DNA from: an uncultured Gammaproteobacteria bacterium
Lineage (GTDB): Bacteria; Patescibacteriota; Patescibacteriia; Magasanikbacterales; GWA2-37-8
Direction: 5' to 3'
Length of the DNA stretch: 64,000 bases
NCBI GenBank assembly: GCA_964540825.1
Contig: CAZINT010000002.1
Location: 64,477 to 128,476 of the forward strand
Both the position numbers and the translations under genes were made by a program. Below the pieces are notes generated by a model. That model ran no database searches, had not been told where the DNA came from, and saw only the letters and a program-made list of their open reading frames with translations. Of this stretch, positions 1 through 64,000 are shown in pieces (within the stretch, counting starts at the first letter, position 1; every line of letters starts with the position of its first letter).

Positions 1-59
1 CTCAATACACGAGTAAAACAATTGCCATTTATTGGAGCCAGATAAAAAAACATGGTCTT

Positions 60-1757
60 TTGGTACTGATAACCTGGACTGCAGCTATTGCCGCTGCGAG
101 CTTAGCGGTTATCAGTCCGCTTTATTTTAAGCGTTTTTTTGACATACTTTCAACCGGGAGCCCCAGCGACAGCACTTCAGCAATGCTTATTACAACGCTT
201 GGCGTAATCGCTTTTTTGGAAATTTTACGCTGGCTTGCCTGGCGCATTGCGCTTGTTCCAAACACAAAATATCAGGCGCAAGTATTAGCAGAGCTCGCCG
301 AAAAATGCTTTGCGTATCTGCATAAGCATTCTTTTTCTTATTTCAATAACAATTTTGTGGGCACGCTGGTAAAACGGGTTAACTGGTTTACGAAGGCATT
401 TGAGGGAATTATGGATCGTTTTACCTTTAATCTACTACCCCTCCTTACAAACTTAGTAGTAATTTTTTATGTGCTGAGTCGTAAAAATGCCTGGCTCGGA
501 CTCGCAATAGGTATTTGGATTGTTGTTTTTTTAGTTATTAATTGGTTTTTGACTAAATATAAACTTAAATTTGATATTCAGCGTAACGAGGCAGAATCGG
601 AAAGCACGGCAATTTTGGCAGATACCATTACCAATAACGCCAACGTAAAATTATTTTGCGGCTATGATCGTGAAGTAAATGGTTTTAAAGCGGCACTTGA
701 AAAAGTTAGAAAAATCCGTCAATTTACCTGGACGCTCGATAATATCGTAGACGGAGTGCAAGGACTTATGGTTTTTCTCCTTGAAATGGGCATTTTTTAT
801 GTAGCCATCGGTCTTTGGAGACAAGGTATTTTAACGGTAGGAGACTTCGTGTTGATTCAGTCGTACGTTATTATTATTTTTGATAAAGTGTGGGATTTTG
901 GCAAAATTATTCGCCACATTTATTCAAACTTGGCAGATGCGGAAGAAATGACTGTTATGCTTTCAACACCGCACGAAATTCAGGACGTACATAATGCCGG
1001 AATATTAGCTATAATAAAAGGTGAAATAGAATTTAAAGAGGTTGATTTTTACTATCACGAAACTCGTAAAATTTTCTCACATTTCAACCTCCATATTGCG
1101 CCGCACGAAAAAGTAGCTTTTGTAGGGCCTTCGGGGGCAGGTAAATCAACAATCGTGAAGCTGCTTTTACGCATGCATGATGTCGCCCGAGGAAAAATAC
1201 TTATTGATGGACAGAAAATCGATCATGTAACTCAAGAAAGCTTGTGGGCAGCAATCAGTTTGGTGCCTCAGGACCCCATATTATTTCATCGGTCACTCCT
1301 CGAAAATATCCGCTACGGCAAGCCAGAGGCTGCAGACGAGGAAGTTTTCGAGGCTGCGCGTAAAGCTCATTGCCATGAATTCATTAGCGGCTTTCCAGAA
1401 GGTTACAGCACGATGGTTGGCGAGCGCGGCATCAAACTTTCCGGCGGCGAACGTCAGCGCGTAGCAATTGCCCGCGCCATACTTCGCAATGCGCCGATTT
1501 TAGTTTTGGACGAAGCAACGTCGAGCCTTGATTCTGAATCTGAAGCAATGATCCAAGATGCTTTGGCTACCCTTATGAAAAATAAAACGGTTATTGTGGT
1601 GGCTCATCGACTTTCCACAATTATGAAAATGGATCGTATTGTTGTTGTTGATCACGGTGAGATTGTCGAAAGCGGAACACATGCTCAGCTGCTTAGAAAA
1701 AAGGCGGGAATGTATAAAAATTTGTGGACGCTTCAGGCGGGAGGGTTTATTGCCTAA
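60..1757 (+). CDS. ABC transporter, fused permease/ATP-binding protein (MsbA-like exporter); N-terminus probably continues upstream of the window
   Basis: Walker A GPSGAGKST, ABC signature LSGGERQRVAIARA, Walker B ILVLDEATSSLD, H-loop region; N-terminal hydrophobic TM segments; TTG at 60 with no in-frame stop between position 3 and 60. Confidence 0.9.
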   Translation: MVLITWTAAIAAASLAVISPLYFKRFFDILSTGSPSDSTSAMLITTLGVIAFLEILRWLAWRIALVPNTKYQAQVLAELAEKCFAYLHKHSFSYFNNNFVGTLVKRVNWFTKAFEGIMDRFTFNLLPLLTNLVVIFYVLSRKNAWLGLAIGIWIVVFLVINWFLTKYKLKFDIQRNEAESESTAILADTITNNANVKLFCGYDREVNGFKAALEKVRKIRQFTWTLDNIVDGVQGLMVFLLEMGIFYVAIGLWRQGILTVGDFVLIQSYVIIIFDKVWDFGKIIRHIYSNLADAEEMTVMLSTPHEIQDVHNAGILAIIKGEIEFKEVDFYYHETRKIFSHFNLHIAPHEKVAFVGPSGAGKSTIVKLLLRMHDVARGKILIDGQKIDHVTQESLWAAISLVPQDPILFHRSLLENIRYGKPEAADEEVFEAARKAHCHEFISGFPEGYSTMVGERGIKLSGGERQRVAIARAILRNAPILVLDEATSSLDSESEAMIQDALATLMKNKTVIVVAHRLSTIMKMDRIVVVDHGEIVESGTHAQLLRKKAGMYKNLWTLQAGGFIA

Positions 1758-1786
1758 ACTCTTTATAGATCAATTATAAAAGCAAA

Positions 1787-1818
1787 GAACGAACGGTGAC
1801 GCGGCCGTTCGTTCAAAA
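1787..1818. terminator. bidirectional hairpin terminator between the ABC transporter gene and the convergent GC-rich small gene
   Basis: perfect 10-bp inverted repeat GAACGAACGG (1787-1796) / CCGTTCGTTC (1805-1814) with 8-nt loop; T-rich on the minus strand side, AAAATCTT on the plus side. Confidence 0.6.
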
Positions 1819-1837
1819 TCTTAGGACTTGTCCACCC

Positions 1838-2038
1838 CTAGAGCTTGCAGGGGGGCTCGGGTGGAGGGTCGTCAGGGGGCGGGGGAGGCGGAGGGGGCGG
1901 AGCCGAGGGCGGACCGGTAGGTTCTGGGCATGGATCTGGTCTTTCGGCGCTGAACCCGGTCGGATCAAAGCACTTTGCGGGAAGGACACGAGCAGTGCCC
2001 AGCGTGGACAGCAAGCTTATGGCAAGCAATGTGCGCAT
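1838..2038 (-). CDS. small secreted proline-rich peptide (about 66 aa) encoded in a GC-rich island
   Basis: strong SD GGAGGTG 8 nt upstream of ATG at 2038; N-terminal hydrophobic signal-like segment MRTLLAISLLSTLGTARV; poly-Pro tract PPPPPPPPPDDPPPEPP; 3 Cys; local GC far above window average. Confidence 0.5.
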   Translation of the reverse strand: MRTLLAISLLSTLGTARVLPAKCFDPTGFSAERPDPCPEPTGPPSAPPPPPPPPPDDPPPEPPCKL

Positions 2039-2068
2039 TCCTGTTTCACCTCCTTTCCGGTGCCAGGA

Positions 2069-2099
2069 TAAAGGTGCGGTTTCTTCGCACACCTTTTTA
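2069..2099 (+). terminator. hairpin plus T-run (terminator-like) in the leader region of the minus-strand peptide gene; function unclear
   Basis: AGGTGCG (2072-2078) ... CGCACACCT (2086-2094) imperfect stem followed by TTTTT. Confidence 0.3.
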
Positions 2100-2189
2100 G
2101 GTTTTTGCGTCGACTAACCTAAAAGCGAAGAAATTTACCCTAGCATCGTTTCCGGTCGACGTCAAGATACTTGCCAAAATAAGCCAAAT

Positions 2190-3284
2190 TTGATAGAGTT
2201 TATCGACTATATGGCTTCTCAATATCAACAACTTAAAGAAATTTTGGCTAAAGAGCCGCGATATCGCCAAAACCAAGTTCAAAAAGCTTGGTTTGATTGG
2301 AATATTTCCGGTTACGAACAAATTACGACTTTGCCCATTGATCTGCGCGAATCCCTGAAGGGCTTTCCTTGGTTTTCGGTAAATACCCATACGCTTTTAA
2401 CCAGCAAGGAAGACAATACTCGCAAAGTACTTTTGGAGCTCCACGACAAACAATACGTAGAAATGGTTATCATGGGCCGTGAAAATATTAAAAAAGATGC
2501 GAGTGATGACGCGCCCGACCGTTACACCATCTGCGTTTCTTGCCAAGCTGGCTGCCCTATGAAGTGTGCTTTTTGCGCGACCGGTAAACAGGGTTTTAAA
2601 CGCAATCTTTCGGCTCAAGAAATTGTTGATCAGTATCGCTACGCACAGAAAATTTTGGTTGGCGAAGGTGCGCGTGTGGCCAACATTGTGTTTATGGGTC
2701 AGGGAGAACCGATGCTTAATTATGAAAATGTTAAAGAAGCGATTAAAATTTTACTTGCCAACACTGACTTAGGAGAAACAAAAATCACTGTTTCTACAGC
2801 GGGCGTTGTACCGAGTATGGAAAAATTATTAAAGGATGATTTTCCCCCCGTGCGCTGGGCAATTTCGCTCCATAGCGCCATTGAAGCGTCGCGCAAAGAA
2901 ATTATGCCTTCAAACCCTAATGGTTTCTTAGATTTTTTGGTACGCTGGTCAAACGACTATCACACTCGTTTTCCAAGCAAGTCTCATTTTATCGGACTTG
3001 AGTATATTATGCTCGGCGGGGTAAACGATGACGAAAAACATCTGCAGGCACTCATCAAACTAATTCGTCGTATGCCGCACGTTCGGGTCAATTTGATTCC
3101 GTATAATAATATTTCTGATGAAATTGTTGATAACAAATCTGTTTTTGGACGCACCCCGCACGAACAAATCGAACACTGGCACGAAGAGATTATGAAGGCT
3201 GGCTTTATTTCAACTATTCGCTACTCGCAAGGGCAAGATATTGCCGCCGCGTGCGGACAGCTCCGGAACAAAGCAGAAGTCTAA
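2190..3284 (+). CDS. rlmN: 23S rRNA (adenine2503-C2)-methyltransferase RlmN, radical SAM
   Basis: CxxxCxxC radical SAM motif region CVSCQAGCPMKCAFCATG; RlmN-like N-terminus and C-terminal catalytic Cys (AAACGQL). Confidence 0.85.
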   Translation: MIEFIDYMASQYQQLKEILAKEPRYRQNQVQKAWFDWNISGYEQITTLPIDLRESLKGFPWFSVNTHTLLTSKEDNTRKVLLELHDKQYVEMVIMGRENIKKDASDDAPDRYTICVSCQAGCPMKCAFCATGKQGFKRNLSAQEIVDQYRYAQKILVGEGARVANIVFMGQGEPMLNYENVKEAIKILLANTDLGETKITVSTAGVVPSMEKLLKDDFPPVRWAISLHSAIEASRKEIMPSNPNGFLDFLVRWSNDYHTRFPSKSHFIGLEYIMLGGVNDDEKHLQALIKLIRRMPHVRVNLIPYNNISDEIVDNKSVFGRTPHEQIEHWHEEIMKAGFISTIRYSQGQDIAAACGQLRNKAEV

Positions 3285-3290
3285 ACTATT

Positions 3291-3321
3291 AAAAAACAGG
3301 CCGAAAAAGCCTGTTTTTTAA
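3291..3321. terminator. rho-independent terminator after rlmN
   Basis: AAAAAACAGGCcgaaaaaGCCTGTTTTTT; A-run before and T-run after the stem. Confidence 0.8.
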
Positions 3322-3329
3322 TTATTTAC

Positions 3330-3358
3330 GAAGGTTTGCAAGCTCGCTGCGCCTACGC
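3330..3358 (+). promoter_or_regulatory. sigma70-like promoter for the helicase-nuclease gene
   Basis: -35 TTGCAA, 17-nt spacer, -10 TATACT; 20 nt upstream of ATG at 3378. Confidence 0.55.
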
Positions 3359-3377
3359 TATACTACCCGTTAAGAAT

Positions 3378-6314
3378 ATGAAAACACTCAACACGGCCCA
3401 GCAGGAAGCGGTTGATTACGTCGGCGGCCCGCTGCTTATCGTAGCTGGAGCAGGAACCGGTAAAACGGCGGTAATTACCCAAAAAATAGCATCGCTCATT
3501 GAGCGCAAATTAGCGTTGCCTGAACAAGTTTTAGCGCTCACCTTTACTGATAAAGCCGCTGGAGAAATGCGCGAACGCGCAGACGCGTTGATCGGATCAA
3601 CCTATTCCTCGGTAGAAGTTTCAACTTTCCACTCATTTTGTCAGCGTATTCTGGAAGACTACGCTCTGGATATCGGTCTTCCAAATCGTTTTAAGCTTCT
3701 TACAACTACCGAAACATGGCTTCTTGTCCGCGAAAAATTGGATCGTTTTAAGCTTGATTACTATCGCCCGATGGCCAACCCGGAGCGGCATATCCATGAA
3801 CTCATTAAACACTTCAATAAATGTAAAGATGAGCTCGTTAGTCCGGAAGAATATTTGGCGCACGCTGAAAGTGTCGCCATGGAAGCCGGGGATACGAACG
3901 CGATTGAAAAAAATCGTTTATCTGAAGTTGCGAACGCGTACCATGTTTACAACCGGATACTGCTTGAAAATAACGCACTTGATTTTGGTGACTTATTATT
4001 CTATGTCATTAAACTGTTTCGTGAGCGCCCACACATTCTCTCTAAAATACAAAAACATTTTAAATTTATTCTTGTCGATGAATTCCAAGACGTTAATTGG
4101 GCACAGTATGTACTCGTTCGTCTCTTAGCCAACGATCAAAGTCAATTAACCGTGGTAGGGGATGATGACCAAAGTATTTACGCTTTTCGCGGGGCTTCAG
4201 TTTCCAATATTTTGCGTTTTAAAGACGATTTCCCAAATGCCAAAAATATTATTCTAACCAGTAACTACCGCTCTCAACAAATCATTCTTGATGCGGCATA
4301 TTGTCTCATCCAGAATAATAATCCCGATCGTCTTGAAGTTAAATTACAAATTGACAAACACTTAACTGCTGAGCTGCCCGTTACTGAAAAGGGCGTGATC
4401 GAACATATCAGCGTTGCTTCCGCCCACGACGAAGTCCGGGCTGTTTTAGAAAAAATAGCTGAACTCAAAAACCTTAATTCAGAAACAAAATGGTCAGACT
4501 TTGCAGTGTTGGCACGCGCTAACGGGCACCTTGAACCTTTTGTAGATGCGCTGGGGAAAGCTGGAATACCCTACGAATTTTTGGCTTCGAGCGGCCTGTA
4601 CAGTCAAAGCAGCATTTTAGATTGTCTTAATTTCTTTAAGGCCATAGTCAACAATCAGGATTCTACAGCTATCTATCGGCTTATTACCATGCCTTTTTTG
4701 CATTTGAGTGCCCATGATTTGCAGAAATTTACGTACCACGCCAAGAAAAAAAGTATTTCGTATGCAGAGGCGCTTAAACGGGCGCGTGAATTTGGTTTGT
4801 CGGAAGAGGGTGTTCAAACTATCGAGCGTGTCAGATCGTTTCTCAACGAAGGCGCTAAAGGAATAACAGCCAAAAAACCCTCCCTTTTGTTATTAGGTTT
4901 TCTTGACGCCAGCGGTTACAAACAATTTTTGGCCGACGAAGATATGGCCGGGCGTATGTCGATTAGCCGGCAGGCACTTCTCTTGACGCAGTTTTTGGAA
5001 GAAGTAATTGCTTATGAAATAGCTCACCCTGGCGAAGCGCATGTGGCCGGCTTTTTAGAACATTTCAACCACGTGGTTGAGTCAGGAGACGAAGGAAGTC
5101 TTAAGCAAAATCTTGATGTAGCGCACGAAGCTGTGCGAGTCATGACCGTGCACGCCTCAAAGGGTCTGGAATTTAAATATGTATTTGTAGTGAACGTTGT
5201 AGAAGAACGCTTTCCTACCCGCCGACGCGGGGAGGCAATCGAGTTACCTGCCGAACTGATTAAAGAACAGCTGCCGAGCGGAGATAGTCACTATGAAGAA
5301 GAGCGGCGTCTTATGTACGTAGCGGTTACACGCGCTAAAGACCGTTTGTACTGCACAAGCGCAAGTGACTACGGCGGCGTTCGAGCAAAAAAGGTGAGCC
5401 GATTTTTACATGAAATGAAGTGTGCGAATGGCGATGCGAAACTGTTTGTTCAAGAAAAGCCTGCGTTTATCGCTCCGGAACCAGAAAAAATAACCCCTTT
5501 TATATACGATACACCGGCCAGCTTTTCATTTTCGCAGCTTAAAAGCTACGAAACATGCCCGTATCAATACAAACTAGCCCACGTTATTAAAATCCCACAG
5601 CCAGCAGGGAACGCCAGCTTTAGCTTTGGGCAAACCATGCATAGCACCCTCCAAAAATTTTACGAACGCATGCAGGAATTGAATAGTTTAAAACAAGTGT
5701 CGCTTTTTAGCCAAGAACCAGCTCAAAAATCTGGCAATGAAATTAAAGTGCCGGCGTTTGAGGAACTCTTAAAAATATATGAGCAGGTTTGGATAGAGGA
5801 TTGGTACAAAGATAAAGCGCAGCGTGAAGAATATTACGCCAAAGGCAAAGAGATTTTAAGGACTTTTTATGCGAGTCATGAAGGAAAATGGAATGTACCA
5901 ATAACGCTCGAAGGCGGATTTAAGATTAAAGTCGGCGATTATCTTATTAATGGACGTATTGATCGCATTGATCAGTTGCCTGATGGCACCCTTGAAATCA
6001 TTGACTATAAAACCGGGAAACCCAAAGAAAAAATTGTTGGTAGCGATAAAGACCAGCTGCTTTTGTACCAAATCGCTACTGAAGAACTGCCTCAGTATCG
6101 TCATTTAGGTGCAACGCAAAAATTAACCTTTTATTATCTTAATGATAATAGCCAAATTTCTTTTGTCGGTTCAGAAAAAGAGCTTGCAACACTTAAGGAA
6201 AAATTAATTGAAACAATCAATCAGATTCGTTCTGGTGACTTTACTCCTACGCCAAGTACGTTTGTTTGCGGCAGCTGCCCCTATAAAGATATTTGTGCTT
6301 ATCGTGTACTATGA
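3378..6314 (+). CDS. UvrD/PcrA-family ATP-dependent helicase fused to a C-terminal PD-(D/E)XK Cas4/AddB-type Fe-S nuclease domain
   Basis: N-terminal MKTLNTAQQEAV...GAGTGKT (Walker A), DEFQD (Walker B), VVGDDDQSIYAFRGA; C-terminal GRIDRID...EIIDYKTGK nuclease motifs plus Cys set ETCPYQY ... CGSCPYKDIC typical of Fe-S RecB-like nucleases; ATG at 3378 chosen over the upstream TTG of the ORF track. Confidence 0.85.
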   Translation: MKTLNTAQQEAVDYVGGPLLIVAGAGTGKTAVITQKIASLIERKLALPEQVLALTFTDKAAGEMRERADALIGSTYSSVEVSTFHSFCQRILEDYALDIGLPNRFKLLTTTETWLLVREKLDRFKLDYYRPMANPERHIHELIKHFNKCKDELVSPEEYLAHAESVAMEAGDTNAIEKNRLSEVANAYHVYNRILLENNALDFGDLLFYVIKLFRERPHILSKIQKHFKFILVDEFQDVNWAQYVLVRLLANDQSQLTVVGDDDQSIYAFRGASVSNILRFKDDFPNAKNIILTSNYRSQQIILDAAYCLIQNNNPDRLEVKLQIDKHLTAELPVTEKGVIEHISVASAHDEVRAVLEKIAELKNLNSETKWSDFAVLARANGHLEPFVDALGKAGIPYEFLASSGLYSQSSILDCLNFFKAIVNNQDSTAIYRLITMPFLHLSAHDLQKFTYHAKKKSISYAEALKRAREFGLSEEGVQTIERVRSFLNEGAKGITAKKPSLLLLGFLDASGYKQFLADEDMAGRMSISRQALLLTQFLEEVIAYEIAHPGEAHVAGFLEHFNHVVESGDEGSLKQNLDVAHEAVRVMTVHASKGLEFKYVFVVNVVEERFPTRRRGEAIELPAELIKEQLPSGDSHYEEERRLMYVAVTRAKDRLYCTSASDYGGVRAKKVSRFLHEMKCANGDAKLFVQEKPAFIAPEPEKITPFIYDTPASFSFSQLKSYETCPYQYKLAHVIKIPQPAGNASFSFGQTMHSTLQKFYERMQELNSLKQVSLFSQEPAQKSGNEIKVPAFEELLKIYEQVWIEDWYKDKAQREEYYAKGKEILRTFYASHEGKWNVPITLEGGFKIKVGDYLINGRIDRIDQLPDGTLEIIDYKTGKPKEKIVGSDKDQLLLYQIATEELPQYRHLGATQKLTFYYLNDNSQISFVGSEKELATLKEKLIETINQIRSGDFTPTPSTFVCGSCPYKDICAYRVL

Positions 6315-6598
6315 AGTTAATCGGCAGCATTTTAGAACGTCACTCTAAGGCCGGCATGTTTCAGGGGGTAAGTGCCGCGATGGCAATTGAAATTGCTGAA
6401 CAGGTGCTCGAGAAGGCTTGGGGGGCAAAAATCAAAGAATATGCTAAGCCTCTGTATGTCAAACATCGAACTATGGCTATAGCCTGTATCAGCTCTGTAA
6501 TAGCGCAGGAAATTCGCTTTCGTGAAGCAGAAATAATAAAAGAAATTAACGAAAAACTAGGCCAAGAAGCAGTGGTAAAACTGCGGTATTTAGACTAA
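6311..6598 (+). CDS. DUF721 family protein (zinc-ribbon-like small protein often linked to replication/repair genes)
   Basis: motifs KPLYVKHRTMAIACISSVIAQEIRFREAEII and VVKLRY typical of DUF721; ATG at 6311 overlaps the helicase stop TGA (ATGA), implying translational coupling. Confidence 0.6.
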   Translation: MKLIGSILERHSKAGMFQGVSAAMAIEIAEQVLEKAWGAKIKEYAKPLYVKHRTMAIACISSVIAQEIRFREAEIIKEINEKLGQEAVVKLRYLD

Positions 6599-6618
6599 AA
6601 AACTGGTTCACACGCAGT

Positions 6619-7068
6619 TTGCCAGATAGACTTATTTTTGATATACTTACCGCTCTAAACAAGAGTATGCATTTACGCCATTATCTTCTCTTAATGTCGC
6701 TTGGAACTGCGCTGTGCTGGGCTTCCCTGGCCTTTATCATTTGGAGTGTAAACCCGTTTGATGCAGGAGTCTTTGTGATTGGTTTTTTTTACTTAGCGTT
6801 GTTCTTGGCTATCATGGGAAGTTTTTCGGTTATCGGTTTTTTGGTCAGGCGTTTAATTATCAAGAACGATGAGATTATTTTTCGTCATGTCAAAAAAACC
6901 TTTCGCCAAAGCATTGTTCTTAGTGTCTTTATCATTGTTGCGCTCATGCTTGCGCATGCGGGCTTTCTGGCCTGGTGGAATAGCATTATTCTCATTATCT
7001 TGTTTGGAGTTATTGAAGGAGTAGTGTTTACGAACCGTAAGTTTAGCAATCACGATTATGTTGCCTAA
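6619..7068 (+). CDS. hypothetical integral membrane protein (4 predicted TM helices)
   Basis: four long hydrophobic stretches; no recognisable motif. Confidence 0.5.
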   Translation: MPDRLIFDILTALNKSMHLRHYLLLMSLGTALCWASLAFIIWSVNPFDAGVFVIGFFYLALFLAIMGSFSVIGFLVRRLIIKNDEIIFRHVKKTFRQSIVLSVFIIVALMLAHAGFLAWWNSIILIILFGVIEGVVFTNRKFSNHDYVA

Positions 7069-8104
7069 AGTATTTGGACGTTTTAGAAAGGAACTGGGTA
7101 TTGATCTTGGAACCGCCAACACCCTTGTGTACGTCAAGGGCAGGGGAGTTGTTATCAACGAACCCAGTATTGTTGCAATTAACACCCGTACCGAACAGAT
7201 TTTGGCCGTGGGCAATGAAGCCAAGGAGATGCTGGGTAAAACCCCGCCGCACATTGTTACCACCCGCCCCTTAACTAACGGCATCATCTCGGATTTTGAA
7301 GTAGCTGAAAAAATGCTGCGCTATTTTATTGACAAAGTATACGAAGATACCGGCATGAGCTTTTTTTCAAAGCCAAAAGTCGTTATTGGCGCGCCGGTTA
7401 ATATTACTGAAGTAGAACGCAAAGCTATTGCCGACGCAATCATTAATGCCGGAGCGCGCGAAGTATGGATTGTCGAAGAGCCGATGGCTTCGGCGATCGG
7501 ATCGCGCATGCCTGCTCGCGACCCTATTGGCAACATGGTTATTGAAATAGGCGGGGGAACGACTGAAATTGCCGTTATATCGCTCAGCGGTATTGCTGCT
7601 AAAAAATCAATCAAAATTGCGGGTGACGAACTGAACCGCAACATCATTCAATACGCGCGTGATGTTTTTAAATTACTTTTAGGCGAGCGTCAGGCTGAAG
7701 AAATTAAAATAAAAATCGGTTCAGCGATTGAACTCTCTGAACCTATGGAATTTCCAATGCGCGGCCGTGATCTAGTAACTGGCCTGCCGCGCGAGGTAAT
7801 GATTAACGATTCGGAAGTCCGCGAGGCAATGATTAAATCGCTTCGAACAATCGTAGAAAGTATTAAGGCAACCCTGGAAATCACTCCGCCAGAACTTGTA
7901 GCCGATATCCATGAACGTGGTATTTTACTTTCCGGCGGGGGATCGCTCTTACGCGGTTTTGATCGCCTCATTGGTAAAGCCCTTGAAATCCCGGTTCGCA
8001 TTGCTGACGACCCGCTTACATCGGTTGTACGTGGTGCAGGAATATTACTCGATGAACCCGAACTTCTTCAGGAAGTGGCTGTCTGGCCAACTTCCCATAA
8101 ATAA
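7058..8104 (+). CDS. mreB: rod shape-determining protein MreB (actin homologue)
   Basis: GIDLGTANTLVYV, EPSIVA, IGGGTTEIAVISL phosphate/adenosine motifs of the actin/Hsp70 fold. Confidence 0.95.
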   Translation: MLPKVFGRFRKELGIDLGTANTLVYVKGRGVVINEPSIVAINTRTEQILAVGNEAKEMLGKTPPHIVTTRPLTNGIISDFEVAEKMLRYFIDKVYEDTGMSFFSKPKVVIGAPVNITEVERKAIADAIINAGAREVWIVEEPMASAIGSRMPARDPIGNMVIEIGGGTTEIAVISLSGIAAKKSIKIAGDELNRNIIQYARDVFKLLLGERQAEEIKIKIGSAIELSEPMEFPMRGRDLVTGLPREVMINDSEVREAMIKSLRTIVESIKATLEITPPELVADIHERGILLSGGGSLLRGFDRLIGKALEIPVRIADDPLTSVVRGAGILLDEPELLQEVAVWPTSHK

Positions 8105-8118
8105 AGCAGTTACTTTGT

Positions 8119-8928
8119 ATGTTTGATAAACGGTCTAAGAAAACATACCCGTATATCGGCGTAATTTTATTGTTGTTAATTGGTTTGCACTATACGGGGC
8201 TTATTTCTGGCCTAGAAAATTTTTTGCGCTCACTCGTAATTGCTCCATTTACCGGCGTGCATTCTTTTAGCGTTAAGACGGGGACTGACTACCAGTTTTT
8301 TAAAGACAAAGAGGCGTTTATGAGTGCGTACAATGCCTGTCTTAAGGATGCGGGCCAAACAAATGTCTTAAGCGCTCAAATTAAACTGCTTCAAAAAGAC
8401 AATGCAGAACTGCGCAAGCAATTAGAATTTAAACAAAAGCAGGCAACCCAAAGTATCGCAGCCGAAGTTGTTGGAAATAATTTAGACGGCGCCGAGCAAA
8501 CGCTGGTCATAAATCAAGGAAGTCAGGCTGGGGTCGCAATTGACCAGCCGGTAGTGGTTGGTGACGGAATTTTAGTTGGAAAAGTCATTAAGGCCGAAGA
8601 AGCAATTGCTATGGTTCGGTTGATTAACGATAACCGCAGTAAAATCGGAGCAACAGTCCTTAATGACGAAACAAGTCAGGGGGTCGTTGAAGGTGGCTAC
8701 GGAATCAGTTTGCGAATGCAGTTTATTCCTCGCAATGAAACCGTTCAAGTCGGGCAGCAAATTGTCACCTCCGGATTGGAAGACAAAATTCCCCGCGGTC
8801 TTTTGATCGGGACAGTTGCAGTGGTCGAAAACGAAGCATACCAGCCATTTCAACAAGCGATTCTTACTCCAGCGGTAAATCTTACTAAGCTAACCTTGGT
8901 AACCGTGCTTACCGATGTTCATAAATAG
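8119..8928 (+). CDS. mreC: rod shape-determining protein MreC
   Basis: N-terminal TM, coiled-coil segment (LQKDNAELRKQLEFKQ), C-terminal beta-domains with GDGILVGKV motif; gene order mreB-mreC-mreD. Confidence 0.85.
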   Translation: MFDKRSKKTYPYIGVILLLLIGLHYTGLISGLENFLRSLVIAPFTGVHSFSVKTGTDYQFFKDKEAFMSAYNACLKDAGQTNVLSAQIKLLQKDNAELRKQLEFKQKQATQSIAAEVVGNNLDGAEQTLVINQGSQAGVAIDQPVVVGDGILVGKVIKAEEAIAMVRLINDNRSKIGATVLNDETSQGVVEGGYGISLRMQFIPRNETVQVGQQIVTSGLEDKIPRGLLIGTVAVVENEAYQPFQQAILTPAVNLTKLTLVTVLTDVHK

Positions 8929-8931
8929 CCT

Positions 8932-9471
8932 ATGCTTCGCTGGATTTTTCGTATTTGCCTTACCATTCTTATTATCACTATTATCATAGTGCTTCAAATT
9001 AGTGTGCGCGAATTTTTGCCCTTTCCATTTAACCATATTAATATACTTTTTTTAAGCTTAATCTGGCTCATACTGTTTACCAACAGTACCAGCGTGCTTT
9101 GGGTGGTTCTGCCGCCCACAATACTCCTCGAACTTTTTTCACCGCTACCGTTTGGTCTTAATAGTATTGCGCTGGTCACCGGACTCTGCGTTTCAAGCTG
9201 GCTTTTATTAGCGCTTTTCACCAATCATTCAAGCGCAATTGCTTTTTTGGTAGGTCTTATCGGCATGGTAGTATATCGGATTTTATTTTTACTGCTTACC
9301 TTTTTTGCGACTTTCTTTAAGTACCAGCTTGTTTTTTCTGGAAATGTTGCGCTCGAATGGTTGGCCGAAATTATCCTGACCAACATCTTTTTGGTTGTTG
9401 CTTATTTTATCAGCCAAAGATTTTTCAAACGTCTCCAGCCGCAATACGTTAAACTTAACCCATTACGTTAG
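8932..9471 (+). CDS. mreD: rod shape-determining protein MreD (polytopic membrane protein)
   Basis: 179-aa multi-TM protein immediately after mreC and before PBP2. Confidence 0.6.
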   Translation: MLRWIFRICLTILIITIIIVLQISVREFLPFPFNHINILFLSLIWLILFTNSTSVLWVVLPPTILLELFSPLPFGLNSIALVTGLCVSSWLLLALFTNHSSAIAFLVGLIGMVVYRILFLLLTFFATFFKYQLVFSGNVALEWLAEIILTNIFLVVAYFISQRFFKRLQPQYVKLNPLR

Positions 9472-9474
9472 CCT

Positions 9475-11460
9475 ATGAGCGAGAAGGGATTGTTCGAAAT
9501 TTCAGAAAAAAAATCTCGCCGCTTTGATCTTGACGGCAAGTATCGCCTTGCCTGGGTGGAAGATGCGCTTGATTATGAAAAAGAAACAAATGAGCGCCTC
9601 GCAACACCGCACACTCGGTCGTACCTCGGTACGAGCATTCGCAGAAGCAAAATAATTATCTTTTGCTGTATCCTGGGAGTATTTTTTTCATTGATTATTG
9701 GCAAAATATTTTATTTGCAAATTATTCAAGGCGATCATTATCGGGCACTTGCTGAACAAAACCGCATCCGAACACTTCCGGTGCCAGCCGAACGCGGAAT
9801 TATTTACGATCGTTATAACAAGGAGCTCGTTCAGAATATTCCTAGTTTTACTCTCAGCATTATTCCTGCGGATTTGCCGCGTCCAGTAGCAGAGCGAGAA
9901 ACGATTCTTGAGCGCGTGGCTGGCATTAGCTCAATTCCACTTGATGATATTAAAAAAAGCATTGCTAAATTTAACTCCTACAGTTATCAGTCTTTAGTCA
10001 TTAAGGAAAATTTAGACTACCAATCTGCACTTAAGCTTTACATTGAAAATGCTGACCTGCCCGGAATTCTTATTGAAAGCGCCTCGAAGCGAAGTTATCC
10101 GTTTACTGATCAAACCTCTGCGAGCAGCACGCTAAGCCTTTCGCATATTTTAGGTTATTTAAGTAAAATTAACGACAATGAACTTGAAGATCACAAAGGT
10201 GAAGGATATCAGCTTTCTGATTCAATTGGTAAAACGGGTTTAGAGAAAGAGTATGAAACAGCCCTTCGCGGAACTTATGGCACTAAAAAAATAGAGGTAG
10301 ATGCTCGCGGCAAAGAGCGTAACACGCTCGCAATAGATCCGCCCCTTCCGGGTAAAAACCTTATTTTAAGCATCGATCTCGAAGCGCAGCACAAACTTGA
10401 AGAAGCGGTTAAAAATAATCTAGAAAAGGTTAAAAAAACTAAAGCAGCCGCTATTGCCATGAACCCTACGACCGGAGAAATTTTGGCTATGGTGAGCTGG
10501 CCGGCTTTTGACAATAATGACTTTTCTGGCGGTATTTCATTTGCTGATTATGAAAAATATTCTACTAATACCGATTTACCTTTATTTAACCGGAGTATTT
10601 CTGGGACATATCCACCCGGCTCAACCATCAAATTAATCGTTTCAGCTGCTGCGCTTCAGGAAAAAATTATTAGTTTTGATACTGCTTTCAATAGTATCGG
10701 CGGCCTCAACGTTGGCGGACATTACTTTAAAGACTGGAAAGTGGGCGGACACGGGATCACCAATGTTACCAAGGCTATTGCGTGGTCGGTAAATACTTTT
10801 TTCTACTATGTTGGCGGAGGCTATGGAGATTTTGTCGGCATGGGAGCAGATAAATTGCTAAGCTACTACCGGGCATTTCACCTGGATCAAAAAAGTGGAA
10901 TTGATATTCCGGGCGAACGCAGCGGTTTTTTACCCAGCAAAGAATGGAAAATGCAGCAAATTCACGAACCGTGGTATGTAGGCGATACATACAATATTTC
11001 CATTGGACAGGGAGATATTTTGGTAACCCCGCTCCGGGTAGCTTTATGGACAGCAGAAGTTGCGACCGGCGGAAAAATAGTTACACCCCATATTATCTCT
11101 AAAATAATTGATCCGACAACCAAACAAAATTCCGCCCCAACCTTTCCAACCGGTCAGCAAGAAGAAGTTTCGGCAGCCGCCTACGCGACTGTTCGCCAAG
11201 GTATGAGCGACTGTGTCAGCTATGGCAGCTGTAAACTGCTCCAAAACATAGGATTTAGTGCGGGCGGCAAAACAGGTACAGCACAATGGAACAGTAATCG
11301 GCCAACTCATGCCTGGTTTACCTCTTTTGCGCCACTTGCTAATCCGCAAATTGTTGTGACCGTACTGGTTGAAGAAGGCGGAGAAGGCTCAACAGCTGCC
11401 ATGCCAATTGCTGATGACTTTCTCAATTGGTGGGGTAAGAAGTATTTGACACACAACTAA
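9475..11460 (+). CDS. mrdA: penicillin-binding protein 2 (elongasome transpeptidase)
   Basis: N-terminal TM, dimerisation domain, transpeptidase SXXK (GSTIK), SXN (WSVN), KTG (KTGTAQ) motifs. Confidence 0.9.
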   Translation: MSEKGLFEISEKKSRRFDLDGKYRLAWVEDALDYEKETNERLATPHTRSYLGTSIRRSKIIIFCCILGVFFSLIIGKIFYLQIIQGDHYRALAEQNRIRTLPVPAERGIIYDRYNKELVQNIPSFTLSIIPADLPRPVAERETILERVAGISSIPLDDIKKSIAKFNSYSYQSLVIKENLDYQSALKLYIENADLPGILIESASKRSYPFTDQTSASSTLSLSHILGYLSKINDNELEDHKGEGYQLSDSIGKTGLEKEYETALRGTYGTKKIEVDARGKERNTLAIDPPLPGKNLILSIDLEAQHKLEEAVKNNLEKVKKTKAAAIAMNPTTGEILAMVSWPAFDNNDFSGGISFADYEKYSTNTDLPLFNRSISGTYPPGSTIKLIVSAAALQEKIISFDTAFNSIGGLNVGGHYFKDWKVGGHGITNVTKAIAWSVNTFFYYVGGGYGDFVGMGADKLLSYYRAFHLDQKSGIDIPGERSGFLPSKEWKMQQIHEPWYVGDTYNISIGQGDILVTPLRVALWTAEVATGGKIVTPHIISKIIDPTTKQNSAPTFPTGQQEEVSAAAYATVRQGMSDCVSYGSCKLLQNIGFSAGGKTGTAQWNSNRPTHAWFTSFAPLANPQIVVTVLVEEGGEGSTAAMPIADDFLNWWGKKYLTHN

Positions 11461-11473
11461 CCTGTGTTATACT
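11446..11473 (+). promoter_or_regulatory. sigma70-like promoter for greA
   Basis: -35 TTGACA (11446-11451), 16-nt spacer, -10 TATACT (11468-11473). Confidence 0.55.
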
Positions 11474-11518
11474 GGCCTTACGCAAAAATTGTTATTTTAT
11501 TGAGTTAATACAACTTGT

Positions 11519-11980
11519 ATGGACGATTCAATCCACTATCTTTCGCCCGAAAGTTTAGAGGCGCTTAAAAAGGAATATGAAACGATAAAAAATCAGACGA
11601 TTCCAGATATTGCCAAGCGGATTGATGAGGCCAAACAGCAAGGCGACTTGTCTGAAAACGCCGAGTACCACCAGGCCCGTGAAGACATGTCGTGGGCGCA
11701 AGGCAGACTGATTGAAGTAGAGCAGCTTATTAATAATTCTAAAATCATTAAGCACGAAAAGTCCGGATCCGTTGCTGTCGGCAATAAAGTTACGGTTAAA
11801 GTCGGCTCGTCCGAGCGGTCATATACGATCGTCGGTCCACAAGAAGTAAGTCCGGCCAAGGGCCTCATTTCAAATGAATCACCTCTTGGCAGCAGTCTCT
11901 TGGGCCATAAAGTAGGGGACAAGGTAACCATAGAAGTTCCCGCCGGAAAACAAGTCTACCAAATCACTGCAATTGAGTAA
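11519..11980 (+). CDS. greA: transcription elongation factor GreA
   Basis: GreA N-terminal coiled coil with GDLSENAEYHQARE and C-terminal FKBP-like domain. Confidence 0.9.
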   Translation: MDDSIHYLSPESLEALKKEYETIKNQTIPDIAKRIDEAKQQGDLSENAEYHQAREDMSWAQGRLIEVEQLINNSKIIKHEKSGSVAVGNKVTVKVGSSERSYTIVGPQEVSPAKGLISNESPLGSSLLGHKVGDKVTIEVPAGKQVYQITAIE

Positions 11981-12002
11981 CCTTAGCAAAATTTTAGGCT
12001 CA

Positions 12003-12035
12003 AACCACCCTTTCTGCAGCGGGGTGGTTTTTTTG
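12003..12035 (+). terminator. rho-independent terminator after greA
   Basis: AACCACCC-11nt loop-GGGTGGTT followed by TTTTTTT. Confidence 0.8.
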
Positions 12036-12062
12036 ACGAAAACCTCTTCTTTAGGGTATACT
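12033..12062 (+). promoter_or_regulatory. sigma70-like promoter for lysS
   Basis: -35 TTGACG, 18-nt spacer, -10 TATACT. Confidence 0.5.
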
Positions 12063-12079
12063 TACTCTATTATTTTTTA

Positions 12080-13570
12080 ATGTTTTTCTCCTGTATGGAT
12101 GAAACGACACCTGAAAAATCACTTCAAGATGAAACAGAAGTTCGTTTAAACCATTTAGAAAATTGCCTAGCCGCCGGTATTAATCCTTATCCGGCGCTGA
12201 GTTATTTTTCTCATTCTTTGGCCGAAGCAACACAGCTGCCCAGCGACAGTCCTGTTACGGTTGTTGGACGCATGGTTGCAAGGCGTGATATGGGAAAATT
12301 ATGTTTTGCTCACCTCGAAGACGGCAGCGGGCGTTTACAGGTAGCTATTTCTGAAAAGGAACTTGCCAAAGAAAGTTATAAATTTTTTGTTAAAAATTTT
12401 GATATCGGTGATTTTATCCAAGTTGAGGGCACCATGTTTGTCACGCATAAAGGAGAAATTTCGGTGTTAGTTAAAAAATATACACTACTCACTAAATCAC
12501 TGCTGCCGCTCCCTGAAAAATGGCATGGCCTCTCAAACGTTGAAACGCGGTATCGCAAGCGGTATTTAGATCTTTTGGCTAATAAAGAATCAATGCGTAT
12601 TGCCAAAGTTAGAAGTCTTTTAGTTCGTGAAATTCGCAACTATTTTGATGCCAAAGGGTTCTACGAGGTTGAAACTCCTATTTTGCAAACACTCTATGGG
12701 GGCGCAAATGCTCGTCCGTTTGTGACACATCACAACGCGCTTGATCTAAAACTATACTTGCGCATAGCTCCAGAGTTGTACTTAAAACGCCTCATCGTTG
12801 GCGGATTTGAAAAAGTATATGAAATCGCTCGCTGTTTCCGAAATGAAGGCATCGACCAAAATCATAATCCCGAGTTTACGCAGATTGAATTCTACTGGGC
12901 CTACGCTGACTATACCAAAGCAATGGATTTAGTAGAGGATTTACTGCCCAAACTCATTCAATCGATTGGCTTGCCCCTCCAGTTTGCCGTAGGGGGTCAG
13001 GAAGTAAATTTTACCGCCCCTTTCCCGCGCCGCACTATGCGCGATCTTATCCAGGAATATGCCAAAATGGATATCGAGGAGTTCCCTGATCAGGCATCAA
13101 TCTTCGAAAAGGCAAAGACACTTGGGGTAGAAGTTGAAGGGTATGACGGACGCGGAAAAATTATTGATGAAATTTACAAGAAATTCGCCCGGCCTAATAT
13201 CATAAACCCGATTTTTGTCATTGATCACCCCGTTGAGCTTTCACCGCTCGCAAAACGTAAAATCAGTGACCCGCGCTACGTTGAGCGGTTTCAACTTCTG
13301 TGCGTTGGCGGAAACGAGCTTTGTAACGCTTTTTCGGAATTAAATGACCCGCTCGATCAAGAGGCTCGTTTTAAGGAACAAGAAAGTCTGCGTGAAGGAG
13401 GGGATGAAGAGGGAATGCAGCATGACGAAGATTTTGTCACCGCACTTAAGCACGGCATGCCGCCGGCCACCGGTCTTGGCATGGGAATCGACCGTCTCGT
13501 CAAACTTCTCGTTGACGCCGAAAACCTTAAAGAAGTAATTTTGTTTCCAACGCTTCGCCCTGAAAAATAG
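12080..13570 (+). CDS. lysS: lysyl-tRNA synthetase, class II
   Basis: OB-fold anticodon-binding N-domain; class II motifs including ARCFRNEG and GLGMGIDRL. Confidence 0.95.
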   Translation: MFFSCMDETTPEKSLQDETEVRLNHLENCLAAGINPYPALSYFSHSLAEATQLPSDSPVTVVGRMVARRDMGKLCFAHLEDGSGRLQVAISEKELAKESYKFFVKNFDIGDFIQVEGTMFVTHKGEISVLVKKYTLLTKSLLPLPEKWHGLSNVETRYRKRYLDLLANKESMRIAKVRSLLVREIRNYFDAKGFYEVETPILQTLYGGANARPFVTHHNALDLKLYLRIAPELYLKRLIVGGFEKVYEIARCFRNEGIDQNHNPEFTQIEFYWAYADYTKAMDLVEDLLPKLIQSIGLPLQFAVGGQEVNFTAPFPRRTMRDLIQEYAKMDIEEFPDQASIFEKAKTLGVEVEGYDGRGKIIDEIYKKFARPNIINPIFVIDHPVELSPLAKRKISDPRYVERFQLLCVGGNELCNAFSELNDPLDQEARFKEQESLREGGDEEGMQHDEDFVTALKHGMPPATGLGMGIDRLVKLLVDAENLKEVILFPTLRPEK

Positions 13571-13597
13571 TTTGTCATTAACCCTAACTTCTGGCTT

Positions 13598-14029
13598 ATG
13601 AAAAAGGTAATTGCGTTTGGTACATTTGATGTCGTCCATCCGGGCCACGTACACATGCTTACCGAAGCCAAAAGTTATGGTGATTACTTGGTAGTGGTCA
13701 TTGCGCGCGATGCAACGGTAGCCGAAGTTAAAAAACATTCAACACTCCATTCAGAAACAACCCGGCTTAAACATATTGAGGCTTTAGGCATAGCCGACAA
13801 AGTCAGACTTGGCAATCTGGGTGATAAGTTCAAAGTAATCGCCGAGGAAGAGCCTGACATTGTTGCGCTCGGATATGACCAAAAGGTACCGATTGATAAA
13901 CTTTCAGCAGCCATAGACGATCATGTAAAAATTGTCCGTCTTTCGCCGTTTAAACCTGAAATTTACAAAAGTTCAAAATTAAAAAAATATGAAGATTCTT
14001 ATCGCGACGACCAATCCGGGAAAATTTAA
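13598..14029 (+). CDS. cytidylyltransferase-family nucleotidyltransferase (TagD / RibL-like)
   Basis: MKKVIAFGTFDVVHPGHVHMLTEAKSYGDYLVVVIARD closely resembles glycerol-3-phosphate cytidylyltransferase N-terminus (GTFDxxHxGH). Confidence 0.7.
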   Translation: MKKVIAFGTFDVVHPGHVHMLTEAKSYGDYLVVVIARDATVAEVKKHSTLHSETTRLKHIEALGIADKVRLGNLGDKFKVIAEEEPDIVALGYDQKVPIDKLSAAIDDHVKIVRLSPFKPEIYKSSKLKKYEDSYRDDQSGKI

Positions 14030-15014
14030 AGAAGCAATTTCCTTGTTTGCTGATTTGGACTACACATTCGTCAACCTTAAGGATCTTCACCTTGATGCAG
14101 ACGAACCTGACGAACCCTATGATACTACTTTTGAAAACGCGGTTCATAAAGCTCGTTATTACGGCAATAAATCTAAACTTCTGACTATTGCCGAAGATAC
14201 TGCTTTTCATGTAGATTTTTTACAAGGCGAACCTGGAGCTCGGGCAAAACGTTTTGGCAAAACCTCCGAAGAGCGTAATGCTAAAGTGCTCACGTCCCTG
14301 CGCGGGGTACCTAAAGCGCGGAGGGGAGCACATTTTCAAACTTCTGCCTGCCTTTACGACCCGTCAACACAGGCAGTAACGGTATTTAACGGGAAAGTTA
14401 ACGGCATTATTACGGACCAACCGCTCGGGGCAGTCCAAAAAGGGTTGGGGTATGATGTTATTTTTTACTACCCACCGCTTAAAAAAACTTTTGCGGAACT
14501 AACGCTTGAAGAAAAGAACACCGTTAGCCATCGGGGCCAAACCATGGCGCAGGTCAAACTTTTTTTAATGCGCTATTTTGCTTTTAAACAAATTATTGTC
14601 CCTTTGGGCATTATTGTAAAAGATCGCAAATTTTTCCTCAGCAAACGCCGCGACACCAGGCCTGAGTTCAACAATAAATGGGAATTTCCCGGCGGAGGAG
14701 TAGATAATGGCGAGGGAATAGTGGACGCATTGAAGCGCGAGCTTAAAGAAGAAACTGGTTTTAGTGTAACTGTTCTTGAACAATTGCCTAAAATATTGAC
14801 TGCAAGCGATAAAAAAGGTAGTTTTCCGTATCAGGTTTTTTTAATAGTGCACGTTTGTTCGATTGTATCCGGCAAACTTAGGACCGCTCCCGCAGAGTCG
14901 TCCGGCAGCGGATGGTTTACCTTAAAAGATATCAAAAAATTAGATTTGATGCCCTTGAATACAAAATGTTTTCAAGGTAAAAATCTAGCAATTCTTAAAA
15001 AATATATTGACTAA
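13989..15014 (+). CDS. RdgB/HAM1 non-canonical purine NTP pyrophosphatase fused to a C-terminal NUDIX hydrolase domain
   Basis: N-terminal ILIATTNPGKFKEA ... TVSHRGQ (Ham1 fold); C-terminal Nudix box GGGVDNGEGIVDALKRELKEETG. Confidence 0.85.
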   Translation: MKILIATTNPGKFKEAISLFADLDYTFVNLKDLHLDADEPDEPYDTTFENAVHKARYYGNKSKLLTIAEDTAFHVDFLQGEPGARAKRFGKTSEERNAKVLTSLRGVPKARRGAHFQTSACLYDPSTQAVTVFNGKVNGIITDQPLGAVQKGLGYDVIFYYPPLKKTFAELTLEEKNTVSHRGQTMAQVKLFLMRYFAFKQIIVPLGIIVKDRKFFLSKRRDTRPEFNNKWEFPGGGVDNGEGIVDALKRELKEETGFSVTVLEQLPKILTASDKKGSFPYQVFLIVHVCSIVSGKLRTAPAESSGSGWFTLKDIKKLDLMPLNTKCFQGKNLAILKKYID

Positions 15015-16254
15015 TATGCTCGATATTAAGTTTATCCGTGAAAATAAAGAACTGGTTGAAAAAAATAATGCCTCACGCAATGTAACTGTTGACCTAACAG
15101 CTTTGCTGGAACTTGATCAAGAGCGGGTGCGTTTGCAGCAGGAAGTCGACAAACTGCGCGGTGAACGCAACAAGCGTTCCAAGTCAAAGCCAACAGACGA
15201 AGAAATTAAGCTTATGCGCAAGCTGGGGGAAGAAGTTTCAGGTCTTGAAGATCTGGTGCAGAGCAAAGAAGCGGCAATGGTTAAACTGCTGGCGAGAATT
15301 CCCAATATTAACCATGAGTCGACCCCGCTTGGACCCGATGAAAGCGGTAATAGCATAGTGAACACAATTGGTGTTCAACCTGAATTTAGCTTTGCTCCAC
15401 AAGAACATTTCGCTGTAGGACATATCAAAGATCTTATCGACCTTGAACGCGGAGCAAAAGTTTCTGGCTCACGCTTTTTTTACCTTAAGGGGAAACTGGC
15501 CATTTTAGAACGTGCCCTCATGCAATTTGCCATTGATACCCTCGTAAGCAAAGGTTTCGAGTTAGTGCTGCCTCCGCTTTTAGTCGAAGAAGGAGCAATG
15601 TACGGAACCGGCTTTTTCCCCGCTGATAAAAACGAAATTTATTCTGTTAACCCTGAAGACGATGACCTTTATTTAGTGGGGACATCTGAAGTGCCGCTTA
15701 TTTATATGCATAGCGGTGAAGTATTTGAAGAAGCTCAGTTGCCGAAAAAGTACATCGGTATTACACCGTGTTTCCGTCGCGAAGCAGGGAGCTACGGTAA
15801 AGATACCAAAGGAATTTTCCGTGTTCACCAATTCTACAAAGTAGAAATGGTAGTCTTTGCTAAACCTGAGGATTCCTGGAATATACATGAAGAAATTCTG
15901 GCCCATGAAGAAGCTCTTTTACAAGTACTTGGCTTACCGTATCAGGTAGTCAATATTTGTTCTGGTGATCTCGGCTTTCCAGCAGCTAAAAAATACGATT
16001 GTGAAGGGTGGTTCCCGGGGCAGGGGCGGTACCGCGAGCTTACGTCCACGAGCAATACTACTGATTACCAGGCTCGTCGCAGCAATGTTAAATATAAGAC
16101 AGGGGAGGGGAATCGTGAATTTTTACACACACTCAATGGCACTGCGGTAACAGATCGAGCGCTCTTAGCCATTATCGAAAATTTCCAGCAAGCTGATGGC
16201 AGCGTCGTTGTGCCCGAGGTGCTTCGTAAATACACAGGCTTTGATACTATTTAG
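15007..16254 (+). CDS. serS: seryl-tRNA synthetase
   Basis: N-terminal coiled-coil arm; class II motifs GTSEVPL, FRREAGS, GWFPGQG. Confidence 0.95.
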   Translation: MTNMLDIKFIRENKELVEKNNASRNVTVDLTALLELDQERVRLQQEVDKLRGERNKRSKSKPTDEEIKLMRKLGEEVSGLEDLVQSKEAAMVKLLARIPNINHESTPLGPDESGNSIVNTIGVQPEFSFAPQEHFAVGHIKDLIDLERGAKVSGSRFFYLKGKLAILERALMQFAIDTLVSKGFELVLPPLLVEEGAMYGTGFFPADKNEIYSVNPEDDDLYLVGTSEVPLIYMHSGEVFEEAQLPKKYIGITPCFRREAGSYGKDTKGIFRVHQFYKVEMVVFAKPEDSWNIHEEILAHEEALLQVLGLPYQVVNICSGDLGFPAAKKYDCEGWFPGQGRYRELTSTSNTTDYQARRSNVKYKTGEGNREFLHTLNGTAVTDRALLAIIENFQQADGSVVVPEVLRKYTGFDTI

Positions 16255-16255
16255 T

Positions 16256-16696
16256 ATGGATAACGTCTTTACACGCACCACAAAATCACTCATTAAAGAG
16301 TTTAAAGAATTTGCCATTAAAGGCAACGTCATAGATTTGGCTGTTGGTATTCTCATCGGCGGCGCTTTTGGAAAAATCGTGTCTTCATTGGTAGCCGATA
16401 TCATTACACCACTCCTTGGGCTCGCGCTCACAACTATTGATTTTAAAAACCTTGTTGTGATACTCAAGCCGGCAATGAACGGAAATCCGCCCCTGACACT
16501 CAACTACGGACTCTTTATTCAAAATCTAATAGATTTTGTTATCGTTTCTCTAGCTATTTTTGCAGTCGTCAAAGCAATTAATTCCTTCCGCAAAAAGAAA
16601 GAAGCGGCACCAGAGCCGCCCACCCCGCCCAAGCAAGAGCAATTACTTGCTGAAATTCGCGATATCCTTAAAGATACTAAAAAAATCCCGAGATAA
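16256..16696 (+). CDS. mscL: large-conductance mechanosensitive channel MscL
   Basis: FKEFAIKGNVIDLAVGILIGGAFGKIV signature; ATG at 16256 preferred over the longer ORF that overlaps serS. Confidence 0.9.
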   Translation: MDNVFTRTTKSLIKEFKEFAIKGNVIDLAVGILIGGAFGKIVSSLVADIITPLLGLALTTIDFKNLVVILKPAMNGNPPLTLNYGLFIQNLIDFVIVSLAIFAVVKAINSFRKKKEAAPEPPTPPKQEQLLAEIRDILKDTKKIPR

Positions 16697-16710
16697 CCGG
16701 GATTTTTTAT
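16685..16710 (+). terminator. rho-independent terminator after mscL
   Basis: ATCCCG-agataa-CGGGAT followed by TTTTTTATTTT. Confidence 0.8.
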
Positions 16711-16789
16711 TTTACACAAAAGGTATCCACAGTTTAAAAAAAGGTGAAAAAGGAGTATACTATACCCAGTAGCTCAGTACCGTTTTTGT

Positions 16790-17908
16790 ATGCTTACATG
16801 GGTTGAAATTGATCGACACGCCTTAACGCACAACATTGCTGCATTCAGGCGTTTTATTGGACCAAAAACACTTTTCATGCCGGTAATAAAGGCCAATGCT
16901 TACGGGCACGGCTTTTTAGAAATCGCATCAATTTTGGCAAAAAGTAAAGCCGTCGATCGATTGTGCGTGGCAAGTCTTACTGAAGCGCTCACACTTATCA
17001 GCGCAAAAATTCTCCAAAAGCAAATTATCATTCTTAGCTTTTACGATTTAGATGAAGCTGCCCTCGCGATCGCTGTCCGTAATAATGTAGTATTCGCAGT
17101 CTATAGCAGCGAACAAGCTGATTTTTTAAACACACTTGCTTTGCGCCTTAACAAAAAAGTAAACGTGCATGTAAAAATTGACACCGGCACATCCCGAGTA
17201 GGGGTTTTGCCGCAGGAGGCGTTGTCCTTTGTTAAAAAATTGCAAAAATATTCTTCGCTTACGCTCGAAGGCGTCTGGACGCACTTCGCGGCTAGTGAAA
17301 GTAATGCGAAATTTACCAAACAGCAATTGCAATCTTTTAACGAAGTGCAACAAACACTTCAACCCCTCCTTCCAAGAACTACACTTTGGCACACCAGCTG
17401 CACAGCGGCAACACTCTTACACCCCAATGCCAAAAAAACCGCGGTACGTGTCGGCATAGGACTGTACGGATTATATCCCAGCAGTTCAACCAAACGTCTT
17501 GTAGAATTGCGTCCGGTTTTAAGCTGGTATACACGGCTTATTCAGGTAAAAAAAGTCGCTGCCGGCACACCCATTGGCTACGACTCCACGTACCGGACTC
17601 AACGTCCGACTACTCTGGGAATAATCCCGGTTGGCTATTACGATGGGTTTGATCGACGTTTTTCTAATAGAGGCTTTGTGCTTATCCAGGGAAAAAGATG
17701 TCGCATCCTGGGGCGGATTTGCATGAACCTGAGCATGATCGATCTTACCGATCTTCCCCAAAAACCAAAAGCAGGGGATAGAGTAACGCTTATTGGCAAG
17801 GAAAAGCGCGGCAGTATTACCGCCGATGATGTAGCTCAGCTAGCCGGAACCATTCATTACGAAATTGTCGATCGCATCAATCCACAATTGCCGAGAATAG
17901 TAATTTAA
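16790..17908 (+). CDS. alr: alanine racemase
   Basis: PLP-binding motif VIKANAYGHG near the N-terminus; alanine racemase length and C-terminal beta domain. Confidence 0.9.
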   Translation: MLTWVEIDRHALTHNIAAFRRFIGPKTLFMPVIKANAYGHGFLEIASILAKSKAVDRLCVASLTEALTLISAKILQKQIIILSFYDLDEAALAIAVRNNVVFAVYSSEQADFLNTLALRLNKKVNVHVKIDTGTSRVGVLPQEALSFVKKLQKYSSLTLEGVWTHFAASESNAKFTKQQLQSFNEVQQTLQPLLPRTTLWHTSCTAATLLHPNAKKTAVRVGIGLYGLYPSSSTKRLVELRPVLSWYTRLIQVKKVAAGTPIGYDSTYRTQRPTTLGIIPVGYYDGFDRRFSNRGFVLIQGKRCRILGRICMNLSMIDLTDLPQKPKAGDRVTLIGKEKRGSITADDVAQLAGTIHYEIVDRINPQLPRIVI

Positions 17909-17910
17909 GT

Positions 17911-18978
17911 ATGCAACGATTTGGACGACCAGAAACACGCTACAAAGCTCCTAAGAAGGGCCTGTTTTCTCGTGCCAAAAAGACCCCTGTCTATCGCTCT
18001 CGCCGCCATATTCGGCATGCCGCTGAACCCTTGGTATTTAACAATAAAGCACGCTTCAAGACCTATGGTGCCCCGGTAAAAATGACTGTTATCTGGAAAC
18101 GTTTCAAGCAATGCTTAGTACCCGTTCTTTTTTTGACCTGGTTTAGTTTACTTGTCTATCTGCCGTATTTTAAAGTAACCAACGTTGTTTTTTACGGCCT
18201 GCAGCTTATCAAGAAAGATGACGTTAACAGCTATGTTCAAAGTACAATTTTTAAAAATCGTGCTCTTTTGCCGGGAAATAACTATTTTTTCTTAAACCCC
18301 CGCAAAATAGAAGCTGAACTAGAAAAGAAATTTTCTGTAAGCTCCGTAACAGTTACCAAAGTGTTTCCTAACGAGATTCATATTGAACTAACAGAAAAAG
18401 TATCAACGATGATTTACGAAAACAATAAACAATATTTTTTACTTGATCAATCCGGCAACATTATTAAGTTCTTAGGCCAGGAGACACCGTCCGGATTTAG
18501 CACTTCCACCGAAAACAATCCGCTGGAGCAGCACAGCGCCATTGGCGTTGCTATGACCCCATCTAGCACATCGACTGTTCTTGACGCTTCTTCCACACTG
18601 CCAGTAGCTCCAGCACCCATTAAACCGCCCAACTTTCTAAAAATACGCAATCTTTTTGGCAACCTGCCCGTACTTCTTGATACAAGTTTTGTATCTTCTA
18701 CTGCGGGCGAGACAAATATTGTTCCAGCCGGCAGCATTGAGGGGGCGCTTGCTTTCGAGGAAATGATTGAAAAACGAGGCGTAGCCACAGTTCAATATTT
18801 TGAGCTTCAAGATCCTGGGGCGGGCATGGCGATACACACTACCCAGCCTTGGATAATCTATTTTCAGCCAAAGAACGATCTTGAAAGCCAATTTTCGAAC
18901 CTTAAAATGATACTGCAATCCAACCGTCCTACCCAATATATTGATCTAAGGTACGGCGAAAGAGTTTATTGGAAGTAA
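17911..18978 (+). CDS. ftsQ: cell division protein FtsQ/DivIB-like (POTRA domain)
   Basis: basic cytoplasmic N-terminus, single TM (LVPVLFLTWFSLLVYLPYF), POTRA-like segment VVFYGLQLIKKDDV ... EIHIELTEKV. Confidence 0.65.
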   Translation: MQRFGRPETRYKAPKKGLFSRAKKTPVYRSRRHIRHAAEPLVFNNKARFKTYGAPVKMTVIWKRFKQCLVPVLFLTWFSLLVYLPYFKVTNVVFYGLQLIKKDDVNSYVQSTIFKNRALLPGNNYFFLNPRKIEAELEKKFSVSSVTVTKVFPNEIHIELTEKVSTMIYENNKQYFLLDQSGNIIKFLGQETPSGFSTSTENNPLEQHSAIGVAMTPSSTSTVLDASSTLPVAPAPIKPPNFLKIRNLFGNLPVLLDTSFVSSTAGETNIVPAGSIEGALAFEEMIEKRGVATVQYFELQDPGAGMAIHTTQPWIIYFQPKNDLESQFSNLKMILQSNRPTQYIDLRYGERVYWK

Positions 18979-19250
18979 TTTTAGCTAATGTTAGCCAAAA
19001 ATTGACCCTTATGGGGTCTTTTTTGGTATTAAAGCCCTTATTTTTAGCCAAAATAGGGGATATAAGGTTAAAAAACAATGTCCAAAGTATTAAAACCGGA
19101 TAAATACTACAAATAAATATTTGGGAGCAGCATATAAAAGAATACACATAAGTAACAATTTATTCGACTAAAGCAAAAAGCTGACACCCGGCGCCGCATG
19201 CATCCAGGCGACGGTAGGGCCAGAAGGGAAGTGCTGTATTTTATAGGTTT

Positions 19251-19328
19251 AGGGGCATACTCTACGTCGTATAACATAGATTAAGCGACGTATTATAGAC
19301 CTTTTATTGGTAATAAAGACATGCCCCT
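19251..19328 (+). other. 78-nt element closed by a 8-9 bp long-range inverted repeat (AGGGGCAT ... ATGCCCCT) with two internal hairpins; function unknown
   Basis: outer arms 19251-19258 / 19321-19328; internal CGTCG...CGACG and CTTTTATT...AATAAAG stems give a three-way-junction-like layout; sits upstream of the promoter of the GC-rich lipoprotein gene. Confidence 0.3.
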
Positions 19329-19386
19329 GCTCTACAGGCAAGCTGGGTCTTCTGATGTGCTCAAAAAAGAAACATTGCTTTTAGCA

Positions 19387-19466
19387 TTGACAAAATCTGT
19401 ATTTAGTGTAAACCTATCTTTTGGACAAGTTTTGCCCAGCGTTTCAAACACTGTCTGATCAAGGAG
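19387..19466 (+). promoter_or_regulatory. promoter-like sequence and Shine-Dalgarno for the GC-rich lipoprotein gene
   Basis: -35 TTGACA at 19387-19392 (weak -10 around TAAACC), SD AAGGAG at 19461-19466 8 nt before ATG 19475. Confidence 0.4.
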
Positions 19467-19474
19467 CTATAATC

Positions 19475-19924
19475 ATGAACCGACTCGGAAACTTCCTCGC
19501 CGCAGCCGCCCTCACACTGCCCCTGTTCGGGTGCTACAACCCGGACCTGTCGTCGGGCAAGTTCCGTTGCGACAACAGCGCGCGCAGCTGCCCCGACGGG
19601 CAGGTGTGCTTGCCGTTCGCGAACCAGGGCCTGTTCTGCGTCAAGCCCCAGGAGTGCTGGCAGACGATGCTCGACTGCCAGCGCACGTGCCGCGACAGCG
19701 CCTGTTCGGCGATCTGCCGCAACATGGCGGTCAACGTGCAGAGCACGAGGATCGCCTTCAGCGTCTTCGCCGGCTGCATCGAGCAGCAGTGCCAGGGCAC
19801 CGCCCAGGGCAGCTCCAGCTGCGGGCCCGAGGCTGACGACCTGTCCTGCATCACCTGCATCCAGGACGTCTCGGCGGCCGGCGGCGCCTGCGCGGCCCAG
19901 GCCAAGACCTGCCTCACGAACTAG
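19475..19924 (+). CDS. Cys-rich secreted lipoprotein (149 aa) encoded in a GC-rich island (about 68% GC)
   Basis: signal peptide MNRLGNFLAAAALTLPLFGC with lipobox L-F-G-C; about 20 Cys in the mature part; strong GC3 codon bias unlike neighbouring genes; SD upstream. Confidence 0.7.
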   Translation: MNRLGNFLAAAALTLPLFGCYNPDLSSGKFRCDNSARSCPDGQVCLPFANQGLFCVKPQECWQTMLDCQRTCRDSACSAICRNMAVNVQSTRIAFSVFAGCIEQQCQGTAQGSSSCGPEADDLSCITCIQDVSAAGGACAAQAKTCLTN

Positions 19925-19950
19925 CCGCCCTCGCGCCGCGAGTTCGCCCC

Positions 19951-19980
19951 GGCGCACGACTCACCCTCGTGCGCCTTTAT
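19951..19980 (+). terminator. GC-rich hairpin terminator after the lipoprotein gene (first of two tandem hairpins)
   Basis: GGCGCACGA-ctcaccc-TCGTGCGCC followed by TTTAT. Confidence 0.6.
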
Positions 19981-19982
19981 CT

Positions 19983-20013
19983 AGAAGAGCTTAATGCATA
20001 GGCTCTTCTTTTA
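19983..20013 (+). terminator. second tandem terminator hairpin
   Basis: AGAAGAGC-12 nt-GCTCTTCT followed by TTTT. Confidence 0.6.
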
Positions 20014-20049
20014 GTTAAGGTCGCTTAATATTCACCTCACCCCCAAAAT

Positions 20050-21039
20050 ATGCTAGACTACTGGCATATGCAAAAATCTTCTACACCACTATTCAAACAC
20101 ATTCCTAATTTTCTTGATTACTGCGAAGTAGAAAAGGGCCTCTCCCCTACAACTACCAAAAATTATTACAACTTCCTCAAAATGTTTAAGGACTGGCTGG
20201 CTGACCAGTCCCTCACCAACCTTAAACCTCACGAACTCACGGCCGAACATATCTGGAATTACCGCCTCTACCTGTCGCGTAAAAAGGATAAAAAGACTAA
20301 TCAGCCCATCAAAAAAACCACCCAGAACTACTACCTTATCGCCTTGCGCAATCTGATGGCGTATTTTGCGACGCGGGATATCGTAGCCTTGCCAAGTGAC
20401 AAAATTCAACTCCCCAAATTAACTGAAAAAGAAAAACGAATTAAGTTCCTCAACTACGACCAGGTCAAAAAACTCATGACCATGCCGGATATGTCGACGA
20501 TCGAAGGCGTCCGAGATCGGGCAATCCTTGAGGTCCTCTTCTCTACCGGCATGCGTATCTCGGAGTTAACGTCGCTTAATATACGCCTCTTCGATATCCG
20601 CAATATTGTCGCTAAAAAAATTAAAGATTTGGAAATCAGTATTGCCGGTAAAGGCGGGTCGGTCCGCACCGTGTACTTCTCTACCGAAGCCCTTAATTGG
20701 CTCGGTAATTACCTTAAAACCCGCGTAAGCGACATGTACCCTCCCCTCTTTATTAACTACGCCAAAGCTCAAAAAGGCAGTGCTGAGCGTCGCCTGACCA
20801 CCCGCTCAATAGAGCGTGCTGTTAGGCGTTATGCTGGCATGGCCGGCCTCCCGGTTGACGCTACCCCGCATACCCTGCGCCACAGCTTCGCCACTGACCT
20901 TCTCGACCAGGGGGCGGACATGCGTTCGGTGCAGGAACTCTTGGGGCACAAAAATATTGTCACCACGCAGATTTATACGCATGTGACCAATAAAAAATTG
21001 CATGATGTACATGCAAAGTTTCATCGGGGGAATAAATAA
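20050..21039 (+). CDS. tyrosine site-specific recombinase, XerC/XerD family
   Basis: catalytic R (GMRISEL), H-x-x-R (HTLRHSFAT), H (LLGH), Y (TQIYTHV); C-terminal GADMRSVQELLGH...TTQIYTHV is typical of Xer recombinases. Confidence 0.85.
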   Translation: MLDYWHMQKSSTPLFKHIPNFLDYCEVEKGLSPTTTKNYYNFLKMFKDWLADQSLTNLKPHELTAEHIWNYRLYLSRKKDKKTNQPIKKTTQNYYLIALRNLMAYFATRDIVALPSDKIQLPKLTEKEKRIKFLNYDQVKKLMTMPDMSTIEGVRDRAILEVLFSTGMRISELTSLNIRLFDIRNIVAKKIKDLEISIAGKGGSVRTVYFSTEALNWLGNYLKTRVSDMYPPLFINYAKAQKGSAERRLTTRSIERAVRRYAGMAGLPVDATPHTLRHSFATDLLDQGADMRSVQELLGHKNIVTTQIYTHVTNKKLHDVHAKFHRGNK

Positions 21040-21044
21040 TTTGT

Positions 21045-21626
21045 ATGGAAGAAACTATTGTCTACTTTGTTCGGCATGCTAAGGCGCCATTTAGCCTAAA
21101 AAACTACCACGACAGGAGTTTGTCGGTTGAAGGCGAAGCAGCCGCTAAAAATCTGGTCAAAATTTTTGATTCTGTACCTGTTGATGTATTTGTTTCAAGT
21201 TCAAGTCCCCGAGCGGTTGAAACCATAAACCCCATTGCTTTGGCTAAAGGTAAGCCTATCGAAATGCACGACGAGCTGCGCGAGCTGCTCTTGCGAGGAT
21301 CTCAAACATTTATCGAGGAAGACAAAATTGAAGCTGAGATAGAAAAAGTTTTTGCTGATGAAAATTATAAATTAGTTGGAGGTGAAAGTGCTGCAGAAGT
21401 ACTTGGGCGTGGCCTACCTATTTTTCAAAAAATACTTGAGCAGCATGCAGGTAAATCTATTATTTTAGGAACACATGGTATCATTATGACCCTGCTACTA
21501 CAGAGTTTTGACTCAAGTACAGGGTTTAATTTTTGGAAAAAGACTACGAAGCCCGATGTGTATCGGGCGGTGTTTAGCGAAGGGAGAATGAAACAATTAG
21601 ATAGGTTTTTTAAGCAAGTAATTTAA
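21045..21626 (+). CDS. histidine phosphatase family protein (phosphoglycerate mutase-like / SixA-like)
   Basis: N-terminal VYFVRHAKA (RHG-type catalytic motif variant), later GTHG. Confidence 0.7.
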   Translation: MEETIVYFVRHAKAPFSLKNYHDRSLSVEGEAAAKNLVKIFDSVPVDVFVSSSSPRAVETINPIALAKGKPIEMHDELRELLLRGSQTFIEEDKIEAEIEKVFADENYKLVGGESAAEVLGRGLPIFQKILEQHAGKSIILGTHGIIMTLLLQSFDSSTGFNFWKKTTKPDVYRAVFSEGRMKQLDRFFKQVI

Positions 21627-21639
21627 TTTAAAAAACAAA

Positions 21640-21658
21640 AACGGTAACTTTTACCGTT
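21640..21658. terminator. bidirectional rho-independent terminator
   Basis: AAAAACAAAAACGGTAActtTTACCGTTTTTG; A-run and T-run flank an 8-bp stem. Confidence 0.8.
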
Positions 21659-21745
21659 TTTGAAAATAATTGCGATTCGCATTTGGTCTTGAACGCAATA
21701 AAGTCTCGAGTTAAAGCATCTAGTCCTCTTGCTCTAATAACTTAA

Positions 21746-21833
21746 TTATTTTTTTTTCTTCCTTGGCATTTTAATTTCACCTCCTTTCTTCTTAAGAAGA
21801 AACTAATATACCATATATACTTTTGTCAATCAA
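21746..21833 (-). other. compact unit on the minus strand just downstream of the AKR gene: promoter-like sequence, 18-bp perfect palindrome, strong SD, 7-codon ORF (MPRKKKK)
   Basis: -35 TTGATT, 17-nt spacer, extended -10 TGgTATATT; palindrome TTTCTTCTTAAGAAGAAA (21785-21802); SD AGGAGGTG 8 nt before ATG 21769; ORF ATG CCA AGG AAG AAA AAA AAA TAA ends 21746; the bidirectional terminator at 21640 lies about 100 nt downstream. Confidence 0.35.
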
Positions 21834-21847
21834 TCCATAATTTTATT

Positions 21848-22675
21848 TTAACCCAACTCACTCGGATCCCAGCACGTCCTAAAATCCTCATTCAAAGCAT
21901 CTAATCTCGCCATTTCCTCACCCGTCAACTCAAAATCAAACACCGCCAAGTTCTCCCCTATCCTCTCGGGGTTCGTTGACTTCGGCAAGATAATATTCCC
22001 ATGCTGGAGGCTCCAGCGGAGCATGACTTGGGCATTCGATTTACCATGTGCCTCGGCAATAGCGGTAATTACCTTATCTTTCTGACGTTCGCCGTGCGCG
22101 AGCGGGCTGTAGGCTTCGAGGGCAATATTGTTGCTTGCACAGTACTCAAGCAATTCTTTTTGATATAAAAATGGATGAAATTCTACCTGGTTCACCATAG
22201 GCATTACCTTCGCATACGTTTTCATTTCTTCAAGGTGTTTGATGGTGTAGTTCGATACGCCAATCGCCCGGCATTTCCCTGCCTGGTAGATTTCTTCGAG
22301 TGCTCGCCAGCTCTCTTGCCGGGTGCGCGGTTCTGGCCAGTGAATAATATACAGGTCAAGATAATCGAGCCCCAGTGCTTCTTTAGATTTTTCAAATGCA
22401 TCGAAGGCTTTTTCATAGCCCTGGTCCCCATTCCAGAGTTTGGTAGTTACGAAAATTTCGCTGCGTGGTACGCCGCTTTCCTGAATAGCCTCCCCTACCT
22501 CGCGTTCATTGCCATAAATCTTGGCCGTGTCGATATGGCGATACCCGGCGGCCAGGGCGGCAAGAACAGCATTTTTGACTTTGCTGCCTGTCGCCTTCCA
22601 GGTGCCCAGGGCAACAACGGGAATTTCGACGTTATTTGCTAGTTTTTTCTGGTGGTTCATACGGTTCGCGTTCAT
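21848..22675 (-). CDS. aldo/keto reductase (2,5-diketo-D-gluconate reductase-like)
   Basis: LGTWKATGS, AGYRHIDTAKIYGNE, IIHWPEP, GVSNY motifs of the AKR superfamily. Confidence 0.9.
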   Translation of the reverse strand: MNANRMNHQKKLANNVEIPVVALGTWKATGSKVKNAVLAALAAGYRHIDTAKIYGNEREVGEAIQESGVPRSEIFVTTKLWNGDQGYEKAFDAFEKSKEALGLDYLDLYIIHWPEPRTRQESWRALEEIYQAGKCRAIGVSNYTIKHLEEMKTYAKVMPMVNQVEFHPFLYQKELLEYCASNNIALEAYSPLAHGERQKDKVITAIAEAHGKSNAQVMLRWSLQHGNIILPKSTNPERIGENLAVFDFELTGEEMARLDALNEDFRTCWDPSELG

Positions 22676-23090
22676 TAATTAACCACATTAAACGATCATA
22701 CTGCTCCCCTGTCAAATGTGCTGGTGATATGCTCAGCAGGTCCTCCAATTCTCCCATTTCACGTTCTTCTTGTTCGGTTAAATGAGGGTGATACCATTCT
22801 TTAGGGCCTTGCGTTTTAGCATCATTAATGGCTTTGATTTCAGCCTGTGCTTGTTTTTGCAGCAAATCATTTCGAGCTTCATCAAGCGGATTTTCAGGCG
22901 TAAAAGCACCATGCTCGCGTGCTAAAAATTTTTCTACAAGAATATCAAGTTCTGCCTGCTCATGCGGCTGCAATTCTACCCCTTTTTTCCATATGGCAAC
23001 TATACGCTCTTTAAGTGGAACAAGGTCATTCTCGTGGGAAGCAACGTTTTCTTCAGGGTTTTTGAAAAACCGGGATTCTGTTGAGCGCAT
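22632..23090 (-). CDS. hypothetical protein (152 aa, acidic)
   Basis: ORF in operon context; N-terminal FKNPEENV resembles the ENP-EN motif of the two paralogues below. Confidence 0.5.
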   Translation of the reverse strand: MRSTESRFFKNPEENVASHENDLVPLKERIVAIWKKGVELQPHEQAELDILVEKFLAREHGAFTPENPLDEARNDLLQKQAQAEIKAINDAKTQGPKEWYHPHLTEQEEREMGELEDLLSISPAHLTGEQYDRLMWLINEREPYEPPEKTSK

Positions 23091-23105
23091 AAACGGAAAT
23101 TAATT

Positions 23106-23534
23106 CTATCGCAAGTAGGTATTATTCGGATTATTGCTTTTCCTGTCAAGGCTGATTTTTTCGTAGGTCGCTTTCCCCATTGGAGTATGCAATACCGTCC
23201 TAAAAGTATGGTGCTCAATTTTACCATTAACCACCAATTCAAAGCCTTTATCAACAAACTCCAGCAGCTCGGGATCAGTTATGAGTGCTCCATTCTTAAA
23301 ATTATACGCTTCAATTAACGCTGCAAGGCGCTCTATTTCACCTAAAACAGCAACCTGTCCATTTGGCTGGGTCACAACAGCGGTTCCATTGATAGATTCA
23401 ATATAGCGAGCTAATTGTGTTTGGGGGTTGAGCGATTCTTTAGTTTCTTTAGGGATTGCTGTATCCGCTTTTTTTAAAGCCGTAGAAGAAACTATTTCAC
23501 CTACAAAATTTTCATCCGGGTTTTCTACTGACAT
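23106..23534 (-). CDS. hypothetical small protein, paralogue 1 of a local family
   Basis: N-terminal MSVENPDENFVGEIVSSTALKKA and C-terminal TVLHTPMG shared with the 24909-25316 product. Confidence 0.55.
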   Translation of the reverse strand: MSVENPDENFVGEIVSSTALKKADTAIPKETKESLNPQTQLARYIESINGTAVVTQPNGQVAVLGEIERLAALIEAYNFKNGALITDPELLEFVDKGFELVVNGKIEHHTFRTVLHTPMGKATYEKISLDRKSNNPNNTYLR

Positions 23535-23543
23535 ACAAAAAGA

Positions 23544-24899
23544 TTAGCGTGGATCAAAGACCGATTTTTCAAGCTTGGGATATGTCAAAAACTGAGAAAT
23601 GCGTTTACCCCCGTACACAGACGACAAAATACCGACCCCGTTACAGCCTAAGTTGTACATAAGTACCGGGTTTTTGGGTTCAGGCCCAATAACGCGGAGG
23701 CCCGTTGGCGTATACCCCATCAGCCCGTGCCACTGAAAGAGGTAATCAATATTTTCGTGCGGGGCGTACTGATAACTGCTGCGGATGAAGGCATCAAGTT
23801 CGCGTTTAGCGCTTTCTGGGTAAACATGCTCTTCCCGGTGGTACATGCCTTTGAGTTCGAGGTCGCCTTCCGGTCCTCCAATGCAAATAAGGTTCTCTTC
23901 ACCTTTCTCTTTGTGAATAAACCGGCGGCGGGTGAAATAGTAATACGGCGTTTCTTCATTAATTCCCGGATTAGAAAAATAACTGATAGCCACCGGTTTA
24001 TGATCAGCGTGCTCGAGGTAGGCCGACATATACCCCACTTTGGCATTCACACAGCTATGGAATGAAGCGTTTACATCTTCACCGCCTTCGTAGTTGGTAA
24101 TCGTAAAATTTTCGAATCCATTGGTGCAAAGAACAACGCGCTTGGCCGTAACTTCGGCATCGTTAATTTTTAAAAGAGCATTTGTTGGTGAAAGTTTAAT
24201 TTCTTCGACCGGGCTGTGCTCATAGACGGCGAAACGATCCGGGTACGCGCCAAGCAAATATTCAATAATATCCTCGCAAAATAAGGCACTGTTAAGACAG
24301 CCTTTTTTGGAGGCAAGTGCCCCGATATAACGCGTGTCGTTGGTTTCCAAAATTTTCAGAATATACTCTTGCTCAACTATCGCATATAAACCTTCGAATT
24401 CTGATGAAATATTTTCTACTACCCCGGGCAGGCGCGCTACCAACACTTCCTCTACGCGGAGCCCTGCTTCGCGCTGATATTTAAGATTACGCAGGTGCAA
24501 ATTAAGCTGGTCAATACTTGAGCAACCGGCGTATCCGGTGCAAATACTGAGTGGTGTCGCGATTTTGGTTTCCGCAAAAACTTCTTCGAGCAAATCCCAC
24601 GAATGATAAATTGACTCTTGAGCTTTGGCTGCCATGGTAAGCCCATACTCCTTGACGAGATCGGCAAACGGGTGCTCAAAATAGCTGACAATTTGGCCGG
24701 CGTTATGCCCCGTAGCGCCATGCGCGACTTTGTATCCTTCGATAAGCGCAATTTTTTTAACGGTGTGTTTAAGCGCAAAGTACGCCGTACTTACTCCGGC
24801 AATTCCGGCTCCAACTATAGCAATATCTGTCGCAAAATTATGATCAATACGGCCATGTTCACGATTGAGTTTGAGCTGATGAATCCAAGGTGATTGCAT
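23544..24899 (-). CDS. FAD-dependent oxidoreductase (DAO family)
   Basis: Rossmann dinucleotide motif DIAIVGAGIAGVSTAY at N-terminus; HGATGHNAGQI; C-terminal G-rich FAD-binding segment LGCNGVG. Confidence 0.8.
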   Translation of the reverse strand: MQSPWIHQLKLNREHGRIDHNFATDIAIVGAGIAGVSTAYFALKHTVKKIALIEGYKVAHGATGHNAGQIVSYFEHPFADLVKEYGLTMAAKAQESIYHSWDLLEEVFAETKIATPLSICTGYAGCSSIDQLNLHLRNLKYQREAGLRVEEVLVARLPGVVENISSEFEGLYAIVEQEYILKILETNDTRYIGALASKKGCLNSALFCEDIIEYLLGAYPDRFAVYEHSPVEEIKLSPTNALLKINDAEVTAKRVVLCTNGFENFTITNYEGGEDVNASFHSCVNAKVGYMSAYLEHADHKPVAISYFSNPGINEETPYYYFTRRRFIHKEKGEENLICIGGPEGDLELKGMYHREEHVYPESAKRELDAFIRSSYQYAPHENIDYLFQWHGLMGYTPTGLRVIGPEPKNPVLMYNLGCNGVGILSSVYGGKRISQFLTYPKLEKSVFDPR

Positions 24900-24908
24900 A
24901 TGACAAAG

Positions 24909-25316
24909 TTAATCTCTAAGCGGCTGACGGCTAAAATGGATTTGATCGGTATAGGGATTTAAAAACAGCCCATATTGTATCAAGCCTCGGGGTGTATGCA
25001 CAGTGCAGGCAGGCCGTTCGTTTTTTACCCTATTTTTAATCGCCTCACTTGCCGACGCTTCTATGGCGGAGAGTTTGTGATACAGCGATAAAAAGGCATT
25101 ATCAAAATACTGGTACGCGGTTTCGTCAAGCGTAGTACCATTTTTTTCTTTAAGCAGCTCAATGGCCTGTTCAAACAGGGCATCGGCACTTTCTGCTGTT
25201 TCCCGTCCTTCACTGCTCGCTCGCGCCAAGGCACGCGGAGCTTTTTTAAATTGTTCTTCCGAAACAATTTCACCTGTAAATTCCTCTTCATTAAAAACGG
25301 GGTTTTCGGCTGTCAT
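24909..25316 (-). CDS. hypothetical small protein, paralogue 2 of a local family
   Basis: N-terminal MTAENPVFNEEEFTGEIVSEEQFKKA and C-terminal CTVHTPRG; see paralogue 1. Confidence 0.55.
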   Translation of the reverse strand: MTAENPVFNEEEFTGEIVSEEQFKKAPRALARASSEGRETAESADALFEQAIELLKEKNGTTLDETAYQYFDNAFLSLYHKLSAIEASASEAIKNRVKNERPACTVHTPRGLIQYGLFLNPYTDQIHFSRQPLRD

Positions 25317-25320
25317 ACAG

Positions 25321-25644
25321 TTATGCTGAAGCGGTAATAATGAGTTCTAAATTAGTATCATGAGTATGCAGCGAAAATACTTTTTTACTCCCGCCGACCC
25401 AGGCGCTAAAGTATACGGCTTCCCCGGCCAACTGCTTAGCTTGTGGCAAACTGCTTCGAAGCGACATTTGCTCTTGGTAGCTGGCAATACACTCCGTAAC
25501 TTCGCGCGGCGTCATGAAAGGACTTAATTTTTCTTGCATAAAAGCAAGCTTTTTTTCCTCAGAAATTTCAAAAAATTTTGCTTGAAATTTTTGCACAACA
25601 TGAGCGCTCGGCTCGCCATCCCACGCTGCCGATTCGTAGCTCAT
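25321..25644 (-). CDS. hypothetical small protein (107 aa), distantly related to the paralogue family
   Basis: contains FFEISEEKKLAF resembling the FxGEIVSEExxKKA motif; start overlaps ddl stop by 4 nt. Confidence 0.5.
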   Translation of the reverse strand: MSYESAAWDGEPSAHVVQKFQAKFFEISEEKKLAFMQEKLSPFMTPREVTECIASYQEQMSLRSSLPQAKQLAGEAVYFSAWVGGSKKVFSLHTHDTNLELIITASA

Positions 25645-26642
25645 AAACTGGCCAAAATGATGAGGTCCAGCATTTCACCAAAAGGTATACCCCCCTTTTG
25701 CGCTGCTTCGGGCAAAAGGCTCGTCGGCGTCATCCCCGGAATAGTATTGGTTTCGATTGCCCAGACCTTTTTTTGTTCATCGACAAACACATCGGTTCGA
25801 GACACGCCCTGGCACCAGAGTGCCCGGTGCGCCCGGATAGCAATTTCTTGAATTTTTTCATTTACCGCATCGTCAAAATCAGCGGGGCAAATATGCGTCG
25901 AACCGCCAGCCTTATACTTGGAAGTATAATCATAAAATTCCCCAAAGTTTGGCAAAATATGCGTTGGAGGCAGTGCAAAAGGCAAACCGCGCTTTTCAAG
26001 GACGCCGCAGGTGGCCTCACTCCCCCTAATATACCGCTGCACCATGAGAGAGTTAAATTTTTTGAGCACACGGCCAATGCCTGCTTCCAATTCAGCTTTA
26101 TTTTTAGGAATTAAGACGCCGACTGCCGAACCCTGGTCAACCGGCTTTATCACTACCGGAAAACCAAATTTGCCGGTTTGATCTAAAATATCTAGTTTAT
26201 TTTTAGTCCATTCCGCTTTGGTAAAAGCAACAAAATCCGGGGTTGGTATGCCGGCTGCTCGGTAGATATCGGCGGTACGTATTTTATTCATGGCAACACT
26301 GCTGGCAAGCGTTTTTGGACCCGTATATCGAATACCCAAAAGCTCTAATAATCCTTGCACGGTGCCGTCTTCACCGGGCGTTCCATGGAGAGCGATAAAC
26401 ATGACGTCAACAAACTTTCGATCTTTGTTAACAAGGTCAAGGAGGCGCTTTTTACCTGTATCCGGCACAAAAGCAAACTGACATTTTGGCGTCAGCACAA
26501 TACGCTTTACCGTATATTTTTTACGATCCAAATTTTTATAAACCGCCTCTCCGGTCACCAGGGAAATTGCTTGCTCGCTGGAAGGACCACCCATGAGAAC
26601 ACCGACAACTAATTTCTTTTTCATACTCAAAAACAAGGACAA
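25641..26642 (-). CDS. ddl: D-alanine--D-alanine ligase
   Basis: ATP-grasp fold; N-terminal KKKLVVGVLMGGPSSEQAISLVTG, C-terminal ETNTIPGMT motif. Confidence 0.9.
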   Translation of the reverse strand: MSLFLSMKKKLVVGVLMGGPSSEQAISLVTGEAVYKNLDRKKYTVKRIVLTPKCQFAFVPDTGKKRLLDLVNKDRKFVDVMFIALHGTPGEDGTVQGLLELLGIRYTGPKTLASSVAMNKIRTADIYRAAGIPTPDFVAFTKAEWTKNKLDILDQTGKFGFPVVIKPVDQGSAVGVLIPKNKAELEAGIGRVLKKFNSLMVQRYIRGSEATCGVLEKRGLPFALPPTHILPNFGEFYDYTSKYKAGGSTHICPADFDDAVNEKIQEIAIRAHRALWCQGVSRTDVFVDEQKKVWAIETNTIPGMTPTSLLPEAAQKGGIPFGEMLDLIILASL

Positions 26643-26656
26643 TTGATACGAACATT

Positions 26657-27886
26657 TTATTGATTCAAATAACCAAGCGGATCTACCGGAATACCGTTTA
26701 AGCGAACTTCAAAGTGCAGGTGCGCGCCTGTTGTAAATGGCCCGGCTCCAACTGTGCCGGGTGTCGCCCCAGACAAACCGATAATATCACCGGCCGTAAC
26801 GAACTGATCGGGGGCAACATCGATGCGGCTGAGGTGGCCATAGACCGTGGAAATATTACCCGTGTGGATGATGAGCACATACGCATAACACGACGCAGTC
26901 GTACATTTACGTGCTACGCCAACATACCCTGAAGCGGCGGCCCGTACGGGTGTGCCTTGAGGGTTGCGGATATCGATCGCGCTATGCTGAAAAACATTTT
27001 TAAAAGGATAGGTGGAGTCGTGAAAATAAGCCGTGATAAAATGACTGGTAGTTGGCCAGCTAAACGCCACATCGCCTTTAATCGGGATTTTGTTTTGCTC
27101 TTCTAATTTTTTGCGGACAGTGGCTTCATTGCTATTTATCTCTGCCTGTTCACTGGCATATTGCTTTTTCAGGCTGGAGAGCAGTGTTTGATATTTTTGT
27201 TCAGAGTTGCGGGTTTGTGAAAGAAGCGTTTGTTTGGCTCCGATTTGGTCTTCGAGAACGCCTTTTTTTTGAATAAGTTGTTTTTGTAAATCTTCGTAGG
27301 CAACCTTACGCTCAGTTACTTGTTTTTGCTTAGCATCGAGCTCTTCTTTACTGATGCGTACGTTTTTTACAGACTTTCCAAGATCGCTATACACATTTTG
27401 CAAATAGGTGAGCTGGCTAAAAAAGTCCGCAAAATTGCGATTGGTAAGCATGATCTCGAGATAATTCTTTTGATCGTCTTCTTGAATACTTTGAATCATT
27501 TTGCTGACCAGTGCCTTTTGACGATCCATTATAGCTTGTTTGCTTTTGATGGTGATATCAAGTGACTGGATTTCGAGTTTTGTTTCGTCAATTCGAGCCT
27601 GAGTTTGTTCTATATCTGCCTCCGCCTGGGCTACCCGATTGTCCAAAATGCTTAATTGATTCTTCAGCGAGGTTGCCTGAAGCTGTGTGGCTTCGATATT
27701 TTTCTTGTATTTATCAATAGTGCCATCGAGTTCTTTAATTTTTGCTTTTTGAGCAGCAATTTTATCATTTAAAGCCTTAATTTCTTCAGAAGTGTCGGCA
27801 TGCACAAAAGCAGCCTGAAAACCGATTCCGGCAATAATCACGAGGAGAAAGACGAAAAAAGATGCTAAATGTTTGGAAAACTTCAT
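26657..27886 (-). CDS. M23 family peptidoglycan DD-metallo-endopeptidase with long N-terminal coiled coil (EnvC-like)
   Basis: signal/TM N-terminus, about 250 aa coiled coil, C-terminal M23 motifs HSAIDIRNPQGTPVRAAASGYV and GAHLHFEV. Confidence 0.85.
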   Translation of the reverse strand: MKFSKHLASFFVFLLVIIAGIGFQAAFVHADTSEEIKALNDKIAAQKAKIKELDGTIDKYKKNIEATQLQATSLKNQLSILDNRVAQAEADIEQTQARIDETKLEIQSLDITIKSKQAIMDRQKALVSKMIQSIQEDDQKNYLEIMLTNRNFADFFSQLTYLQNVYSDLGKSVKNVRISKEELDAKQKQVTERKVAYEDLQKQLIQKKGVLEDQIGAKQTLLSQTRNSEQKYQTLLSSLKKQYASEQAEINSNEATVRKKLEEQNKIPIKGDVAFSWPTTSHFITAYFHDSTYPFKNVFQHSAIDIRNPQGTPVRAAASGYVGVARKCTTASCYAYVLIIHTGNISTVYGHLSRIDVAPDQFVTAGDIIGLSGATPGTVGAGPFTTGAHLHFEVRLNGIPVDPLGYLNQ

Positions 27887-27905
27887 GTTTTCCAGTATAG
27901 CATTT

Positions 27906-29411
27906 TTAAGAAAGTACGCCTAGAGCGTGCTTGAGGCGATGGAGCGATTCGGATTTGCCAAGCACAGCGGCAATTTCGAATGGTCCCGGAGAGTTCTGCT
28001 GACCGGAGAGCGCCACCCGTAGCGGTGAAAGAACTGCGCCTTTTTGATATTCTTTTTGCACGGTCCATTCCATCACAGCCGATTCAATCAATTCTCTGCT
28101 CCATTTACTTTCAGGCAACTGCTGCAAGAGCGTTTCAAGTTCTGACAAAACTGTCAGAGCTTCTTCTTTGGAAGATTTTTTCCACACTAACAGTTCCGGC
28201 GCATACACCGGCAGCTCAAAAACAAACTTGAGCGCCGCCGGGAACTCCGCCAGTGTCGTAACACGCTCTTTTTCAAGAGCGAGCACTTCGGCGAGCCATG
28301 GCTTTTGAAGATCAGCAGTGCCGGCCTCGCTTTTGATTAATCCTGCCTCAATCAAAAACGGCAAAGCGCGCGCTACCAACTCATCATTCGGGATGCGTTT
28401 TAAATATTCACGATTATACCAATCCAGTTTATCCAAATTGAACACCGCTCCGGCTTTACTTACCTTTTCGAGGCTAAATTCAGCAACCAACTCTTGAAGA
28501 GTAAACAATTCTTTTTCCGTACCCGGGTTCCAACCCAAAAAAGCCACAAAATTGATGAGCGCTTCGGGCAAATACCCCTTTTTTTCATAATCTGCTACTG
28601 CCACATCTCCTTGACGCTTGCTGAGCTTGCTCTTATCGGCATTGAGGAGGAGTGGCAAGTGCCCAAACTGCGGCGCTTCCCAACCAAAATATTTATAAAG
28701 CTGCAAATGCTTGGGGGTGCTGCTAATCCATTCTTCACCGCGCACTACATGGGTAATTTTCATGAGATGGTCGTCAACCACCACTGCAAAGTGATAGGTT
28801 GGGAAACCGTCGGATTTAATAAGCACCTGATCATCAATCAGTTTATTTTCAAAACTGATTTCGCCGCGAATAAGGTCGTTAAAAACAGTCTGTCCCTCTT
28901 TCGGCATCTTGAGGCGAACGACATGCTTTTCACCTGCCGCAATTTGTTTTTGAATTTCTTCGGGGGATAGCTTTAGACACAAGCGATCGTACGCAGTTGG
29001 TAATTTATTTTTTTGCTGTTCCTCGCGCAGCGCTTCGAGGCGTTCCGTAGTACAAAAACAATAGTAGGCATTCCCCGCTTCGATAAGCGGTTTAATGTGT
29101 TCTTGATATATCTCCAAGCGCTCCGATTGAATATAAGGCCCGGCATCTCCTGCCTGCATCACCTGCGATTCATTGGGCTCAAAATCCGTTTCGAGCTGCA
29201 CCCCTTCATCAGGGATAATGTTTGCCCAATACAGCGACTTCAAAATATTTGATGTGCCATCGGCCACAAAACGCTCACGATCAGTGTCTTCGATGCGCAG
29301 CAAAAATTGACCCTTATTTTGTTTGGCAAGCAAATATGAATAGAGAGCGGTGCGCAATCCTCCAACATGGAGGTAGCCGGTCGGACTGGGGGCGAAGCGG
29401 GTGCGGATCAT
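27906..29411 (-). CDS. gltX: glutamyl-tRNA synthetase
   Basis: class I HIGH motif (PSPTGYLHVGG) and KMSKS motif (KLSKR). Confidence 0.95.
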   Translation of the reverse strand: MIRTRFAPSPTGYLHVGGLRTALYSYLLAKQNKGQFLLRIEDTDRERFVADGTSNILKSLYWANIIPDEGVQLETDFEPNESQVMQAGDAGPYIQSERLEIYQEHIKPLIEAGNAYYCFCTTERLEALREEQQKNKLPTAYDRLCLKLSPEEIQKQIAAGEKHVVRLKMPKEGQTVFNDLIRGEISFENKLIDDQVLIKSDGFPTYHFAVVVDDHLMKITHVVRGEEWISSTPKHLQLYKYFGWEAPQFGHLPLLLNADKSKLSKRQGDVAVADYEKKGYLPEALINFVAFLGWNPGTEKELFTLQELVAEFSLEKVSKAGAVFNLDKLDWYNREYLKRIPNDELVARALPFLIEAGLIKSEAGTADLQKPWLAEVLALEKERVTTLAEFPAALKFVFELPVYAPELLVWKKSSKEEALTVLSELETLLQQLPESKWSRELIESAVMEWTVQKEYQKGAVLSPLRVALSGQQNSPGPFEIAAVLGKSESLHRLKHALGVLS

Positions 29412-29430
29412 AAAAAAATAACTATAAAAA

Positions 29431-30216
29431 CTATTGAGTTACGTTAAGAAAAGGAACCGGTCCGGTCATATACTGCGGTAAATGTCCATCCCATTTTTTT
29501 ACCGCTTCCAGTTCCACCAACCCAGTATTGCCTTTCAATGCTTCGGCCTGGATACGAATCGCTTCGGCTTCAGCTTTGGATTGCACGATACGCTGTTCCG
29601 CTTCATATTTAACTTGTTCCAATTTATTTTTAGAAGCAAGCGCTTGTTGTTCAGCAGTTACTTTGGCTTCAATCGCCTCGTTAAATGATTTTGAAAAATC
29701 AAAACTGACGATATTAACTTCAACTACTTGGATATAATTTTTACTTAAGCGGTCCGTCAAATTAAGCTTCATTTCACTCTTAACTTGTTCACGTTTAGTG
29801 ATTAATTCTTCAGCGGTGTACTTGGCTGTTGCTGCCTTGATCGATTCCTGAAGTGCCGGGGAGAGCAAGCGATTTTCGTAGTCTAATGCCACTTCTTTAT
29901 ATAATTTATCGACTTTAGCAGCTTCAAGCTGAAAATTTAAAGCAATTCTGGCCGAGACTGTTTGCAAATCTTTACTCGCCGCACTGGCTTCTACTTCTAC
30001 TTTTAAAATTCGAACATCGACATCTTTAACCGACTCAACTAAGGGTATTTTAAAATGCAACCCTTCATCGAGGACTCGATTAACCGAACCTAAACGAATA
30101 ACGATCCCTCGAGTTCCTGGGTTAATAACAGTCCATGATCCGGATGCTATAACGAGAACAATTAACCCAAAAATGATACCGACGATTAACTTGACAACAG
30201 GTACTTTATTTTCCAT
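29431..30216 (-). CDS. SPFH/band-7 (prohibitin/HflC-like) membrane protein
   Basis: N-terminal TM followed by SPFH domain and alanine/glutamate-rich coiled coil. Confidence 0.8.
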   Translation of the reverse strand: MENKVPVVKLIVGIIFGLIVLVIASGSWTVINPGTRGIVIRLGSVNRVLDEGLHFKIPLVESVKDVDVRILKVEVEASAASKDLQTVSARIALNFQLEAAKVDKLYKEVALDYENRLLSPALQESIKAATAKYTAEELITKREQVKSEMKLNLTDRLSKNYIQVVEVNIVSFDFSKSFNEAIEAKVTAEQQALASKNKLEQVKYEAEQRIVQSKAEAEAIRIQAEALKGNTGLVELEAVKKWDGHLPQYMTGPVPFLNVTQ

Positions 30217-30244
30217 AGATACAGAGTTACACTAAAAAAATATA

Positions 30245-30967
30245 TTATTTTTTCGGTGTTTTAATAAAAAGATATAAAAATTTAAAGGTGGCATTAATAA
30301 TTCTTCCAATTCTTTTTGGCTCGCTCATTAATCGATACAGCCATTCTAGCCCCATTTTTCGCATAAGTAAAGGCGCGCGCTTGATTTTTCCAGAGATAAA
30401 ATCAAATGACCCTCCTACTCCCATGGCTATTTTTACAGTGGGTAGTTTATTCAAATTTTGATCGATCCATTTTTCTTGCTTGCCCATACCAAAGGCAACA
30501 AACAAAATAGTCGGTTGCACGTGGTTTATTTGTTTACACGTGTCATCTGTTTCTAAGACAGTTTCTGTAAGTCTCGGCCCCTTATCAAAACCGACAATAC
30601 TGAGTTTAGGAAATTTTTCTTGTAACTTTTTAGCAGTCATGCTGACCACCTGGTCACTTCCTGAACCGAGCAGGTAGACAGAAACGCCTTTCTTTTCAGC
30701 AAGACCACAGACCTCAAGCATAAAATCTATACCTGCCAGGCGCTCAAGCTTTCCGCCCGATACAAGCTCGAGTCCCCGCCCATCGCACAAGTTTAGGTCT
30801 CCCCTATTTAATACTTCTTTAAAATAGGGGTCAGTGTAGGCTTTGACGAGCATCTCAGGGTTAGGGGTAAAAATGGTTTTTGGACTGTTCCCGATCAAAA
30901 AACCGGCTGCTTTTTGCAGCGCTTCTTCCTGGGTAACTTCATCCACGCGAACGTCTAAAATACGCAT
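30245..30967 (-). CDS. WecB/TagA/CpsF-family glycosyltransferase (N-acetylmannosaminyltransferase-like)
   Basis: GVGGSFDFISGKIKRAPLLMRKMGLEWLYRL C-terminal signature; ATG at 30967 (MRILDV...) preferred over the longer ORF that runs into the promoter. Confidence 0.8.
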   Translation of the reverse strand: MRILDVRVDEVTQEEALQKAAGFLIGNSPKTIFTPNPEMLVKAYTDPYFKEVLNRGDLNLCDGRGLELVSGGKLERLAGIDFMLEVCGLAEKKGVSVYLLGSGSDQVVSMTAKKLQEKFPKLSIVGFDKGPRLTETVLETDDTCKQINHVQPTILFVAFGMGKQEKWIDQNLNKLPTVKIAMGVGGSFDFISGKIKRAPLLMRKMGLEWLYRLMSEPKRIGRIINATFKFLYLFIKTPKK

Positions 30968-30990
30968 AACAAAGCCAGTATAGCACGTAT

Positions 30991-31020
30991 TTGACAAAAC
31001 ATTCAACCCTGGTTATACTA
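30991..31020 (+). promoter_or_regulatory. sigma70-like promoter for the DUF218-clpB unit (overlapping a divergent minus-strand promoter)
   Basis: -35 TTGACA (30991-30996), 18-nt spacer, -10 TATACT (31015-31020); on the minus strand TTGAAT-N18-TATACT lies 9 nt upstream of the wecG-like ATG. Confidence 0.55.
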
Positions 31021-31023
31021 GAT

Positions 31024-31060
31024 TTATCACTCTAGTATAGCGAGTGATAAATTATCACTT
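31024..31060 (+). promoter_or_regulatory. CIRCE-like inverted repeat (putative HrcA-type operator) plus a third half-site
   Basis: TTATCACTC-N9-GAGTGATAA (31024-31050), perfect 9-bp arms; CIRCE consensus is TTAGCACTC-N9-GAGTGCTAA; an extra TTATCACTT at 31052-31060 abuts the ATG; located between the -10 and the start codon of a clpB-containing unit. Confidence 0.6.
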
Positions 31061-31777
31061 ATGGAGCATGCACCCTCAGACTACTTTAAAAACGACTGGC
31101 AAAGTTCACGTGAAAAAATTGTTAAGGAATTTCGTGAACTTATAGAACGTGGGCAACCCATGCCTCAGGAAGACTGGTCGCTTATTTGGGTTTTTAGTGG
31201 CCCAGAAGCAACATTTGAAGACAAACCCAATATTGAAACCAACGCGATTACCGGCACAAACTACCCTAATCAAACCCGAGAACGCTTTGAGACAGGCATT
31301 CGTATAGTGAGAGCAGTGACCGCGCTTCGTCTACGCAAACAAGAAGACCAAATTTCGAGTGAAGATATTAAAAATGCTGGTCCGATACTTTATTTTAATG
31401 GCCGAGACGAACAAAACGAGTATTTGCGAGGCATGTTGGCAACGGGAGAAAATAAAATTTTAAAAGAAATTCCTGCAAACAACATTGTTATATCAACGAG
31501 TACGGATATAGAAAACACCGGTCATCAGTTTATAGATTTTACCGAGCATTTTCCACATTTGCCACCAGAAGAAAAAACAATTTTAGTAAGCGACCTCTAC
31601 CACCTCCCCCGCATCAAACGATACGCCGAAACTAAACGGTACAGCTTAAAAAAAGATACCCTTGTTTTGTACCCAACAAAGCCGTACATCTTGCCCTTCG
31701 ATGAAAGCCTGGCAGAAATTCAGAAGATACTCCCCTATGAAAAAAAAGGTTTTATTGATCCAACTAAAGACATTTAA
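31061..31777 (+). CDS. hypothetical protein, possibly DUF218/YdcF-like
   Basis: IVISTSTDIENTGHQF ... TILVSDLYHLPRIKRY resembles the DUF218 core; weak assignment. Confidence 0.45.
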   Translation: MEHAPSDYFKNDWQSSREKIVKEFRELIERGQPMPQEDWSLIWVFSGPEATFEDKPNIETNAITGTNYPNQTRERFETGIRIVRAVTALRLRKQEDQISSEDIKNAGPILYFNGRDEQNEYLRGMLATGENKILKEIPANNIVISTSTDIENTGHQFIDFTEHFPHLPPEEKTILVSDLYHLPRIKRYAETKRYSLKKDTLVLYPTKPYILPFDESLAEIQKILPYEKKGFIDPTKDI

Positions 31778-31796
31778 AAAATGTTAAAAGTAACCT

Positions 31797-34430
31797 ATGA
31801 ATCCTCAAAATTTTACCAATAAGTCGCAGGAAACAATCCAGGTAGCGGCCCGCCTGGCCCATGAAAACGGTCAGGCCCAAATTGAACCGCCACATTTATT
31901 TCTGGCCTTTCTCCAAGACAGCGAGGGTATTGTTGTTTCTATTTTGCAAAAATTAAACGTGAACATCAACAATTTTGCCTTGGAAATGCAGAGCATGATT
32001 AACCGGCTCCCGAAGCAAGGCGAAAATTTTGGCGCCGCCCCCGTCGGCCAAGTGCTCCTAGGGCAGGCCATGGTCGGCATTTTTCAAAATGCCGCGAACG
32101 AAGCCAAACGTATGGGCGACGAATATGTAAGTGTCGAACATCTGCTGCTGGCTTTTTTGGTCACTAAAAATCCCATTAGCGATTTGTTGTCCGAAGACAA
32201 AGCAACGTATGATGCAGTGCTGCAAACATTGGTTACAATTCGCGGTACGCAGCGCGTAGACTCGCCAGAGCCGGAAAGCAAGTATAATGCGCTTGAAAAA
32301 TATGGTAAAAATTTGACTGAACTCGCGCGCAAAGAAAAAATTGATCCGGTCATCGGGCGTGATGACGAAATCCGCCGCGTCATGCAGATTCTCAGTCGCC
32401 GCACCAAAAATAACCCGGTGCTGATTGGTGAACCGGGAACCGGTAAAACAGCGGTAGTCGAAGGGCTCGCTCAGCGCATTGTTAACGGTGACGTTCCGGA
32501 GTCGCTCAAAAACAAAGAAATCATGTCGCTCGATATTGGCGCGCTGGTGGCCGGTGCAAAATTTCGCGGTGAATTTGAGGATCGTCTTAAAGCAGTTATC
32601 AAAGAAATAAATAATGCCGCCGGTAAAATCATTCTCTTTATCGACGAACTGCACACCATTGTGGGAGCAGGCTCAAGCGAAGGATCGATCGATGCATCAA
32701 ACATGCTAAAACCCATGCTCGCTCGCGGCGAACTCCACACAATTGGTGCAACCACGCTTAAAGAATACCAAAAATATATTGAAAAAGATGCAGCCCTTGA
32801 ACGACGCTTTCAACCCGTCATTATTAACGAACCGAGCGAAGATGATGCGGTCGCCATACTCCGCGGGATTAAAGAAAAATATGAAGTACACCACGGTGTG
32901 CGCATTACCGACGCTGCCCTTATTAGTGCCGTGAAATTATCCGAACGCTATATTACCGATCGCTTTTTACCTGATAAAGCAATTGATCTCGTGGACGAAG
33001 CAGCTTCCGCCCTTCGCCTGCAGATGGATTCGATGCCTGAAGAGCTTGATAAGATGAAGCGATCGATCATGAAACTTGAAATTGAAAAGCGCGCCCTTAA
33101 TAATGAAAAAGATACTGAATCCAAAGAACGACTGACTAAAATTGAAAAAGATTTGGCCGAGATTCACGAAGCAAGCAACGAACTGGAAGCCAAGTGGAAA
33201 AATGAAAAAGAAATTATTACCCTCATTCAGGATTCCAAAAAAGAAATGGATCGCTTGAAGCAGCAAGCAGATATCGAAGAGCGTCGCGGTGATCTTCAAA
33301 AAGTTGCCGAGATTCGCTATGGACGCCTGCCGCAACTTGAAAGTGAAATTAAAAAGAACGAAAAGAAATTAACGGAACTCCAAAAAATTCGCGGCATCCT
33401 CAAAGAAGAAGTGGGTGAGGAAGATATTGCCAGCGTGGTCGCTCGCTGGACTGGCATTCCGGTTAAGAAAATGCTTCAGAGTGAAACCAGCAAACTGACT
33501 CAAATGGAAAAGGTTTTGGGGGAACGTGTCATTGGACAAGAAGAAGCAGTAAAAGCTGTTTCAAACGCTATTCGCCGCTCCCGCGCGGGCATTGCACCGC
33601 CAAATCGTCCAATCGGTTCGTTTATTTTCCTCGGGCCTACAGGGGTGGGCAAGACCGAACTTGCGAAAGCACTCGCCGAATTTATGTTTGATACCGAAGA
33701 AGCGCTGGTACGCATTGACATGAGTGAATACATGGAAAAACACAGCACATCAAAATTAATCGGCTCCCCGCCGGGGTATATTGGCTACGATGAAGGCGGA
33801 CAGCTTACCGAGATCATCCGCCGGCGCCCCTACGCAGTCGTACTTCTCGACGAAATTGAAAAAGCACACCCTGATGTTTTCAACATCTTACTTCAAGTGC
33901 TCGATGATGGACGAGTCACCGACGCCAAAGGACGGGTGGTTAACTTCAAAAACACGGTTATCATCATGACCAGTAATATCGGCAGCCAGATGATTCTTGA
34001 CATGAATAAGCGCGGCGAATTCGGTTTTAAATCTGCTGAAAAGGGCAAAAAAGCGGTTGATACCTCTGTAAAAGAACGGGTCATGGCCGCGCTCCAGGAA
34101 CACTTTAAGCCGGAATTCCTCAATCGTATCGATGAAACTATCATGTTCCAAACCTTATCGGAGGCCCAGATTGAAAAAATTGTTGACCTGCAACTTGAGG
34201 TTATTCAAAAACGCTTGCACGAAAAAAGAATTACGCTATCCGTTGACCCCGCTGCCAAAAAGTATTTGGCTAAAGAAGGCTTTAACCCGGATTATGGTGC
34301 ACGCCCGCTCAAACGGCTTTTGCAAAATGAAATTCTGGACGAATTAGCCCTTAAAATTATTGAAGGAACAGTTGTCGAAGGGCAAAAAGTTAAAGTGAGC
34401 GTTAAGAGTAATAAAATTTTCTTAGAATAA
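31797..34430 (+). CDS. clpB: ATP-dependent chaperone ClpB
   Basis: Clp N-domain, two AAA+ modules (GEPGTGKT and GPTGVGKT Walker A), long coiled-coil middle domain between them. Confidence 0.95.
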
Positions 34431-34442
34431 AAAAACAAAAAA

Positions 34443-34470
34443 AGATCCACTTTAAATGGATCTTTTTTTC
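34443..34470. terminator. bidirectional rho-independent terminator after clpB
   Basis: AAAAAAAGATCCActttaaATGGATCTTTTTTT. Confidence 0.8.
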
Positions 34471-34479
34471 TTTCAAAAA

Positions 34480-34541
34480 CTTCGTTCACCCCATCTTCAC
34501 GACTTTGTAAGGCGTAAAAATGGGGACATGAGTGAACGAAG
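34480..34541. repeat. 62-nt nested inverted repeat at the left flank of a GC-rich island
   Basis: outer arms CTTCGTTCAC / GTGAACGAAG (10 bp), inner CCCCAT / ATGGGG. Confidence 0.5.
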
Positions 34542-34560
34542 TAGTGATAGCCCCCTTAGG

Positions 34561-34926
34561 TCACAGGCCGCCGAAGCGCCTACCAGGAGAACCGGTACGC
34601 TCCCGCTCCTCATACAGGTCCGGCACGTCGACCAGAAGACCCGCCTCCATTGAGGCACGGCCAGCCTTATCGGCCTCCTCTCTACTCATTCGCTCATCGA
34701 GCTGGGCGTGCAGGTAGTCCGCCAGCAAGGACGTGACGATCGCCGGCTGCGTAGTGAGGTCGAAGGAGCCGTCGGGCTCGAACTTGAACCCGCTGCCGAG
34801 CAGCACATCCTTCGCATTCTTGAGGTGCTGACGGGCTGCCAGCCAGCGCCTCATAGCGGCCAAAGCCAGCTCAAAAATTTTGATGGCGCTCGTGATCTCC
34901 TCGTGAGAATCGAACTTTGGACCCAT
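34561..34926 (-). CDS. hypothetical protein (121 aa) in a GC-rich island (about 60% GC)
   Basis: SD GGAGGTG 7 nt upstream of ATG 34926; promoter TTGTCA-N17-TATATA upstream; GC3-biased codons unlike neighbours; no recognisable domain. Confidence 0.55.
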   Translation of the reverse strand: MGPKFDSHEEITSAIKIFELALAAMRRWLAARQHLKNAKDVLLGSGFKFEPDGSFDLTTQPAIVTSLLADYLHAQLDERMSREEADKAGRASMEAGLLVDVPDLYEERERTGSPGRRFGGL

Positions 34927-34947
34927 ACGCGCACCTCCACGTGGCTG

Positions 34948-35002
34948 AATTGGTTTGTTTTTGGCTTATATACAGGTAAATAAGCCATTTGACAAACCAA
35001 TT
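34948..35002. promoter_or_regulatory. 55-bp nested palindrome overlapping the promoter of the 34561-34926 gene
   Basis: AATTGGTTTGT (34948-34958) / ACAAACCAATT (34992-35002) 11-bp perfect arms; inner GGCTTAT / ATAAGCC; the -35 TTGTCA and -10 TATATA for the minus-strand gene lie inside. Confidence 0.5.
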
Positions 35003-35125
35003 ACGAACATTACTTTTTACCATAAAAAGGCTTTTTTGTCAATACTTGGTCCCAAGGTTTAGCTATGCTATACTACTTTAATCCATTCCTCTTTTTTAAG
35101 CGTGGAATTGAATTTTAGCGAAAAT

Positions 35126-37603
35126 ATGGTAAAAAACAAAAAAAACTTTTTTTTATTTTTTATAACGAGCTTGATTTTATTTTTCCTCTCCTTCCTATCA
35201 CCTGAAAAAACTTTAGCCCAAGCCGAATTCAATCCGAATTTTATCATCTCAGACCAAGAACTACAGGATTATCAAACCTGGACGAGAAATGATGTGCAGA
35301 ATTTTTTAACCGGAAAAGGTAGTTTTTTAAGTGAATTTAGAACTGAAGATTACACCGGAACAGTTAAATCAGCCGCTGATATTATCTATGAGGCTGCTCA
35401 AAATTACCAAATTAACCCTAAATTTATTTTGGTAACCCTGCAAAAGGAGCAAAGCCTGATTACCGACGATTCCCCCGCTCAAAAACAATTAGACTGGGCA
35501 ACGGGCTACGCTGTCTGCGACAGCTGCTCCAGGACTGACCCGAGTGTCGCCAAGCATAAGGGATTTGGCAAACAAGTTGACGACGCGGCCGGTGTAATGC
35601 GGTGGTATTATGACCACAAAGACATTGCAACCCGACCTTTTCGTAAGGACGTAGCGGTTTCGGTCGACAATATGCAGGTTATCCCGCAGAGCTGGGCAAC
35701 GGCCTTTTTGTACACCTATACGCCGCATTTGCACGGCAACATGAACTTTGCCCGTATTTGGCAGACCTGGTTCAAACAAGTCTACCCTGATGGCTCGCTT
35801 TTGGAGTCGGACACTACCCGTGATGTGTATCTTATTCAAAACGGCCAGCGCCGCAAGTTTAAAAACAAGTCAGCCCTTATCAGTCGGGCTGATCCAAAAT
35901 TAGTTGTTACCATTTCGGATGTCGACCTTGGCAATTATCCGGTGGGTCCTGATATTAACTTTTCAAATTATTCACTGCTTCGCACTCCAACTCAAACGTA
36001 CTTGGTTGACTACGACACCGTCCGCCCATTTGCTTCACCTGACGTCGTGCGGCAATTTGGCTATAACCCCGATGAAATTGTCGATATACAAGAAAGCGAT
36101 CTCGCCGGGTACACTATTGGCAGCACGATTACTTCGAGCAGCCTGCAACCGATCGGTGCAATATTTCAGATTACTGATTTGAAAGACACGTACTATCTCT
36201 ACAAAGACGGCGTTCTTCACCCTATTCTCGACAAAAAAATTATTGACGCTAATTATAAAAATTTAACTATTGAAAAACACACGAGCCGGGAACTTGGACA
36301 ATACCAGGTGGCTGATATGCCCGTTACCTTTGCAGATGGTACTTTGCTTCAAAACAAAGATAGCAACCAAGTCTACGTTATTGAAAAAGGTAAAAAACGT
36401 CCGATCGCGGACAACGATACTTTTCTGGCACTTGGATACAAGCGAGCAAACGTCCTTATGGTCGACGTTTTGACTACCCTTAATATTCCTAACGGTGATC
36501 CGCTTTTCCTTAATACGAGCCTTTTATCTGCTAAAAATAAATACCTGGGCGATGCCGAGACAACTGTCAGCGATCTTTATAAGTCAAAGGTGCCCGCCTA
36601 TGTAATTGCGGAATATCCAACCGGCCGTATTATTAGCGGTAAAAATATCGACACTCGGTTTTCCATCGCTTCGCTTACCAAAGTACTGACAGCCAACGAA
36701 GCGCTGAATCAAAATTTTAAACCCACCGAATCTACCACCTATTCAGCAGCTAAGTATGCTATCGAAACTAACACGCTCGGTTTAAAGGAAGGTGAGAAAA
36801 TAAAAAATAACGATCTCCTTAATACGATGCTTATCGGTTCAATTAACAATATTGCCCGCATGGTTGCCCAGGCAACGGGCCTGACTGAACAGGACTTGCT
36901 TGCTAAAATCACCGATCGTTTAGCCACTTGGGGAGCGGATAGCACCACAATTACCGATGTTACCGGACTTGACGAAGGCAACAAATCGACCGCCCGCGAT
37001 CTTTTAAAGATCTTTACGCGCACGCTTGAAAATACTGACCTTAAAAAAATCATGGCTAAAGACGGGTATACCTTTACGTCGACAATTGGCACCAAAAAGG
37101 TCACCCATGGCGTAAAAAATACCAACCAACTTTTCTTTACGAAGAATAAAAACTATACTATTCTTGATAGTAAAACGGGCTATACTGATGAAGCCGGAGG
37201 TGTTATGATGATGTTAGTTCAAACCGGCAAGGCGGCCAGTAGCCCAGCAACACTCAAAACCACCCTTAAACAAGGCGCTAGCGGCACGGAAGTTACCCTC
37301 CTTCAGCAAATGCTTCAAAATAACGGCTACCTCGCTAAGACAATTAAAGCGAACGGTAATTTTGGAGTAAGCACGCTCGAAGCGGTTAAAAAATTCCAAA
37401 AGGATCACAATGTAACAGCCGAAGGACTGGTCGGACCCGCCACGCGAGCCGCGCTTAATGCAACGATCAAAACAACGTCAACTGCCGGCAAACAATATGT
37501 AATTATTACGCTCGGCAACACTGATTACGCCCACCGTTTTGATGAACCAAATAAAATGGCTGAATGGCTTGCTAAAGGAAACTTTACCGTGGCCAGCAAA
37601 TAA
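35126..37603 (+). CDS. large secreted cell-wall protein: N-terminal unknown domain, four tandem Y-x-[IV]-x-x-G-[KQ]-[KR]-[RH] repeats, S11 D-Ala-D-Ala carboxypeptidase domain, C-terminal peptidoglycan-binding domain
   Basis: signal peptide; S11 motifs SxxK (SIASLTK), SxN (GSINN), KTG (KTGYT); PG_binding_1-like GASGTEVTLLQQMLQNNGYL...GLVGPATRAAL; ATG at 35126 (ORF track starts at a GTG at 35102). Confidence 0.8.
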   Translation: MVKNKKNFFLFFITSLILFFLSFLSPEKTLAQAEFNPNFIISDQELQDYQTWTRNDVQNFLTGKGSFLSEFRTEDYTGTVKSAADIIYEAAQNYQINPKFILVTLQKEQSLITDDSPAQKQLDWATGYAVCDSCSRTDPSVAKHKGFGKQVDDAAGVMRWYYDHKDIATRPFRKDVAVSVDNMQVIPQSWATAFLYTYTPHLHGNMNFARIWQTWFKQVYPDGSLLESDTTRDVYLIQNGQRRKFKNKSALISRADPKLVVTISDVDLGNYPVGPDINFSNYSLLRTPTQTYLVDYDTVRPFASPDVVRQFGYNPDEIVDIQESDLAGYTIGSTITSSSLQPIGAIFQITDLKDTYYLYKDGVLHPILDKKIIDANYKNLTIEKHTSRELGQYQVADMPVTFADGTLLQNKDSNQVYVIEKGKKRPIADNDTFLALGYKRANVLMVDVLTTLNIPNGDPLFLNTSLLSAKNKYLGDAETTVSDLYKSKVPAYVIAEYPTGRIISGKNIDTRFSIASLTKVLTANEALNQNFKPTESTTYSAAKYAIETNTLGLKEGEKIKNNDLLNTMLIGSINNIARMVAQATGLTEQDLLAKITDRLATWGADSTTITDVTGLDEGNKSTARDLLKIFTRTLENTDLKKIMAKDGYTFTSTIGTKKVTHGVKNTNQLFFTKNKNYTILDSKTGYTDEAGGVMMMLVQTGKAASSPATLKTTLKQGASGTEVTLLQQMLQNNGYLAKTIKANGNFGVSTLEAVKKFQKDHNVTAEGLVGPATRAALNATIKTTSTAGKQYVIITLGNTDYAHRFDEPNKMAEWLAKGNFTVASK

Positions 37604-37637
37604 AACTTATTCCTAGATTATTTATTAGCCTAAACTT

Positions 37638-38429
37638 ATGTCTCTCGTCTTTGCGGCAATTGTGCCGCATCCCCCGCTCCTTATTCCGAGTATTGGCAAG
37701 GATGGCATTAAGAAGATTGACAAAACTAAACGCGCGCTTGAAAAAATGGAAGAAGACTTATACCTCAGCCACCCCGATACGATTATTATCTTTTCACCGC
37801 ACAGCCACGGGTTAAAAGAGGCATTCACCATCAATATTTCCCCCGACCACCAGAGCGATTTACGTGAATTTGGAGATTTAGCCACAACCATAAAGGTCAA
37901 AGGTGAACTCAACCTTATGAGCCAGTTGCGCAAAGCGGCTGAGGAGCAAAAAATTGCAACTGCGATGATAACAGAAAAAATAATGGATCACGGCCTGACG
38001 GTTCCCTTATACTACCTAACACCGCATCTTCCTAACGTGAGCGTGCTCCCGATCGGATTTTGTGACGCAGACCCAAAAACACACCTTGAATTTGGATCCC
38101 TCCTCAAAGACCAAATAATGAACAGCACCAAACGTGTAGCCGTAATTGCTTCGGGCGATTTGTCGCACGCCTTAACTACTGATGCGCCCGCAGGCTTTAG
38201 CCCGGCCGGAGCCGAGTTTGACGCTAAAGTACAACAGCTGCTCGCCAGTCAAAACACTACCGGACTCCTTCAATTAGACCCGGAGATAGTCAAAAATTCA
38301 GCCGAATGTGGTTTCCGCACCTTTCTTATGCTTATGGGGGTTTTGCGTGGCGTACATTATACTTATCAATCGTACGCCTATGAAGCTCCTTTTGGCGTCG
38401 GCTATTTAACTGCCAACTTCGCTATCTAA
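37638..38429 (+). CDS. LigB-family (class III extradiol dioxygenase-like / MEMO-like) protein
   Basis: N-terminal AIVPHPPLLIP and internal His residues typical of PF02900-type proteins; assignment from motif memory. Confidence 0.5.
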   Translation: MSLVFAAIVPHPPLLIPSIGKDGIKKIDKTKRALEKMEEDLYLSHPDTIIIFSPHSHGLKEAFTINISPDHQSDLREFGDLATTIKVKGELNLMSQLRKAAEEQKIATAMITEKIMDHGLTVPLYYLTPHLPNVSVLPIGFCDADPKTHLEFGSLLKDQIMNSTKRVAVIASGDLSHALTTDAPAGFSPAGAEFDAKVQQLLASQNTTGLLQLDPEIVKNSAECGFRTFLMLMGVLRGVHYTYQSYAYEAPFGVGYLTANFAI

Positions 38430-38436
38430 ATTTAGT

Positions 38437-40338
38437 ATGCCTTTTTGCCGAGTGATTGTGGCCGGTCGAATGCCGCTCAGCCTCCCTTTTTTTGATTATA
38501 CTATTCCCAAAGAACTTGAAAACAAGCTTGTGGTAGGCCAGCTTGTTAGCGTTCCATTTCGCGGCAAAGAAAACTATGCAGTTATTCACTCCTTCCCAAC
38601 CGAAATACCCTTTAAAAACGGCAAACCACTTCCGCTCAAAACGCTGAGCGGACTCGTCAATCCCATCCCCGCCTTTAGCACCTCGCAGTTAGACTTCCTC
38701 ATGGAGCTAGCCGAATTCTACGCTGTTTCGCCAGGGTTTATTATAAAGTCGGCTTTGTTTGAAATAAACAAGAAAAATAAAAACTTGTTTCAAAATTTAG
38801 AACAAATTGTTGCAAAGCAACGTAACGCTGAAGTGCAAAAACCCGTTTTGGCAGTATATGAAACTGAGGCAGAGAAAAAAGCGTTGCTCACCAAGAATCT
38901 TGGCACGGCCGGGCAAAAACTTATCTTAGTGCCTGAAGTGCACGAGATAGAAAAAACTGCCCGTTTACTCTTTGGCGATGAATATCTCGATCACTGCACA
39001 CTTTTGAGCAGCAACACAAAGCCGGCAGCAGCGACTAAAATCTGGCTCACCGTATGGCAAGGAAAGCCCCTAACGATGATAGCAACTCGCCGCGCGCTTT
39101 TTTTACCCTGGAATAATTTGCAGACTATTTGGCTGCTTGATGAGGGTAATTCAGACTACAAAAGCTGGGACATGGCACCGCGATTTGAAACGCGCGATGC
39201 TGTATTTTTTTTAAGCAAACACCACCTGGCTCAAGTCCACCTTATGAGTCATACGCCCAGCGTCGAAAGTTTTTTCTTTGCCAAAAAGCAAGTATACTCA
39301 TTTGCTACTGAAAAGCAAACACCGTTTACACCTGCTAAAACTGAAATAATTAACCTAAAAGATGAACAGCGGGGCGGTAATTATGGTTTTTTTGCAGACG
39401 AAACACTAGAACGTTTACGAACCGCTCTTACGGCAGGAAATGTTTTTATTCTTGCCAATCATCGCGGGAGTGTAAGCTCGGTGGTCTGCCATGATTGCGG
39501 TTTTGTGCCGCGCTGCCCGGCATGCAAAAGGCCTTACAGCTATCATGAAGATACCAAAGAATTGGTTTGTCATTTTTGCACAACACACAAACCCATGATC
39601 CTATTTTGTGAAAACTGCCGGGGAACCAATTTGGGGGCACGCGGTATCGGAACGCAAAAAGTTGAACGGGAACTCCGGCGCAAATTTAAAGATATTTTAG
39701 AAACACTCGCTTTTGTGCGTATCGACAGTGATTCCGAAGAAGTTCCTGTGTTTGACAGTGCAAAGAAAAATATTATTATTGGCACCGAGCGAGCACTCGG
39801 CTTTATTGACTGGAATAGTATTGCCTGTACCCTGCTGATTGATCCGGACACACTGCTGTTTATCCCTGAGTATAAAATTACCGAACGGCTCTGGCAAACC
39901 GTGCGCGCAATTGATTATGCTTCTCGAAACGGCTCACCTGTTTTGATCCAGACCAAACATCCTGAGCACGCTGTGTTTGAAAATCTCAGGAGACCAGAAC
40001 GGTTTTATGTAAAAGAATTGCAGCAACGCAAATTCTTCGAGTATCCGCCCTTTAGTTTTATCCTTAAGCTATCCTACGGGCATACCGAAAGCGCAAAAGC
40101 AGCAATGGAAGCCGAGCGTCTTTTTTTGACCCTAGAGCGATTGACGAAAGACTCAAAAATGTGTACACTAACCCATCCTTTGGCCACAATGCCAGAGTTT
40201 TACAAGAAGCGTTATTGGCAGGTTTTACTCCTTAAGGTAGACTATAGGAGCTATAAACGGACGATAAAAGAGCTGCTTAAAGCAGTCCCCGAGGAATGGA
40301 AAGTCGACCCTAATCCTACTTCATTACTTGGTTTTTAA
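38437..40338 (+). CDS. priA: primosomal protein N' (PriA)-like, with degenerate helicase ATPase motifs
   Basis: PriA Cys-rich zinc-binding region CHDCGFVPRCPACKRPYSYH...CHFCTTH...CENC; Walker A position reads VYETEAEKK and DExH box reads DEGN. Confidence 0.7.
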   Translation: MPFCRVIVAGRMPLSLPFFDYTIPKELENKLVVGQLVSVPFRGKENYAVIHSFPTEIPFKNGKPLPLKTLSGLVNPIPAFSTSQLDFLMELAEFYAVSPGFIIKSALFEINKKNKNLFQNLEQIVAKQRNAEVQKPVLAVYETEAEKKALLTKNLGTAGQKLILVPEVHEIEKTARLLFGDEYLDHCTLLSSNTKPAAATKIWLTVWQGKPLTMIATRRALFLPWNNLQTIWLLDEGNSDYKSWDMAPRFETRDAVFFLSKHHLAQVHLMSHTPSVESFFFAKKQVYSFATEKQTPFTPAKTEIINLKDEQRGGNYGFFADETLERLRTALTAGNVFILANHRGSVSSVVCHDCGFVPRCPACKRPYSYHEDTKELVCHFCTTHKPMILFCENCRGTNLGARGIGTQKVERELRRKFKDILETLAFVRIDSDSEEVPVFDSAKKNIIIGTERALGFIDWNSIACTLLIDPDTLLFIPEYKITERLWQTVRAIDYASRNGSPVLIQTKHPEHAVFENLRRPERFYVKELQQRKFFEYPPFSFILKLSYGHTESAKAAMEAERLFLTLERLTKDSKMCTLTHPLATMPEFYKKRYWQVLLLKVDYRSYKRTIKELLKAVPEEWKVDPNPTSLLGF

Positions 40339-40368
40339 TTTTCTTCTATCCAACAGTGAACAACGTAT

Positions 40369-40869
40369 ATGATCTACGACATCGTATTTGATCCAAATCC
40401 CATTTTACACAAACGCAGCAGCGATATTGACCCCAAGGAAATCGGATCGAAAGACATGCAAAAGTTTGTAAAAGATATGGTTGAAACCATGTATGCCAAA
40501 GACGGCGTTGGACTTGCCGCTGTTCAGATTGGCGTATCCAAACAAATGTGCGTGATCGCTAAAGAGTATAACGAACTGAACAAACGCAAATGCCTCACCC
40601 TTATTAATCCTACCTGGGTAGCCTTATCAAAAAAAACGGTTTGGGACGAAGAAGGATGCTTATCGGTCCCCGGCATCTACGGACAAGTGAAGCGGTATAC
40701 AAAAATTAAAGTAAAAGCGCTTGATGAACACGGCAAACCGCTCGATTTTATCGCCGAAGACTTTTTTGCCCGTATTGTGCAGCATGAAGCTGACCACTTG
40801 AACGGAACACTCTTTATTGAAAAAGCTAAGGACCTCAGAAAAATTGATAAAGATCAAATTGGTATTTAA
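40369..40869 (+). CDS. def: peptide deformylase
   Basis: motifs GVGLAAVQIG, EGCLSVPG, HEADHLNG. Confidence 0.95.
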   Translation: MIYDIVFDPNPILHKRSSDIDPKEIGSKDMQKFVKDMVETMYAKDGVGLAAVQIGVSKQMCVIAKEYNELNKRKCLTLINPTWVALSKKTVWDEEGCLSVPGIYGQVKRYTKIKVKALDEHGKPLDFIAEDFFARIVQHEADHLNGTLFIEKAKDLRKIDKDQIGI

Positions 40870-40875
40870 TATTCT

Positions 40876-41808
40876 ATGGCTCAGCTCCCCAAAATTACTT
40901 TCTTCGGCACACATGATTTTGGCGCAGCGATGCTGACCGCCCTTATTTCGAGCGGTCTTTTTGTTGTTGAAGCAGTGGTGACCCAGCCCGACAGGCCGGC
41001 CGGGCGAGGCAACGAACTACATGAATCGGCTGTCAAAAAAATTGCTCTGCAAAATAATCTGCCAATTATTCAGCCCGAAACACTTAAAAAAGAAAATTGT
41101 ACCGCCGAATTTCCAGTTTCCGACCTCTTTGTTGTCTGTCAGTACGGTCTTATCATCCCACAATGGGTGCTCGATATTCCGAAAAAAGGTACTATTAACG
41201 TGCACACTTCTCTACTTCCAAAATATCGCGGCGCATCACCTATTCAAACCGCACTCCTTAATGGTGAGACTGAAACCGGGGTGACAATCATGCTCATGGA
41301 CGCCAAAATGGATCACGGCGCAATTTTGGCTCAGCAAAATCTGGCTATTCTGCCTGACGAAACATATCCAGAGCTGAGTAAAAAAATGGAACCCCTTGCA
41401 GCAAACCTCCTTATTATCACATTGCCGCTCTGGTTGACAGACTCCCTCACTCCCGAAGCACAAGATGAGTCAGCGGCAACACACTGCCGCATGTTTACAC
41501 GCGAGGATGGTAAAATTGATTTCACGAGATCAGCTACAGAAATTTATAACCAGTACCGCGGACTTACCCCCTGGCCCGGTATTTGGACGACGTGGAACCG
41601 GAAGCGCTTGAAACTACTAAAAATTAAAAAGTCCATTCACTCAGGAGAACCCGGTAAAGTAATTTCAGAAGGTGGAAAATTATACATTGGGTGCAAGTCT
41701 GGTTCGCTTGAAATTGTTGAACTTCAACTTGAAGGCAAAAAAGCCATGACCTCCCAAGAATTTTTAAATGGTTTTAAAGAGTTTAATTCTTCGCAACTGC
41801 CTTCCTAA
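40876..41808 (+). CDS. fmt: methionyl-tRNA formyltransferase
   Basis: N-terminal formyltransferase domain with HTSLLPKYRGASPIQ; C-terminal domain. Confidence 0.9.
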   Translation: MAQLPKITFFGTHDFGAAMLTALISSGLFVVEAVVTQPDRPAGRGNELHESAVKKIALQNNLPIIQPETLKKENCTAEFPVSDLFVVCQYGLIIPQWVLDIPKKGTINVHTSLLPKYRGASPIQTALLNGETETGVTIMLMDAKMDHGAILAQQNLAILPDETYPELSKKMEPLAANLLIITLPLWLTDSLTPEAQDESAATHCRMFTREDGKIDFTRSATEIYNQYRGLTPWPGIWTTWNRKRLKLLKIKKSIHSGEPGKVISEGGKLYIGCKSGSLEIVELQLEGKKAMTSQEFLNGFKEFNSSQLPS

Positions 41809-43227
41809 ATGAACTTCAAACACCTGAGGTACTACTTGTTTACAGCCTACCTCCTTGTGCGAGGGGTTTCTTTTTTTTACCCTCCTGATACTCCGCTTCA
41901 CAGCGCATCGATAGTCAACATGCTTGTTGCCGGAATCTTGATTATAGCCACAGCGTACCTGCTGATTAAAAAAAATGTGTGGGGATGGTACGTAGTCGCG
42001 AGCGAAATAATTCTAGGCGGAGCAGGTAATTTTTTTGCTCTGGGCGGCGTGTCGCTTCGAACGTGCCTGTTATTTCTTTCCTTGGGAATATTTTTTGTTC
42101 AAAATTTTGGTAACCTTAAAAATCTTTACAGAGAAAATAAAACCTTTATTTACACCCTTAGCGCACTCTATGCCGTGGCGGCCCTAGCAGCAGTGCGCGG
42201 CGCTGTGGCCGGGCATGGTTTTGGAGCAGTTTTTGCCGATACTATTCCCTACTTGTTTTTTCTGTATTATTTTCCTATCCGGCAACTGCTCGATTCTGAC
42301 CACAGCGAAGACTTTAAAAATTTCGTACAAACAGGTGCGATTGCAGCGATTATTGGCAACGCTCTCTTTATACTTTTTACGCTTTTTGCCTTTTCGAGCG
42401 GCCTTAGTGCGCTCCAGGGAACCTTGTACCACTGGTTCCGCGATGTGGCGGGCGGGAAAATCACCGAACTGCCATTTCATTTCTACCGCATCGTACTTAA
42501 TGAACAAGTAATACTTATTCCACTCATTCTCTGGCAATTCAACAGCATGCTTCAGCGAACAGGCAGAAAATGGTTAAGCATTACGTTGACTGCATCACTC
42601 TTAATTATCCTCTCACTCAATCTAACCCGTAGTTTTATTTTAGCACTGGGGGTCGGCATACTTTTGGTGTTCAGACCAAAAATATGGAAACGCTGGTTGG
42701 TGGGCAGCATCGTTCTAGCCACTTCGTTTATTGCTATTTTTATCGGCATTCACCTGACTGCCAGTCGAGGACAAAGTCTTGGCCTTGAAATTTTCGGACT
42801 GCGCCTGCAAAGCATTGTTACACCATCAATGGAAGAAAGTTCGCTTAGCCGACTTTTACTCTTACCAAAAATTGTAGATAAAATTAAGGCTAGTCCAATT
42901 ATTGGCGACGGGCTTGCTGACACAGTCACGGTCTATAGTCCGGTAGTAAAAAAAGAAATTACCACCTCGCAGTTTGATTGGGGGTATCTTGAAATCTGGG
43001 CCGAACTCGGGCTGGTTGGCCTTGTTGCCTGGGGATCACTACTCCTCTACCTCAGCCTTCAACTAAAAAAGGATCGCTTCGTGCCTGCTTGGAAACTTGG
43101 CAGTACCGTAGGGATCCTCATTATTACCCTTACTTCACCCGCACTTTTTCATGTGCTTGGAATTGTTTGGTTGGCAACAGTAGCCGCTACTCAGTCAATC
43201 CGTGTTTCTCAAAAATCTTTTTCTTAG
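41809..43227 (+). CDS. polytopic membrane protein, O-antigen ligase / Wzy-like
   Basis: 10 or more TM helices, large periplasmic loop near C-terminus; adjacent to glycosyltransferases and a Wzx flippase. Confidence 0.5.
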   Translation: MNFKHLRYYLFTAYLLVRGVSFFYPPDTPLHSASIVNMLVAGILIIATAYLLIKKNVWGWYVVASEIILGGAGNFFALGGVSLRTCLLFLSLGIFFVQNFGNLKNLYRENKTFIYTLSALYAVAALAAVRGAVAGHGFGAVFADTIPYLFFLYYFPIRQLLDSDHSEDFKNFVQTGAIAAIIGNALFILFTLFAFSSGLSALQGTLYHWFRDVAGGKITELPFHFYRIVLNEQVILIPLILWQFNSMLQRTGRKWLSITLTASLLIILSLNLTRSFILALGVGILLVFRPKIWKRWLVGSIVLATSFIAIFIGIHLTASRGQSLGLEIFGLRLQSIVTPSMEESSLSRLLLLPKIVDKIKASPIIGDGLADTVTVYSPVVKKEITTSQFDWGYLEIWAELGLVGLVAWGSLLLYLSLQLKKDRFVPAWKLGSTVGILIITLTSPALFHVLGIVWLATVAATQSIRVSQKSFS

Positions 43228-43945
43228 CGAGTTCGTAGGAAGCCATATTTTTATTCTTCCACGGCATCTTGTACATGAAACTCGGCAACCAGGAACTGAT
43301 TTTAATTTCATCACGCTCGCCTATGAGCTTGGTAAACAACACTTCAGGGATAAATATACCCGTCTTATTTTGAGCTAAAAGCGTAAGCCACATATCCCAA
43401 TCCTGAAAGCGTTTAAGGCTTTCGTCAAATCCCGGGAACGCCTCGCGGCGCAGTAAACTGGTGGTATCAATATAGTTTGTTTTCTTAAGTTCTTCGGGAT
43501 TAAACGGCGCGGAGCGCATAGTCTTCCAGCCAAACTTAAATCGGCTATACGTATAAGAATTCTCAGGATGATCAAGAAGTGTTTGATGCATTTTGGCAAT
43601 CATTTCAGGCTCAGCAACCGTATCGGCGTCCCAAAAAATAACAAAATTTCCTGATGATTTTTTAAAGCCTCGATTGCGCGCTGCTGCCGGACCTTGATTT
43701 TCCTGATTAAGTATAACCAGCGGAAATTCATTTTTTTCACCAAAGTCTTGAAGTATCGGCAATAGCAAATCAAAACCGTCGGTACTGCCATCGTTAACGA
43801 TAACCACTTCAAGGGGTCGATAGGTCTGATTAATCAAACTTTCCAGGCTTGTTTTAAGCGCGTCTGCGTGATTGTATACTGGAATTATGATGCTTATAAG
43901 GTCATTCATAGGGAACGGGAAAATTTCAATAGTTGTTTTTGCCAC
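43187..43945 (-). CDS. glycosyltransferase family 2
   Basis: ISIIIPVYNHADALKTSLESLINQTY and VIVNDGSTDG (DxD region). Confidence 0.85.
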   Translation of the reverse strand: MAKTTIEIFPFPMNDLISIIIPVYNHADALKTSLESLINQTYRPLEVVIVNDGSTDGFDLLLPILQDFGEKNEFPLVILNQENQGPAAARNRGFKKSSGNFVIFWDADTVAEPEMIAKMHQTLLDHPENSYTYSRFKFGWKTMRSAPFNPEELKKTNYIDTTSLLRREAFPGFDESLKRFQDWDMWLTLLAQNKTGIFIPEVLFTKLIGERDEIKISSWLPSFMYKMPWKNKNMASYELAKKKIFEKHGLTE

Positions 43946-45033
43946 GTGTATTCGTTCTGTGCACGCGTTTTAGCTGCTTGGCCGAGCGATGTAGCTTGTG
44001 CCGGGTCAAGCAAAAGATCCGAGATAGCTGCGAGCATTGCTTCTTCGTTCGTGGGAGGCACTACGCGACCGGTAACCTTGTCGAGTACAGCTTCAGGAAC
44101 ACCACCGACTCCGCCCGCAACCACCGCGAGCCCACTGGCAGCAGCTTCCATGAAAACGGTTCCCCACCCTTCTTCGGTGGTGCTATCCGAACCTGCAAGC
44201 AACACAAACAGATCCGCAAGCTGATAGAACACCGGGAGTTCAAGCTGGTCAACTGAACCCAAAAACCTAATGACATGTTGCACGTTTGTTTTTGTTGCCA
44301 TCTCCACAATTCGGGCTTTTTCCGGCCCGTCGCCAATACAAATCCACACTAAATCCGGGAATTTTTCGAGGAGGCGCGGCAAAAGCCGGGTCAGAGTCGC
44401 ATACCCTTTACCAGGAACCATGCGACCAACACTCAGGAGTACTTTTTTACCCTGCAAAGCTAATTGAGATTTAAGTTTTTTAATTTTTTCCGAGTCTACT
44501 GTTTCAAAAAAATAATCAGCGGGAGCCGGATTAAGCACGCGAACCGGGGTTGGCAAAAAAATTGCTTTAGTAAATTTTTCAGCTAAAAACGAACTGTTAA
44601 CTACGACACTATGCGCTTCGGAAACAATTTTAATAAGATGCTTCCGTTTACGAGGGAAGGCAAGTGCATGGTCAAGATCTGTTCCATGCAGAAAAACTAT
44701 ATAGGGAACCTTGAAGAGCTTCTTAATGATTCGAGCAACATGCCCGCCCGGCAAAACTTGATGGACATAGATGGTGGCAATGGTCTCTTTTTTGACGATG
44801 CGGTAAACCTGCCACAGCATGCGTAGCCAATGGGGCCAGAGCAGCCAATACGGTTTATGACGAAAAACTTTCCAGGCATTCGCTGCATCAAATGATGCAG
44901 AACCTTTTATTTCTGGCGCATACACTATCGTTTCTTCAGCCAAAGTATGAGCGGCAAAATTGTAAACATAACTAGCAATACCACCAATTTGGGGTGGATA
45001 CTCAAGTGTAAGATGCAGTGTTTTATATATCAT
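43906..45033 (-). CDS. glycosyltransferase family 4 (GT-B fold)
   Basis: C-terminal EGWGTVFMEAAASGLAVVAGGVGGVPE motif. Confidence 0.85.
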   Translation of the reverse strand: MIYKTLHLTLEYPPQIGGIASYVYNFAAHTLAEETIVYAPEIKGSASFDAANAWKVFRHKPYWLLWPHWLRMLWQVYRIVKKETIATIYVHQVLPGGHVARIIKKLFKVPYIVFLHGTDLDHALAFPRKRKHLIKIVSEAHSVVVNSSFLAEKFTKAIFLPTPVRVLNPAPADYFFETVDSEKIKKLKSQLALQGKKVLLSVGRMVPGKGYATLTRLLPRLLEKFPDLVWICIGDGPEKARIVEMATKTNVQHVIRFLGSVDQLELPVFYQLADLFVLLAGSDSTTEEGWGTVFMEAAASGLAVVAGGVGGVPEAVLDKVTGRVVPPTNEEAMLAAISDLLLDPAQATSLGQAAKTRAQNEYTWQKQLLKFSRSL

Positions 45034-46463
45034 GTACGACGAAGTTTAAAACGAAATTCCTGAAGCATGGCCTTCGTAAGGCCGCCAGAAACATACAGAA
45101 GTGCGCCATAGCATACCACAGCCACAGGAATCGTAAAGAGCCAGTGGATACGCGGCTCCAGCAGCCACACGAGACCCCCCATGCCGGCCGCAGGCCAGAA
45201 AGTCTGATTGAAAAAACGGGCAAAATCTTTAAAGGGAAATGAAATTATTTTAACAATCGCAATAAATCCAACCAACCAAAGCATTAGATTGCTTATAAAC
45301 GCGGCCAAGGCAGCTCCACGAATACCAAAGCGAGGCAACATGATCAGATTAAGTGCCACGTTTATGACAAGTGCCATTGTGATTAACAGTGTTTGCGTTT
45401 TCTGTCTTCCAACAGCATTAAATAAAGCTCCATTAATAAGCGTCAAAAAAATAAAGACAAGCCCGGCTAATAAAATCTGCAACACCGGAATTGCCGGAGT
45501 ATATTTTATTCCATAAAAAGCTACGATAACCGGACGCGCCAAAACTCCAAGCCCGATAGCTAACGGAAATATAATCGTGAATAAATAACGATACGCTTTG
45601 GTAATCAGTTCCCCTATTTTACCCGGTTCTGTCAAAAACAAAGAACTAATTACTGGATACAAACTCGCCGCCAGAGCAACGGGAATAAACTGAAAAGCAA
45701 AGGTTGTTTTATACGGAACACTCCATAACCCCAACTCTAGAGGCGAAACCATTTTGGACATTAAAAGCGAGTCACTGTACGCGTAGAGGCGGCCAATTAC
45801 GCCAGCTAGAGCTATGGGCCAAGCAAGTTTTAAAAATGATGTGGCTATAGTGCTGTCAAAAGCATGCCTTAAGCTCATCGACTGCAAACGCCGCGCGACG
45901 ATGCTGGCATACACCAAATTACACAAGCTGGGAACTGTATAAGCAATAATAAGCGAGTACAGCGGCCAACGAAGATACAGGGCAAGCCCTCCAATGCCAA
46001 GCGTAAGCAATTGTGAAGAAACCATGCCAATAGCTTCAAAAAATAAATTTTTACGCGCACGCAGCACGCTGTAAAAAACAGTTTGTAAATTATCAAAAAA
46101 CATGGTTATACCAGACAGGCAAACAAGGAGTTTGAGCGACGCTGGATACTTTAAAATTTCAAGGGCGCTGAGTACTAATCCATACGCTAAAAAACCGAAT
46201 ATAATTTTTAACCAAAAAACTGTTGCGGCATAGGTACTGCTTTTTTCCGGAAACTGAGCCGCTTCGCGAGTGAGCGTATTTGCCAACCCAAAATCCGCCA
46301 CAACGCTAAAAATGGTTGTGAACGTTAAGGCAAAAAAATATTGACCGACATTTTCTACCCCCACCACCCGAGCCAAAAGCGTAAAATAAAAAAAGGAAAT
46401 AACCTTTTGGAGGACAGATGCGGCGGTTAAAAAAGACGTGTTTTGAGCAACAGAATACGCCAT
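45030..46463 (-). CDS. polysaccharide biosynthesis protein, Wzx-type flippase (MOP superfamily)
   Basis: 12-14 TM helices, MATE/Wzx-like N-terminus MAYSVAQNTSFLTAASVLQKVISFFY. Confidence 0.8.
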   Translation of the reverse strand: MAYSVAQNTSFLTAASVLQKVISFFYFTLLARVVGVENVGQYFFALTFTTIFSVVADFGLANTLTREAAQFPEKSSTYAATVFWLKIIFGFLAYGLVLSALEILKYPASLKLLVCLSGITMFFDNLQTVFYSVLRARKNLFFEAIGMVSSQLLTLGIGGLALYLRWPLYSLIIAYTVPSLCNLVYASIVARRLQSMSLRHAFDSTIATSFLKLAWPIALAGVIGRLYAYSDSLLMSKMVSPLELGLWSVPYKTTFAFQFIPVALAASLYPVISSLFLTEPGKIGELITKAYRYLFTIIFPLAIGLGVLARPVIVAFYGIKYTPAIPVLQILLAGLVFIFLTLINGALFNAVGRQKTQTLLITMALVINVALNLIMLPRFGIRGAALAAFISNLMLWLVGFIAIVKIISFPFKDFARFFNQTFWPAAGMGGLVWLLEPRIHWLFTIPVAVVCYGALLYVSGGLTKAMLQEFRFKLRRT

Positions 46464-46469
46464 GTAAAA

Positions 46470-46492
46470 AAGCTAGGAATACATCCTAGCTT
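46470..46492 (-). other. hairpin with T-run immediately upstream of the wzx start codon (terminator-like but leaves no room for a wzx promoter)
   Basis: AAGCTAGGA-ataca-TCCTAGCTT; on the minus strand followed by TTTTTT then ACATG (wzx ATG). Confidence 0.4.
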
Positions 46493-46536
46493 ACCAGATA
46501 CTGAGGTTTTTATCCATTGAACGAAGAAGGCACCCC

Positions 46537-46585
46537 CTTTCCCCCGTCTTAAAGTATAAAGCGGGTCGGGGGTGCCGAGATGCTC
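46537..46585. repeat. 49-nt GC-rich hairpin at the boundary of a GC-rich island
   Basis: GGCACCCCC (46537-46545) / GGGGGTGCC (46577-46585) perfect 9-bp arms, inner CCCG/CGGG. Confidence 0.5.
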
Positions 46586-46587
46586 CT

Positions 46588-46821
46588 CTAGTGCTGGAGC
46601 GGAACGAGGCGCTTGAGCTGCCCCGGGCGGCGCTTGGCGATCCGGGCCAAACGTTCCTGGCTACTCAGCCCGCGCTTGCGCTGGAGGATCGTCCGCGGCG
46701 GGTGACGCATCGTCCACTCGCCCTCACCACGGGTTCGTGCCCGCGGTTCACGCCTTAGTCGGCGTTCTTTCTTCTCCTTTCGCCGACCCTTTTCACGTCC
46801 CGGAACTTTTTCTCGTACCAT
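46588..46821 (-). CDS. very basic Arg/Lys-rich small protein (77 aa) in a GC-rich island
   Basis: SD AAGGAGG 5 nt before ATG 46821; promoter TTGACG-N17-TGgTATAGC upstream; about 40% R+K; no recognisable domain. Confidence 0.4.
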   Translation of the reverse strand: MVREKVPGREKGRRKEKKERRLRREPRARTRGEGEWTMRHPPRTILQRKRGLSSQERLARIAKRRPGQLKRLVPLQH

Positions 46822-47026
46822 TCGCTCCTCCTTATAAGAAGCCTTTGGATGCTATACCAAAATTGACCAGCTCGTCAAGCACTTGAGGTCATAAAAAATC
46901 TCATGGTACATAAGCAAAAATACCCTAAGATTAGTGGAGTACGCACTGTCGTACTCCCCAGGCTGCTTATTGAGAGCAGCGAGTCAACAAAGTCCCGGTC
47001 CGCGATCGCAGCGGACAGATCACGTA

Positions 47027-47515
47027 CTAGGGCACCGAATACGGAAACAGGTCGTTCCAAAGACCCTCTGTGCACTCGTTCGCACCTGTATACGCACGAA
47101 GCGTTATGTGGCCCTGCGCATCAACCAGCAGGCAGATCGGATACGGAACCAGCCAGCCCTTTTGTGCGAACAATTTACACCGCTCGTGATCTTTGCGCAG
47201 CTCGCAAAAGCGTGTCGAGATATCACGTCGGAACAGTTCCCATTCTTCTTGCGCTTCATTACCTGTGCCTTCTTCTTTGTGCACCGACGAGACGCTGATG
47301 AGTCCCGGGTGTTCATCGGCACGGGTTTTGAGCCAACCCATCGTCCACCAGCAAGCTTCGCAGTGGTTTCCCCCAAGAACTACAACCTCGTACTTCGTTT
47401 TTACCACAGGCTCGCTGTAGTTAAGTTGTTTCGCAACGAGCACGTGGCCCACAAACAGAATCGAAAAGAGGCCCGAGAAAAGCAAGAAAACTCTTGATTT
47501 GAGTAGCGTTGCCAT
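47027..47515 (-). CDS. secreted protein with CxxC motif (HCEACW), possible thiol-disulfide oxidoreductase-like
   Basis: signal peptide MATLLKSRVFLLFSGLFSILFVGHVLVA; VVVLGGNHCEACWW resembles a thioredoxin-fold active site; SD GGGGAAG before ATG; GC about 55%. Confidence 0.45.
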   Translation of the reverse strand: MATLLKSRVFLLFSGLFSILFVGHVLVAKQLNYSEPVVKTKYEVVVLGGNHCEACWWTMGWLKTRADEHPGLISVSSVHKEEGTGNEAQEEWELFRRDISTRFCELRKDHERCKLFAQKGWLVPYPICLLVDAQGHITLRAYTGANECTEGLWNDLFPYSVP

Positions 47516-47669
47516 CGTCTTCCCCGATTGTAAGGTTCAAGTTGACGCATTGCACGCTAGCACTTTTTTATACTTTTGAAAAGGGTTTTGGTGGATAAAA
47601 AAGCAGCTATTGCACTTTATTAAAAAACCATTTACCATTCTTAACAAGCAATCTACCCGGGAGTAAACG

Positions 47670-47879
47670 ATGACACTCGAACAGATGTTTGTAGAGTGCT
47701 CAAACCTGGCAGAAGGTGAAACAAAGACCTTTGTCTTCCCGCGGCCTGTAGCTCGCCGAAAGGTAGCTCGTCTGGCTGAACGCGTTATGGCTGAAAAACT
47801 TCGCCAAGGCGGCTATCACTCGGTCACGATTGACGGGCTGCACGATCGGTGGACTGCGACCTGCATTCCGGTCATTTAA
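47670..47879 (+). CDS. hypothetical small protein (69 aa) in the GC-rich island
   Basis: GGGAG 7 nt before ATG; divergent from the 47027-47515 gene; no recognisable domain. Confidence 0.35.
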   Translation: MTLEQMFVECSNLAEGETKTFVFPRPVARRKVARLAERVMAEKLRQGGYHSVTIDGLHDRWTATCIPVI

Positions 47880-47920
47880 TTATTGCTTTTTACGGCAGAA
47901 CATATCCAAACAGTTCCTTC

Positions 47921-47942
47921 CAGCTCCCACAACCGGGAGCTG
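47921..47942 (+). terminator. GC-rich hairpin after the 69-aa ORF
   Basis: CAGCTCCC-acaacc-GGGAGCTG followed by TTCTATTT. Confidence 0.4.
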
Positions 47943-47978
47943 TTCTATTTAAAAAACTATTGATTTTAATTTCTAAAA

Positions 47979-48005
47979 AAGCATGCCATTGGGCATGCTT
48001 TTTTG
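47979..48005. terminator. bidirectional rho-independent terminator (ends the ribosomal protein operon on the minus strand)
   Basis: AAAAAAGCATGCCattgGGCATGCTTTTTT. Confidence 0.8.
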
Positions 48006-48021
48006 ATGATGAAGTTTAAAA

Positions 48022-48429
48022 TTAACGTTTGCTCCACTGTGGTGCACGACGAGCTTTTTTCAAACCTGGTTTCTTGCGTTCCTTAACGCGAGCGTCGCGA
48101 GTAAGAAGACCAAGAGCTTTGAGCGTTTTTTTGAACTCTTCATTCCAGAGCACCAGGGCGCGTGAAAGGCCGAGCTGCACTGAGGTAGCCTGTCCTTTTT
48201 TACCGCCGCCAGCAACTTTAGCAGATACATCCAGATCTTTATCTTTGCCAAGTGCTTTGAGCGGAGCCAAGACAGTTTCCTGCCATTCAAAATAAGGGAA
48301 ATACTTTTCAAGCGGCTGACCATTTACAGTCACGGTGCCTTTACCTTTTTCAAGGCGAACGCGGGCAGAGGCAGATTTGCGGCGGCCAACAGCGCGTAGT
48401 TGATCGGTTTTAGTAGTAAGCTTTGTCAT
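48022..48429 (-). CDS. rpsI: 30S ribosomal protein S9
   Basis: GGGKKGQATSVQLGLSRAL and C-terminal ...RRAPQWSKR. Confidence 0.95.
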   Translation of the reverse strand: MTKLTTKTDQLRAVGRRKSASARVRLEKGKGTVTVNGQPLEKYFPYFEWQETVLAPLKALGKDKDLDVSAKVAGGGKKGQATSVQLGLSRALVLWNEEFKKTLKALGLLTRDARVKERKKPGLKKARRAPQWSKR

Positions 48430-48441
48430 ACAACGTGCAGT

Positions 48442-48798
48442 TTATTTAAAAGACAGGCGGAGAAGTCTAGCCTCACGCAGTTTATTTTTTGGAAGCATTT
48501 TCACCACAGCATGGCGGATAACATCTTCTGGTTTTTCAGCCATAACTTTCTTAACCGGAACGCGCTTCAACCCACCTGGATGCATCGTGTGGTGCAAAAA
48601 TTCTTTCTGATCAAGTTTCTTACCAGTAAACAAAACTTTGTCAGCGTTGATAACCACAACCTTGTCTCCCATATCACGGTGAGGCACAAAGCTGGCTTTG
48701 TGTTTGCCGCTGAGGAGCGTAGCGATCTTTGTGGCGAGGCGGCCAGGAGCCTGGTTTGTCGCATCAAGTTCGTGTTTTTTACGTTTAATACTAGCCAT
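48442..48798 (-). CDS. rplM: 50S ribosomal protein L13
   Basis: L13 signature and position upstream of rpsI. Confidence 0.9.
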   Translation of the reverse strand: MASIKRKKHELDATNQAPGRLATKIATLLSGKHKASFVPHRDMGDKVVVINADKVLFTGKKLDQKEFLHHTMHPGGLKRVPVKKVMAEKPEDVIRHAVVKMLPKNKLREARLLRLSFK

Positions 48799-48821
48799 AA
48801 CAGTTATTAAGACAAATAAAT

Positions 48822-49172
48822 TTAGACGAATTCAATCTGTACTTCTTCGGCTCCGTCCCCTACACGGTTGCGAAGACTGGTGGTGCGGGTATATCCGCCA
48901 GCACGATCTTTATAACGCGGACCAAGCTGCTCCATCAATTTTTTGACGGCATTCTCAGTGTACAATTCTTTGATAATTTCGCGGCGGGCAGCGAGCGTAT
49001 TTGGTTTTGATTTGGTAATCAATTTTTCAACATACGAACGCAGCGCACGGGCTTTGGCTTTGGTAGTTGTAATCTTTTCGTAGATAATAAGGCTTTCAGC
49101 CAAATTAGCTAAGAGCGACCGGCGGGCAGCCGAGTTGCGGTCAAGGGTAATTTTAGTTTTTTGATGTCTCAT
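48822..49172 (-). CDS. rplQ: 50S ribosomal protein L17
   Basis: MRHQKTKITLDRNSAARRSLLANL N-terminus typical of L17; follows rpoA. Confidence 0.9.
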   Translation of the reverse strand: MRHQKTKITLDRNSAARRSLLANLAESLIIYEKITTTKAKARALRSYVEKLITKSKPNTLAARREIIKELYTENAVKKLMEQLGPRYKDRAGGYTRTTSLRNRVGDGAEEVQIEFV

Positions 49173-49207
49173 AACAATGCGTTACAGCTGGTAGTTTTAA
49201 TAAGGGG

Positions 49208-50038
49208 TTATTTTTTCTTAGCCTTCTTAGCTTTTGGTTTTTTTTCAGTTTCATCATCACTTGCTTCATCTGCTGGCATTTCTTCCAGTGGTTCGCTAGC
49301 TGCTTCTTCGCTGGCAGCTTCCACACGTGCTGGAGCAAAATCGGCACTAGCGTTTACTTCATCTAAAATAATGTTGAAATGATTAATCAAAATCTGAGTA
49401 CTCTGAAGCAAAGCATCCTTTGGAGCGATGGTTCCGTTGGTTTCAATGTTGATGATCAGGCGTTCAAAGTTTGTGATGTCACCAACACGGGTGTATTCAA
49501 CTTTATACCCAACGTCTTTAACCGGAGTATAGACCGAGTCCATCACGATAGTACCGAGGTCATAGTTCTGTTTATCTTTTTCTTCAACCGGTTTATAACC
49601 GCGTCCTTTGCCAACCGTAACGTCGATGTCGAGCGTCTTGTTGCTGGTTAAATGAGCAATTACTAATTCCGGATTAACGATTTCAACATTAGAGTTAGCT
49701 TGAAAATCAGCGGCCGTAACCACTCCCGGGCCTTTTTTAACCAGATTCAAAACAACCGGTTCGTCGCTAAAAATTTTAACGGCCAGCTGTTTGAGGTTAA
49801 GCATGAGCTCCATGGCGTCTTCTTTGACACCTTCTACCGTACTAAACTCGTGCGAAACACCTTTTACTTTAAAGTGTTCAACAGCCGAGCCTGGCAGCGA
49901 AGACAAAAGCACACGACGGAGCGCGTTTCCGAGCGTCGTTCCATACCCGTGATAGCACGGTGTAATAACAACCGAACCGGAGTTCGGTGTCTGCCCCTCT
50001 TGGAATTCCACTTTGGAAGGAAGAAGAAAATTCTCCAT
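49208..50038 (-). CDS. rpoA: DNA-directed RNA polymerase alpha subunit, N-terminal domain only (no recognisable alpha-CTD)
   Basis: alpha-NTD motifs (TLGNALRRVLLSSLPGSAV); ends after about 235 aa in an acidic/lysine tail (ASEEAASEPLEEMPADEASDDETEKKPKAKKAKKK) instead of the HhH alpha-CTD. Confidence 0.85.
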   Translation of the reverse strand: MENFLLPSKVEFQEGQTPNSGSVVITPCYHGYGTTLGNALRRVLLSSLPGSAVEHFKVKGVSHEFSTVEGVKEDAMELMLNLKQLAVKIFSDEPVVLNLVKKGPGVVTAADFQANSNVEIVNPELVIAHLTSNKTLDIDVTVGKGRGYKPVEEKDKQNYDLGTIVMDSVYTPVKDVGYKVEYTRVGDITNFERLIINIETNGTIAPKDALLQSTQILINHFNIILDEVNASADFAPARVEAASEEAASEPLEEMPADEASDDETEKKPKAKKAKKK

Positions 50039-50049
50039 AGTGTAAAAAA

Positions 50050-50658
50050 TTAACGAGAATAAAACTCAATAATTGCTTTAGCATCAAAGTTCGGGTTCTC
50101 CGCAGTTGGCGCATTGAGAACTTTACCCGACAATGTTTTTGGCTCCACAGTAAGCCAGCTCTGAGCTTCAACTTTAGAGAGCGATTCTGCGAGTGTTTCG
50201 TAAAGCTTACTTTTTTGCTTGCTTTCTTTAATACCAACGACGTCCCCTACTTTAACACGGTATGATGGAATATCTACCGTCTTACCATTAACAACCGTAT
50301 GACCGTGACCAACGATCTGGCGAGCGGAGCGGCGGGATTTGGCAAGGCCCAGGCGGTAGACAACGTTGTCGAGGCGTGATTCTAAGTAGTTTAAGAGAAT
50401 TTTGCTGGTGTCACCAGTCTTCTTGGAAGCTTCTTCTACATAGTTAGAAAACTGACGCTCTAAAAGACCGTAAATTTGTTTTACTTTTTGTTTTTCACGA
50501 AGCTGCTTGCCGTAGGCAGACAATTTGGCTTTTTTCTTGTTTGGGCCATGCTGACCTGCTGGATAGCTGCGGCGGGTAATTGGGCATTTTGGAGAATCAC
50601 AGAGTTTTTCTCCAAACTTGCGACAAATTTTATGTTTTGGTCTGAGATCACGAGCCAT
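50050..50658 (-). CDS. rpsD: 30S ribosomal protein S4
   Basis: N-terminal MARDLRPKHKICRKFGEKLC...C zinc-binding-like region and S4 domain. Confidence 0.95.
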   Translation of the reverse strand: MARDLRPKHKICRKFGEKLCDSPKCPITRRSYPAGQHGPNKKKAKLSAYGKQLREKQKVKQIYGLLERQFSNYVEEASKKTGDTSKILLNYLESRLDNVVYRLGLAKSRRSARQIVGHGHTVVNGKTVDIPSYRVKVGDVVGIKESKQKSKLYETLAESLSKVEAQSWLTVEPKTLSGKVLNAPTAENPNFDAKAIIEFYSR

Positions 50659-50687
50659 AATGGTAGAATTTGGGGTAATAAAGAGTA

Positions 50688-51131
50688 TTAAACACGACGG
50701 CGTTTCGGTGGACGGCAGCCGTTGTGTGGAATTGGAGTCGTATCAGTAATTGAGAGCACATTCAAACCATTGGCATGGAGGGCACGGATAGCACTTTCAC
50801 GACCACCGCCAATACCCTTAACAAATACGTTAATTTCTTTAAGTCCGTAGTCAGCAACTTTGGTGAGGAGTTCTTTTACTACCACACTAGCAGCATAGGG
50901 AGTTGCTTTTTTAGGACCCTTAAAGCCAGTCGCACCGGCTGAACACCAACCAAGCACGTTTCCGTTTGGGTCGGCCACGGTGATAATGGTGTTGTTATAC
51001 GAAGCCTGAACATAAGCATTGCCGCGAGGGACCTGCTTCAAAACTTTCTTTTTCTTGGCTTTGACGACTTTGCCGCCTTTGGCATCAGCTTTATTTTCGC
51101 TTCCGGCTGCATTCGTTTTTTGTTCCATCAT
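50688..51131 (-). CDS. rpsK: 30S ribosomal protein S11
   Basis: GWCSAGATGFKGPKKATPYAA S11 signature. Confidence 0.95.
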   Translation of the reverse strand: MMEQKTNAAGSENKADAKGGKVVKAKKKKVLKQVPRGNAYVQASYNNTIITVADPNGNVLGWCSAGATGFKGPKKATPYAASVVVKELLTKVADYGLKEINVFVKGIGGGRESAIRALHANGLNVLSITDTTPIPHNGCRPPKRRRV

Positions 51132-51174
51132 ACAAAATAAGTATAGGATGATTTAGAGAGTAATCGGTTCAGAC

Positions 51175-51561
51175 TTATGTTTTCTGACCAGTGTCTTTAC
51201 GGCCACTGCCCATAGTTTTGCGAGTGTTGCCGCGAACGGTGCGGGAATTGGTTTTGGTGCGCTGACCGCGAGCCGGAAGGTGTTTCATGTGGCGGATACC
51301 GCGATAGCTTTTTATATCTTTAAGACGCTTGATATTACTCTGTACTTCACGGCGCAGATCGCCTTCGGTACGATAGCCTTTTTCAACAATAGCGCGAAGC
51401 TTATCCTGTTCGTCGTTGGTCAAATCTTTAACACGGGTAGCCCCGTCAACACCGGCAGCCTTTAAAACTTTTTTAGCCAAAGTCGGTCCGATACCATAGA
51501 TGTAACTGAGCGAAGCATCGACTCTCTTTTCATTAGGGATGTTAGTTCCAGCAATACGCAT
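51175..51561 (-). CDS. rpsM: 30S ribosomal protein S13
   Basis: [26 protein letters not shown]-terminus. Confidence 0.95.
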
Positions 51562-51604
51562 ACGTGGTAGTAGTAATTATTGAAGAGGTAAAGATATAAA
51601 GGGA

Positions 51605-51718
51605 TTAACCTTGGCGTTGTTTATGTTTCGAGTTGGCGCAAATGACGCGCAGGCGTCCATTGCGACGAACGATTTTGCATTTCATGCAGATTTTCTTTAC
51701 GGAAGCGCGGACTTTCAT
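51605..51718 (-). CDS. rpmJ: 50S ribosomal protein L36 (37 aa; not in ORF track because under 60 aa)
   Basis: translation [37 protein letters not shown] with the C-x2-C-x12-C-x4-H zinc ribbon; sits between rpsM and infA as in the conserved cluster. Confidence 0.9.
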
Positions 51719-51917
51719 ATTCGAAGGAATTAGGTTTAATTACAGATATTTTAAGTAAGAAAAAATACCAACCACTGCCGCGATATCGACGCCCAATATG
51801 TTCCTTCAGTCGGACAAAGTACCGGAAGACTGAAGAAGATCAAGCTACACCGCACTGGTTGATATTTACTAGAGTTGAACCAAAGGAAATTTTCTTTTAG
51901 TGAAACTCGACGTAAAT

Positions 51918-51934
51918 TCTGCGCATTGCGCAGA
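51918..51934. repeat. 17-bp perfect palindrome in the infA-rpmJ intergenic region
   Basis: TCTGCGCA-T-TGCGCAGA; could form a hairpin at the end of infA mRNA or be a protein-binding site. Confidence 0.5.
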
Positions 51935-51950
51935 TATTCTTATAAAGTTT

Positions 51951-52169
51951 TTAAAAGCGAAAGATGATTCTGCCTTTCGTTAGATCGTAGGGTGTCATAG
52001 CCACCTTTACTTTGTCGCCGAGCGATAAACGAATCTTGTTTAAACGCATTTTGCCGGCCAGGTGTCCGATGATCGTTTGGCCACTTTCGAGCTTAATCCG
52101 GAAAATACCGGCTGGTAAAAGCTCTTCAATAACCCCCACAATCTCGATAATTTCTTTGTCGTTAGCCAT
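51951..52169 (-). CDS. infA: translation initiation factor IF-1
   Basis: S1-like OB fold; [31 protein letters not shown] typical of IF-1. Confidence 0.95.
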
Positions 52170-52192
52170 TCAAGAAAAATTAATCTGTGATT

Positions 52193-52221
52193 AGTATAAC
52201 GGAAAAGCGCTCCCAAGTCAA
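52193..52221 (-). promoter_or_regulatory. sigma70-like promoter for infA and the downstream ribosomal genes
   Basis: on the minus strand -35 TTGACT, 17-nt spacer, -10 TATACT, about 25 nt upstream of the infA ATG. Confidence 0.6.
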
Positions 52222-52348
52222 GCGTTTTGCCTTTATTTAGCCGTTTCACCTATTTTGAGTCCTTCTTGGCAATAATTCCCTATAATTAGCCAAAAATTAC
52301 TACCCTCGATATGAGACCCCCTAGTACAGGTAGCAGTTGTACACACCC

Positions 52349-52810
52349 TTACTGCACAGCTTCGGTAACTGGGGGTTGAGGCGCAGCTTTGTAGACCCAA
52401 AATTTATATAATAAAAAATTCCAAGCAACAGCAAGTGCAATATTAACTGCTCGAAACAACAAATAATTGTAGCGAGCAGGCTCTATAATGACCACACGGT
52501 GATGCTCGGTAAAAAACCACATCCAGACAACCGAAATACCGTAATTCAAAGCTGCAATACAATAAAAACGGATGATTTGGGAACGTGTAACTCCATTCAC
52601 CTTGAACGTCCAGTACTTATTAAGGAAAAAAACATAATTGAGGATAAGTGCCTGATTGAGAACAACTGCCTCTACCGCTGACAGATGAAGGTATTCCTTA
52701 AATAGAAAGAGGGTTGCAATATCCAGTACAAAGGCGCTAAAACCAATAACAAAATATTTCGCGAATTGCGCGCGGAGTGACCAGGCTTTACGTAAGAAAT
52801 TTTTGTACAT
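52349..52810 (-). CDS. GtrA-family membrane protein (polysaccharide synthesis associated)
   Basis: 4 TM helices, GtrA-like size and hydrophobicity pattern; start placed at MYKNFLRK just after the alaS stop rather than at the longer ORF start that overlaps alaS. Confidence 0.6.
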   Translation of the reverse strand: MYKNFLRKAWSLRAQFAKYFVIGFSAFVLDIATLFLFKEYLHLSAVEAVVLNQALILNYVFFLNKYWTFKVNGVTRSQIIRFYCIAALNYGISVVWMWFFTEHHRVVIIEPARYNYLLFRAVNIALAVAWNFLLYKFWVYKAAPQPPVTEAVQ

Positions 52811-52820
52811 TAGATAAAAA

Positions 52821-54671
52821 TTATTCCAAGACCGCTTTAATACGGCGCACTCCGGCGCTGATCGCCTCTTCTTTAACAATTTTAAACTTTCCCATAGTAC
52901 CAGTCCGCTCAACATGCGGACCACCGCAGACTTCGCGACTATACGTCGGAGCTGCCGGATCAGCAGCGGCCATTTCATTAGCGTCCCCAACTGTATATAC
53001 TTTTACTTTTTCTTGATATTTATCTTCAAACAGTCCAATCGCACCTTTTGCTTTTGCTTCTTCAAAACTCATTTCAGCAAAACTAACCGGGTAATCATGG
53101 GCAATCGCACCATTAATCATATCTTCAGCCAGCTTAATTTGTTCGGCAGTCAATTTTTCCGGGTGCGCAAAATCAAAGCGCATGCGTTCTTGAGTAATAT
53201 TACTTCCCCGCTGCGTAGCGTGAGGACCGAGAATTTTAAGAAGTGTCGCATGGAGTAGATGTGTCGCAGTGTGATACTTGGTAGACATTTCGCTGTGATC
53301 CGCAAGACCGCCGGCAAATTTCTGTTCTGCACCCACACGAGATTTTTCCTGATGCTCTTTAAACGCTGCTTCAAAACCAGCCACATCAACCGTGAGGGCA
53401 TTTTCGAGCGCGAGCTCCTGAGTCATTTCGAGTGGGAAGCCGTAGGTATCATACAACTTGAAGGCATGTTTACCAGAAATTTCTTTAATAAGGACGCCGG
53501 TTTTTTCAAATGCCATTCTAAAGCCGTTAACTAATTTTTCAAATTCTTTAAGGCCCTGCTCAACGGTATTGTGAAACTTGGCTTCTTCGCGGGCCATTTC
53601 GGTTATCACAAATTCGCGGTTACGTTTGAGTTCTGGATAGACATCACCATAAATCTCGATCACCGTTTCGGCAATTGAAGAGCAGACATGGTCTTTGATG
53701 CCAAGCAAGCGTCCGTGGCGAACGGCGCGGCGAATCAGGCGGCGAACAATATACCCCTGATCAACATTGCTTGGGGCAACACCTTTATCATCGCCCATGA
53801 TCATGGTTGCAGTACGCAAATGATCAGCGACAATTCGCATGGAGCGCGTTACGTCTTTGTTTTCAATATATTCTTTACCGGAAACGGTTTGGATTTTTTG
53901 AATGATCGCCCACATCGTGTCAATCTGGAAGGCATCAGCAAAACCGTTCATAACCACGAGTGTGCGTTCAAGCCCCATGCCCGTATCAACATTTTGCTGT
54001 TCAAGCGGCCTAAAAGTACCATCTTCATTTTTAAAATACTGCATGAAGACATCGTTCCAAATTTCAAGCCAGTTGTCTTCGTCGTTGCCTGGATTACTAT
54101 TTTCGGGTGGAAATTCCCCTTCCCCCATCCAATAAAACATTTCGGTGTCTGGGCCACATGGCCCCGTTGTACCAGCCGGACCCCACCAATTATTTTTCTT
54201 CGGGAGATACGCAATTTTATGCTCGGGCATGCCGAGCGCCTTCCACTTGGCAGCAGACTCATCGTCACGCGGCGCATCATTGTCGCCGGCAAACACCGAT
54301 ACCGCCAATTTACGCAGATCGATTCCCAAATATTCTTTGCTGGTCAAAAATTCAAAGCTCCATTCAATCGCTTCGTTTTTAAAATAATCACCCAAAGACC
54401 AGTTACCCATCATTTCAAAAAAGGTCATGTGACGCGCATCCCCCACCTCATCTATATCTTGGGTACGGATACATTTTTGTACGTTGGTAAGACGGTTACC
54501 GGACGGATGTTTCTGGCCCAATAAATACGGAACCAGCGGATGCATGCCGGCAGTTGTAAACAAAACCGTCGGATCATTGTCCGGAATAACCGAAGCCGAA
54601 GCAATAGCCGCATGGCCCTTGCTTTGGAAAAAAGAAATGTATTTTTGACGGAGTTCCTGGCTCGTAAGCAT
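52821..54671 (-). CDS. alaS: alanyl-tRNA synthetase, short form lacking the C-terminal C-Ala domain
   Basis: N-terminal MLTSQELRQKYISFFQSKGH...DPTVLFTTAGM; editing-domain motifs HTATHLLH and CGGPHV near the C-terminus; about 617 aa versus about 870 aa for canonical AlaRS. Confidence 0.9.
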   Translation of the reverse strand: MLTSQELRQKYISFFQSKGHAAIASASVIPDNDPTVLFTTAGMHPLVPYLLGQKHPSGNRLTNVQKCIRTQDIDEVGDARHMTFFEMMGNWSLGDYFKNEAIEWSFEFLTSKEYLGIDLRKLAVSVFAGDNDAPRDDESAAKWKALGMPEHKIAYLPKKNNWWGPAGTTGPCGPDTEMFYWMGEGEFPPENSNPGNDEDNWLEIWNDVFMQYFKNEDGTFRPLEQQNVDTGMGLERTLVVMNGFADAFQIDTMWAIIQKIQTVSGKEYIENKDVTRSMRIVADHLRTATMIMGDDKGVAPSNVDQGYIVRRLIRRAVRHGRLLGIKDHVCSSIAETVIEIYGDVYPELKRNREFVITEMAREEAKFHNTVEQGLKEFEKLVNGFRMAFEKTGVLIKEISGKHAFKLYDTYGFPLEMTQELALENALTVDVAGFEAAFKEHQEKSRVGAEQKFAGGLADHSEMSTKYHTATHLLHATLLKILGPHATQRGSNITQERMRFDFAHPEKLTAEQIKLAEDMINGAIAHDYPVSFAEMSFEEAKAKGAIGLFEDKYQEKVKVYTVGDANEMAAADPAAPTYSREVCGGPHVERTGTMGKFKIVKEEAISAGVRRIKAVLE

Positions 54672-54679
54672 ACAATATT

Positions 54680-55786
54680 TTAAATAGTTTCGATCACTCC
54701 CCCACCCAAACATTCGCCATCCTTGTAGAAGACCGCAAATTGACCCGGGGTGGGTGCGCGTTGCGGTTCATTAAAAACGAGCGTTTGCGCAACTGCGGTG
54801 CTTGATGTGTCTTCTTGAAGCACCGCCTTTTGGAGCGGTTGGCGATGACGGAGTCGCACTTCACATTCTAATGGAAACGTAGGCGGTTGTCCACTAATCC
54901 AATGAATTTGGGTAAGCGATATTTCCTTTTTATAGAGCAAGGGATCAGTATCAAAACCAACAACAAGCTCGTTAGTCGCAAAATTTTTACCAACCACGTA
55001 CAAGGGCTTCGTATCTTGCCCCTTAACAGCCAACGATTTAGTTCCGGTTACACCAAAACTGCGCTGACCAATCGTATAAAATGCCAAACCCTCGTGGACA
55101 CCCAATACTTCACCGCTCGACGTAACAATTTTTCCCGGAGTTGGCTTAATGCGCGTTTGCAAAAATTCCTTCATAGGAACTTCACCGACAAAACAGATTC
55201 CCATACTTTCTTCTTTTTCAGCCACAGGCAAATTAAATTTTTTTGCCAATTCGCGAACTTCTGGTTTAGTGTATTCACCCACCGGAAATAGTGCGTGCGA
55301 CAACTGCTGCTGAGTAAGCTGATGAAGAAAGTACGTTTGGTCTTTATTTTCATCCTTTGCTTGAATCAAATGGACAATGCCTACATCTGAAACAGCGGTG
55401 CGAGCATAGTGCCCGGTAGCCAAATATTCAAACCCCAGTTCCCTTGCCTTATCGAGCCAGAAACCAAATTTAATATATTTATTACACAGCACATCAGGAT
55501 TAGGGGTACGCCCGGCTTCGTATTCACTGAACATGTATTCCAAAACTTTCGCCTGATATTCCTTTGTAAAATCAAATTTTAAAATCGGAATGCCGATACT
55601 TGCCGCAACGCGGACAGCATCTTGGTACTCCGGTACCCAGCAGGACTCCCCAAACTTATTTTGGCCGTCATAATTAATCATGTAGGCAGCAGTAACATCA
55701 TACCCTTGCGAAACCAAAAGCTCCGCAGCGACTGCAGAATCTACACCCCCAGAAAGGGCCGTGAGAATTTTTACTTGAGGTTTCAT
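54680..55786 (-). CDS. mnmA: tRNA-specific 2-thiouridylase MnmA
   Basis: PP-loop SGGVDSAVAA at N-terminus; MnmA-like central and C-terminal beta-barrel regions. Confidence 0.9.
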   Translation of the reverse strand: MKPQVKILTALSGGVDSAVAAELLVSQGYDVTAAYMINYDGQNKFGESCWVPEYQDAVRVAASIGIPILKFDFTKEYQAKVLEYMFSEYEAGRTPNPDVLCNKYIKFGFWLDKARELGFEYLATGHYARTAVSDVGIVHLIQAKDENKDQTYFLHQLTQQQLSHALFPVGEYTKPEVRELAKKFNLPVAEKEESMGICFVGEVPMKEFLQTRIKPTPGKIVTSSGEVLGVHEGLAFYTIGQRSFGVTGTKSLAVKGQDTKPLYVVGKNFATNELVVGFDTDPLLYKKEISLTQIHWISGQPPTFPLECEVRLRHRQPLQKAVLQEDTSSTAVAQTLVFNEPQRAPTPGQFAVFYKDGECLGGGVIETI

Positions 55787-55855
55787 AGGTCTTATTTTGA
55801 ATTTTTTTAGTATGCGTGCTAAACTACGGGGTATATTTAACTTTTAATTTTTTAT

Positions 55856-56146
55856 ATGGCCCAAGAAAGCATGAACACTATGCCCAATGGAACCAAAAAA
55901 TATTGGTTTGCAGCCAAAACCTATGGCTGGGGTTGGACACCTGCTACCTGGCAGGGATGGCTTATTTTGGTTATTTTCGTTGGACTTATCGTAGTCAATT
56001 TCTTGCGCATCGACGCTGCTTCGCACTCAATAAGCGATACGCTCCTTGCGTTTGTACCCGAAACATTTCTTTTAATTCTCGTTTTAATTCTTATCTGCTG
56101 GAAAACAGGTGAAAAACCACACTGGCAGTGGGGTGATAAAAAATAA
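55856..56146 (+). CDS. hypothetical small membrane protein (2 TM)
   Basis: two hydrophobic helices, Trp-rich; followed by a strong terminator. Confidence 0.5.
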   Translation: MAQESMNTMPNGTKKYWFAAKTYGWGWTPATWQGWLILVIFVGLIVVNFLRIDAASHSISDTLLAFVPETFLLILVLILICWKTGEKPHWQWGDKK

Positions 56147-56165
56147 AAGAAACAGCCTTCTACTT

Positions 56166-56196
56166 AAAACCCCGCGCCCTAAGGCGCGGGGTTTAA
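56166..56196. terminator. bidirectional rho-independent terminator
   Basis: AAAACCCCGCGCCctaaGGCGCGGGGTTT. Confidence 0.85.
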
Positions 56197-56212
56197 GTTT
56201 CAGCGTGATAGC

Positions 56213-56542
56213 TTAGCTGTTGCGGCGAGCCTGCATGCAGTCTCGGCAATATACTGGCTTGTCACCGGTTGGCTGGAAAGGAAGCTGAGTGATTTGAGCA
56301 CCGCAGCTAGCACAGTTCAAGTTGACACTGTACATTTGGCGAGGAGCGCGAGGACCGCGACTCATACCGCCACCCATTCCTCCAGCGCCACCAGCACGAT
56401 TTTGGCGATACGTGCGGTTACAGTCAGAGCAGTAAACCGGACGATCTCCAGAAGGTTGAAAAGGCAACTGTGAAACGTGGGCACCGCATTGTGAGCAGGT
56501 AAGGTCCACGTCAAACATTTGACGATCAGTACCAAAGGCCAT
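56213..56542 (-). CDS. tandem zinc-ribbon protein (two CxxC...PF-P...C-x2-C modules joined by a Gly-rich linker), YacG-like modules
   Basis: internal duplication TCSQCGAHVSQLPFQPSGDRPVYCSDC / NCASCGAQITQLPFQPTGDKPVYCRDC; linker RAGGAGGMGGGMSRGPR; GC about 55%. Confidence 0.65.
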   Translation of the reverse strand: MAFGTDRQMFDVDLTCSQCGAHVSQLPFQPSGDRPVYCSDCNRTYRQNRAGGAGGMGGGMSRGPRAPRQMYSVNLNCASCGAQITQLPFQPTGDKPVYCRDCMQARRNS

Positions 56543-56562
56543 AGAGATATTCTAAGGGAATT

Positions 56563-56620
56563 GTTCCCAAAATGTTTTTTGAGAGCGTATGTATAAATTG
56601 TTCGACCTCTTTTTGGGAAC
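56563..56620. repeat. long-range inverted repeat in the 5' leader of the zinc-ribbon gene
   Basis: GTTCCCAAAA (56563-56572) / TTTTGGGAAC (56611-56620), 10-bp arms with a 38-nt spacer. Confidence 0.4.
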
Positions 56621-56703
56621 CTTAGGTTACTATTGTTGCCCAAATTATTGACTATAGAGTAGCACAAAAACCTGGCTCCGTCAAGACAAGCTAAAAACGC
56701 ATC

Positions 56704-57198
56704 TTAGCGCTGCACATTCACAGCGGCCGCTCCCCCGCCGTCACAGGTAATATGGTTAAGTCCGAGCGTTTGAGGATTGACCAGCTTGTACCCATAACCG
56801 CCCACAGTATAGGTAACGGTACCAACTTTTATCTTGTGCGCTTTGCTATCACGGTTGTCGAGCATGAAAACAGTCCCCCGTTTAAGGGTAAGCGAACCCG
56901 GGTTGCCAGCGCAATTTACGAATTGAAAATAAGCACCTCGTGAACGATAGTCATTAAGCGCCTTTTCATAGTCAGTAGATGCCGACGTTGGCGGGCGAAC
57001 CGCAGCGCCTGCGGGAGTCTCTGCAGGAATTATTTCTTCCGGGGCCGTTGGCGTTTGAGGAACCGGGCGCTGAATTCCATTTAAGCTAGCAACAGAGCCT
57101 TCGGTTGGAACATACACCCGAATCCAAACAAAATACCCAATAATAAAAAGTGCAACCGCGCCAATTCCCGCTAAAATATAAGTGGTATTTTTTTTCAT
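56704..57198 (-). CDS. hypothetical membrane-anchored protein (N-terminal TM, Pro/Thr-rich linker, C-terminal globular domain)
   Basis: ORF with N-terminal hydrophobic helix ILAGIGAVALFIIGYFVWI. Confidence 0.5.
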   Translation of the reverse strand: MKKNTTYILAGIGAVALFIIGYFVWIRVYVPTEGSVASLNGIQRPVPQTPTAPEEIIPAETPAGAAVRPPTSASTDYEKALNDYRSRGAYFQFVNCAGNPGSLTLKRGTVFMLDNRDSKAHKIKVGTVTYTVGGYGYKLVNPQTLGLNHITCDGGGAAAVNVQR

Positions 57199-57201
57199 AT
57201 A

Positions 57202-57555
57202 TTAATTGGCTTTCTTAAATTTAACACTAAAAATTGGATCGTAGGTATTGTGGTATTCATCTTGAACTTCCACCTGCTCGCCTTTCATCATAAGTGATAA
57301 AGCCGCGTCGCTGAGAAGTACAAGGTCGGATTCCAAGTCTGTCTTATACGCGTCAAGCTGATTAAACTCGCTGGTAAATTGTGCTTTAGTATTTTCTTCA
57401 ATCTGTTTTTTCTTTTCCCGAAGCGCTTTCATTTTTTCCATTACTTCTTTATATTCAAGCGATGTTTCGAGCGCATCTTTATAAACGCTTTTTAAATCTT
57501 TTTGCTTTTTTCTATTTTCCTGCATGCGGGAAAAAATTTCTTGAACGTCCACCAT
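57202..57555 (-). CDS. hypothetical coiled-coil protein (117 aa)
   Basis: K/E-rich heptad-like sequence; 3-nt gap to the downstream gene. Confidence 0.45.
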   Translation of the reverse strand: MVDVQEIFSRMQENRKKQKDLKSVYKDALETSLEYKEVMEKMKALREKKKQIEENTKAQFTSEFNQLDAYKTDLESDLVLLSDAALSLMMKGEQVEVQDEYHNTYDPIFSVKFKKAN

Positions 57556-57708
57556 AGAAAAGTGATTTTAAATCTTAATGGCATCAGTATACCATGGAAG
57601 TGCTCGCATGCTCAACAAAAAATTCCTAGTTATGCACCTAAAAACCCTTGACAAAACGCTTAACCAGCGTAGCGTATGTGCCAGTTCTTTTTGGGAGGAA
57701 CTTGTATA

Positions 57709-57993
57709 ATGTCAGGTTTTACAAAAGCACTACGCGCACTTACCAATCCTTGCATGCGTCCCGGTCAGGAGCCCGGCAAGCTCTGTACGGGACTTCGGAT
57801 TGTTCCGGGTGATCAAGTCGTCCGAAAAGAAGACCCGCCAAAAGTGGCCGCACAACGTCTGCAAGTCGTGGAAGGGGCAGACCACGACATGTTCGCAGTC
57901 TGCGACGAGTGCGGCGATTGCAGGAGAATCGGGAGTGTTTCCCAAATCCTGGGACTGGCACCTCCCAAGGCCCTCACCACCTGTGAGGAATAA
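57709..57993 (+). CDS. hypothetical Cys-containing small protein (94 aa) in a GC-rich island
   Basis: GGGAGG 9 nt upstream of ATG 57709; 6 Cys including CDECGDC; GC-rich codons; followed by a GC hairpin. Confidence 0.45.
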   Translation: MSGFTKALRALTNPCMRPGQEPGKLCTGLRIVPGDQVVRKEDPPKVAAQRLQVVEGADHDMFAVCDECGDCRRIGSVSQILGLAPPKALTTCEE

Positions 57994-58007
57994 CCACCCT
58001 TACCAAA

Positions 58008-58034
58008 GCGGGCGCAGCGAAGACGCTGCCCCGC
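58008..58034 (+). terminator. GC-rich hairpin after the 94-aa ORF
   Basis: GCGGGCGCAGCG-aaga-CGCTGCCCCGC followed by TTGTTCAT. Confidence 0.45.
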
Positions 58035-58044
58035 TTGTTCATAT

Positions 58045-59022
58045 CTAAAGGATACTTTGGTGCTCCTGAACAATAGCTTCGACTTCATCGGCATTTTCCG
58101 CTTCCATGAGTTTCACGCGTAATTCTTTCGCTCCGTCAAAGCCATTCACATACGCCTTATAGTGTTTTTTCATTAAGGCAAAACTTTTTTTCTCACCGAG
58201 TAATTTTTCAAACAGATGCGTGTGCTCAACCAGTACGCGCGTTTTTTCTTCCGGCGTAATTGTCTTGTAATCTCGTTCGCGATTAAATAACCACGGATTG
58301 CCAAAAATTCCTCGCCCAATCATAACACCGTCACAACCGGTTTCGCGAACGCGTTGATTGGCTTCGTCTAAGTCTTTTACATCGCCATTTCCCAAAATAA
58401 GCGTCTTGTCCGAAGACGAATCATACTTATCGCGAATGGCTACGGCCCGCGCAATTTCTTCCCAGTGCGCCGGTACGAGTGACATTTCTTTTTTAGTGCG
58501 GGCATGCAGTGTAATTGCGGCTGGTTCTGCTTCGAGCAAATTGGGTAACCAGGTATCAAGTACATTTTTATTATACCCAAGGCGCGTTTTAACCGAGACC
58601 GGCAATTTGCCAGCACCTCGTTTGGTGGCCGCAATAATTTCTTTCGCTAATTCCGGATACTGGATAAGCGCCGCACCCGAGCATTGTTTACCGCTGATGC
58701 TACGCTCAGGGCAGCCCATATTAATATCGATACCGTCAAAACCAAGTTCTTGAACCAAAAGAGCAGTTTGGTAAAAATTTTCCGGTTTCGAGCCAAAAAC
58801 CTGAGCAATAATCGGGCGCTCCGATTCGTCATAGATGAAATCGGTTAGCAGCTCAGCTCTACCCGGCGAACATAAGCCGTCGCACGAAACAAATTCCGTC
58901 CAGAGCACATCAGGCTTGCCGTACTTGGCAATAATAAATCGAAAAGCCGCGTCCGTGACATTGGCCATGGGCGCGAGGACAAAAATGGGTTTGGGTAAGT
59001 TTTTCCAAAAGCCTTGAACCAT
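58045..59022 (-). CDS. tRNA-dihydrouridine synthase (DusB-like)
   Basis: N-terminal FVLAPMANVTDAAFR, TIM-barrel FMN-binding motifs, C-terminal helical domain. Confidence 0.85.
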   Translation of the reverse strand: MVQGFWKNLPKPIFVLAPMANVTDAAFRFIIAKYGKPDVLWTEFVSCDGLCSPGRAELLTDFIYDESERPIIAQVFGSKPENFYQTALLVQELGFDGIDINMGCPERSISGKQCSGAALIQYPELAKEIIAATKRGAGKLPVSVKTRLGYNKNVLDTWLPNLLEAEPAAITLHARTKKEMSLVPAHWEEIARAVAIRDKYDSSSDKTLILGNGDVKDLDEANQRVRETGCDGVMIGRGIFGNPWLFNRERDYKTITPEEKTRVLVEHTHLFEKLLGEKKSFALMKKHYKAYVNGFDGAKELRVKLMEAENADEVEAIVQEHQSIL

Positions 59023-59143
59023 ATAAAGCCTTTATTTTAGCGATTCTACATACTAACGAGTTCCCTCACTACTGTCAATTAGTGTGTTTGTTACATTTTT
59101 AGAATAGTGTTATTATACCAGAGTTTTAAAGGAGTCTATCTTT

Positions 59144-61555
59144 TTGTATATGAATAAAAATTCGCTACCAACGATTCTGGTAATCTTGGGCGCAACCGGC
59201 GATTTGATGACTAAAAAAATTGTCCCCGCGCTTTTTCATTTACACCTTGAAAATAATTTACCGGCTTTATTTCAAATTGTCGGCTATTCTCACCGCGCAC
59301 TTAACAACGACTCCTTTCGGGAACACCTAAAAGCAATTATTGAAAAAGACCCCCGTTACAATATAACCGACCCCGCAGAAGTCGGAAAATTTTTACACCG
59401 CTTTGTTTTTCAGCAAGGAGATTTTGAAAAACAGTCCGACTACGTTGCGCTGGCCAAGCGCTTGGGCGCAACGGATGTAGAATGGAAAGCCTGCTCGAAT
59501 AAATTGTTTTACCTCGCTGTTCCTCCGGACTTCTTGAAAACAATCGTTAATCACCTGGCGTCTTCGGAACTCACCAAACCCTGTTCCCCCGAAGAGGGCT
59601 GGACCCGGGTCTTGGTTGAAAAGCCTTTTGGGCGCGATTTGGCTACTGCAGAAAAACTGGATGAACTTCTCGGCAAACTTTTTAAAGAGGAACAAATTTA
59701 TCGCATCGACCACTATTTGGCCAAAGAAATGCTTCAGAATATTTTGACGTTTCGTTTTTCCAACAATCTCTTTGAAAAAATTTGGAACAATCAGTTTATC
59801 GAGCAGATTGAAATTAAACTGTGGGAAACTTTAGGCGTAGAACTCCGCGGACCGTTTTATGATGGTGTTGGGGCGCTACGCGATATGGGACAAAATCATA
59901 TCATGCAGATGCTGGCACTCGTTACCATGGAACGACCTAATGCTTTTACGGCCGCTGCGATTCGCGATCAGCGCGTGGCAATTTTAAAAACACTTCCCGA
60001 GCTTACCAAAAAAGAAGTTGCGGAAAATACGCTTCGCGCACAGTATGAAAGCTACCAGACGATTAAAGGCGTATCCCCCACTTCTACCACTGAGACCTAT
60101 TTTAAAGTTAAAACGGAACTGACGTCACCCCGCTGGAAGGGCGTGCCGATTATTATGGAAAGCGGCAAACGCATGGGCGAAAAGAAAAAAGAAATTATTA
60201 TAACCTTTAAACACGCTGCCCCGTGCCTGTGCCCGCCCGGCGACAAGCACAACAAAAATCAAATTATTTTTGGGCTTGATCCGGTAGAAGGTATTACGAT
60301 TAAGTTCTGGTCAAAAGTTCCCGGGCTTGATTTTAAAATCAACGAACGCACCATCGACTTCATGCTCCGCACGGAAGCAAGCACATCACAGTATGTTGAA
60401 GAATATAAAAAACTTTTGCTTGACAGCATAACGGGCGACCAAACACTCTTCAATGATACGCGCGAAGTACGCGAAATGTGGCGGTTTATCGATTCGATTA
60501 GCGATGTTTGGACAAAACAAATTCCAAAACTCCAAAGCTATGCGCCTGATACAAATACCATCGCAACCACCCACACTTTTGGATCACTCGAAAATACTTC
60601 GAAAGCCCCGCTTAAAAAAATGGGTTTAATCGGTCTTGGTAAAATGGGCGGCAACTTAGCGAGACGTTTGCACTCTCAAGGATGGGACATCACCGCCTTC
60701 AATCGCACTGCCGAAGTTACCCGAGAAATTGAAACCGAAGGAATTAACGGCGCGTATTCGCTACCTGATCTCGTCAAAAGCCTACCAACTCCACGCATTA
60801 TTTGGCTGATGGTGCCTGCAGGTAAACCGGTTGACGACATGCTGTTCGGTAAAACTGGACTCGTACCACTCCTTAAAAAAGGTGATATTGTTATTGACGG
60901 CGGAAATTCATTTTATGGCGACGCCGCTAAACGGGCAGCAAAACTCAAAAAGTTCGGTATACACTTTTTGGACTGTGGTACATCAGGGGGACCAGGCGGC
61001 GCACTGGCCGGCCCATGCCTCATGATCGGCGGAGAACGAAAAATATTTGAAAAAATTGAATATCTCTTCCGCGATTTGGCTGCCCCTGACGCCTATCAAT
61101 TCTTTGATGGGTTCGGCGCCGGGCATTTTGTGAAGATGGTTCACAATGGTATCGAATACGGCATGATGCAAGCCCTGGCCGAAGGATTTGCGGTGATGAA
61201 AAAATCCAAGTTTAAACTTGATTTAGAAAAGGTGACTGATATTTATAACCATGGCAGCGTTATTGAATCGAGACTCGTCGGCTGGCTAGCTTCCGGCTTT
61301 AAAGCCTACGGACAGGATTTGAAAGGCATATCCGGGTCAGTGAACTACACCGGCGAAGGAGAATGGACAGTGCAAGCAGCCAAAAAATTAAAAGTTCCAG
61401 CGCCAGTTATTGAAGATTCATTTAAATTCCGCGTGGCATCACAAAAAAAACCAAGTTACACGGGGCAGCTCTTGTCGACACTGCGCAATCAATTTGGCGG
61501 GCACAACGCAGTACACACCAAGGCAGCCAAACCTCTAGTTAAAAAGAAAAAATAA
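59144..61555 (+). CDS. fusion protein: glucose-6-phosphate 1-dehydrogenase (N-terminal about 490 aa) + 6-phosphogluconate dehydrogenase-like domain (C-terminal about 300 aa)
   Basis: G6PD motifs ILGATGDLMTKK and RIDHYLAKE; C-terminal MGLIGLGKMGGNLARRL NAD(P)-binding N-terminus of 6PGDH and GTSGGPGGALAGPCLMIGG; single uninterrupted ORF. Confidence 0.85.
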   Translation: MYMNKNSLPTILVILGATGDLMTKKIVPALFHLHLENNLPALFQIVGYSHRALNNDSFREHLKAIIEKDPRYNITDPAEVGKFLHRFVFQQGDFEKQSDYVALAKRLGATDVEWKACSNKLFYLAVPPDFLKTIVNHLASSELTKPCSPEEGWTRVLVEKPFGRDLATAEKLDELLGKLFKEEQIYRIDHYLAKEMLQNILTFRFSNNLFEKIWNNQFIEQIEIKLWETLGVELRGPFYDGVGALRDMGQNHIMQMLALVTMERPNAFTAAAIRDQRVAILKTLPELTKKEVAENTLRAQYESYQTIKGVSPTSTTETYFKVKTELTSPRWKGVPIIMESGKRMGEKKKEIIITFKHAAPCLCPPGDKHNKNQIIFGLDPVEGITIKFWSKVPGLDFKINERTIDFMLRTEASTSQYVEEYKKLLLDSITGDQTLFNDTREVREMWRFIDSISDVWTKQIPKLQSYAPDTNTIATTHTFGSLENTSKAPLKKMGLIGLGKMGGNLARRLHSQGWDITAFNRTAEVTREIETEGINGAYSLPDLVKSLPTPRIIWLMVPAGKPVDDMLFGKTGLVPLLKKGDIVIDGGNSFYGDAAKRAAKLKKFGIHFLDCGTSGGPGGALAGPCLMIGGERKIFEKIEYLFRDLAAPDAYQFFDGFGAGHFVKMVHNGIEYGMMQALAEGFAVMKKSKFKLDLEKVTDIYNHGSVIESRLVGWLASGFKAYGQDLKGISGSVNYTGEGEWTVQAAKKLKVPAPVIEDSFKFRVASQKKPSYTGQLLSTLRNQFGGHNAVHTKAAKPLVKKKK

Positions 61556-61573
61556 TTATCTAAGTACTTTTGT

Positions 61574-63421
61574 ATGTCGCAGACTCCAACTTCCGAATTG
61601 CAAAAATTAGCCACGCTCATTCGATATTTTATTTTGACTTCGACCACTGACGCAGGCTCAGGGCACGCCACTTCATCACTTTCTGCCACCGACCTTCTCA
61701 CGGTCCTTATGTTTGGAGGGTTCTTTAAAGCTGATCTTAAGAATCCCAAGAATCCCAACAATGACCGGCTTATTTTTTCCAAAGGCCATGCTTCCCCACT
61801 GTTTTACTCGCTTTACGCAGCAGCCGGCGCAATCGAAGCCAGCGAACTTGATACACTCCGCAAATTCGGGAGTCGCCTGGAAGGCCATCCTACGCTCATG
61901 TTTCCCTATACAGAAGTGCCGACCGGCTCACTCGGCCAAGGACTGTCTGTGGGGCTTGGCATGGCGTTGAATGCCAAATACTTAGACAAAACTTCGTATC
62001 GCACCTATGTGCTTTTGGGTGATAGCGAAATGGCGGAAGGGTCGGTTTGGGAAGCTCTGGAATCAGCCGCATTCTATAAAACCAATAATCTTGTTGCCAT
62101 TATTGATGTGAATCGCCTTGGCCAGCGCGGTGAAACGATGCTTGGCTATGACATGGAAAGTTATTACAAAAAGGTAACTGCCTTTGGTTGGAACGCTGCT
62201 GTTATTGATGGACATTCTTTGGAAGAAATCGCCGCAGCTTTTTCGCAAGCCGAAAAGAGCGATAAACCATTTTGTATTATCGCCAAAACAGTCAAAGGAA
62301 AAGGTGTTTCTTTTTTGGAAAATAAAGACGGCTGGCACGGCAAAGCACTTTCACAAGAAGAACTACAAAAAGCATTGCCTGAACTTGGTCAAATTAACAT
62401 GGATGTTCGAGGCGCCGTAGCTGCACCAGAAAAAAATGGTGTTACAAAAAAACGTACCGCAATCAAGGTTGCTGTGACAGACTATACCGACGGTAAATTA
62501 GTCTCAACGCGAAAGGCTTATGGCAACGCCTTGCTAAATTTAGCACCAGCATTTGAAAATCTTGTTGTGCTTGACGCCGAAACAAGCAATTCAACATATG
62601 CCGAAACCATGAAAAAAGTTGCTCCGGAACGGTTTTTTGAAATGTATATTGCTGAACAAAATATGGTTGGTACAGCACTTGGAATGGCCAAGCGCGGCAA
62701 AATTCCGCTTGTTTCAACCTTTGCAGCATTTTTTAGCCGCGCCTTTGATCAAATCCGCATGAGCCAGTATGCAGGCGCTCACATGGTGTTTGTCGGCTCC
62801 CATGCTGGCGTATCTATTGGTGAAGATGGTGCTTCACAAATGGCCCTTGAAGATATTGCCTTATTTAGAACGCTGCATAATAGCGCCGTACTCTACCCGA
62901 GCGATGCTATCAGCACAGAGGGATGCGCTCAAGAAGCCGCCAAGCATGAAGGGATTGTCTATATCCGTACCACGCGCAAAGATACCCCGGTCCTCTACCC
63001 CCAGACTGAGACATTTCCCATTGGGGGCAGCAAAACGTTGCGCGCTAGTCCTGCGGACACGGTAACGCTTGTAGGCGCCGGAATAACTGTTCACGAAGCA
63101 CTCACTGCGCATGACAAGCTTATAAAAGAAGGAATTACAGCTAGAGTTATTGATCTGTATAGTGTTAAACCGCTTGATACAACCACCCTTCGTAAAGCTG
63201 CGACAGACACCGGCCACGTGATTGTTATCGAAGATCACTATGCCGAAGGCGGAATTGCCGAAGCAGTTCGTTCAGCACTTGGGGAAATGGCGGGAGCAGT
63301 GACCAGCCTCGCTGTGACCAAACAACCCAAGAGCGGTAAGCCTGAAGAACTGCTTGATTACGAAGGCATCTCGGCAAACGCGATTGTAAACACAGTTAAA
63401 GAATTGCTTGCCAGAAAATAA
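61574..63421 (+). CDS. tkt: transketolase
   Basis: TPP-binding N-terminal region with GSGHATSS and GDSEMAEG; pyrimidine-binding and C-terminal domains present. Confidence 0.9.
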   Translation: MSQTPTSELQKLATLIRYFILTSTTDAGSGHATSSLSATDLLTVLMFGGFFKADLKNPKNPNNDRLIFSKGHASPLFYSLYAAAGAIEASELDTLRKFGSRLEGHPTLMFPYTEVPTGSLGQGLSVGLGMALNAKYLDKTSYRTYVLLGDSEMAEGSVWEALESAAFYKTNNLVAIIDVNRLGQRGETMLGYDMESYYKKVTAFGWNAAVIDGHSLEEIAAAFSQAEKSDKPFCIIAKTVKGKGVSFLENKDGWHGKALSQEELQKALPELGQINMDVRGAVAAPEKNGVTKKRTAIKVAVTDYTDGKLVSTRKAYGNALLNLAPAFENLVVLDAETSNSTYAETMKKVAPERFFEMYIAEQNMVGTALGMAKRGKIPLVSTFAAFFSRAFDQIRMSQYAGAHMVFVGSHAGVSIGEDGASQMALEDIALFRTLHNSAVLYPSDAISTEGCAQEAAKHEGIVYIRTTRKDTPVLYPQTETFPIGGSKTLRASPADTVTLVGAGITVHEALTAHDKLIKEGITARVIDLYSVKPLDTTTLRKAATDTGHVIVIEDHYAEGGIAEAVRSALGEMAGAVTSLAVTKQPKSGKPEELLDYEGISANAIVNTVKELLARK

Positions 63422-63470
63422 ATAACATGGTACTATCTAGGTATTATAAAACCTTCTAAATCACGTTTGT

Positions 63471-63584
63471 ATGAACAGCGCTCTCAAGGCTCGGATGAAC
63501 CAAGCCAAAAAGAATACGAAAATCGGCAAAAAACTTAAGAAAAAAACCAAGCACATCGTTAAGAAAAAAATCATCAAAACCTAA
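63471..63584 (+). CDS. putative 37-aa Lys-rich small protein
   Basis: ATG 63471, translation MNSALKARMNQAKKNTKIGKKLKKKTKHIVKKKIIKT, TAA stop, followed 13 nt later by a strong terminator; AT-rich -10-like TATTATAAA upstream. Confidence 0.35.
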   Translation: MNSALKARMNQAKKNTKIGKKLKKKTKHIVKKKIIKT

Positions 63585-63597
63585 ACTACCTGCTACA

Positions 63598-63629
63598 GCG
63601 ATCGGTTACACTAACCGATCGCTTTTTTT
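63598..63629 (+). terminator. rho-independent terminator
   Basis: AGCGATCGGTT-acact-AACCGATCGCT followed by TTTTTTT. Confidence 0.85.
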
Positions 63630-63685
63630 ATACCACAAAAGCTCAATAAAAAAACCGACTTTAGAGGCTAAAGTCGGTATAATTT

Positions 63686-63985
63686 TTATTCAGTTTTTTC
63701 AGCAGGCGCTTCTTCTGCAGGCATTACTTCATAACCATCTTCATGATAGACGCTCCATTTCTTTTTAACTTCCCGCAGTAATTTATTTTTCCAATAATTC
63801 ATGAGGCTTTTCTTTTCAGCATACTCACCAACGGCTTCTGAAGCTAATTCACAAAACTTATCTTCGGTAACATCAGTAACATTTTGTAATTTACGTTTTA
63901 CCTGCAAGTACACTGTGTAGACTTGAAATTCCCACCACTTGCGTTTAAGCTCGCGAATAATAATATCTTTCATCTCAAAAGCCAT
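63686..63985 (-). CDS. hypothetical protein (99 aa)
   Basis: complete ORF near the window edge; no recognisable motif. Confidence 0.4.
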   Translation of the reverse strand: MAFEMKDIIIRELKRKWWEFQVYTVYLQVKRKLQNVTDVTEDKFCELASEAVGEYAEKKSLMNYWKNKLLREVKKKWSVYHEDGYEVMPAEEAPAEKTE

Positions 63986-64000
63986 TTCTTTGCGCTTGGC

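What the first reader, a model, noticed from the sequence alone, without database searches (positions are those of the whole stretch)
30967..31060. CIRCE-like variant operator (TTATCACTC-N9-GAGTGATAA) controlling a DUF218-clpB unit, inside overlapping divergent promoters
A perfect 9-bp inverted repeat with 9-nt spacer matches the HrcA CIRCE consensus TTAGCACTC-N9-GAGTGCTAA except for one symmetric substitution (G to T at position 4). A third half-site directly abuts the ATG of the 31061 gene. It sits between the -10 box and start codon, the usual CIRCE position, but in front of clpB rather than groESL or dnaK. This suggests heat-shock control of clpB by an HrcA-like repressor with slightly altered specificity. 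Face-to-face TTGACA/TATACT and TTGAAT/TATACT promoters overlap here.
Basis: partly seen in the sequence, partly recalled or inferred. Interest (0 to 1): 0.6.

Follow-up and report, generated by a model that had tools for sequence, protein, structure and literature searches.

The report
T-variant CIRCE heat-shock operator before clpB
The inverted repeat is very probably a real heat-shock operator (CIRCE, bound by the repressor HrcA) in a lineage-specific spelling used by Magasanikbacteria-like and other candidate-phyla bacteria. The spelling change tracks a substitution in the repressor's DNA-reading helix.

Summary
Window 31024-31050 is TTATCACTC-N9-GAGTGATAA. The arms are perfect over 11 bp (31022-31052). 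The repeat starts 5 nt after an 11/12 sigma-70-type promoter and ends 10 nt before the ATG at 31061.

In 113 of those 120 loci the adjacent gene is groES (49), clpB (27), a short hrcA (23), hsp20 (8), dnaK (4) or clpP (2). The window's closest relatives (ClpB 70-74% identical, same synteny) carry the same promoter and operator before clpB, and also before hrcA or groES.

The spelling is not universal in candidate-phyla bacteria. hrcA loci fetched by protein similarity mostly carry the canonical G form. HrcA recognition-helix residue 46 is R/Q/N in 27 of 27 T-type pairs and in 0 of 50 G-type pairs, across at least four apparent clades.

A CIRCE before clpB is already known in Mollicutes. The third half-site has no comparative support. 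The 238-aa gene is a distant YdcF/DUF218-like gene, found between operator and clpB only in this lineage. hrcA in the window's own genome could not be checked.

The parts
30991..30996 (+). -35 hexamer TTGACA of the p238-clpB promoter
   Evidence: part of an 11/12 match with a 17-nt spacer. A TTGACA at the same distance is present in all 15 related clpB promoters shown.
31014..31019 (+). -10 hexamer TATACT of the p238-clpB promoter
   Evidence: Relatives have TATACT or TATAGT (a few differ at one or two bases) ending 0-4 nt before the operator.
31022..31052 (.). T-variant CIRCE operator: ATTTATCACTC-N9-GAGTGATAAAT. The 9-bp core arms are 31024-31032 and 31042-31050. It covers the predicted transcription start (about 31026) and the early leader.
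   Evidence: for the sequence and its rarity. for the heat-shock genes next to the same motif. for conservation in the closest relatives.
31052..31060 (+). Third half-site TTATCACTT (8 of 9), abutting the ATG. It is real in the sequence, but its function is unsupported.
   Evidence: It is absent from the closest relatives. Flanking half-sites number only 6 against 2.5 expected across the 120 loci, and two of those belong to a second CIRCE-like site.
31061..31777 (+). p238, a distant YdcF/DUF218-like gene and the first gene behind the operator. It occupies this position only in the window's lineage.
   Evidence: Pfam DUF218 E = 0.0016, below the cut-off. Only 9 family members among 5.8 billion proteins. 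A conserved SDLYHLPR motif. AF2 model with pLDDT 81 whose best PDB match is YdcF 3ca8_A, TM 0.46. No homologue in any of the 120 loci. The homologues looked up elsewhere lie mostly in glycan gene clusters, none with a CIRCE.
31797..34430 (+). clpB disaggregase gene, starting 19 nt after the p238 stop. No plus-strand promoter-like site and no terminator-like site was found between the two genes, so co-transcription is inferred.
   Evidence: Pfam Clp_N, AAA, AAA_lid_9, AAA_2 and ClpB_D2-small. Promoter and terminator scan. 70-74% identity to the ClpB of relatives whose clpB directly follows the operator.
30977..31006 (-). Candidate divergent promoter TTGAAT-18-TATACT for the wecG-like gene. It interleaves with the plus-strand promoter.
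   Evidence: 9/12, not significant alone. The -10 hexamer and the 9 nt down to the ATG are identical in L002.
30245..30967 (-). Divergent WecG/TagA-family glycosyltransferase gene.
   Evidence: Pfam PF03808, E = 1.4e-52. A wecG homologue lies near clpB on the same locus in 11 relatives; in L019, L023, L091 and L118 it is the first gene read divergently from the operator.

Best explanation
The repeat is the operator (CIRCE) of the heat-shock repressor HrcA, in a spelling with T instead of G at position 4 of each arm.

It begins 5 nt after the -10 box of a strong sigma-70-type promoter, so it spans the predicted transcription start and the first ~25 nt of the leader. An HrcA dimer bound there would block initiation or promoter escape of a p238-clpB transcript.

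By analogy with characterised HrcA systems, repression is relieved when unfolded proteins titrate GroEL away from HrcA, or when HrcA itself is inactivated by heat.

The presumed repressor in this lineage is a short (~226 aa) HrcA. Its recognition helix carries Arg (Gln or Asn in other T-type lineages) at position 46, where G-type HrcA proteins have Ala or Ser. This residue is the best candidate for reading base pair 4.

p238 was inserted between the operator and clpB in this lineage and so came under HrcA control.

What is shown:
- the sequence anatomy;
- the genome-wide association of this exact motif with heat-shock genes, including hrcA itself;
- conservation of the layout in relatives;
- covariation between HrcA residue 46 and operator position 4.

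What is inferred:
- binding of HrcA to this site;
- heat induction and GroEL dependence;
- co-transcription of p238 and clpB;
- presence of hrcA in this particular genome.
For: Anatomy:
- Perfect 11-bp arms with a 9-nt spacer; unique in the window, 0 of 100 shuffles.
- 16 of 18 identity to the canonical CIRCE, with one symmetric change.
- An 11/12 promoter ends 4 nt upstream of the core motif.

Regulon:
My own estimate of the chance expectation is about 10.
- The first gene read away from it is groES in 49 loci, clpB in 27, hrcA in 22, hsp20 in 8, dnaK in 4 and clpP in 2. One representative per family other than clpB was checked with Pfam; the clpB cluster was confirmed by tblastn with the window's ClpB. 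One further hrcA lies 265 nt away in L041.
- Ten genomes carry the motif at two regulon members.

Relatives:
- Those with 70-74% ClpB identity and the gltX-wecG<>clpB-PBP synteny all show TTGACA, a 17-nt spacer, TATAcT, the CIRCE(T), a leader of about 10-90 nt and then clpB.

Unbiased check:
- Two Magasanikbacteria-clade HrcA proteins were retrieved by protein identity (P0045, P0040). Both sit in hrcA-grpE-x-dnaK operons with a T-type CIRCE directly upstream.

Specificity:
- Residue 46 is R/Q/N in 27 of 27 T-type pairs and in the hybrid L151.
- It is A/S/V/M/L, or K once, in 50 G-type pairs.
- T-type proteins fall in at least 4 clades of an NJ tree.
- Residues 38, 42 and 46 lie on helix 38-50, the third helix of the winged helix-turn-helix, in a pLDDT 91.8 model. 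That model's best PDB match is HrcA 1STZ.
Against: - None lies in the parts of the 64-kb window that were annotated.
- No binding or expression data exist for any candidate-phyla HrcA.
- The short HrcA lacks the ~100-aa inserted domain that I recall mediating dimerisation in 1STZ (TMt only 0.60). How it dimerises and senses stress is therefore unknown.
- The residue-operator correlation is partly confounded by shared ancestry, and the NJ tree on divergent sequences is rough.
- L079 has a T/T site and a T/G hybrid site 61 nt apart. This suggests some HrcA proteins tolerate both bases.
Confidence: 0.85

Rival explanations
1. It is a functional HrcA operator, but the G-to-T change is neutral drift in an AT-leaning genome. 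HrcA specificity is unchanged, and position 4 is simply tolerant.
For: - The same spelling recurs before groES in unrelated lineages: Rhodobacteraceae, Salinibacter/Salinivenus and Peptoniphilaceae.
- L079 has T/T and T/G sites side by side.
- L151 has a hybrid site.
Against: - The change is symmetric and fixed at every regulon member seen within a genome. Additional sites in the T loci are also T-type.
- Most short-HrcA candidate-phyla lineages keep G, so AT pressure alone does not explain it.
- Residue 46 separates the two operator types 27/27 against 0/50.
Confidence: 0.2
2. The repeat acts mainly as an RNA element, a 5' stem-loop that affects mRNA stability or works as a translational thermometer together with the third half-site. 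It would not act as a DNA operator.
For: - The arms could pair in the leader. The third half-site can pair with the right arm next to the ATG (centroid structure).
- From my own knowledge, a post-transcriptional role for the CIRCE stem-loop has been reported in B. subtilis.
Against: - The leader's folding energy is ordinary: z = 0.37, and 123 of 200 shuffles fold at least as well.
- The predicted start lies inside the left arm, which shortens the stem.
- The motif is conserved base for base, not merely as a pairing, across different genes and phyla, and it sits at a fixed distance from the -10 box.
- The third half-site is missing from relatives.
Confidence: 0.05
3. The repeat is bound by a regulator other than HrcA, or it is a chance palindrome with no function.
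For: No hrcA was seen in the annotated parts of the window.
Against: - In 23 of 120 loci the motif lies directly upstream of hrcA itself. This is the classical autoregulated arrangement, with grpE and dnaK following in the loci whose gene calls were read.
- There are no HAIR or CtsR boxes near clpB.
- The chance expectation in the window is about 0.
Confidence: 0.03

Closest known systems
CIRCE / HrcA class I heat-shock regulon (Bacillus subtilis type; consensus TTAGCACTC-N9-GAGTGCTAA)
   Same: - 9-bp inverted repeat with a 9-nt spacer, identical at 16 of 18 positions.
- Placed between the -10 box and the start codon of a housekeeping-type promoter.
- In related genomes it lies before groES, hrcA(-grpE-dnaK) and dnaK.
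- The regulator gene is autoregulated.
   Different: - T·A instead of G·C at position 4 of both arms, fixed across whole lineages.
- The associated HrcA is a short form (~226 aa against ~340 aa) without the inserted domain.
- That HrcA has R/Q/N instead of A/S at helix position 46.
Mollicutes HrcA regulon (dnaK operon, clpB, lon; PMC5138195)
   Same: - A small-genome bacterium.
- CIRCE directly controls clpB.
- HrcA is one of very few stress regulators.
   Different: Mollicutes use the canonical G spelling (from my own knowledge; not read in the paper here). The operon here also begins with an unrelated YdcF-like gene.
HspR / HAIR (CTTGAGT-N7-ACTCAAG), which controls clpB in actinobacteria and epsilonproteobacteria
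   Same: A repressor-controlled clpB with an inverted repeat at the promoter.
   Different: The arm sequence, arm orientation and spacing all differ. No HAIR-like site lies near clpB.

Membership tests
CIRCE operator | 9-bp inverted repeat with a 9-nt spacer matching TTAGCACTC-N9-GAGTGCTAA | tested here: met
   16 of 18 positions match, with one symmetric substitution. 0 of 100 shuffles give the exact form.
CIRCE operator | Located at or just downstream of a vegetative-type promoter, upstream of a heat-shock gene | tested here: met
   It starts 5 nt after the -10 box of an 11/12 promoter. clpB lies downstream. The same layout is seen in 15 relatives.
CIRCE operator | The same motif precedes groES/groEL, dnaK or hrcA in the same genome | not testable with these tools
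   The rest of the window's genome is not readable. In relatives the feature is met: 113 of 120 loci, and ten genomes with two sites.
CIRCE operator | hrcA is present in the genome | not testable with these tools
   hrcA is not in the annotated parts of the window. It is present in relatives with 66-72% ClpB identity: L029 on the same contig as L009, P0067 on a contig of the same length as L006's, and L056 and L107.
CIRCE operator | Bound by HrcA; target genes are heat-inducible | not testable with these tools
   This needs EMSA or footprinting and expression data.
HrcA (the presumed regulator, in relatives) | N-terminal winged helix-turn-helix plus a GAF-like C-terminal domain; PF01628 | tested here: met
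   PF01628 hits with E = 4e-5 to 3e-22. AF2 model with pLDDT 91.8. Best PDB match 1stz_A, E = 6e-14, TMq 0.83.
HrcA (the presumed regulator, in relatives) | Inserted dimerisation domain (~100 aa) within the C-terminal domain, as in 1STZ | tested here: not met
   The proteins are 224-252 aa against 338 aa. The Pfam match covers only profile positions ~74-215 of 215. TMt is 0.60, and 226 query residues are spread over 321 alignment columns.
HrcA (the presumed regulator, in relatives) | hrcA-grpE-dnaK operon context | tested here: met
   L208 to L211 show hrcA, grpE, a small ORF and dnaK, with two extra genes before dnaK in L210 and L211.
DUF218 / YdcF (p238) | Pfam PF02698 above the gathering score | tested here: not met
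   18.8 bits against a 27.6-bit cut-off, E = 0.0016.
DUF218 / YdcF (p238) | YdcF-like fold | tested here: inconclusive
   The best PDB match is 3ca8_A (YdcF), but E = 8e-3 and TM = 0.46. The model has pLDDT 81. JGI names homologue P0002 'YcdF (DUF218 family)'.
HAIR / HspR and CtsR operators | CTTGAGT-N7-ACTCAAG, or a tandem RGTCAAA heptad repeat, at the promoter | tested here: not met
   No site lies near clpB. The single HAIR-like hit (22130, 3 mismatches) is within chance expectation. There are no CtsR-like hits.

The most novel reading that the evidence does not exclude
HrcA-CIRCE is often described as among the most conserved repressor-operator pairs in bacteria. Here it appears to have undergone a discrete specificity switch several times. 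Base pair 4 of each half-site changed from G·C to T·A together with recognition-helix residue 46 changing from Ala/Ser to Arg/Gln/Asn. If correct, this identifies the protein residue that reads that base.

The switch occurs in a minimal HrcA that lacks the domain thought to mediate dimerisation, so this form must dimerise, and perhaps sense stress, differently.
Probability: 0.5. Interest if true: 0.55.

Novelty: new variant of a known kind. Interest (0 to 1): 0.45.

Why it matters
For this locus the result is ordinary: clpB is under classical negative heat-shock control.

The wider pattern is more useful.

- It supplies a ready regulon marker (TTATCACTC-N9-GAGTGATAA) for annotating stress genes in Magasanikbacteria, Peribacteria, Saccharibacteria and other uncultured lineages. 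In those lineages HrcA is often labelled 'hypothetical' or 'winged-helix domain-containing protein'.
- It makes a natural repressor-operator coevolution case directly testable with two proteins and two oligonucleotides.
- No HrcA-DNA complex turned up in the PDB by sequence or fold search (only 1STZ was found), so the residue-46/position-4 pairing is a concrete structural prediction.
- I found no paper linking HrcA or CIRCE to candidate-phyla bacteria or to this spelling in the searchable library. That library is incomplete.

Tried and rejected
1. Finding hrcA, groES or dnaK in the window. The 30 largest ORFs scanned gave none. ORFs in about 15-25 kb and 40-47 kb were not scanned.
2. Reaching the rest of the source genome. 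The identical protein P0001 is on an NCBI contig of 248,779 bp, but only Logan pieces of 21 and 11 kb could be read. Looking up two candidate HrcA proteins (P0045, P0040) led to other genomes.
3. The third half-site as a conserved feature. Rejected: it is absent from the closest relatives, and flanking half-sites number only 6 against 2.5 expected across 120 loci.
4. A leader-RNA structure. Folding is not better than shuffles.
5. p238 as a regular HrcA-regulon member. Rejected: the homologues looked up elsewhere lie mostly in glycan/envelope clusters, and none has a CIRCE.
6. The T spelling as universal in candidate-phyla bacteria. Rejected: most short-hrcA loci retrieved by protein have the G form.
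7. HAIR and CtsR operators. No sites.
8. Rfam. No RNA family reached threshold in the window.
It was repeated with database proteins.
10. HrcA sequences from the non-candidate-phyla T-type lineages (Rhodobacteraceae, Salinibacteraceae, Peptoniphilaceae) were not obtainable, so the covariation could not be tested there.

Full report
**1. What is in the sequence**

Between the divergent wecG-like gene (ATG at 30967, minus strand) and the ATG at 31061 lies a 93-nt intergenic region. It contains the following features.

- A plus-strand promoter: TTGACA at 30991-30996, a 17-nt spacer, and TATACT at 31014-31019. This is an 11 of 12 match.
- The inverted repeat TTATCACTC (31024-31032), spacer TAGTATAGC, and GAGTGATAA (31042-31050). 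It is in fact perfect over 11-bp arms, 31022-31052.
- A third copy of the left arm, TTATCACTT (8 of 9), at 31052-31060, touching the ATG.

The full motif occurs once in the window even when 3 mismatches are allowed, and never in 100 shuffles. It differs from the canonical CIRCE by one base per arm.

A minus-strand TTGAAT-18-TATACT (31006-30977) is present, but at 9 of 12 it is not significant by itself. It is conserved in the one close relative that shares this upstream region, L002.

**2. The genes**

- 31797-34430 encodes a full-length ClpB.
- 31061-31777 (p238) has no Pfam hit at E = 1e-3. At a looser threshold DUF218 appears with E = 0.0016 and 18.8 bits, below the 27.6-bit cut-off.
- The p238 family has only nine members among 5.8 billion proteins. 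They share an invariant SDxYHLPR motif.
- The AlphaFold model of p238 (pLDDT 81) has E. coli YdcF, the DUF218 prototype, as its best PDB match, but only at E = 8e-3 and TM 0.46.
- I call p238 a distant YdcF/DUF218-like protein.
- Nineteen nucleotides separate p238 from clpB. No plus-strand promoter-like site and no terminator-like site was found between them, so co-transcription is inferred.

**3. Is the repeat a heat-shock operator? Evidence from other genomes**

My own rough estimate of the chance expectation for 18 specified bases in 596 Gb is about ten.

I took the first gene read away from the motif on each side and clustered those genes. I checked one representative of each cluster other than clpB with Pfam; the clpB cluster was confirmed by tblastn with the window's ClpB. 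The counts were:

| Adjacent gene | Loci |
|---|---|
| groES | 49 |
| clpB | 27 |
| short hrcA | 22 (+1 in L041, 265 nt away) |
| hsp20 | 8 |
| dnaK | 4 |
| clpP | 2 |

That is 113 of 120 loci. In most candidate-phyla loci a TTGACA and a TATA-type -10 box lie immediately upstream of the motif.

Ten genomes contributed two loci, each pair at different regulon members. Examples are:

- CAZHYG01: clpB in L009 and hrcA in L029, on one contig.
- CAZEYR01: clpB in L092 and groES in L100.
- LBTN01: hrcA in L037 and groES in L058.

A motif that precedes hrcA itself, groES, dnaK and clpB within one genome is the signature of the HrcA regulon.

**4. The window's own lineage**

By ClpB identity (70-74%) the nearest loci are L002, L091, L092, L031, L020, L009, L074 (Candidatus Magasanikbacteria RIFOXYD1_FULL_40_23), L006 and L019. 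The gltX-(SPFH)-wecG<>clpB-PBP neighbourhood is shared among them.

All of these loci show TTGACA, a 17-nt spacer, TATAcT, 0-4 nt, the T-type CIRCE, a leader of about 10-90 nt, and then clpB.

None of the 120 loci contains a p238 homologue. In this lineage alone, therefore, p238 has been inserted between the operator and clpB.

The p238 homologues looked up elsewhere lie mostly among glycosyltransferase, aminotransferase and epimerase genes, and none has a CIRCE. Their HrcA control here looks like an accident of insertion.

hrcA in the same genome could not be examined. The source contig (248,779 bp, NCBI) was not readable beyond short Logan contigs of 21 and 11 kb.

Relatives at 66-72% ClpB identity do have hrcA:

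- L029 lies on the same contig as L009.
- P0067 lies on a 233,864-bp contig, the same length as L006's contig.
- L056 and L107 belong to the genomes of L090 and L101.

**5. Is specificity altered?**

I fetched hrcA loci by protein similarity, which is blind to the operator. The source was the metagenome collection, giving 80 loci.

- Most short, candidate-phyla-type hrcA genes there carry the canonical G spelling.
- Only the closest hit (L128) is T-type, and L151 is a hybrid.
- The T spelling is therefore lineage-specific, not a general candidate-phyla trait and not a simple consequence of AT richness.

I then aligned 23 T-type, 26 short G-type and 24 long G-type HrcA proteins.

| Residue (numbering of P0010) | T-type | G-type |
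|---|---|---|
| 46 | R 15, Q 6, N 2 | A/S/V/M/L, K once |
| 38 | G/E/A (also P and S in a few) | P/S |
| 56 | mostly H | mostly Q |

Four further T-type proteins fit the residue-46 pattern: P0045 and P0040 have R, and L041 and L049 have Q. The hybrid L151 has Q. The totals are 27 of 27 against 0 of 50.

In a rough NJ tree the T-type proteins fall in at least four places, each next to G-type neighbours.

An AlphaFold model of the short HrcA (pLDDT 91.8) places residues 38-50 in the third helix of the winged helix-turn-helix. Residues 38, 42 (invariant Arg) and 46 are spaced i, i+4, i+8, and so lie on one face of that helix.

The model's best PDB match is T. maritima HrcA 1STZ (E = 6e-14, TMq 0.83, TMt 0.60). 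About 100 target residues are unmatched, and Pfam covers only the distal part of PF01628. The short form therefore lacks the inserted domain of 1STZ.

1STZ has Lys at position 46. I could not check its operator.

Gln or Asn pairing with adenine would be chemically sensible for a T·A pair. That point is my inference, not a result.

Two caveats apply. Shared ancestry inflates the correlation, and L079 shows T/T and T/G sites 61 nt apart.

**6. The third half-site and RNA alternatives**

- Flanking half-sites are barely enriched: 6 against 2.5 expected in 120 loci, and two of the six belong to a second CIRCE-like site.
- Only L061 repeats the window's arrangement, and the closest relatives lack it.
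- The leader RNA from the predicted start folds no better than shuffled sequence (z = 0.37).
- I treat the third half-site as unsupported. It may be a by-product of the p238 insertion junction.

**7. Comparison with what is known**

The element meets the sequence, position and, in relatives, regulon criteria for CIRCE.

- HAIR and CtsR operators are absent.
- Full-text searches found no paper that combines HrcA or CIRCE with candidate-phyla names, or that gives this spelling in a CIRCE context. The library is incomplete.

**8. Verdict**

The locus is an ordinary HrcA-repressed clpB promoter. It is written in a lineage-specific operator spelling that co-varies with the repressor's recognition helix.

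- Confidence that it is a functional HrcA operator: about 0.85.
- Confidence that the spelling reflects a real change in HrcA specificity: about 0.5 to 0.6.
- Novelty: a new variant of a known kind.
- Interest: moderate.

Noticed in passing
L029:6959-7639 (-) and 22 other loci; proteins P0010-P0129: HrcA in candidate-phyla bacteria is a short form (224-252 aa). It has a winged helix-turn-helix and a GAF-like domain but lacks the ~100-aa inserted domain of T. maritima HrcA (1STZ). NCBI often names it 'hypothetical protein' or 'winged-helix domain-containing protein'.
   Followed up: partly
L138, L142, L143, L146, L148, L154 (upstream of short hrcA): A second CIRCE spelling, TTGGCACTC (A to G at position 3), recurs upstream of short hrcA genes in metagenome contigs.
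   Followed up: no
L004, L054, L057, L059, L077, L088, L103, L106, L109, L113, L115; L013, L025, L051, L114, L116, L119, L120; L043, L070, L081, L108: The same T-type CIRCE precedes groES in Rhodobacteraceae, Salinibacter/Salinivenus and Peptoniphilaceae/Tissierellia. The spelling therefore arose outside the candidate phyla too (in L077 and L120 groES is not called because the locus ends just past the motif). Their HrcA sequences could not be obtained to test residue 46.
   Followed up: no
L079:5514-5601: A T/T CIRCE and a T/G hybrid CIRCE (TTATCACTC-N9-GAGTGCTAA) lie 61 nt apart upstream of an hsp20 gene in a Pseudomonadota MAG.
   Followed up: no
window 30960-31010 compared with L002: The window and L002 share the divergent -10 box, the 9-nt leader and the first four codons (ATGCGTATTTT), although the genes that follow differ: wecG here and a 184-aa ORF, unannotated and guessed from its N-terminal sequence to be LigT-like, in L002. 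The -10 box ends 9 nt before the ATG, which suggests a nearly leaderless mRNA.
   Followed up: no
window 59144-61555 (+): An 803-aa ORF fuses glucose-6-phosphate dehydrogenase (G6PD_N and G6PD_C) to 6-phosphogluconate dehydrogenase domains (NAD_binding_2 and 6PGD).
   Followed up: no
window 13989-15014 (+): A 341-aa ORF fuses a Ham1-family (ITPase-like) domain to a NUDIX domain.
   Followed up: no
window 49208-50038 (-): The rpoA product (276 aa) shows only the N-terminal and insert domains in Pfam at E = 1e-5. No alpha C-terminal domain hit appears.
   Followed up: no
L002, L006, L009, L020, L031, L091, L092 (record titles): MAGs titled 'uncultured Gammaproteobacteria' or 'Candidatus Udaeobacter' encode ClpB 72-74% identical to the window's and share synteny with L074, which is titled Magasanikbacteria. 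Their taxonomic titles look wrong.
   Followed up: partly
L041:4919-5209: In a Komeilibacteria MAG the T-type CIRCE and its promoter lie 265 nt upstream of hrcA. This is an unusually long leader.
   Followed up: no

What the first reader, a model, noticed from the sequence alone, without database searches (positions are those of the whole stretch)
34480..35002. Island 3: GC-rich 121-aa gene bracketed by two about 60-nt nested palindromes, one overlapping its promoter
The left flank carries a nested inverted repeat CTTCGTTCAC..CCCCAT..ATGGGG..GTGAACGAAG. The right flank has a perfect 11-bp IR AATTGGTTTGT / ACAAACCAATT with an inner GGCTTAT / ATAAGCC. This palindrome contains the -35 (TTGTCA) and -10 (TATATA) of the minus-strand gene, so it could be an operator for a dimeric regulator or a cruciform. 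The gene itself has no recognisable domain.
Basis: seen in the sequence. Interest (0 to 1): 0.55.

Follow-up and report, generated by a model that had tools for sequence, protein, structure and literature searches.

The report
Orphan GC-rich minigene inserted beside clpB
A roughly 560-base insertion found only in this Patescibacteria (CPR) genome carries one small GC-rich gene with no relatives anywhere; its two flanking palindromes look like the gene's terminator and a stem-loop (or promoter element) ahead of its ribosome-binding site, so it is a real but fairly ordinary "extra gene" whose protein function is unknown.

Summary
Two nested palindromes (34479-34542 and 34948-35002, each with perfect 11-bp outer arms) bracket a GC-rich 121-aa ORF (34561-34926, minus strand). 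They are the only perfect IRs of at least 11 bp with loops of 30 nt or more in the 64 kb.

The unit (about 34470-35030) is an insertion. Three related genomes (91, 81 and 77% aa identity on the neighbouring gene) have clpB followed after 119-130 bp by the same S11 peptidase gene, with no island and no palindromes.

The ORF looks coding: codon periodicity p=4.5e-6, GC3 0.75 against 0.435 in host genes, and GGAGGT 6 nt before the ATG. It has no homologue in about 15 billion proteins. AlphaFold predicts a plain helical hairpin.

The left palindrome reads best as the gene's intrinsic terminator. The right palindrome does contain TTGTCA-17-TATATA. A perfect TTGACA-17-TAAAAA lies just upstream, and two other GC-rich orphan minigenes in this genome carry same-sized (54-56 nt) palindromes between a better promoter and the SD. 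A 5'-UTR stem-loop is therefore at least as likely as an operator.

There is no evidence for a MITE, IS or attC. The closest analogue is a phage "moron", but this one sits in a cellular chromosome. Protein function is unknown.

The parts
34437..34469 (.). Bidirectional terminator hairpin of clpB (AAAAAAAGATCCA-N7-TGGATCTTTTTTT). It is host context and backs up termination of the island gene.
   Evidence: Equivalent hairpins follow clpB in the relatives.
34470..35030 (.). Approximate extent of the DNA that is extra relative to three related genomes (about 560 bp). CTTTTTT occurs at both edges (34462-34469 and 35031-35037). This could be a target duplication or just T-tract coincidence.
   Evidence: Alignment with L002, and intergenic sequences of L018 and L019.
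34479..34542 (-). Left nested palindrome (64 nt), read as the intrinsic terminator / 3' stem-loop of the 121-aa gene. Outer stem 11 bp, 6-nt bulge, inner 13-bp stem. In the mRNA sense it is followed by UUUUG.
   Evidence: -33 kcal/mol, z -6.5; sense -31.4 vs antisense -23.7 kcal/mol.
34561..34926 (-). 121-aa orphan ORF (protein P0001), GC 61%, GC1/2/3 = 0.65/0.44/0.75. Predicted helical hairpin (helices 8-44 and 62-94) with a disordered C-terminal tail.
34933..34938 (-). Shine-Dalgarno GGAGGT, 6 nt upstream of the ATG.
   Evidence: Read from the sequence.
34948..35002 (-). Right nested palindrome (55 nt, 19 bp). It is a candidate 5'-UTR / 5'-terminal stem-loop, or alternatively a promoter-embedded operator. 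It contains TTGTCA (34995->34990)-17-TATATA (34972->34967).
35014..35042 (-). Alternative upstream promoter candidate: TTGACA (35042->35037), 17-nt spacer ending in TGG, TAAAAA (35019->35014). It would start the mRNA about 3-5 nt before the palindrome.
   Evidence: Read from the sequence. Not called by the scan because the -10 lacks the final T. Rests on analogy with unit I0, which has TTGACA-17-TATACT upstream of its palindrome.

Best explanation
Island 3 is a lineage-specific, autonomous single-gene transcription unit ("moron-like") inserted into the clpB-to-S11-peptidase spacer of a Patescibacteria (Magasanikbacteria-like) chromosome.

Shown:
- It is extra DNA relative to three relatives.
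- Its ORF has coding periodicity, foreign codon composition and a strong SD.
- It has no detectable homologue.

Inferred:
- Transcription starts in the AT-rich right flank, either at TTGACA-17-TAAAAA just upstream of the palindrome or at TTGTCA-17-TATATA inside it.
- If the upstream promoter is used, the 55-nt palindrome becomes a stable stem-loop at the very 5' end of the mRNA, ending 9 nt before the SD. Such a stem-loop would protect the message from 5'-end-dependent decay and/or serve as a processing or regulatory site.
- Translation gives a 121-aa acidic, cytoplasmic helical-hairpin protein of unknown function.
- Transcription stops at the left palindrome (stem-loop plus U-tract), backed up by the bidirectional clpB terminator.
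For: Insertion:
- L002/L026 (91% aa identity on the S11 gene), L018/L024 (81%) and L019/L025 (77%) all have clpB, a terminator, then TATACT and the S11 gene within 119-130 bp. None has an island or the palindromes.
- An independent Logan assembly of run SRR11567520 is identical over 14,460 bp.

Coding:
- GC periodicity chi-square p = 4.5e-6.
- GC3 is 0.746 against 0.435 +/- 0.046 for 38 long host ORFs (z = 6.7).
- GGAGGT lies 6 nt before the ATG.
- The GC-rich core has no excess RNA structure (z = -1.3 and -0.55) and no Rfam hit.
- The AF2 single-sequence model has pLDDT 75.7 and shows two long helices.

Terminator:
- -33 kcal/mol, z = -6.5, with a U-run after the stem, and more stable in the mRNA sense through G-U pairs.

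5' stem-loop reading:
- A scan of about 84 kb for long nested hairpins directly upstream of SD + ORF finds only I0, I1 and I3, plus one weak hit at 10943-11004. All three have 54-56 nt and 19 pairs, and all precede GC-rich orphan ORFs.
- In I0 a consensus TTGACA-17-TATACT promoter sits upstream of the hairpin.
- 5'-terminal stem-loops are established mRNA stabilisers (primary studies listed in the review PMC3997798).

Moron analogy: own promoter and terminator, deviating GC, and a position between genes that are adjacent in relatives (PMC3594210).
Against: - There is no transcript data, so the TSS, the promoter choice and termination are all inferred.
- Both promoter candidates lack the near-invariant final T of the -10, and the consensus scan called neither.
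- The right palindrome has no G-U pairs and is not more stable in the mRNA sense (-20.6 vs -22.2 kcal/mol). Nothing therefore shows it acts as RNA rather than DNA.
- The promoter and hairpin flanks are AT-rich like the host while only the ORF is GC-rich. This is awkward for simple transfer of a whole unit from a GC-rich donor.
- One sister island (I4) has positional orthologues in relatives, so GC-rich small genes here are not all recent imports.
- An ORF of 121 codons in 61% GC DNA is not by itself improbable (my estimate is roughly 2% per frame).
- The protein has no homologue, so its function is a guess.
Confidence: 0.55

Rival explanations
1. First reader's view. The right palindrome is a DNA-level operator (or cruciform) overlapping the real promoter TTGTCA-17-TATATA. 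It is bound by a dimeric or tetrameric regulator, possibly the island's own protein.
For: - The hexamers and the 17-nt spacing are present inside the palindrome.
- The palindrome is built only of Watson-Crick pairs and is equally stable on both strands, as expected for a DNA-level symmetric site.
- The inner dyad covers the spacer and the -10.
Against: - Arms of 11 bp separated by 33 bp with a nested inner dyad are atypical for a simple dimer operator.
- The -10 lacks the final T and was not called.
- The encoded protein is acidic, has no HTH or RHH fold and no family hit.
- Same-sized palindromes in I0 and I1 have unrelated sequences and lie downstream of their promoters, and I1 encodes a secreted peptide.
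- There are no homologous loci in which to test conservation.
Confidence: 0.2
2. The two palindromes are the hairpin ends of a small non-autonomous mobile element (MITE, IS200/IS605-type PATE, or an integron-like cassette with an attC-like site) that carried the ORF in as a passenger.
For: - The GC-rich DNA is exactly bracketed by the two hairpins, and the whole unit is absent from relatives.
- CTTTTTT is present at both edges.
- Several similar GC-rich units exist in the genome, one of them inside the atp operon.
- The hairpin length (54-64 nt) is in the range of the shortest attC sites (from my own knowledge).
Against: - The two hairpins differ from each other, and there are no terminal inverted repeats.
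- Neither arm recurs in the 64-kb window or in the relatives' loci. I did not run the arm searches on the about 20 kb flanking the window (L021, L022).
- No copy turned up in the viral or JGI metagenome contigs beyond unrelated hairpins that share only the 11-mer arms.
- The attC core motifs RYYYAAC / GTTRRRY are absent (by inspection).
- No transposase or integrase adjoins the island.
- The CTTTTTT repeat lies in a terminator T-tract and is low-complexity.
- The left hairpin is explained by termination.
Confidence: 0.12
3. The ORF is not a functional gene. The island is a fragment of foreign (GC-rich) coding DNA, a decaying pseudogene, or an assembly artefact, and the open frame survives by chance.
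For: - It is an orphan in 5.8 billion clusters and 1.84 billion representatives. The only other hit was a spurious repeat protein.
- GC-rich DNA has few stop codons.
- It is present in a single genome or sample.
Against: - There is strong in-frame periodicity and a full-length frame with ATG, with a GGAGGT SD at ideal spacing.
- A dedicated terminator-like hairpin follows directly after the stop codon.
- The same sequence appears in an independent assembly.
- The AF2 model is reasonably confident for a single sequence.
Confidence: 0.13

Closest known systems
Phage morons (e.g. HK97 gene 15 element)
   Same: A single extra gene sits between two genes that are adjacent in relatives. It has its own promoter-like and terminator elements, and its GC content deviates from its surroundings, which implies horizontal acquisition (definition in PMC3594210; features shown).
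   Different: It sits in a cellular chromosome between housekeeping genes (clpB and an S11 DD-carboxypeptidase), not in a phage or prophage. Only the ORF is compositionally foreign, while the regulatory flanks are host-like. It also carries a 55-nt nested palindrome ahead of the SD.
5'-terminal mRNA stabiliser stem-loops (ompA, papA, aprE leaders)
   Same: A stable hairpin would lie within a few nucleotides of the 5' end if the upstream promoter is used, followed by a strong SD. A 3' terminator hairpin then closes the message (literature listed in PMC3997798).
   Different: The TSS is unknown. The hairpin is unusually long (19 bp over 55 nt, nested) and is a perfect DNA palindrome without G-U pairs. 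No decay data exist.
Palindromic operators overlapping promoters (autoregulated small repressors)
   Same: Dyad symmetry covers -35/-10-like hexamers immediately upstream of a small gene.
   Different: The arm spacing is 33 bp with a nested inner dyad. The encoded protein has no DNA-binding fold or family. Analogous palindromes in sister units lie downstream of their promoters.
Integron gene cassettes (attC) and hairpin-ended elements (IS200/IS605 PATEs, MITEs)
   Same: A short promoter-proximal ORF is bracketed by imperfect hairpins of about 55-65 nt, and several such small units are scattered in one genome.
   Different: There are no attC core motifs, no adjacent integrase, no TIRs, no repeated copies and no transposase.
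Rop-like / TraM-like helical-hairpin proteins
   Same: The predicted fold is two long antiparallel helices. The best structural superpositions include a lengthened Rop variant (9cfs_A, TM 0.82 on the target) and TraM (2q0o).
   Different: No match is significant (best E = 0.19), and this is a generic coiled-coil geometry. There is no sequence similarity, and the protein is twice the size of Rop.

Membership tests
Phage moron | Extra DNA between two genes that are adjacent in related genomes | tested here: met
   clpB and the S11 gene are 119-130 bp apart in L002/L026, L018/L024 and L019/L025, against 671 bp here.
Phage moron | Nucleotide composition differs from neighbouring genes | tested here: met
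   GC is 0.61 against 0.445. GC3 is 0.746 against 0.435 +/- 0.046, z = 6.7.
Phage moron | Own promoter | tested here: inconclusive
   There are two sigma70-like candidates (TTGTCA-17-TATATA and TTGACA-17-TAAAAA). Both lack the final T of the -10, and neither was called by the scan. There is no TSS data.
Phage moron | Own factor-independent terminator | tested here: met
   A hairpin of -33 kcal/mol (z = -6.5) starts 18 nt after the stop codon, is followed by a U-run, and is favoured in the mRNA sense. The simple scan missed it because the loop exceeds 8 nt.
Phage moron | Resides in a phage or prophage genome | tested here: not met
   The neighbours are ClpB, an S11 peptidase, LigB/Memo, PriA, Def, Fmt and Wzy. 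The island protein has no PHROG hit and no phage tblastn hit.
MITE / IS element | Terminal inverted repeats at the two ends of the inserted DNA | tested here: not met
   No IR joins the left and right ends beyond A/T runs. The two palindromes are each self-contained and are unrelated to each other.
MITE / IS element | Multiple copies in the genome or in related genomes | tested here: not met
   Neither arm recurs in the window or in the relatives' loci. The viral and metagenome hits share only the 11-mers. The rest of the MAG could not be scanned.
MITE / IS element | Target-site duplication | tested here: inconclusive
   CTTTTTT flanks the extra DNA (34462-34469 and 35031-35037), but it lies in a terminator T-tract.
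Integron gene cassette | attC site with R''/R' core motifs (RYYYAAC ... GTTRRRY) | tested here: not met
   Inspection of both palindromes on both strands finds no such cores.
Integron gene cassette | Array next to an integron integrase / attI | tested here: not met
   This is a single unit between clpB and the S11 gene. The only tyrosine recombinase in the window is about 14 kb away (20050-21039).
Autoregulated repressor with palindromic operator | Encoded protein has a DNA-binding fold (HTH, RHH, etc.) | tested here: not met
   There is no family hit; the best is HTH_Tnp_IS630 at E = 0.19, below cutoff. The AF2 model is a helical hairpin with no significant structural neighbour. The model comes from a single sequence, so this is not definitive.
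Autoregulated repressor with palindromic operator | Operator half-sites conserved in homologous loci | not testable with these tools
   No homologous locus carrying the island exists in any collection searched.
Intrinsic (Rho-independent) terminator (left palindrome) | Stable stem-loop immediately followed by a U-tract, downstream of a stop codon on the coding strand | tested here: met
   The U-run is UUUU(G) plus the last stem base. The stem-loop (64 nt) is atypically long.
5'-terminal mRNA stabiliser stem-loop (right palindrome) | Hairpin within a few nt of the transcript 5' end | not testable with these tools
   This depends on which promoter is used. It is supported only by analogy with I0 and I1.
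Known structured RNA families (Rfam) | Covariance-model match | tested here: not met
   There is no hit at gathering thresholds in the 64 kb. Only chance-level hits (E of 0.14 or more) occur in 34350-35150.

The most novel reading that the evidence does not exclude
Island 3 may be one member of a previously undescribed class of small GC-rich orphan gene cassettes that populate this Patescibacteria lineage. I found at least 7 in about 84 kb, including one antisense inside the atp operon. Three of them (I0, I1, I3) share a hallmark palindrome of about 55 nt and 19 bp directly ahead of the SD. That palindrome could be the recombination or ssDNA-hairpin site, or a processing signal, of a cassette insertion/turnover mechanism that seeds compositionally foreign ORFs behind host-like promoters.
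Probability: 0.13. Interest if true: 0.7.

Novelty: new member of a known kind. Interest (0 to 1): 0.35.

Why it matters
Taken alone, this is one more lineage-specific orphan gene, with tidy expression signals and an unknown function. Its value lies in the context. An ultra-small CPR genome appears to tolerate, and perhaps recruit, many tiny GC-rich orphan genes in and between housekeeping operons. Several of these have the same hairpin-SD-ORF-terminator layout. If that pattern holds genome-wide and across relatives, it would bear on how reduced episymbiont genomes gain novel, fast-evolving small proteins, and on what role long 5' hairpins play in their expression.

Tried and rejected
- Known RNA (tmRNA, RNase P, other). 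Rfam at gathering thresholds on 64 kb, an E-value search on the locus and ARAGORN were all negative. The GC-rich core has no excess structure.
- Protein homology. The word-indexed search (5.8 G clusters) and full HMMER on 1.84 G representatives returned only the protein itself. P0002 (4561 aa) is a spurious sum of weak repeat matches. tblastn-type scans of metagenome, viral, plasmid and phage collections were negative. PDB sequences and PADLOC were negative.
- Fold search of the AF2 model against PDB and BFVD gave only generic coiled-coil matches, with E of 0.05 or more.
- Palindrome copies elsewhere. The eight exact-arm hits in viral and metagenome contigs have unrelated inner sequence. The left palindrome had no viral hit.
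- attC, MITE, IS and IS200/605 readings were rejected on motifs, copy number and the absence of an enzyme.
- Shared 8-mer TTCGTTCA in the 3' flanks of I1, I3 and I4 (4 of 5 window copies).
- TAGGGTA(AAT) shared upstream of I0, I1 and I4 is not enriched.
- A concatenated query of the I2 and I4 proteins found nothing. It also missed the I4 protein, which is known to be in the database, so that negative result is unreliable.
- A search for the run accessions in the literature found nothing.

Full report
**What is there.** The window is 44.5% GC. The clpB gene (31797-34430, +) ends with its own A/T-flanked hairpin (34437-34469). That hairpin also reads as a terminator on the minus strand. An 833-aa S11 DD-carboxypeptidase / PG-binding gene starts at 35102. 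Between the two genes lie 671 bp, in this order:
- a 64-nt nested palindrome (34479-34542);
- a GC-rich block (34543-34947, about 0.61-0.64 GC) containing a 121-aa ORF on the minus strand (34561-34926);
- a 55-nt nested palindrome (34948-35002);
- about 100 bp of AT-rich DNA.

**More than chance.** Both palindromes fold much better than dinucleotide shuffles (z = -4.3 to -6.5, with 0 of 200 shuffles as good). In the 64 kb there are 11 perfect inverted repeats of at least 11 bp with loops of 3-50 nt, against about 1 expected. Nine are ordinary short-loop terminators. The only two with loops of 30 nt or more are the two that bracket this ORF.

**It is an insertion.** The neighbouring S11 protein has close relatives at 91%, 81% and 77% identity. 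In all three genomes clpB is followed by a terminator hairpin, then about 16 nt, then TATACT and the S11 gene. The gap is only 119-130 bp and contains neither the island nor either palindrome (arm searches). Parsimony favours one gain in this lineage. The extra DNA is about 34470-35030. CTTTTTT occurs at both edges, but this sits in a T-tract, so a target duplication cannot be claimed. An independent Logan assembly of run SRR11567520 matches the window over 14,460 bp without a mismatch, which argues against an assembler-specific chimera. Named relatives of the S11 protein are Candidatus Magasanikbacteria / Patescibacteria, so the host is a CPR bacterium.

**Is the ORF a gene?**
- The GC content of the three codon positions is 0.65/0.44/0.75 (chi-square p = 4.5e-6). 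This is the pattern of a gene that evolved at about 60% GC.
- Its GC3 is 6.7 sd above the 38 long ORFs of the window (0.435 +/- 0.046).
- GGAGGT lies 6 nt before the ATG.
- The block is not a structured RNA (z = -1.3 and -0.55) and matches no Rfam family.
- The protein has no Pfam, NCBIfam, PHROG or PADLOC family and no PDB sequence relative.
- It has no homologue among 5.8 billion clusters or 1.84 billion representatives. The sole extra hit is a repeat-protein artefact.
- It has no tblastn relative in the metagenome, viral, plasmid or phage collections.
- AlphaFold2 without an alignment gives pLDDT 75.7 / pTM 0.61, with two long helices (8-44, 62-94) and a disordered tail. Foldseek finds only non-significant coiled-coil look-alikes such as Rop variants and TraM.

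I conclude that this is probably a real orphan gene. My confidence is about 0.75, and its biochemical function is unknown.

**Left palindrome.** In the mRNA sense it begins 18 nt after the stop codon. It folds to -31 to -33 kcal/mol using two G-U pairs that become mismatches on the other strand (antisense -23.7). It runs into UUUUG. That is the anatomy of an intrinsic terminator or 3' protective hairpin, although a long one. The terminators of sister units and of orthologues of one of them are likewise 45-50-nt hairpins with 9-bp GC-rich outer stems and unrelated sequences.

**Right palindrome.** The hexamers TTGTCA and TATATA, 17 nt apart, are indeed inside it. The -10 lacks the usual final T, and the consensus scan did not call it. 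Directly upstream lies TTGACA (35042->35037), then a 17-nt spacer ending in TGG, then TAAAAA (35019->35014). This candidate has the same weakness in its -10, but it would start the mRNA 3-5 nt before the palindrome.

Context decides my preference. The window plus 20 kb of flanking contig holds at least seven short GC-rich small-ORF units. Each has TTGAC(A/G)-16/17 plus a -10, a strong SD, an ORF and a terminator. A blind scan for long nested hairpins immediately upstream of SD + ORF in these 84 kb returns only three convincing cases. They are I0, I1 and this island, all with 54-56 nt and 19 pairs, and all preceding GC-rich orphan ORFs. In I0 a consensus TTGACA-17-TATACT sits upstream of the hairpin. 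I1 encodes a secreted Pro-rich peptide, which cannot be an autoregulator. By analogy, the palindrome here is more likely a 5'-UTR / 5'-terminal stem-loop than an operator. Such stem-loops are a known way to stabilise bacterial mRNAs (primary studies listed in PMC3997798). The caveat is that all three 5' palindromes are pure Watson-Crick and are no more stable in the mRNA sense. A DNA-level role is therefore not excluded.

**Mobile-element readings.**
- The two palindromes are unrelated to each other, and there are no terminal inverted repeats.
- No further copies occur in the window or in relatives.
- Exact-arm searches of viral and JGI metagenome contigs returned eight hairpins that share only the 11-mers. 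The left palindrome had none.
- attC core motifs are absent, and no integrase or transposase adjoins the island.

These readings keep a small residual probability, mainly because I could not scan the rest of the genome.

**Comparison with known systems.** The closest concept is the phage "moron". This is an extra gene with its own promoter and terminator and a deviant GC content, sitting between genes that are adjacent in relatives (PMC3594210). Four of the five defining features are met or plausible. The fifth, residence in a phage, is not met. I therefore describe the island as moron-like, not as a moron.

Two observations complicate a simple transfer from a GC-rich donor. First, only the ORF is GC-rich, while the flanks are host-like. 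Second, island I4 (a 77-aa Arg-rich protein) has a positional orthologue at only 43% identity in the 91% relative. At the same site in the 81% relative there is an equally long, GC-rich basic ORF with no detectable similarity. So at least some GC-rich minigenes are inherited and evolve very fast.

**Verdict.** The island is a lineage-specific orphan minigene with a terminator and a promoter-proximal hairpin. This is a modestly interesting new member of a known kind. The more novel possibility is a family of hairpin-marked GC-rich cassettes in CPR genomes. It is not excluded, but it rests on three examples in one genome.

Noticed in passing
L021:3966-4540 (about 6 kb upstream of the window start, same genome): Unit I0 is a GC-rich (0.60) 137-aa orphan ORF on the strand opposite to the ATP synthase operon, inserted between the genes for the alpha (ATP-synt_ab) and gamma (ATP-synt) subunits. 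It has TTGACA-17-TATACT, a 56-nt nested 5' palindrome abutting the SD, and a terminator hairpin. Its GC1/2/3 of 0.62/0.43/0.77 is almost identical to Island 3.
   Followed up: partly
window 1778-2140: Unit I1 is a GC-rich 66-aa secreted-looking Pro-rich ORF (MRTLLAIS...PPPPPPPPP) on the minus strand between an ABC transporter and a radical-SAM gene. It has a 54-nt nested palindrome (2080-2133) between TTGACG-17-TAGGGT and the SD, plus a terminator at 1787-1814. No gene was called here in the public annotation.
   Followed up: partly
window 19448-20026: Unit I2 is a 149-aa Cys-rich lipoprotein-like ORF (lipobox LFGC) with extreme GC3 (0.95) in a 44% GC genome, followed by two terminator hairpins. 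It lies directly upstream of a 329-aa ORF that I read by eye as a tyrosine recombinase (20050-21039; no family search run). No family hit was found, and the exact sequence is not in the protein collection.
   Followed up: partly
window 46512-46900; L026:15800-16100; L024:21352-21800: Unit I4 is a 77-aa very basic Arg-rich ORF after the polysaccharide flippase gene. The 91% relative has a 74-aa positional orthologue at only 43% identity (motif QRKRGL[ST]xxER). The 81% relative has a 77-aa basic GC-rich ORF at the same site with no detectable similarity. All are GC-rich, so this looks like a fast-evolving native small gene.
   Followed up: partly
window 57640-58045 and L022:10680-11010: Units I5 (94 aa) and I6 (78 aa) are moderately GC-rich small Cys-rich (zinc-ribbon-like CxxC) orphan ORFs, each with a TTGACA/TTGAAA promoter, a strong SD and a terminator. 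I6 lies just upstream of what looks by eye like the start of a tRNA gene, cut off at the contig end (no tRNA scan run on L022). Both are known only from this genome.
   Followed up: partly
window 1808, 34481, 34533, 46518: The 8-mer TTCGTTCA occurs 5 times in the window (3 expected), but 4 of the 5 copies lie in the 3' flanks or terminator stems of GC-rich units I1, I3 and I4. This is a post-hoc observation, with no extended similarity around the motif.
   Followed up: partly
L026:16335-16601 vs window 47027-47515: The region after I4 is variable between close relatives. The 91% relative has an 88-aa Cys-rich lipoprotein gene (GC 0.60) where the window has a 162-aa minus-strand ORF. The next small gene (window 47670-47879) is conserved.
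   Followed up: no
whole window 1-64000: There is no tRNA gene and no Rfam family at gathering threshold anywhere in the 64 kb.
   Followed up: yes
window 19160-19400: A mixed-composition non-coding stretch upstream of I2 looked structured by eye. It has no Rfam match (E of 1 or less) and no excess folding energy (z = -0.95).
   Followed up: yes
L021:5486-5773: A second domain-less 95-aa ORF sits inside the ATP synthase operon, between the genes for the gamma (ATP-synt) and beta (ATP-synt_ab) subunits. It was not examined.
   Followed up: no

What the first reader, a model, noticed from the sequence alone, without database searches (positions are those of the whole stretch)
46470..47950. Island 4: three GC-rich small genes (Arg-rich peptide, secreted CxxC protein, 69-aa ORF) abutting the wzx-GT4-GT2 glycan operon
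The 77-aa product is about 40% Arg/Lys and follows a strong SD and TTGACG-N17-TGgTATAGC promoter. A 162-aa product has a signal peptide and a VVVLGGNHCEACWW thioredoxin-like motif. A divergent 69-aa ORF ends at a GC hairpin. The hairpin plus T-run at 46470-46492 leaves no space for a separate wzx promoter, so the Arg-rich gene may be co-transcribed with (or its terminator may gate) the surface-polysaccharide operon.
Basis: partly seen in the sequence, partly recalled or inferred. Interest (0 to 1): 0.55.

Follow-up and report, generated by a model that had tools for sequence, protein, structure and literature searches.

The report
Foreign-type small genes beside glycan operon
Three small genes sit between a surface-sugar operon and a ribosomal-protein operon; two of them form a 1.1-kb lineage-specific insert of probably foreign origin, and they do not control the sugar operon, which keeps its own conserved promoter.

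Summary

**Are they genes?**
- The 69-aa ORF is a real gene. It occurs in three species, and all 12 differences between two strains are synonymous.
- The Arg-rich 77-aa ORF is also real. A syntenic 74-aa homologue exists in one other species (50% identity, dN<dS), although the DNA no longer aligns.
- The 162-aa ORF has no relative among about 15 billion proteins. Its strand is the best of six frames. It has an N-terminal membrane anchor, and its CxxC motif, cis-Pro motif and strand/helix order fit a thioredoxin fold. All the fold evidence is weak.

**Is it an island?** Window 46517-47621 (the 77-aa and 162-aa genes) is absent from one relative. In another, a different secreted Cys-rich gene replaces part of it.

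**Is wzx co-transcribed or gated?** This is not supported.
- A −35/−10 pair (TGGAWA-N17-TGnTAAGCT) upstream of wzx is conserved in all relatives, including the one without the insert.
- The 46470-46492 hairpin is conserved with wzx, not with the Arg-rich gene.
- The Arg-rich gene has its own GC-rich terminator.

**New observation.** Core genes here lack Shine-Dalgarno sequences (2 of 42). The small GC-rich island genes nearly all have one (10 of 11).

The finding is an ordinary accessory islet in an unusual translational setting.

The parts
45030..46463 (-). wzx-type flippase, first gene of the wzx-GT4-GT2 operon (context)
   Evidence: Pfam Polysacc_synt E 8e-27. Syntenic in L005 and L006/L009.
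46464..46492 (-). 9-bp hairpin AAGCUAGGA-N5-UCCUAGCUU plus U6, ending 6 nt before the wzx AUG. Read as an insulating terminator that overlaps the wzx -10.
   Evidence: Terminator-like hit. Folds. Kept in the window, strain 2, L005 and 7 of 9 pairs in L006, with G-U and G-C replacements at the top pair.
46488..46516 (-). Inferred wzx promoter: -35 TGGATA (46516-46511), 17-nt spacer, TGg + -10 TAAGCT (46493-46488)
   Evidence: Hexamers and 17-nt spacing are invariant while the spacer varies, in 4 sequences from 3 species. Coordinates checked. No transcript data.
46517..47621 (.). Lineage-variable insert (the island proper) between the wzx promoter and the 69-aa gene promoter
   Evidence: DNA homology to L005 stops at 46516 and resumes at 47622. 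L006/L009 has only about 90 nt here. Inter-strain divergence is 0.45% against 1.5% in flanking core genes, Fisher p=0.012.
46519..46576 (-). Terminator of the 77-aa gene: GGCACCCCC...GGGGGUGCC stem followed by UUCUUCGUUC
   Evidence: MFE and centroid fold, z=-4.0. The same architecture follows the L005 homologue, z=-5.1.
46588..46821 (-). 77-aa Arg-rich protein gene (pI 12, net charge +20)
   Evidence: L005 syntenic 74-aa homologue: BLASTP E 2e-8, 50% identity over 52 aa. Codon-position identity is 62/56/37%, pN 0.40 against pS 0.72. No other relatives.
46827..46833 (-). Shine-Dalgarno AAGGAGG of the 77-aa gene
   Evidence: AAGGAG is kept at the same distance in L005 although the flanks differ.
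46849..46878 (-). Promoter-like site of the 77-aa gene (TTGACG ... TGgTATAGC/TAGCAT)
   Evidence: A pattern match only.
46936..46957 (-). Hairpin GGAGUACG-N6-CGUACUCC downstream of the 162-aa gene (possible terminator)
   Evidence: The U-rich tail is interrupted, so this is weak.
47027..47515 (-). 162-aa species-specific ORFan: N-terminal membrane anchor or signal, then a CxxC (C51-E-A-C54) thioredoxin-like domain
   Evidence: Found only as itself in the 5.8-billion word-indexed search and the 1.84-billion phmmer search. Best of six frames. The one inter-strain change is at codon position 3. The AF2 secondary-structure order is that of a thioredoxin fold. Foldseek top hits are thioredoxins, but E>=0.1.
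47610..47663 (+). Promoter (TTGCAC-N17-TACCAT) and SD (GGGAG) of the 69-aa gene
   Evidence: Conserved in L005 (TTGACT-17-TACTAT) and L006. GGAG is invariant.
47670..47879 (+). 69-aa clade-conserved protein of unknown function (alpha-beta-alpha-beta-beta)
   Evidence: Homologues at 91% and 71% identity. 12 of 12 inter-strain substitutions are synonymous, 11 at codon position 3, p=4.7e-5. AF2 pLDDT 87.8. No significant fold match.
47921..48004 (.). Hairpin 47921-47942 and bidirectional terminator 47975-48004, shared by the convergent 69-aa gene and rpsI
   Evidence: The weak Rfam hits here are generic terminator look-alikes below gathering score.

Best explanation
**What it is.** Window 46517-47621 is a lineage-specific accessory insert of about 1.1 kb. 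It lies between two divergent promoters: that of the wzx-GT4-GT2 glycan operon and that of a clade-conserved 69-aa gene. It carries two self-contained single-gene units. Each has its own promoter-like site and a ribosome-binding motif (clear for the 77-aa gene, weak for the 162-aa gene). The 77-aa gene has a clear terminator hairpin; the 162-aa gene has only a weak candidate.

**The two genes in the insert.**
- One encodes a 77-aa, extremely basic cytoplasmic protein. I infer that it binds nucleic acid through its Arg-rich segment and a conserved Trp/His-Pro-Arg/QRKRGL block.
- The other encodes a 162-aa protein that I infer is held in the membrane by its N-terminal helix. It would expose a thioredoxin-fold domain outside the cell, whose C-E-A-C pair exchanges disulfides with exported proteins, as TlpA, ResA and Etrx proteins do.

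**Likely origin.** Both genes, and the resident 69-aa gene, carry foreign-type signatures: high GC and GC3, ATG starts, and Shine-Dalgarno motifs in a genome whose core genes have none. The most likely origin is therefore horizontal acquisition. The 69-aa gene would have arrived earliest and the 162-aa gene latest.

**Relation to wzx.** The glycan operon is not driven or gated by the insert. wzx keeps its own promoter. The hairpin plus U6 at 46470-46492 overlaps the -10 element. Together with the GC hairpin after the 77-aa gene, it acts as a tandem terminator that shields wzx from transcription arriving from upstream. That upstream side includes the co-oriented ribosomal-protein operon.

**Shown:** gene reality for the 69-aa and 77-aa ORFs, variability of the insert, conservation of the wzx upstream block and hairpin, and the SD contrast.

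**Inferred:** the promoter assignment, terminator function, thioredoxin activity, nucleic-acid binding and foreign origin.
For: **Insert variability**
- L006/L009 has wzx, then about 200 nt, then the 69-aa homologue, then rpsI.
- L005 has a 74-aa Arg-rich homologue plus an unrelated 88-aa Cys-rich putative lipoprotein on the other strand.

**Gene reality**
- 69-aa gene: with 12 of 12 substitutions synonymous.
- 77-aa gene.
- 162-aa gene.

**Independent transcription units**
-.
- wzx promoter and hairpin conservation, including the species without the insert.

**Thioredoxin-like reading**
- order is strand, CxxC at the helix N-terminus, helix, strand, two helices, strand, strand, helix.
- nearly all of the top 50 PDB hits are thioredoxins or anchored thioredoxin-like proteins (Etrx2, FetE), with probability up to 0.9.
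- an unforced global alignment puts CEAC on the CGPC of E. coli TrxA, and P125 on the cis-Pro76.

**Foreign-type signature**
- GC3 0.53-0.68 against 0.43.
- SD in 10 of 11 island genes against 2 of 42 core genes (p=3.6e-8); T at -1 in 1 of 11 against 30 of 42 (p=2.7e-4).
- low inter-strain divergence of the insert.
Against: - No donor or homologue was found for the 162-aa or 77-aa proteins in any collection. Horizontal transfer therefore rests on composition and signals only.
- The 162-aa model has low confidence (pLDDT 52). All fold and sequence similarities to thioredoxins are non-significant.
- The -10 element TAAGCT matches the consensus at only 3 of 6 positions. The promoter is inferred from four sequences of three species, with no transcript data.
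- Without an outgroup, insertion cannot be told from deletion in the L006 lineage.
- SD motifs conserved across species fit a functional native class as well as they fit recent import.
Confidence: 0.55

Rival explanations
1. The Arg-rich gene and wzx form one regulatory unit. Transcription from the 77-aa promoter reads into wzx, and the hairpin(s) act as an attenuator. The Arg-rich protein might act as an arginine-rich-motif RNA binder, like phage lambda N, to allow read-through.
For: - Same strand, only 124 nt apart, with two hairpins between the genes.
- The Arg-rich run is followed by a conserved Trp, which recalls arginine-rich motif peptides. This resemblance is from my own knowledge and was not tested.
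- The Arg-rich gene sits directly upstream of wzx in both species that have it.
- Complementary 10- to 14-mers link the 162-aa transcript to the 77-aa terminator region.
Against: - wzx has the same conserved upstream block and hairpin in a species with no Arg-rich gene.
- The hairpin loop differs between strains and species (UGUAU, AUAU, UAUGU), which is unlike a specific protein-binding loop.
- The GC hairpins after the 77-aa and 74-aa genes share no sequence.
- No similarity to any known antiterminator family was found.
Confidence: 0.1
2. The 162-aa ORF is not a functional gene. It would be a decaying remnant or a chance ORF in GC-rich imported DNA, possibly with one of the plus-strand ORFs (131 or 187 aa) as the real product.
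For: - No homologue anywhere.
- Its codon score (0.11) is below the lowest core gene (0.14).
- It has only a weak SD (GGGGA).
- Public gene calls disagree: the 131-aa plus-strand ORF was called on L002, and the 162-aa ORF on L001 and L003.
- Only one informative substitution exists.
Against: - The minus frame is best under both core and island codon models. The plus ORFs score negative.
- The ORF is intact in both strains.
- An anchor, a strand, CxxC at a helix start, a cis-Pro before a strand, and a terminal helix in the right order are unlikely in a random ORF.
- The plus ORFs lack both an SD and the host start context.
Confidence: 0.15
3. The SD-led, GC-rich small genes are not recent imports. 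They are a native class translated by a separate, SD-dependent route in a host whose bulk translation ignores SD. This would resemble Bacteroidia, where ribosomes lacking bS21 read the SD of rpsU.
For: - SD is conserved at the same position in three species for the 69-aa gene, and in two species for the Arg-rich gene, while the flanks diverge.
- The class recurs at five or more places in the window and in L005.
- Published precedent for SD-blind ribosomes with a few SD-led genes: PMC7797042, PMC9976891.
Against: - GC3 reaches 0.95 in one island gene, and that gene has a tyrosine recombinase next to it, which points to import.
- Presence and absence vary between close relatives.
- The 16S 3' end of this organism is unknown. 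About half of Parcubacteria lack the anti-SD motif (PMC9297842), in which case the SDs would be inert.
Confidence: 0.15

Closest known systems
Membrane-anchored extracytoplasmic thioredoxin-like proteins (TlpA/ResA/CcmG; pneumococcal Etrx1/2; Campylobacter FetE)
   Same: - N-terminal anchor followed by a small domain whose secondary-structure order is that of a thioredoxin fold.
- CxxC at the start of the first helix.
- Pro followed by a hydrophobic strand and a D-x-x-G turn.
- An insertion between strand 2 and the cis-Pro loop.
- The top Foldseek hits include Etrx2 (4hqz) and FetE (8t4c).
   Different: - No sequence or profile similarity to any thioredoxin, Redoxin, AhpC-TSA or DsbA family.
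- The active site is H-C-E-A-C-W rather than W-C-x-P-C.
- No partner gene (CcdA/DsbD, MsrAB or cytochrome maturation) lies nearby.
- The protein is known from a single species.
Small genomic islets of horizontally acquired ORFan genes at intergenic hot spots
   Same: - Atypical GC and codon use.
- Presence or absence among close relatives at one fixed site.
- Each gene carries its own expression signals.
   Different: - No integrase, transposase, tRNA, flanking direct repeats or attC sites at this site.
- No donor is detectable.
- The genes also differ from the host in translation-initiation signals.
SD-blind translation with rare SD-led genes in Bacteroidia (rpsU/bS21 autoregulation; PMC7797042, PMC9976891)
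   Same: A genome whose core genes, including ribosomal-protein genes, lack SD, while a few genes keep a strong conserved SD.
   Different: - The organism is probably not a Bacteroidia. Its RpoA lacks a C-terminal domain hit, its AlaRS is short, and its gene order differs.
- The SD-led genes are accessory ORFans, not rpsU.
- The 77-aa protein shows no similarity to bS21.
- The state of the anti-SD is unknown.
Arginine-rich-motif RNA-binding proteins (phage lambda/P22 N, HIV Rev/Tat)
   Same: A short, highly basic, probably disordered protein with an Arg run followed by a conserved Trp. Its gene lies next to RNA hairpins. The resemblance is recalled from my own knowledge and was not tested.
   Different: - No sequence relationship.
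- No boxB-like conserved loop.
- There is no evidence that the protein acts on the neighbouring hairpins.

Membership tests
Thioredoxin-fold superfamily (TlpA/ResA/Etrx-like, anchored) | CxxC at the N-terminus of helix 1, directly after strand 1 | tested here: met
   C51-E-A-C54 follows the predicted strand 42-47, and the helix starts at 53. The model has low confidence in this region.
Thioredoxin-fold superfamily (TlpA/ResA/Etrx-like, anchored) | Conserved cis-proline loop preceding strand 3 | tested here: inconclusive
   V-P-Y-P125 is followed by strand 127-131. P125 aligns with TrxA Pro76 in an unforced global alignment, but the alignment score is not significant (z=1.8, P=0.064). Cis geometry cannot be tested.
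Thioredoxin-fold superfamily (TlpA/ResA/Etrx-like, anchored) | Significant sequence or profile match to Thioredoxin, Redoxin, AhpC-TSA or DsbA models, or to solved members | tested here: not met
   No Pfam or NCBIfam hit, even at E<=10 on the mature domain. PDB phmmer gives only an unrelated hit at E 0.5. BLASTP against TrxA gives E 0.84.
Thioredoxin-fold superfamily (TlpA/ResA/Etrx-like, anchored) | Three-dimensional fold match to solved thioredoxin-fold proteins | tested here: inconclusive
Thioredoxin-fold superfamily (TlpA/ResA/Etrx-like, anchored) | Export signal or membrane anchor placing the domain outside the cytoplasm | tested here: met
   K6 and R8, then about 20 hydrophobic residues (Kyte-Doolittle 19-mer mean 2.4), predicted as helix 2-31 with pLDDT 75-92. 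There is no lipobox Cys.
Thioredoxin-fold superfamily (TlpA/ResA/Etrx-like, anchored) | Thiol-disulfide oxidoreductase activity | not testable with these tools
   Needs a biochemical assay.
DsbA family | Thioredoxin fold with a large helical insertion domain, and a match to the DSBA profile | tested here: not met
   No DSBA family hit. The predicted insertion is only two helices, 86-118.
Intrinsic (Rho-independent) terminator, 46470-46492 | GC-containing stem-loop immediately followed by a U-run | tested here: met
   9 pairs (4 G-C), loop of 5, then UUUUUU. It folds and is conserved. The number of such sites in the region is not above the shuffled expectation. Function was not tested.
Sigma-70-type promoter upstream of wzx | -35 and -10 hexamers at 16-18 nt, conserved across species, with a free spacer | tested here: inconclusive
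   TGGAWA-N17-TGnTAAGCT is invariant in 4 sequences while the spacer varies. The -10 matches the consensus at 3 of 6 positions and fails the scan's threshold. There is no transcription-start data.
Ribosomal protein bS21 (for the 77-aa protein) | Profile similarity to bS21 | tested here: not met
   hhalign of alignment A1 against E. coli bS21 gives probability 0.06. No Pfam Ribosomal_S21 hit.
Integron gene cassette | attC site with RYYYAAC / GTTRRRY cores at the cassette end, and an integron integrase nearby | tested here: not met
   The only core-site match lies inside the 162-aa ORF. The nearest tyrosine recombinase is 26 kb away.
Known RNA families | Rfam covariance-model match | tested here: not met
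   No hit at gathering score in the window. In 45500-48600 there are only sub-threshold terminator look-alikes at 47919-48007. No tRNA or tmRNA.

The most novel reading that the evidence does not exclude
Island 4 may be one instance of a genome-wide two-regime arrangement. In an organism whose core genes initiate without Shine-Dalgarno (with U at -1 instead), a set of small, GC-rich ORFan genes keeps canonical SDs that are conserved across species. Many of these genes encode secreted Cys- or Pro-rich proteins. Under this reading, the host ribosome still reads SDs and uses them as a separate translational channel for accessory or imported genes. This would be comparable to bS21-dependent SD blindness in Bacteroidia, but applied to a whole class of lineage-specific genes.
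Probability: 0.15. Interest if true: 0.7.

Novelty: new member of a known kind. Interest (0 to 1): 0.38.

Why it matters
Taken alone, the region is an ordinary accessory islet: an ORFan anchored thioredoxin-like protein, a tiny basic protein limited to two species, and a conserved hypothetical protein. The suggested regulatory link to the glycan operon does not hold.

The context is more useful. The locus shows, within a few hundred bases and across three related genomes, genes with and without Shine-Dalgarno signals side by side. That makes it a compact test case for two questions:
- How does an SD-independent bacterium, probably from the Candidate Phyla Radiation, express imported SD-led genes?
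- Is start-site context a better marker of foreign genes than GC content in such genomes?

It also warns annotators: public gene calls disagree on which strand is coding in this region.

Tried and rejected
**Structured RNA instead of the GC-rich ORFs.** No Rfam hit and no tRNA or tmRNA. Rejected.

**Homologues of the 162-aa protein.**
- Word-indexed search of 5.8 billion sequences.
- Full phmmer of 1.84 billion representatives.
- PDB, viral contigs, plasmid and phage DNA.
- Only the protein itself was found.

**Homologues of the 77-aa family.**
- Protein search.
- Degenerate-pattern scans of genome, metagenome and viral contigs.
- PDB profile search.
- Only the L005 copy was found, and that came from synteny.

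**Family libraries.** Pfam, NCBIfam, PHROGs and PADLOC gave nothing for any small protein.

**bS21 idea for the Arg-rich protein.** It is small and basic with a strong SD in an SD-less genome. hhalign rejected the idea.

**Integron cassette or mobile element.**
- No attC cores at the boundaries.
- No flanking direct repeats.
- No integrase at the site.

**Alternative plus-strand ORFs.** Negative codon scores and no start signals.

**Fold searches.**
- The 69-aa model (pLDDT 88) has no significant PDB or viral match.

**More relatives of the 69-aa family.** The metagenome scan found none. The genome scan returned only two MAG contigs: the L005 contig already in hand and the full contig of the genome already sampled as L006.

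**Organism identity.** Not resolved.
- The record titles say 'uncultured Gammaproteobacteria'. Gene order and content argue against this.
- The MAGs come from Polish wastewater study SRP286056 (PMC9405806).
Full report
**1. What is in the sequence**

The region lies between wzx and rpsI. wzx (45030-46463, minus strand) is the first gene of a wzx-GT4-GT2 operon, with Wzy on the other strand. rpsI (48022-48429, minus strand) is the last gene of an rpsM...rpoA-rplQ-rplM-rpsI block.

- 77 aa (46588-46821, minus);
- 162 aa (47027-47515, minus);
- 69 aa (47670-47879, plus).

GC is 0.55-0.60 over 46450-47350, against 0.445 for the window.

The other described features are also present:
- the strong SD (AAGGAGG) and the TTGACG-type promoter-like site of the 77-aa gene;
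- the hydrophobic N-terminus and the VVVLGGNHCEACWW motif of the 162-aa product;
- the hairpin after the 69-aa ORF;
- the hairpin plus T6 at 46470-46492.

Small corrections: Arg+Lys is 36%, not 40%, and the promoter spacing is 16 or 18 nt, not 17. The region contains no known RNA family, tRNA or tmRNA.

**2. Are the ORFs genes?**

*Comparison material.* The same genome appears in two public assemblies (L001, L002, L004; 100% identity). A second strain at about 98% identity is covered by L003 and L007.

*69-aa gene.* The two strains differ at 12 positions in this gene. Eleven are at codon position 3, and the proteins are identical (binomial p=4.7e-5). The gene also occurs in two other species at 91% and 71% identity. 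It is a real gene under purifying selection.

*77-aa gene.* Database searches found only a 99% variant. The relative L005 (GCA_964510495.1), however, has a 74-aa ORF in the same position and orientation next to wzx.
- BLASTP with composition correction gives E 2e-8, with 50% identity over 52 residues. The shared block is RREP[RK]AR..W...H.PR.I.QRKRGL[ST]..ER.
- The DNA is not alignable by blastn.
- Identity by codon position is 62/56/37%. Fifteen of 28 identical residues use different codons. pN is 0.40 against pS 0.72. No other frame is conserved as well.

This is also a real gene, but the family is known from only two species.

*162-aa gene.* It has no relative at all:
- only itself among 5.8 billion clustered proteins;
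- only itself in a full phmmer of 1.84 billion representatives;
- nothing in PDB, viral contigs, plasmids or phages.

Support for the minus-strand reading is indirect:
- it is the best of six frames under both a core-gene and an island-gene codon model, and the plus-strand 131- and 187-aa ORFs score negative;
- the ORF is intact in both strains, and the single difference falls on its third codon position;
- the product has a coherent architecture (next section).

Public gene callers disagree here. The 131-aa plus-strand ORF was called on L002, and the 162-aa minus-strand ORF on L001 and L003.

**3. What the proteins look like**

*162-aa protein.*
- It has K6 and R8 followed by about 20 hydrophobic residues, predicted as a confident helix, and no lipobox. 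This is a signal-anchor or a signal peptide.
- The rest was modelled from the single sequence at low confidence (pLDDT 52). The order of elements is: strand; C51-E-A-C54 at a helix N-terminus; helix; strand; two helices; Pro125; strand; turn; strand; helix. That is the thioredoxin-fold order, with an insertion as in TlpA/ResA-type proteins.
- Foldseek against the PDB returns almost only thioredoxins and anchored thioredoxin-like proteins (Etrx2, FetE) in the top 50. The best E-value is 0.1.
- An unforced global alignment with E. coli TrxA puts CEAC on CGPC and P125 on cis-Pro76, but the score is not significant (z=1.8).
- No profile or sequence method supports membership.

I therefore say that it probably works like an anchored extracytoplasmic thiol-disulfide oxidoreductase. 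I do not file it as a proven member of that family.

*77-aa protein.* It has pI 12, net charge +20 and no Cys. It shows no similarity to bS21 or to any library family. Nucleic-acid binding is inferred from composition alone.

*69-aa protein.* It gives a confident alpha-beta-alpha-beta-beta model (pLDDT 87.8). It has no significant structural neighbour.

**4. Comparative anatomy of the wzx-rpsI gap**

| Genome | Content between wzx and rpsI |
|---|---|
| L006/L009 (one genome; wzx DNA 67% identical) | Gap of only about 545 nt: wzx, about 200 nt, the 69-aa homologue, a terminator, rpsI |
| L005 (wzx DNA 77% identical) | wzx; 74-aa Arg-rich gene; an unrelated 88-aa Cys-rich putative lipoprotein on the other strand; the 69-aa gene; a 62-aa ORF; a NUDIX gene; an 80-aa ORF; rpsI |

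DNA homology between the window and L005 stops at 46516 and resumes at 47622. The variable segment is therefore 46517-47621. It is bounded on one side by the conserved wzx upstream block and on the other by the conserved promoter of the 69-aa gene.

Between the two strains, the insert differs at 5 of 1105 positions (0.45%). Flanking core genes differ at 1.5% (Fisher p=0.012). This fits a younger or recently exchanged segment.

The site has no integrase, no flanking direct repeats and no attC cores. Without an outgroup, gain in the window/L005 branch cannot be formally told from loss in the L006 branch.

**5. The wzx question**

The alignment of the wzx upstream region from the window, strain 2, L005 and L006 says otherwise. 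It shows invariant TGGA-A (46516-46511) and TG-TAAGCT (46496-46488), separated by exactly 17 nt of variable sequence.

That pattern is expected of a -35 and an extended -10. It is present in L006, where the only upstream neighbour is the divergent 69-aa gene, so wzx must have its own promoter there.

The -10 overlaps the 5' arm of the hairpin. Transcripts that start at this promoter would begin inside the loop and would lack the full hairpin.

The hairpin itself is retained in all four sequences. L006 keeps 7 of 9 pairs, and there is one G-U and one G-C replacement at the top pair. It therefore belongs to wzx, not to the Arg-rich gene.

The Arg-rich gene has its own terminator, a 9-bp all-G/C-ended stem followed by UUCUUCGUUC at 46576-46519. 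The L005 homologue has an unrelated but equally strong stem in the same place.

The simplest reading is tandem terminators. They would insulate the wzx promoter from transcription coming from upstream. In all three species that upstream side includes the co-oriented, highly expressed ribosomal-protein operon. This is an inference, because no transcript data exist.

**6. An unexpected contrast in translation signals**

Of 42 core genes in the window, including rpsI, rplM, rplQ, rpoA and rpsD, only 2 have a GGAG, GAGG or AGGA motif at -16 to -5. Thirty of the 42 have T at -1. The same holds for the core genes of L005 and L009.

The small GC-rich genes behave differently. Nearly all have ATG starts with AAGGAG-type SDs. 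These genes are:
- the 77-aa and 69-aa genes of this island;
- four ORFs in other GC-rich islands of the window: 1838-2038, 19475-19924, 34561-34926 and 57709-57993;
- the 74-, 88-, 62- and 80-aa ORFs of L005.

Overall, 10 of 11 have an SD (p=3.6e-8) and only 1 of 11 has T at -1 (p=2.7e-4). The 162-aa gene is the exception, with only GGGGA.

The SDs of the 69-aa and Arg-rich genes are conserved across species while their flanks diverge.

Published work offers two possible backgrounds:
- ribosomes that keep the anti-SD but hide it, as in Bacteroidia, with rpsU as the SD-led exception (PMC7797042, PMC9976891);
- loss of the anti-SD motif in about half of Parcubacteria (PMC9297842).

The 16S rRNA of this organism is not in the data, so I cannot decide between them.

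Either way, the island genes form a distinct class by three independent criteria: GC3, SD and start context. That is why I favour foreign origin. The rival view, that they form a native SD-dependent class, remains open.

**7. Verdict**

- The genes are real or plausibly real.
- A thioredoxin-like function is plausible but unproven.
- Co-transcription with wzx, or gating of it, is not supported.

The locus is an accessory islet of a known kind in an uncultured wastewater bacterium (SRP286056; PMC9405806). That bacterium is probably a Candidate Phyla Radiation member, despite the 'Gammaproteobacteria' label on the related records.

Its main value is as a compact example of SD-led genes embedded in an SD-less genome.

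Noticed in passing
whole window; core gene starts, e.g. 48429, 48798, 49172, 50038, 50658: Core genes, including ribosomal-protein genes, essentially lack Shine-Dalgarno motifs (2 of 42). They have T at position -1 in 30 of 42 cases, which is an unusual start-codon context. The same holds in L005 and L009.
   Followed up: partly
window 1838-2038 (-), 19475-19924 (+), 34561-34926 (-), 57709-57993 (+): Four further GC-rich (0.56-0.68) small ORFs have ATG starts and strong SDs. Pfam was searched only for the two ORFs at 19421-19924 and 34561-34926 and found nothing. They are a 66-aa signal-peptide and Pro-rich protein; a 149-aa putative lipoprotein (LPLFGC) with 17 Cys and GC3 of 0.95; a 121-aa acidic protein; and a 94-aa protein with 6 Cys.
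   Followed up: partly
window 20050-21039 (+): A tyrosine recombinase (Phage_integrase, E 2.6e-38) lies directly beside the 68%-GC island at 19400-20050. This suggests an integrative origin for that island.
   Followed up: no
window 47567-47601 versus 46507-46516, 46551-46560, 46786-46795; also 47265-47278 versus 46520-46533: Three adjacent 10-mers upstream of the 162-aa gene are perfectly complementary to three separate sites: the wzx -35 region, the loop of the 77-aa terminator, and the start of the 77-aa ORF. A 14-mer inside the 162-aa ORF complements the 3' arm of that terminator. Such clustering occurred in 0 of 500 dinucleotide shuffles, though the test was post hoc. The one strain difference in these arms (46555) would keep a G-U pair. 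This is unexplained.
   Followed up: partly
window 47738-47810: All 12 synonymous differences between the two strains in the 69-aa gene fall within 73 nt (16% divergence), while the adjacent intergenic DNA is identical. This looks like a short recombination tract from a more distant allele.
   Followed up: no
window 49208-50038 (-), especially 49241-49314: RpoA is only 276 aa. Its Pfam hits cover only the N-terminal domains (RNA_pol_L, RNA_pol_A_bac). It ends in an acidic, Lys-rich tail instead of a recognisable alpha C-terminal domain. The tail is a hot spot of indels and substitutions between strains.
   Followed up: no
L005 8263-9339: In the relative L005, the gap between the 69-aa gene and rpsI holds three extra genes: an SD-led 62-aa ORF, a host-type NUDIX hydrolase and an SD-led 80-aa ORF. 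The whole wzx-rpsI gap is therefore a variable region on both sides of the 69-aa gene.
   Followed up: partly
L005 7513-7779 (+): At the site of the 162-aa gene, L005 carries an unrelated 88-aa putative lipoprotein with 9 Cys, on the opposite strand. It is GC-rich (0.60) and SD-led. Secreted Cys-containing proteins recur in these islands.
   Followed up: partly
L008/L009 record titles; window 52821-54713, 59144-61555: The related MAG records are titled 'uncultured Gammaproteobacteria'. Several features look more like a Candidate Phyla Radiation genome: the infA-rpsM-rpsK-rpsD-rpoA-rplQ-rplM-rpsI order, a short 630-aa AlaRS, a fused Zwf-Gnd (803 aa) and the truncated RpoA. The label is probably wrong.
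   Followed up: partly
window 46903-47515: Public gene calls for the identical sequence disagree on the coding strand. The 131-aa plus-strand ORF was called on one assembly, and the 162-aa minus-strand ORF on two others.
   Followed up: yes
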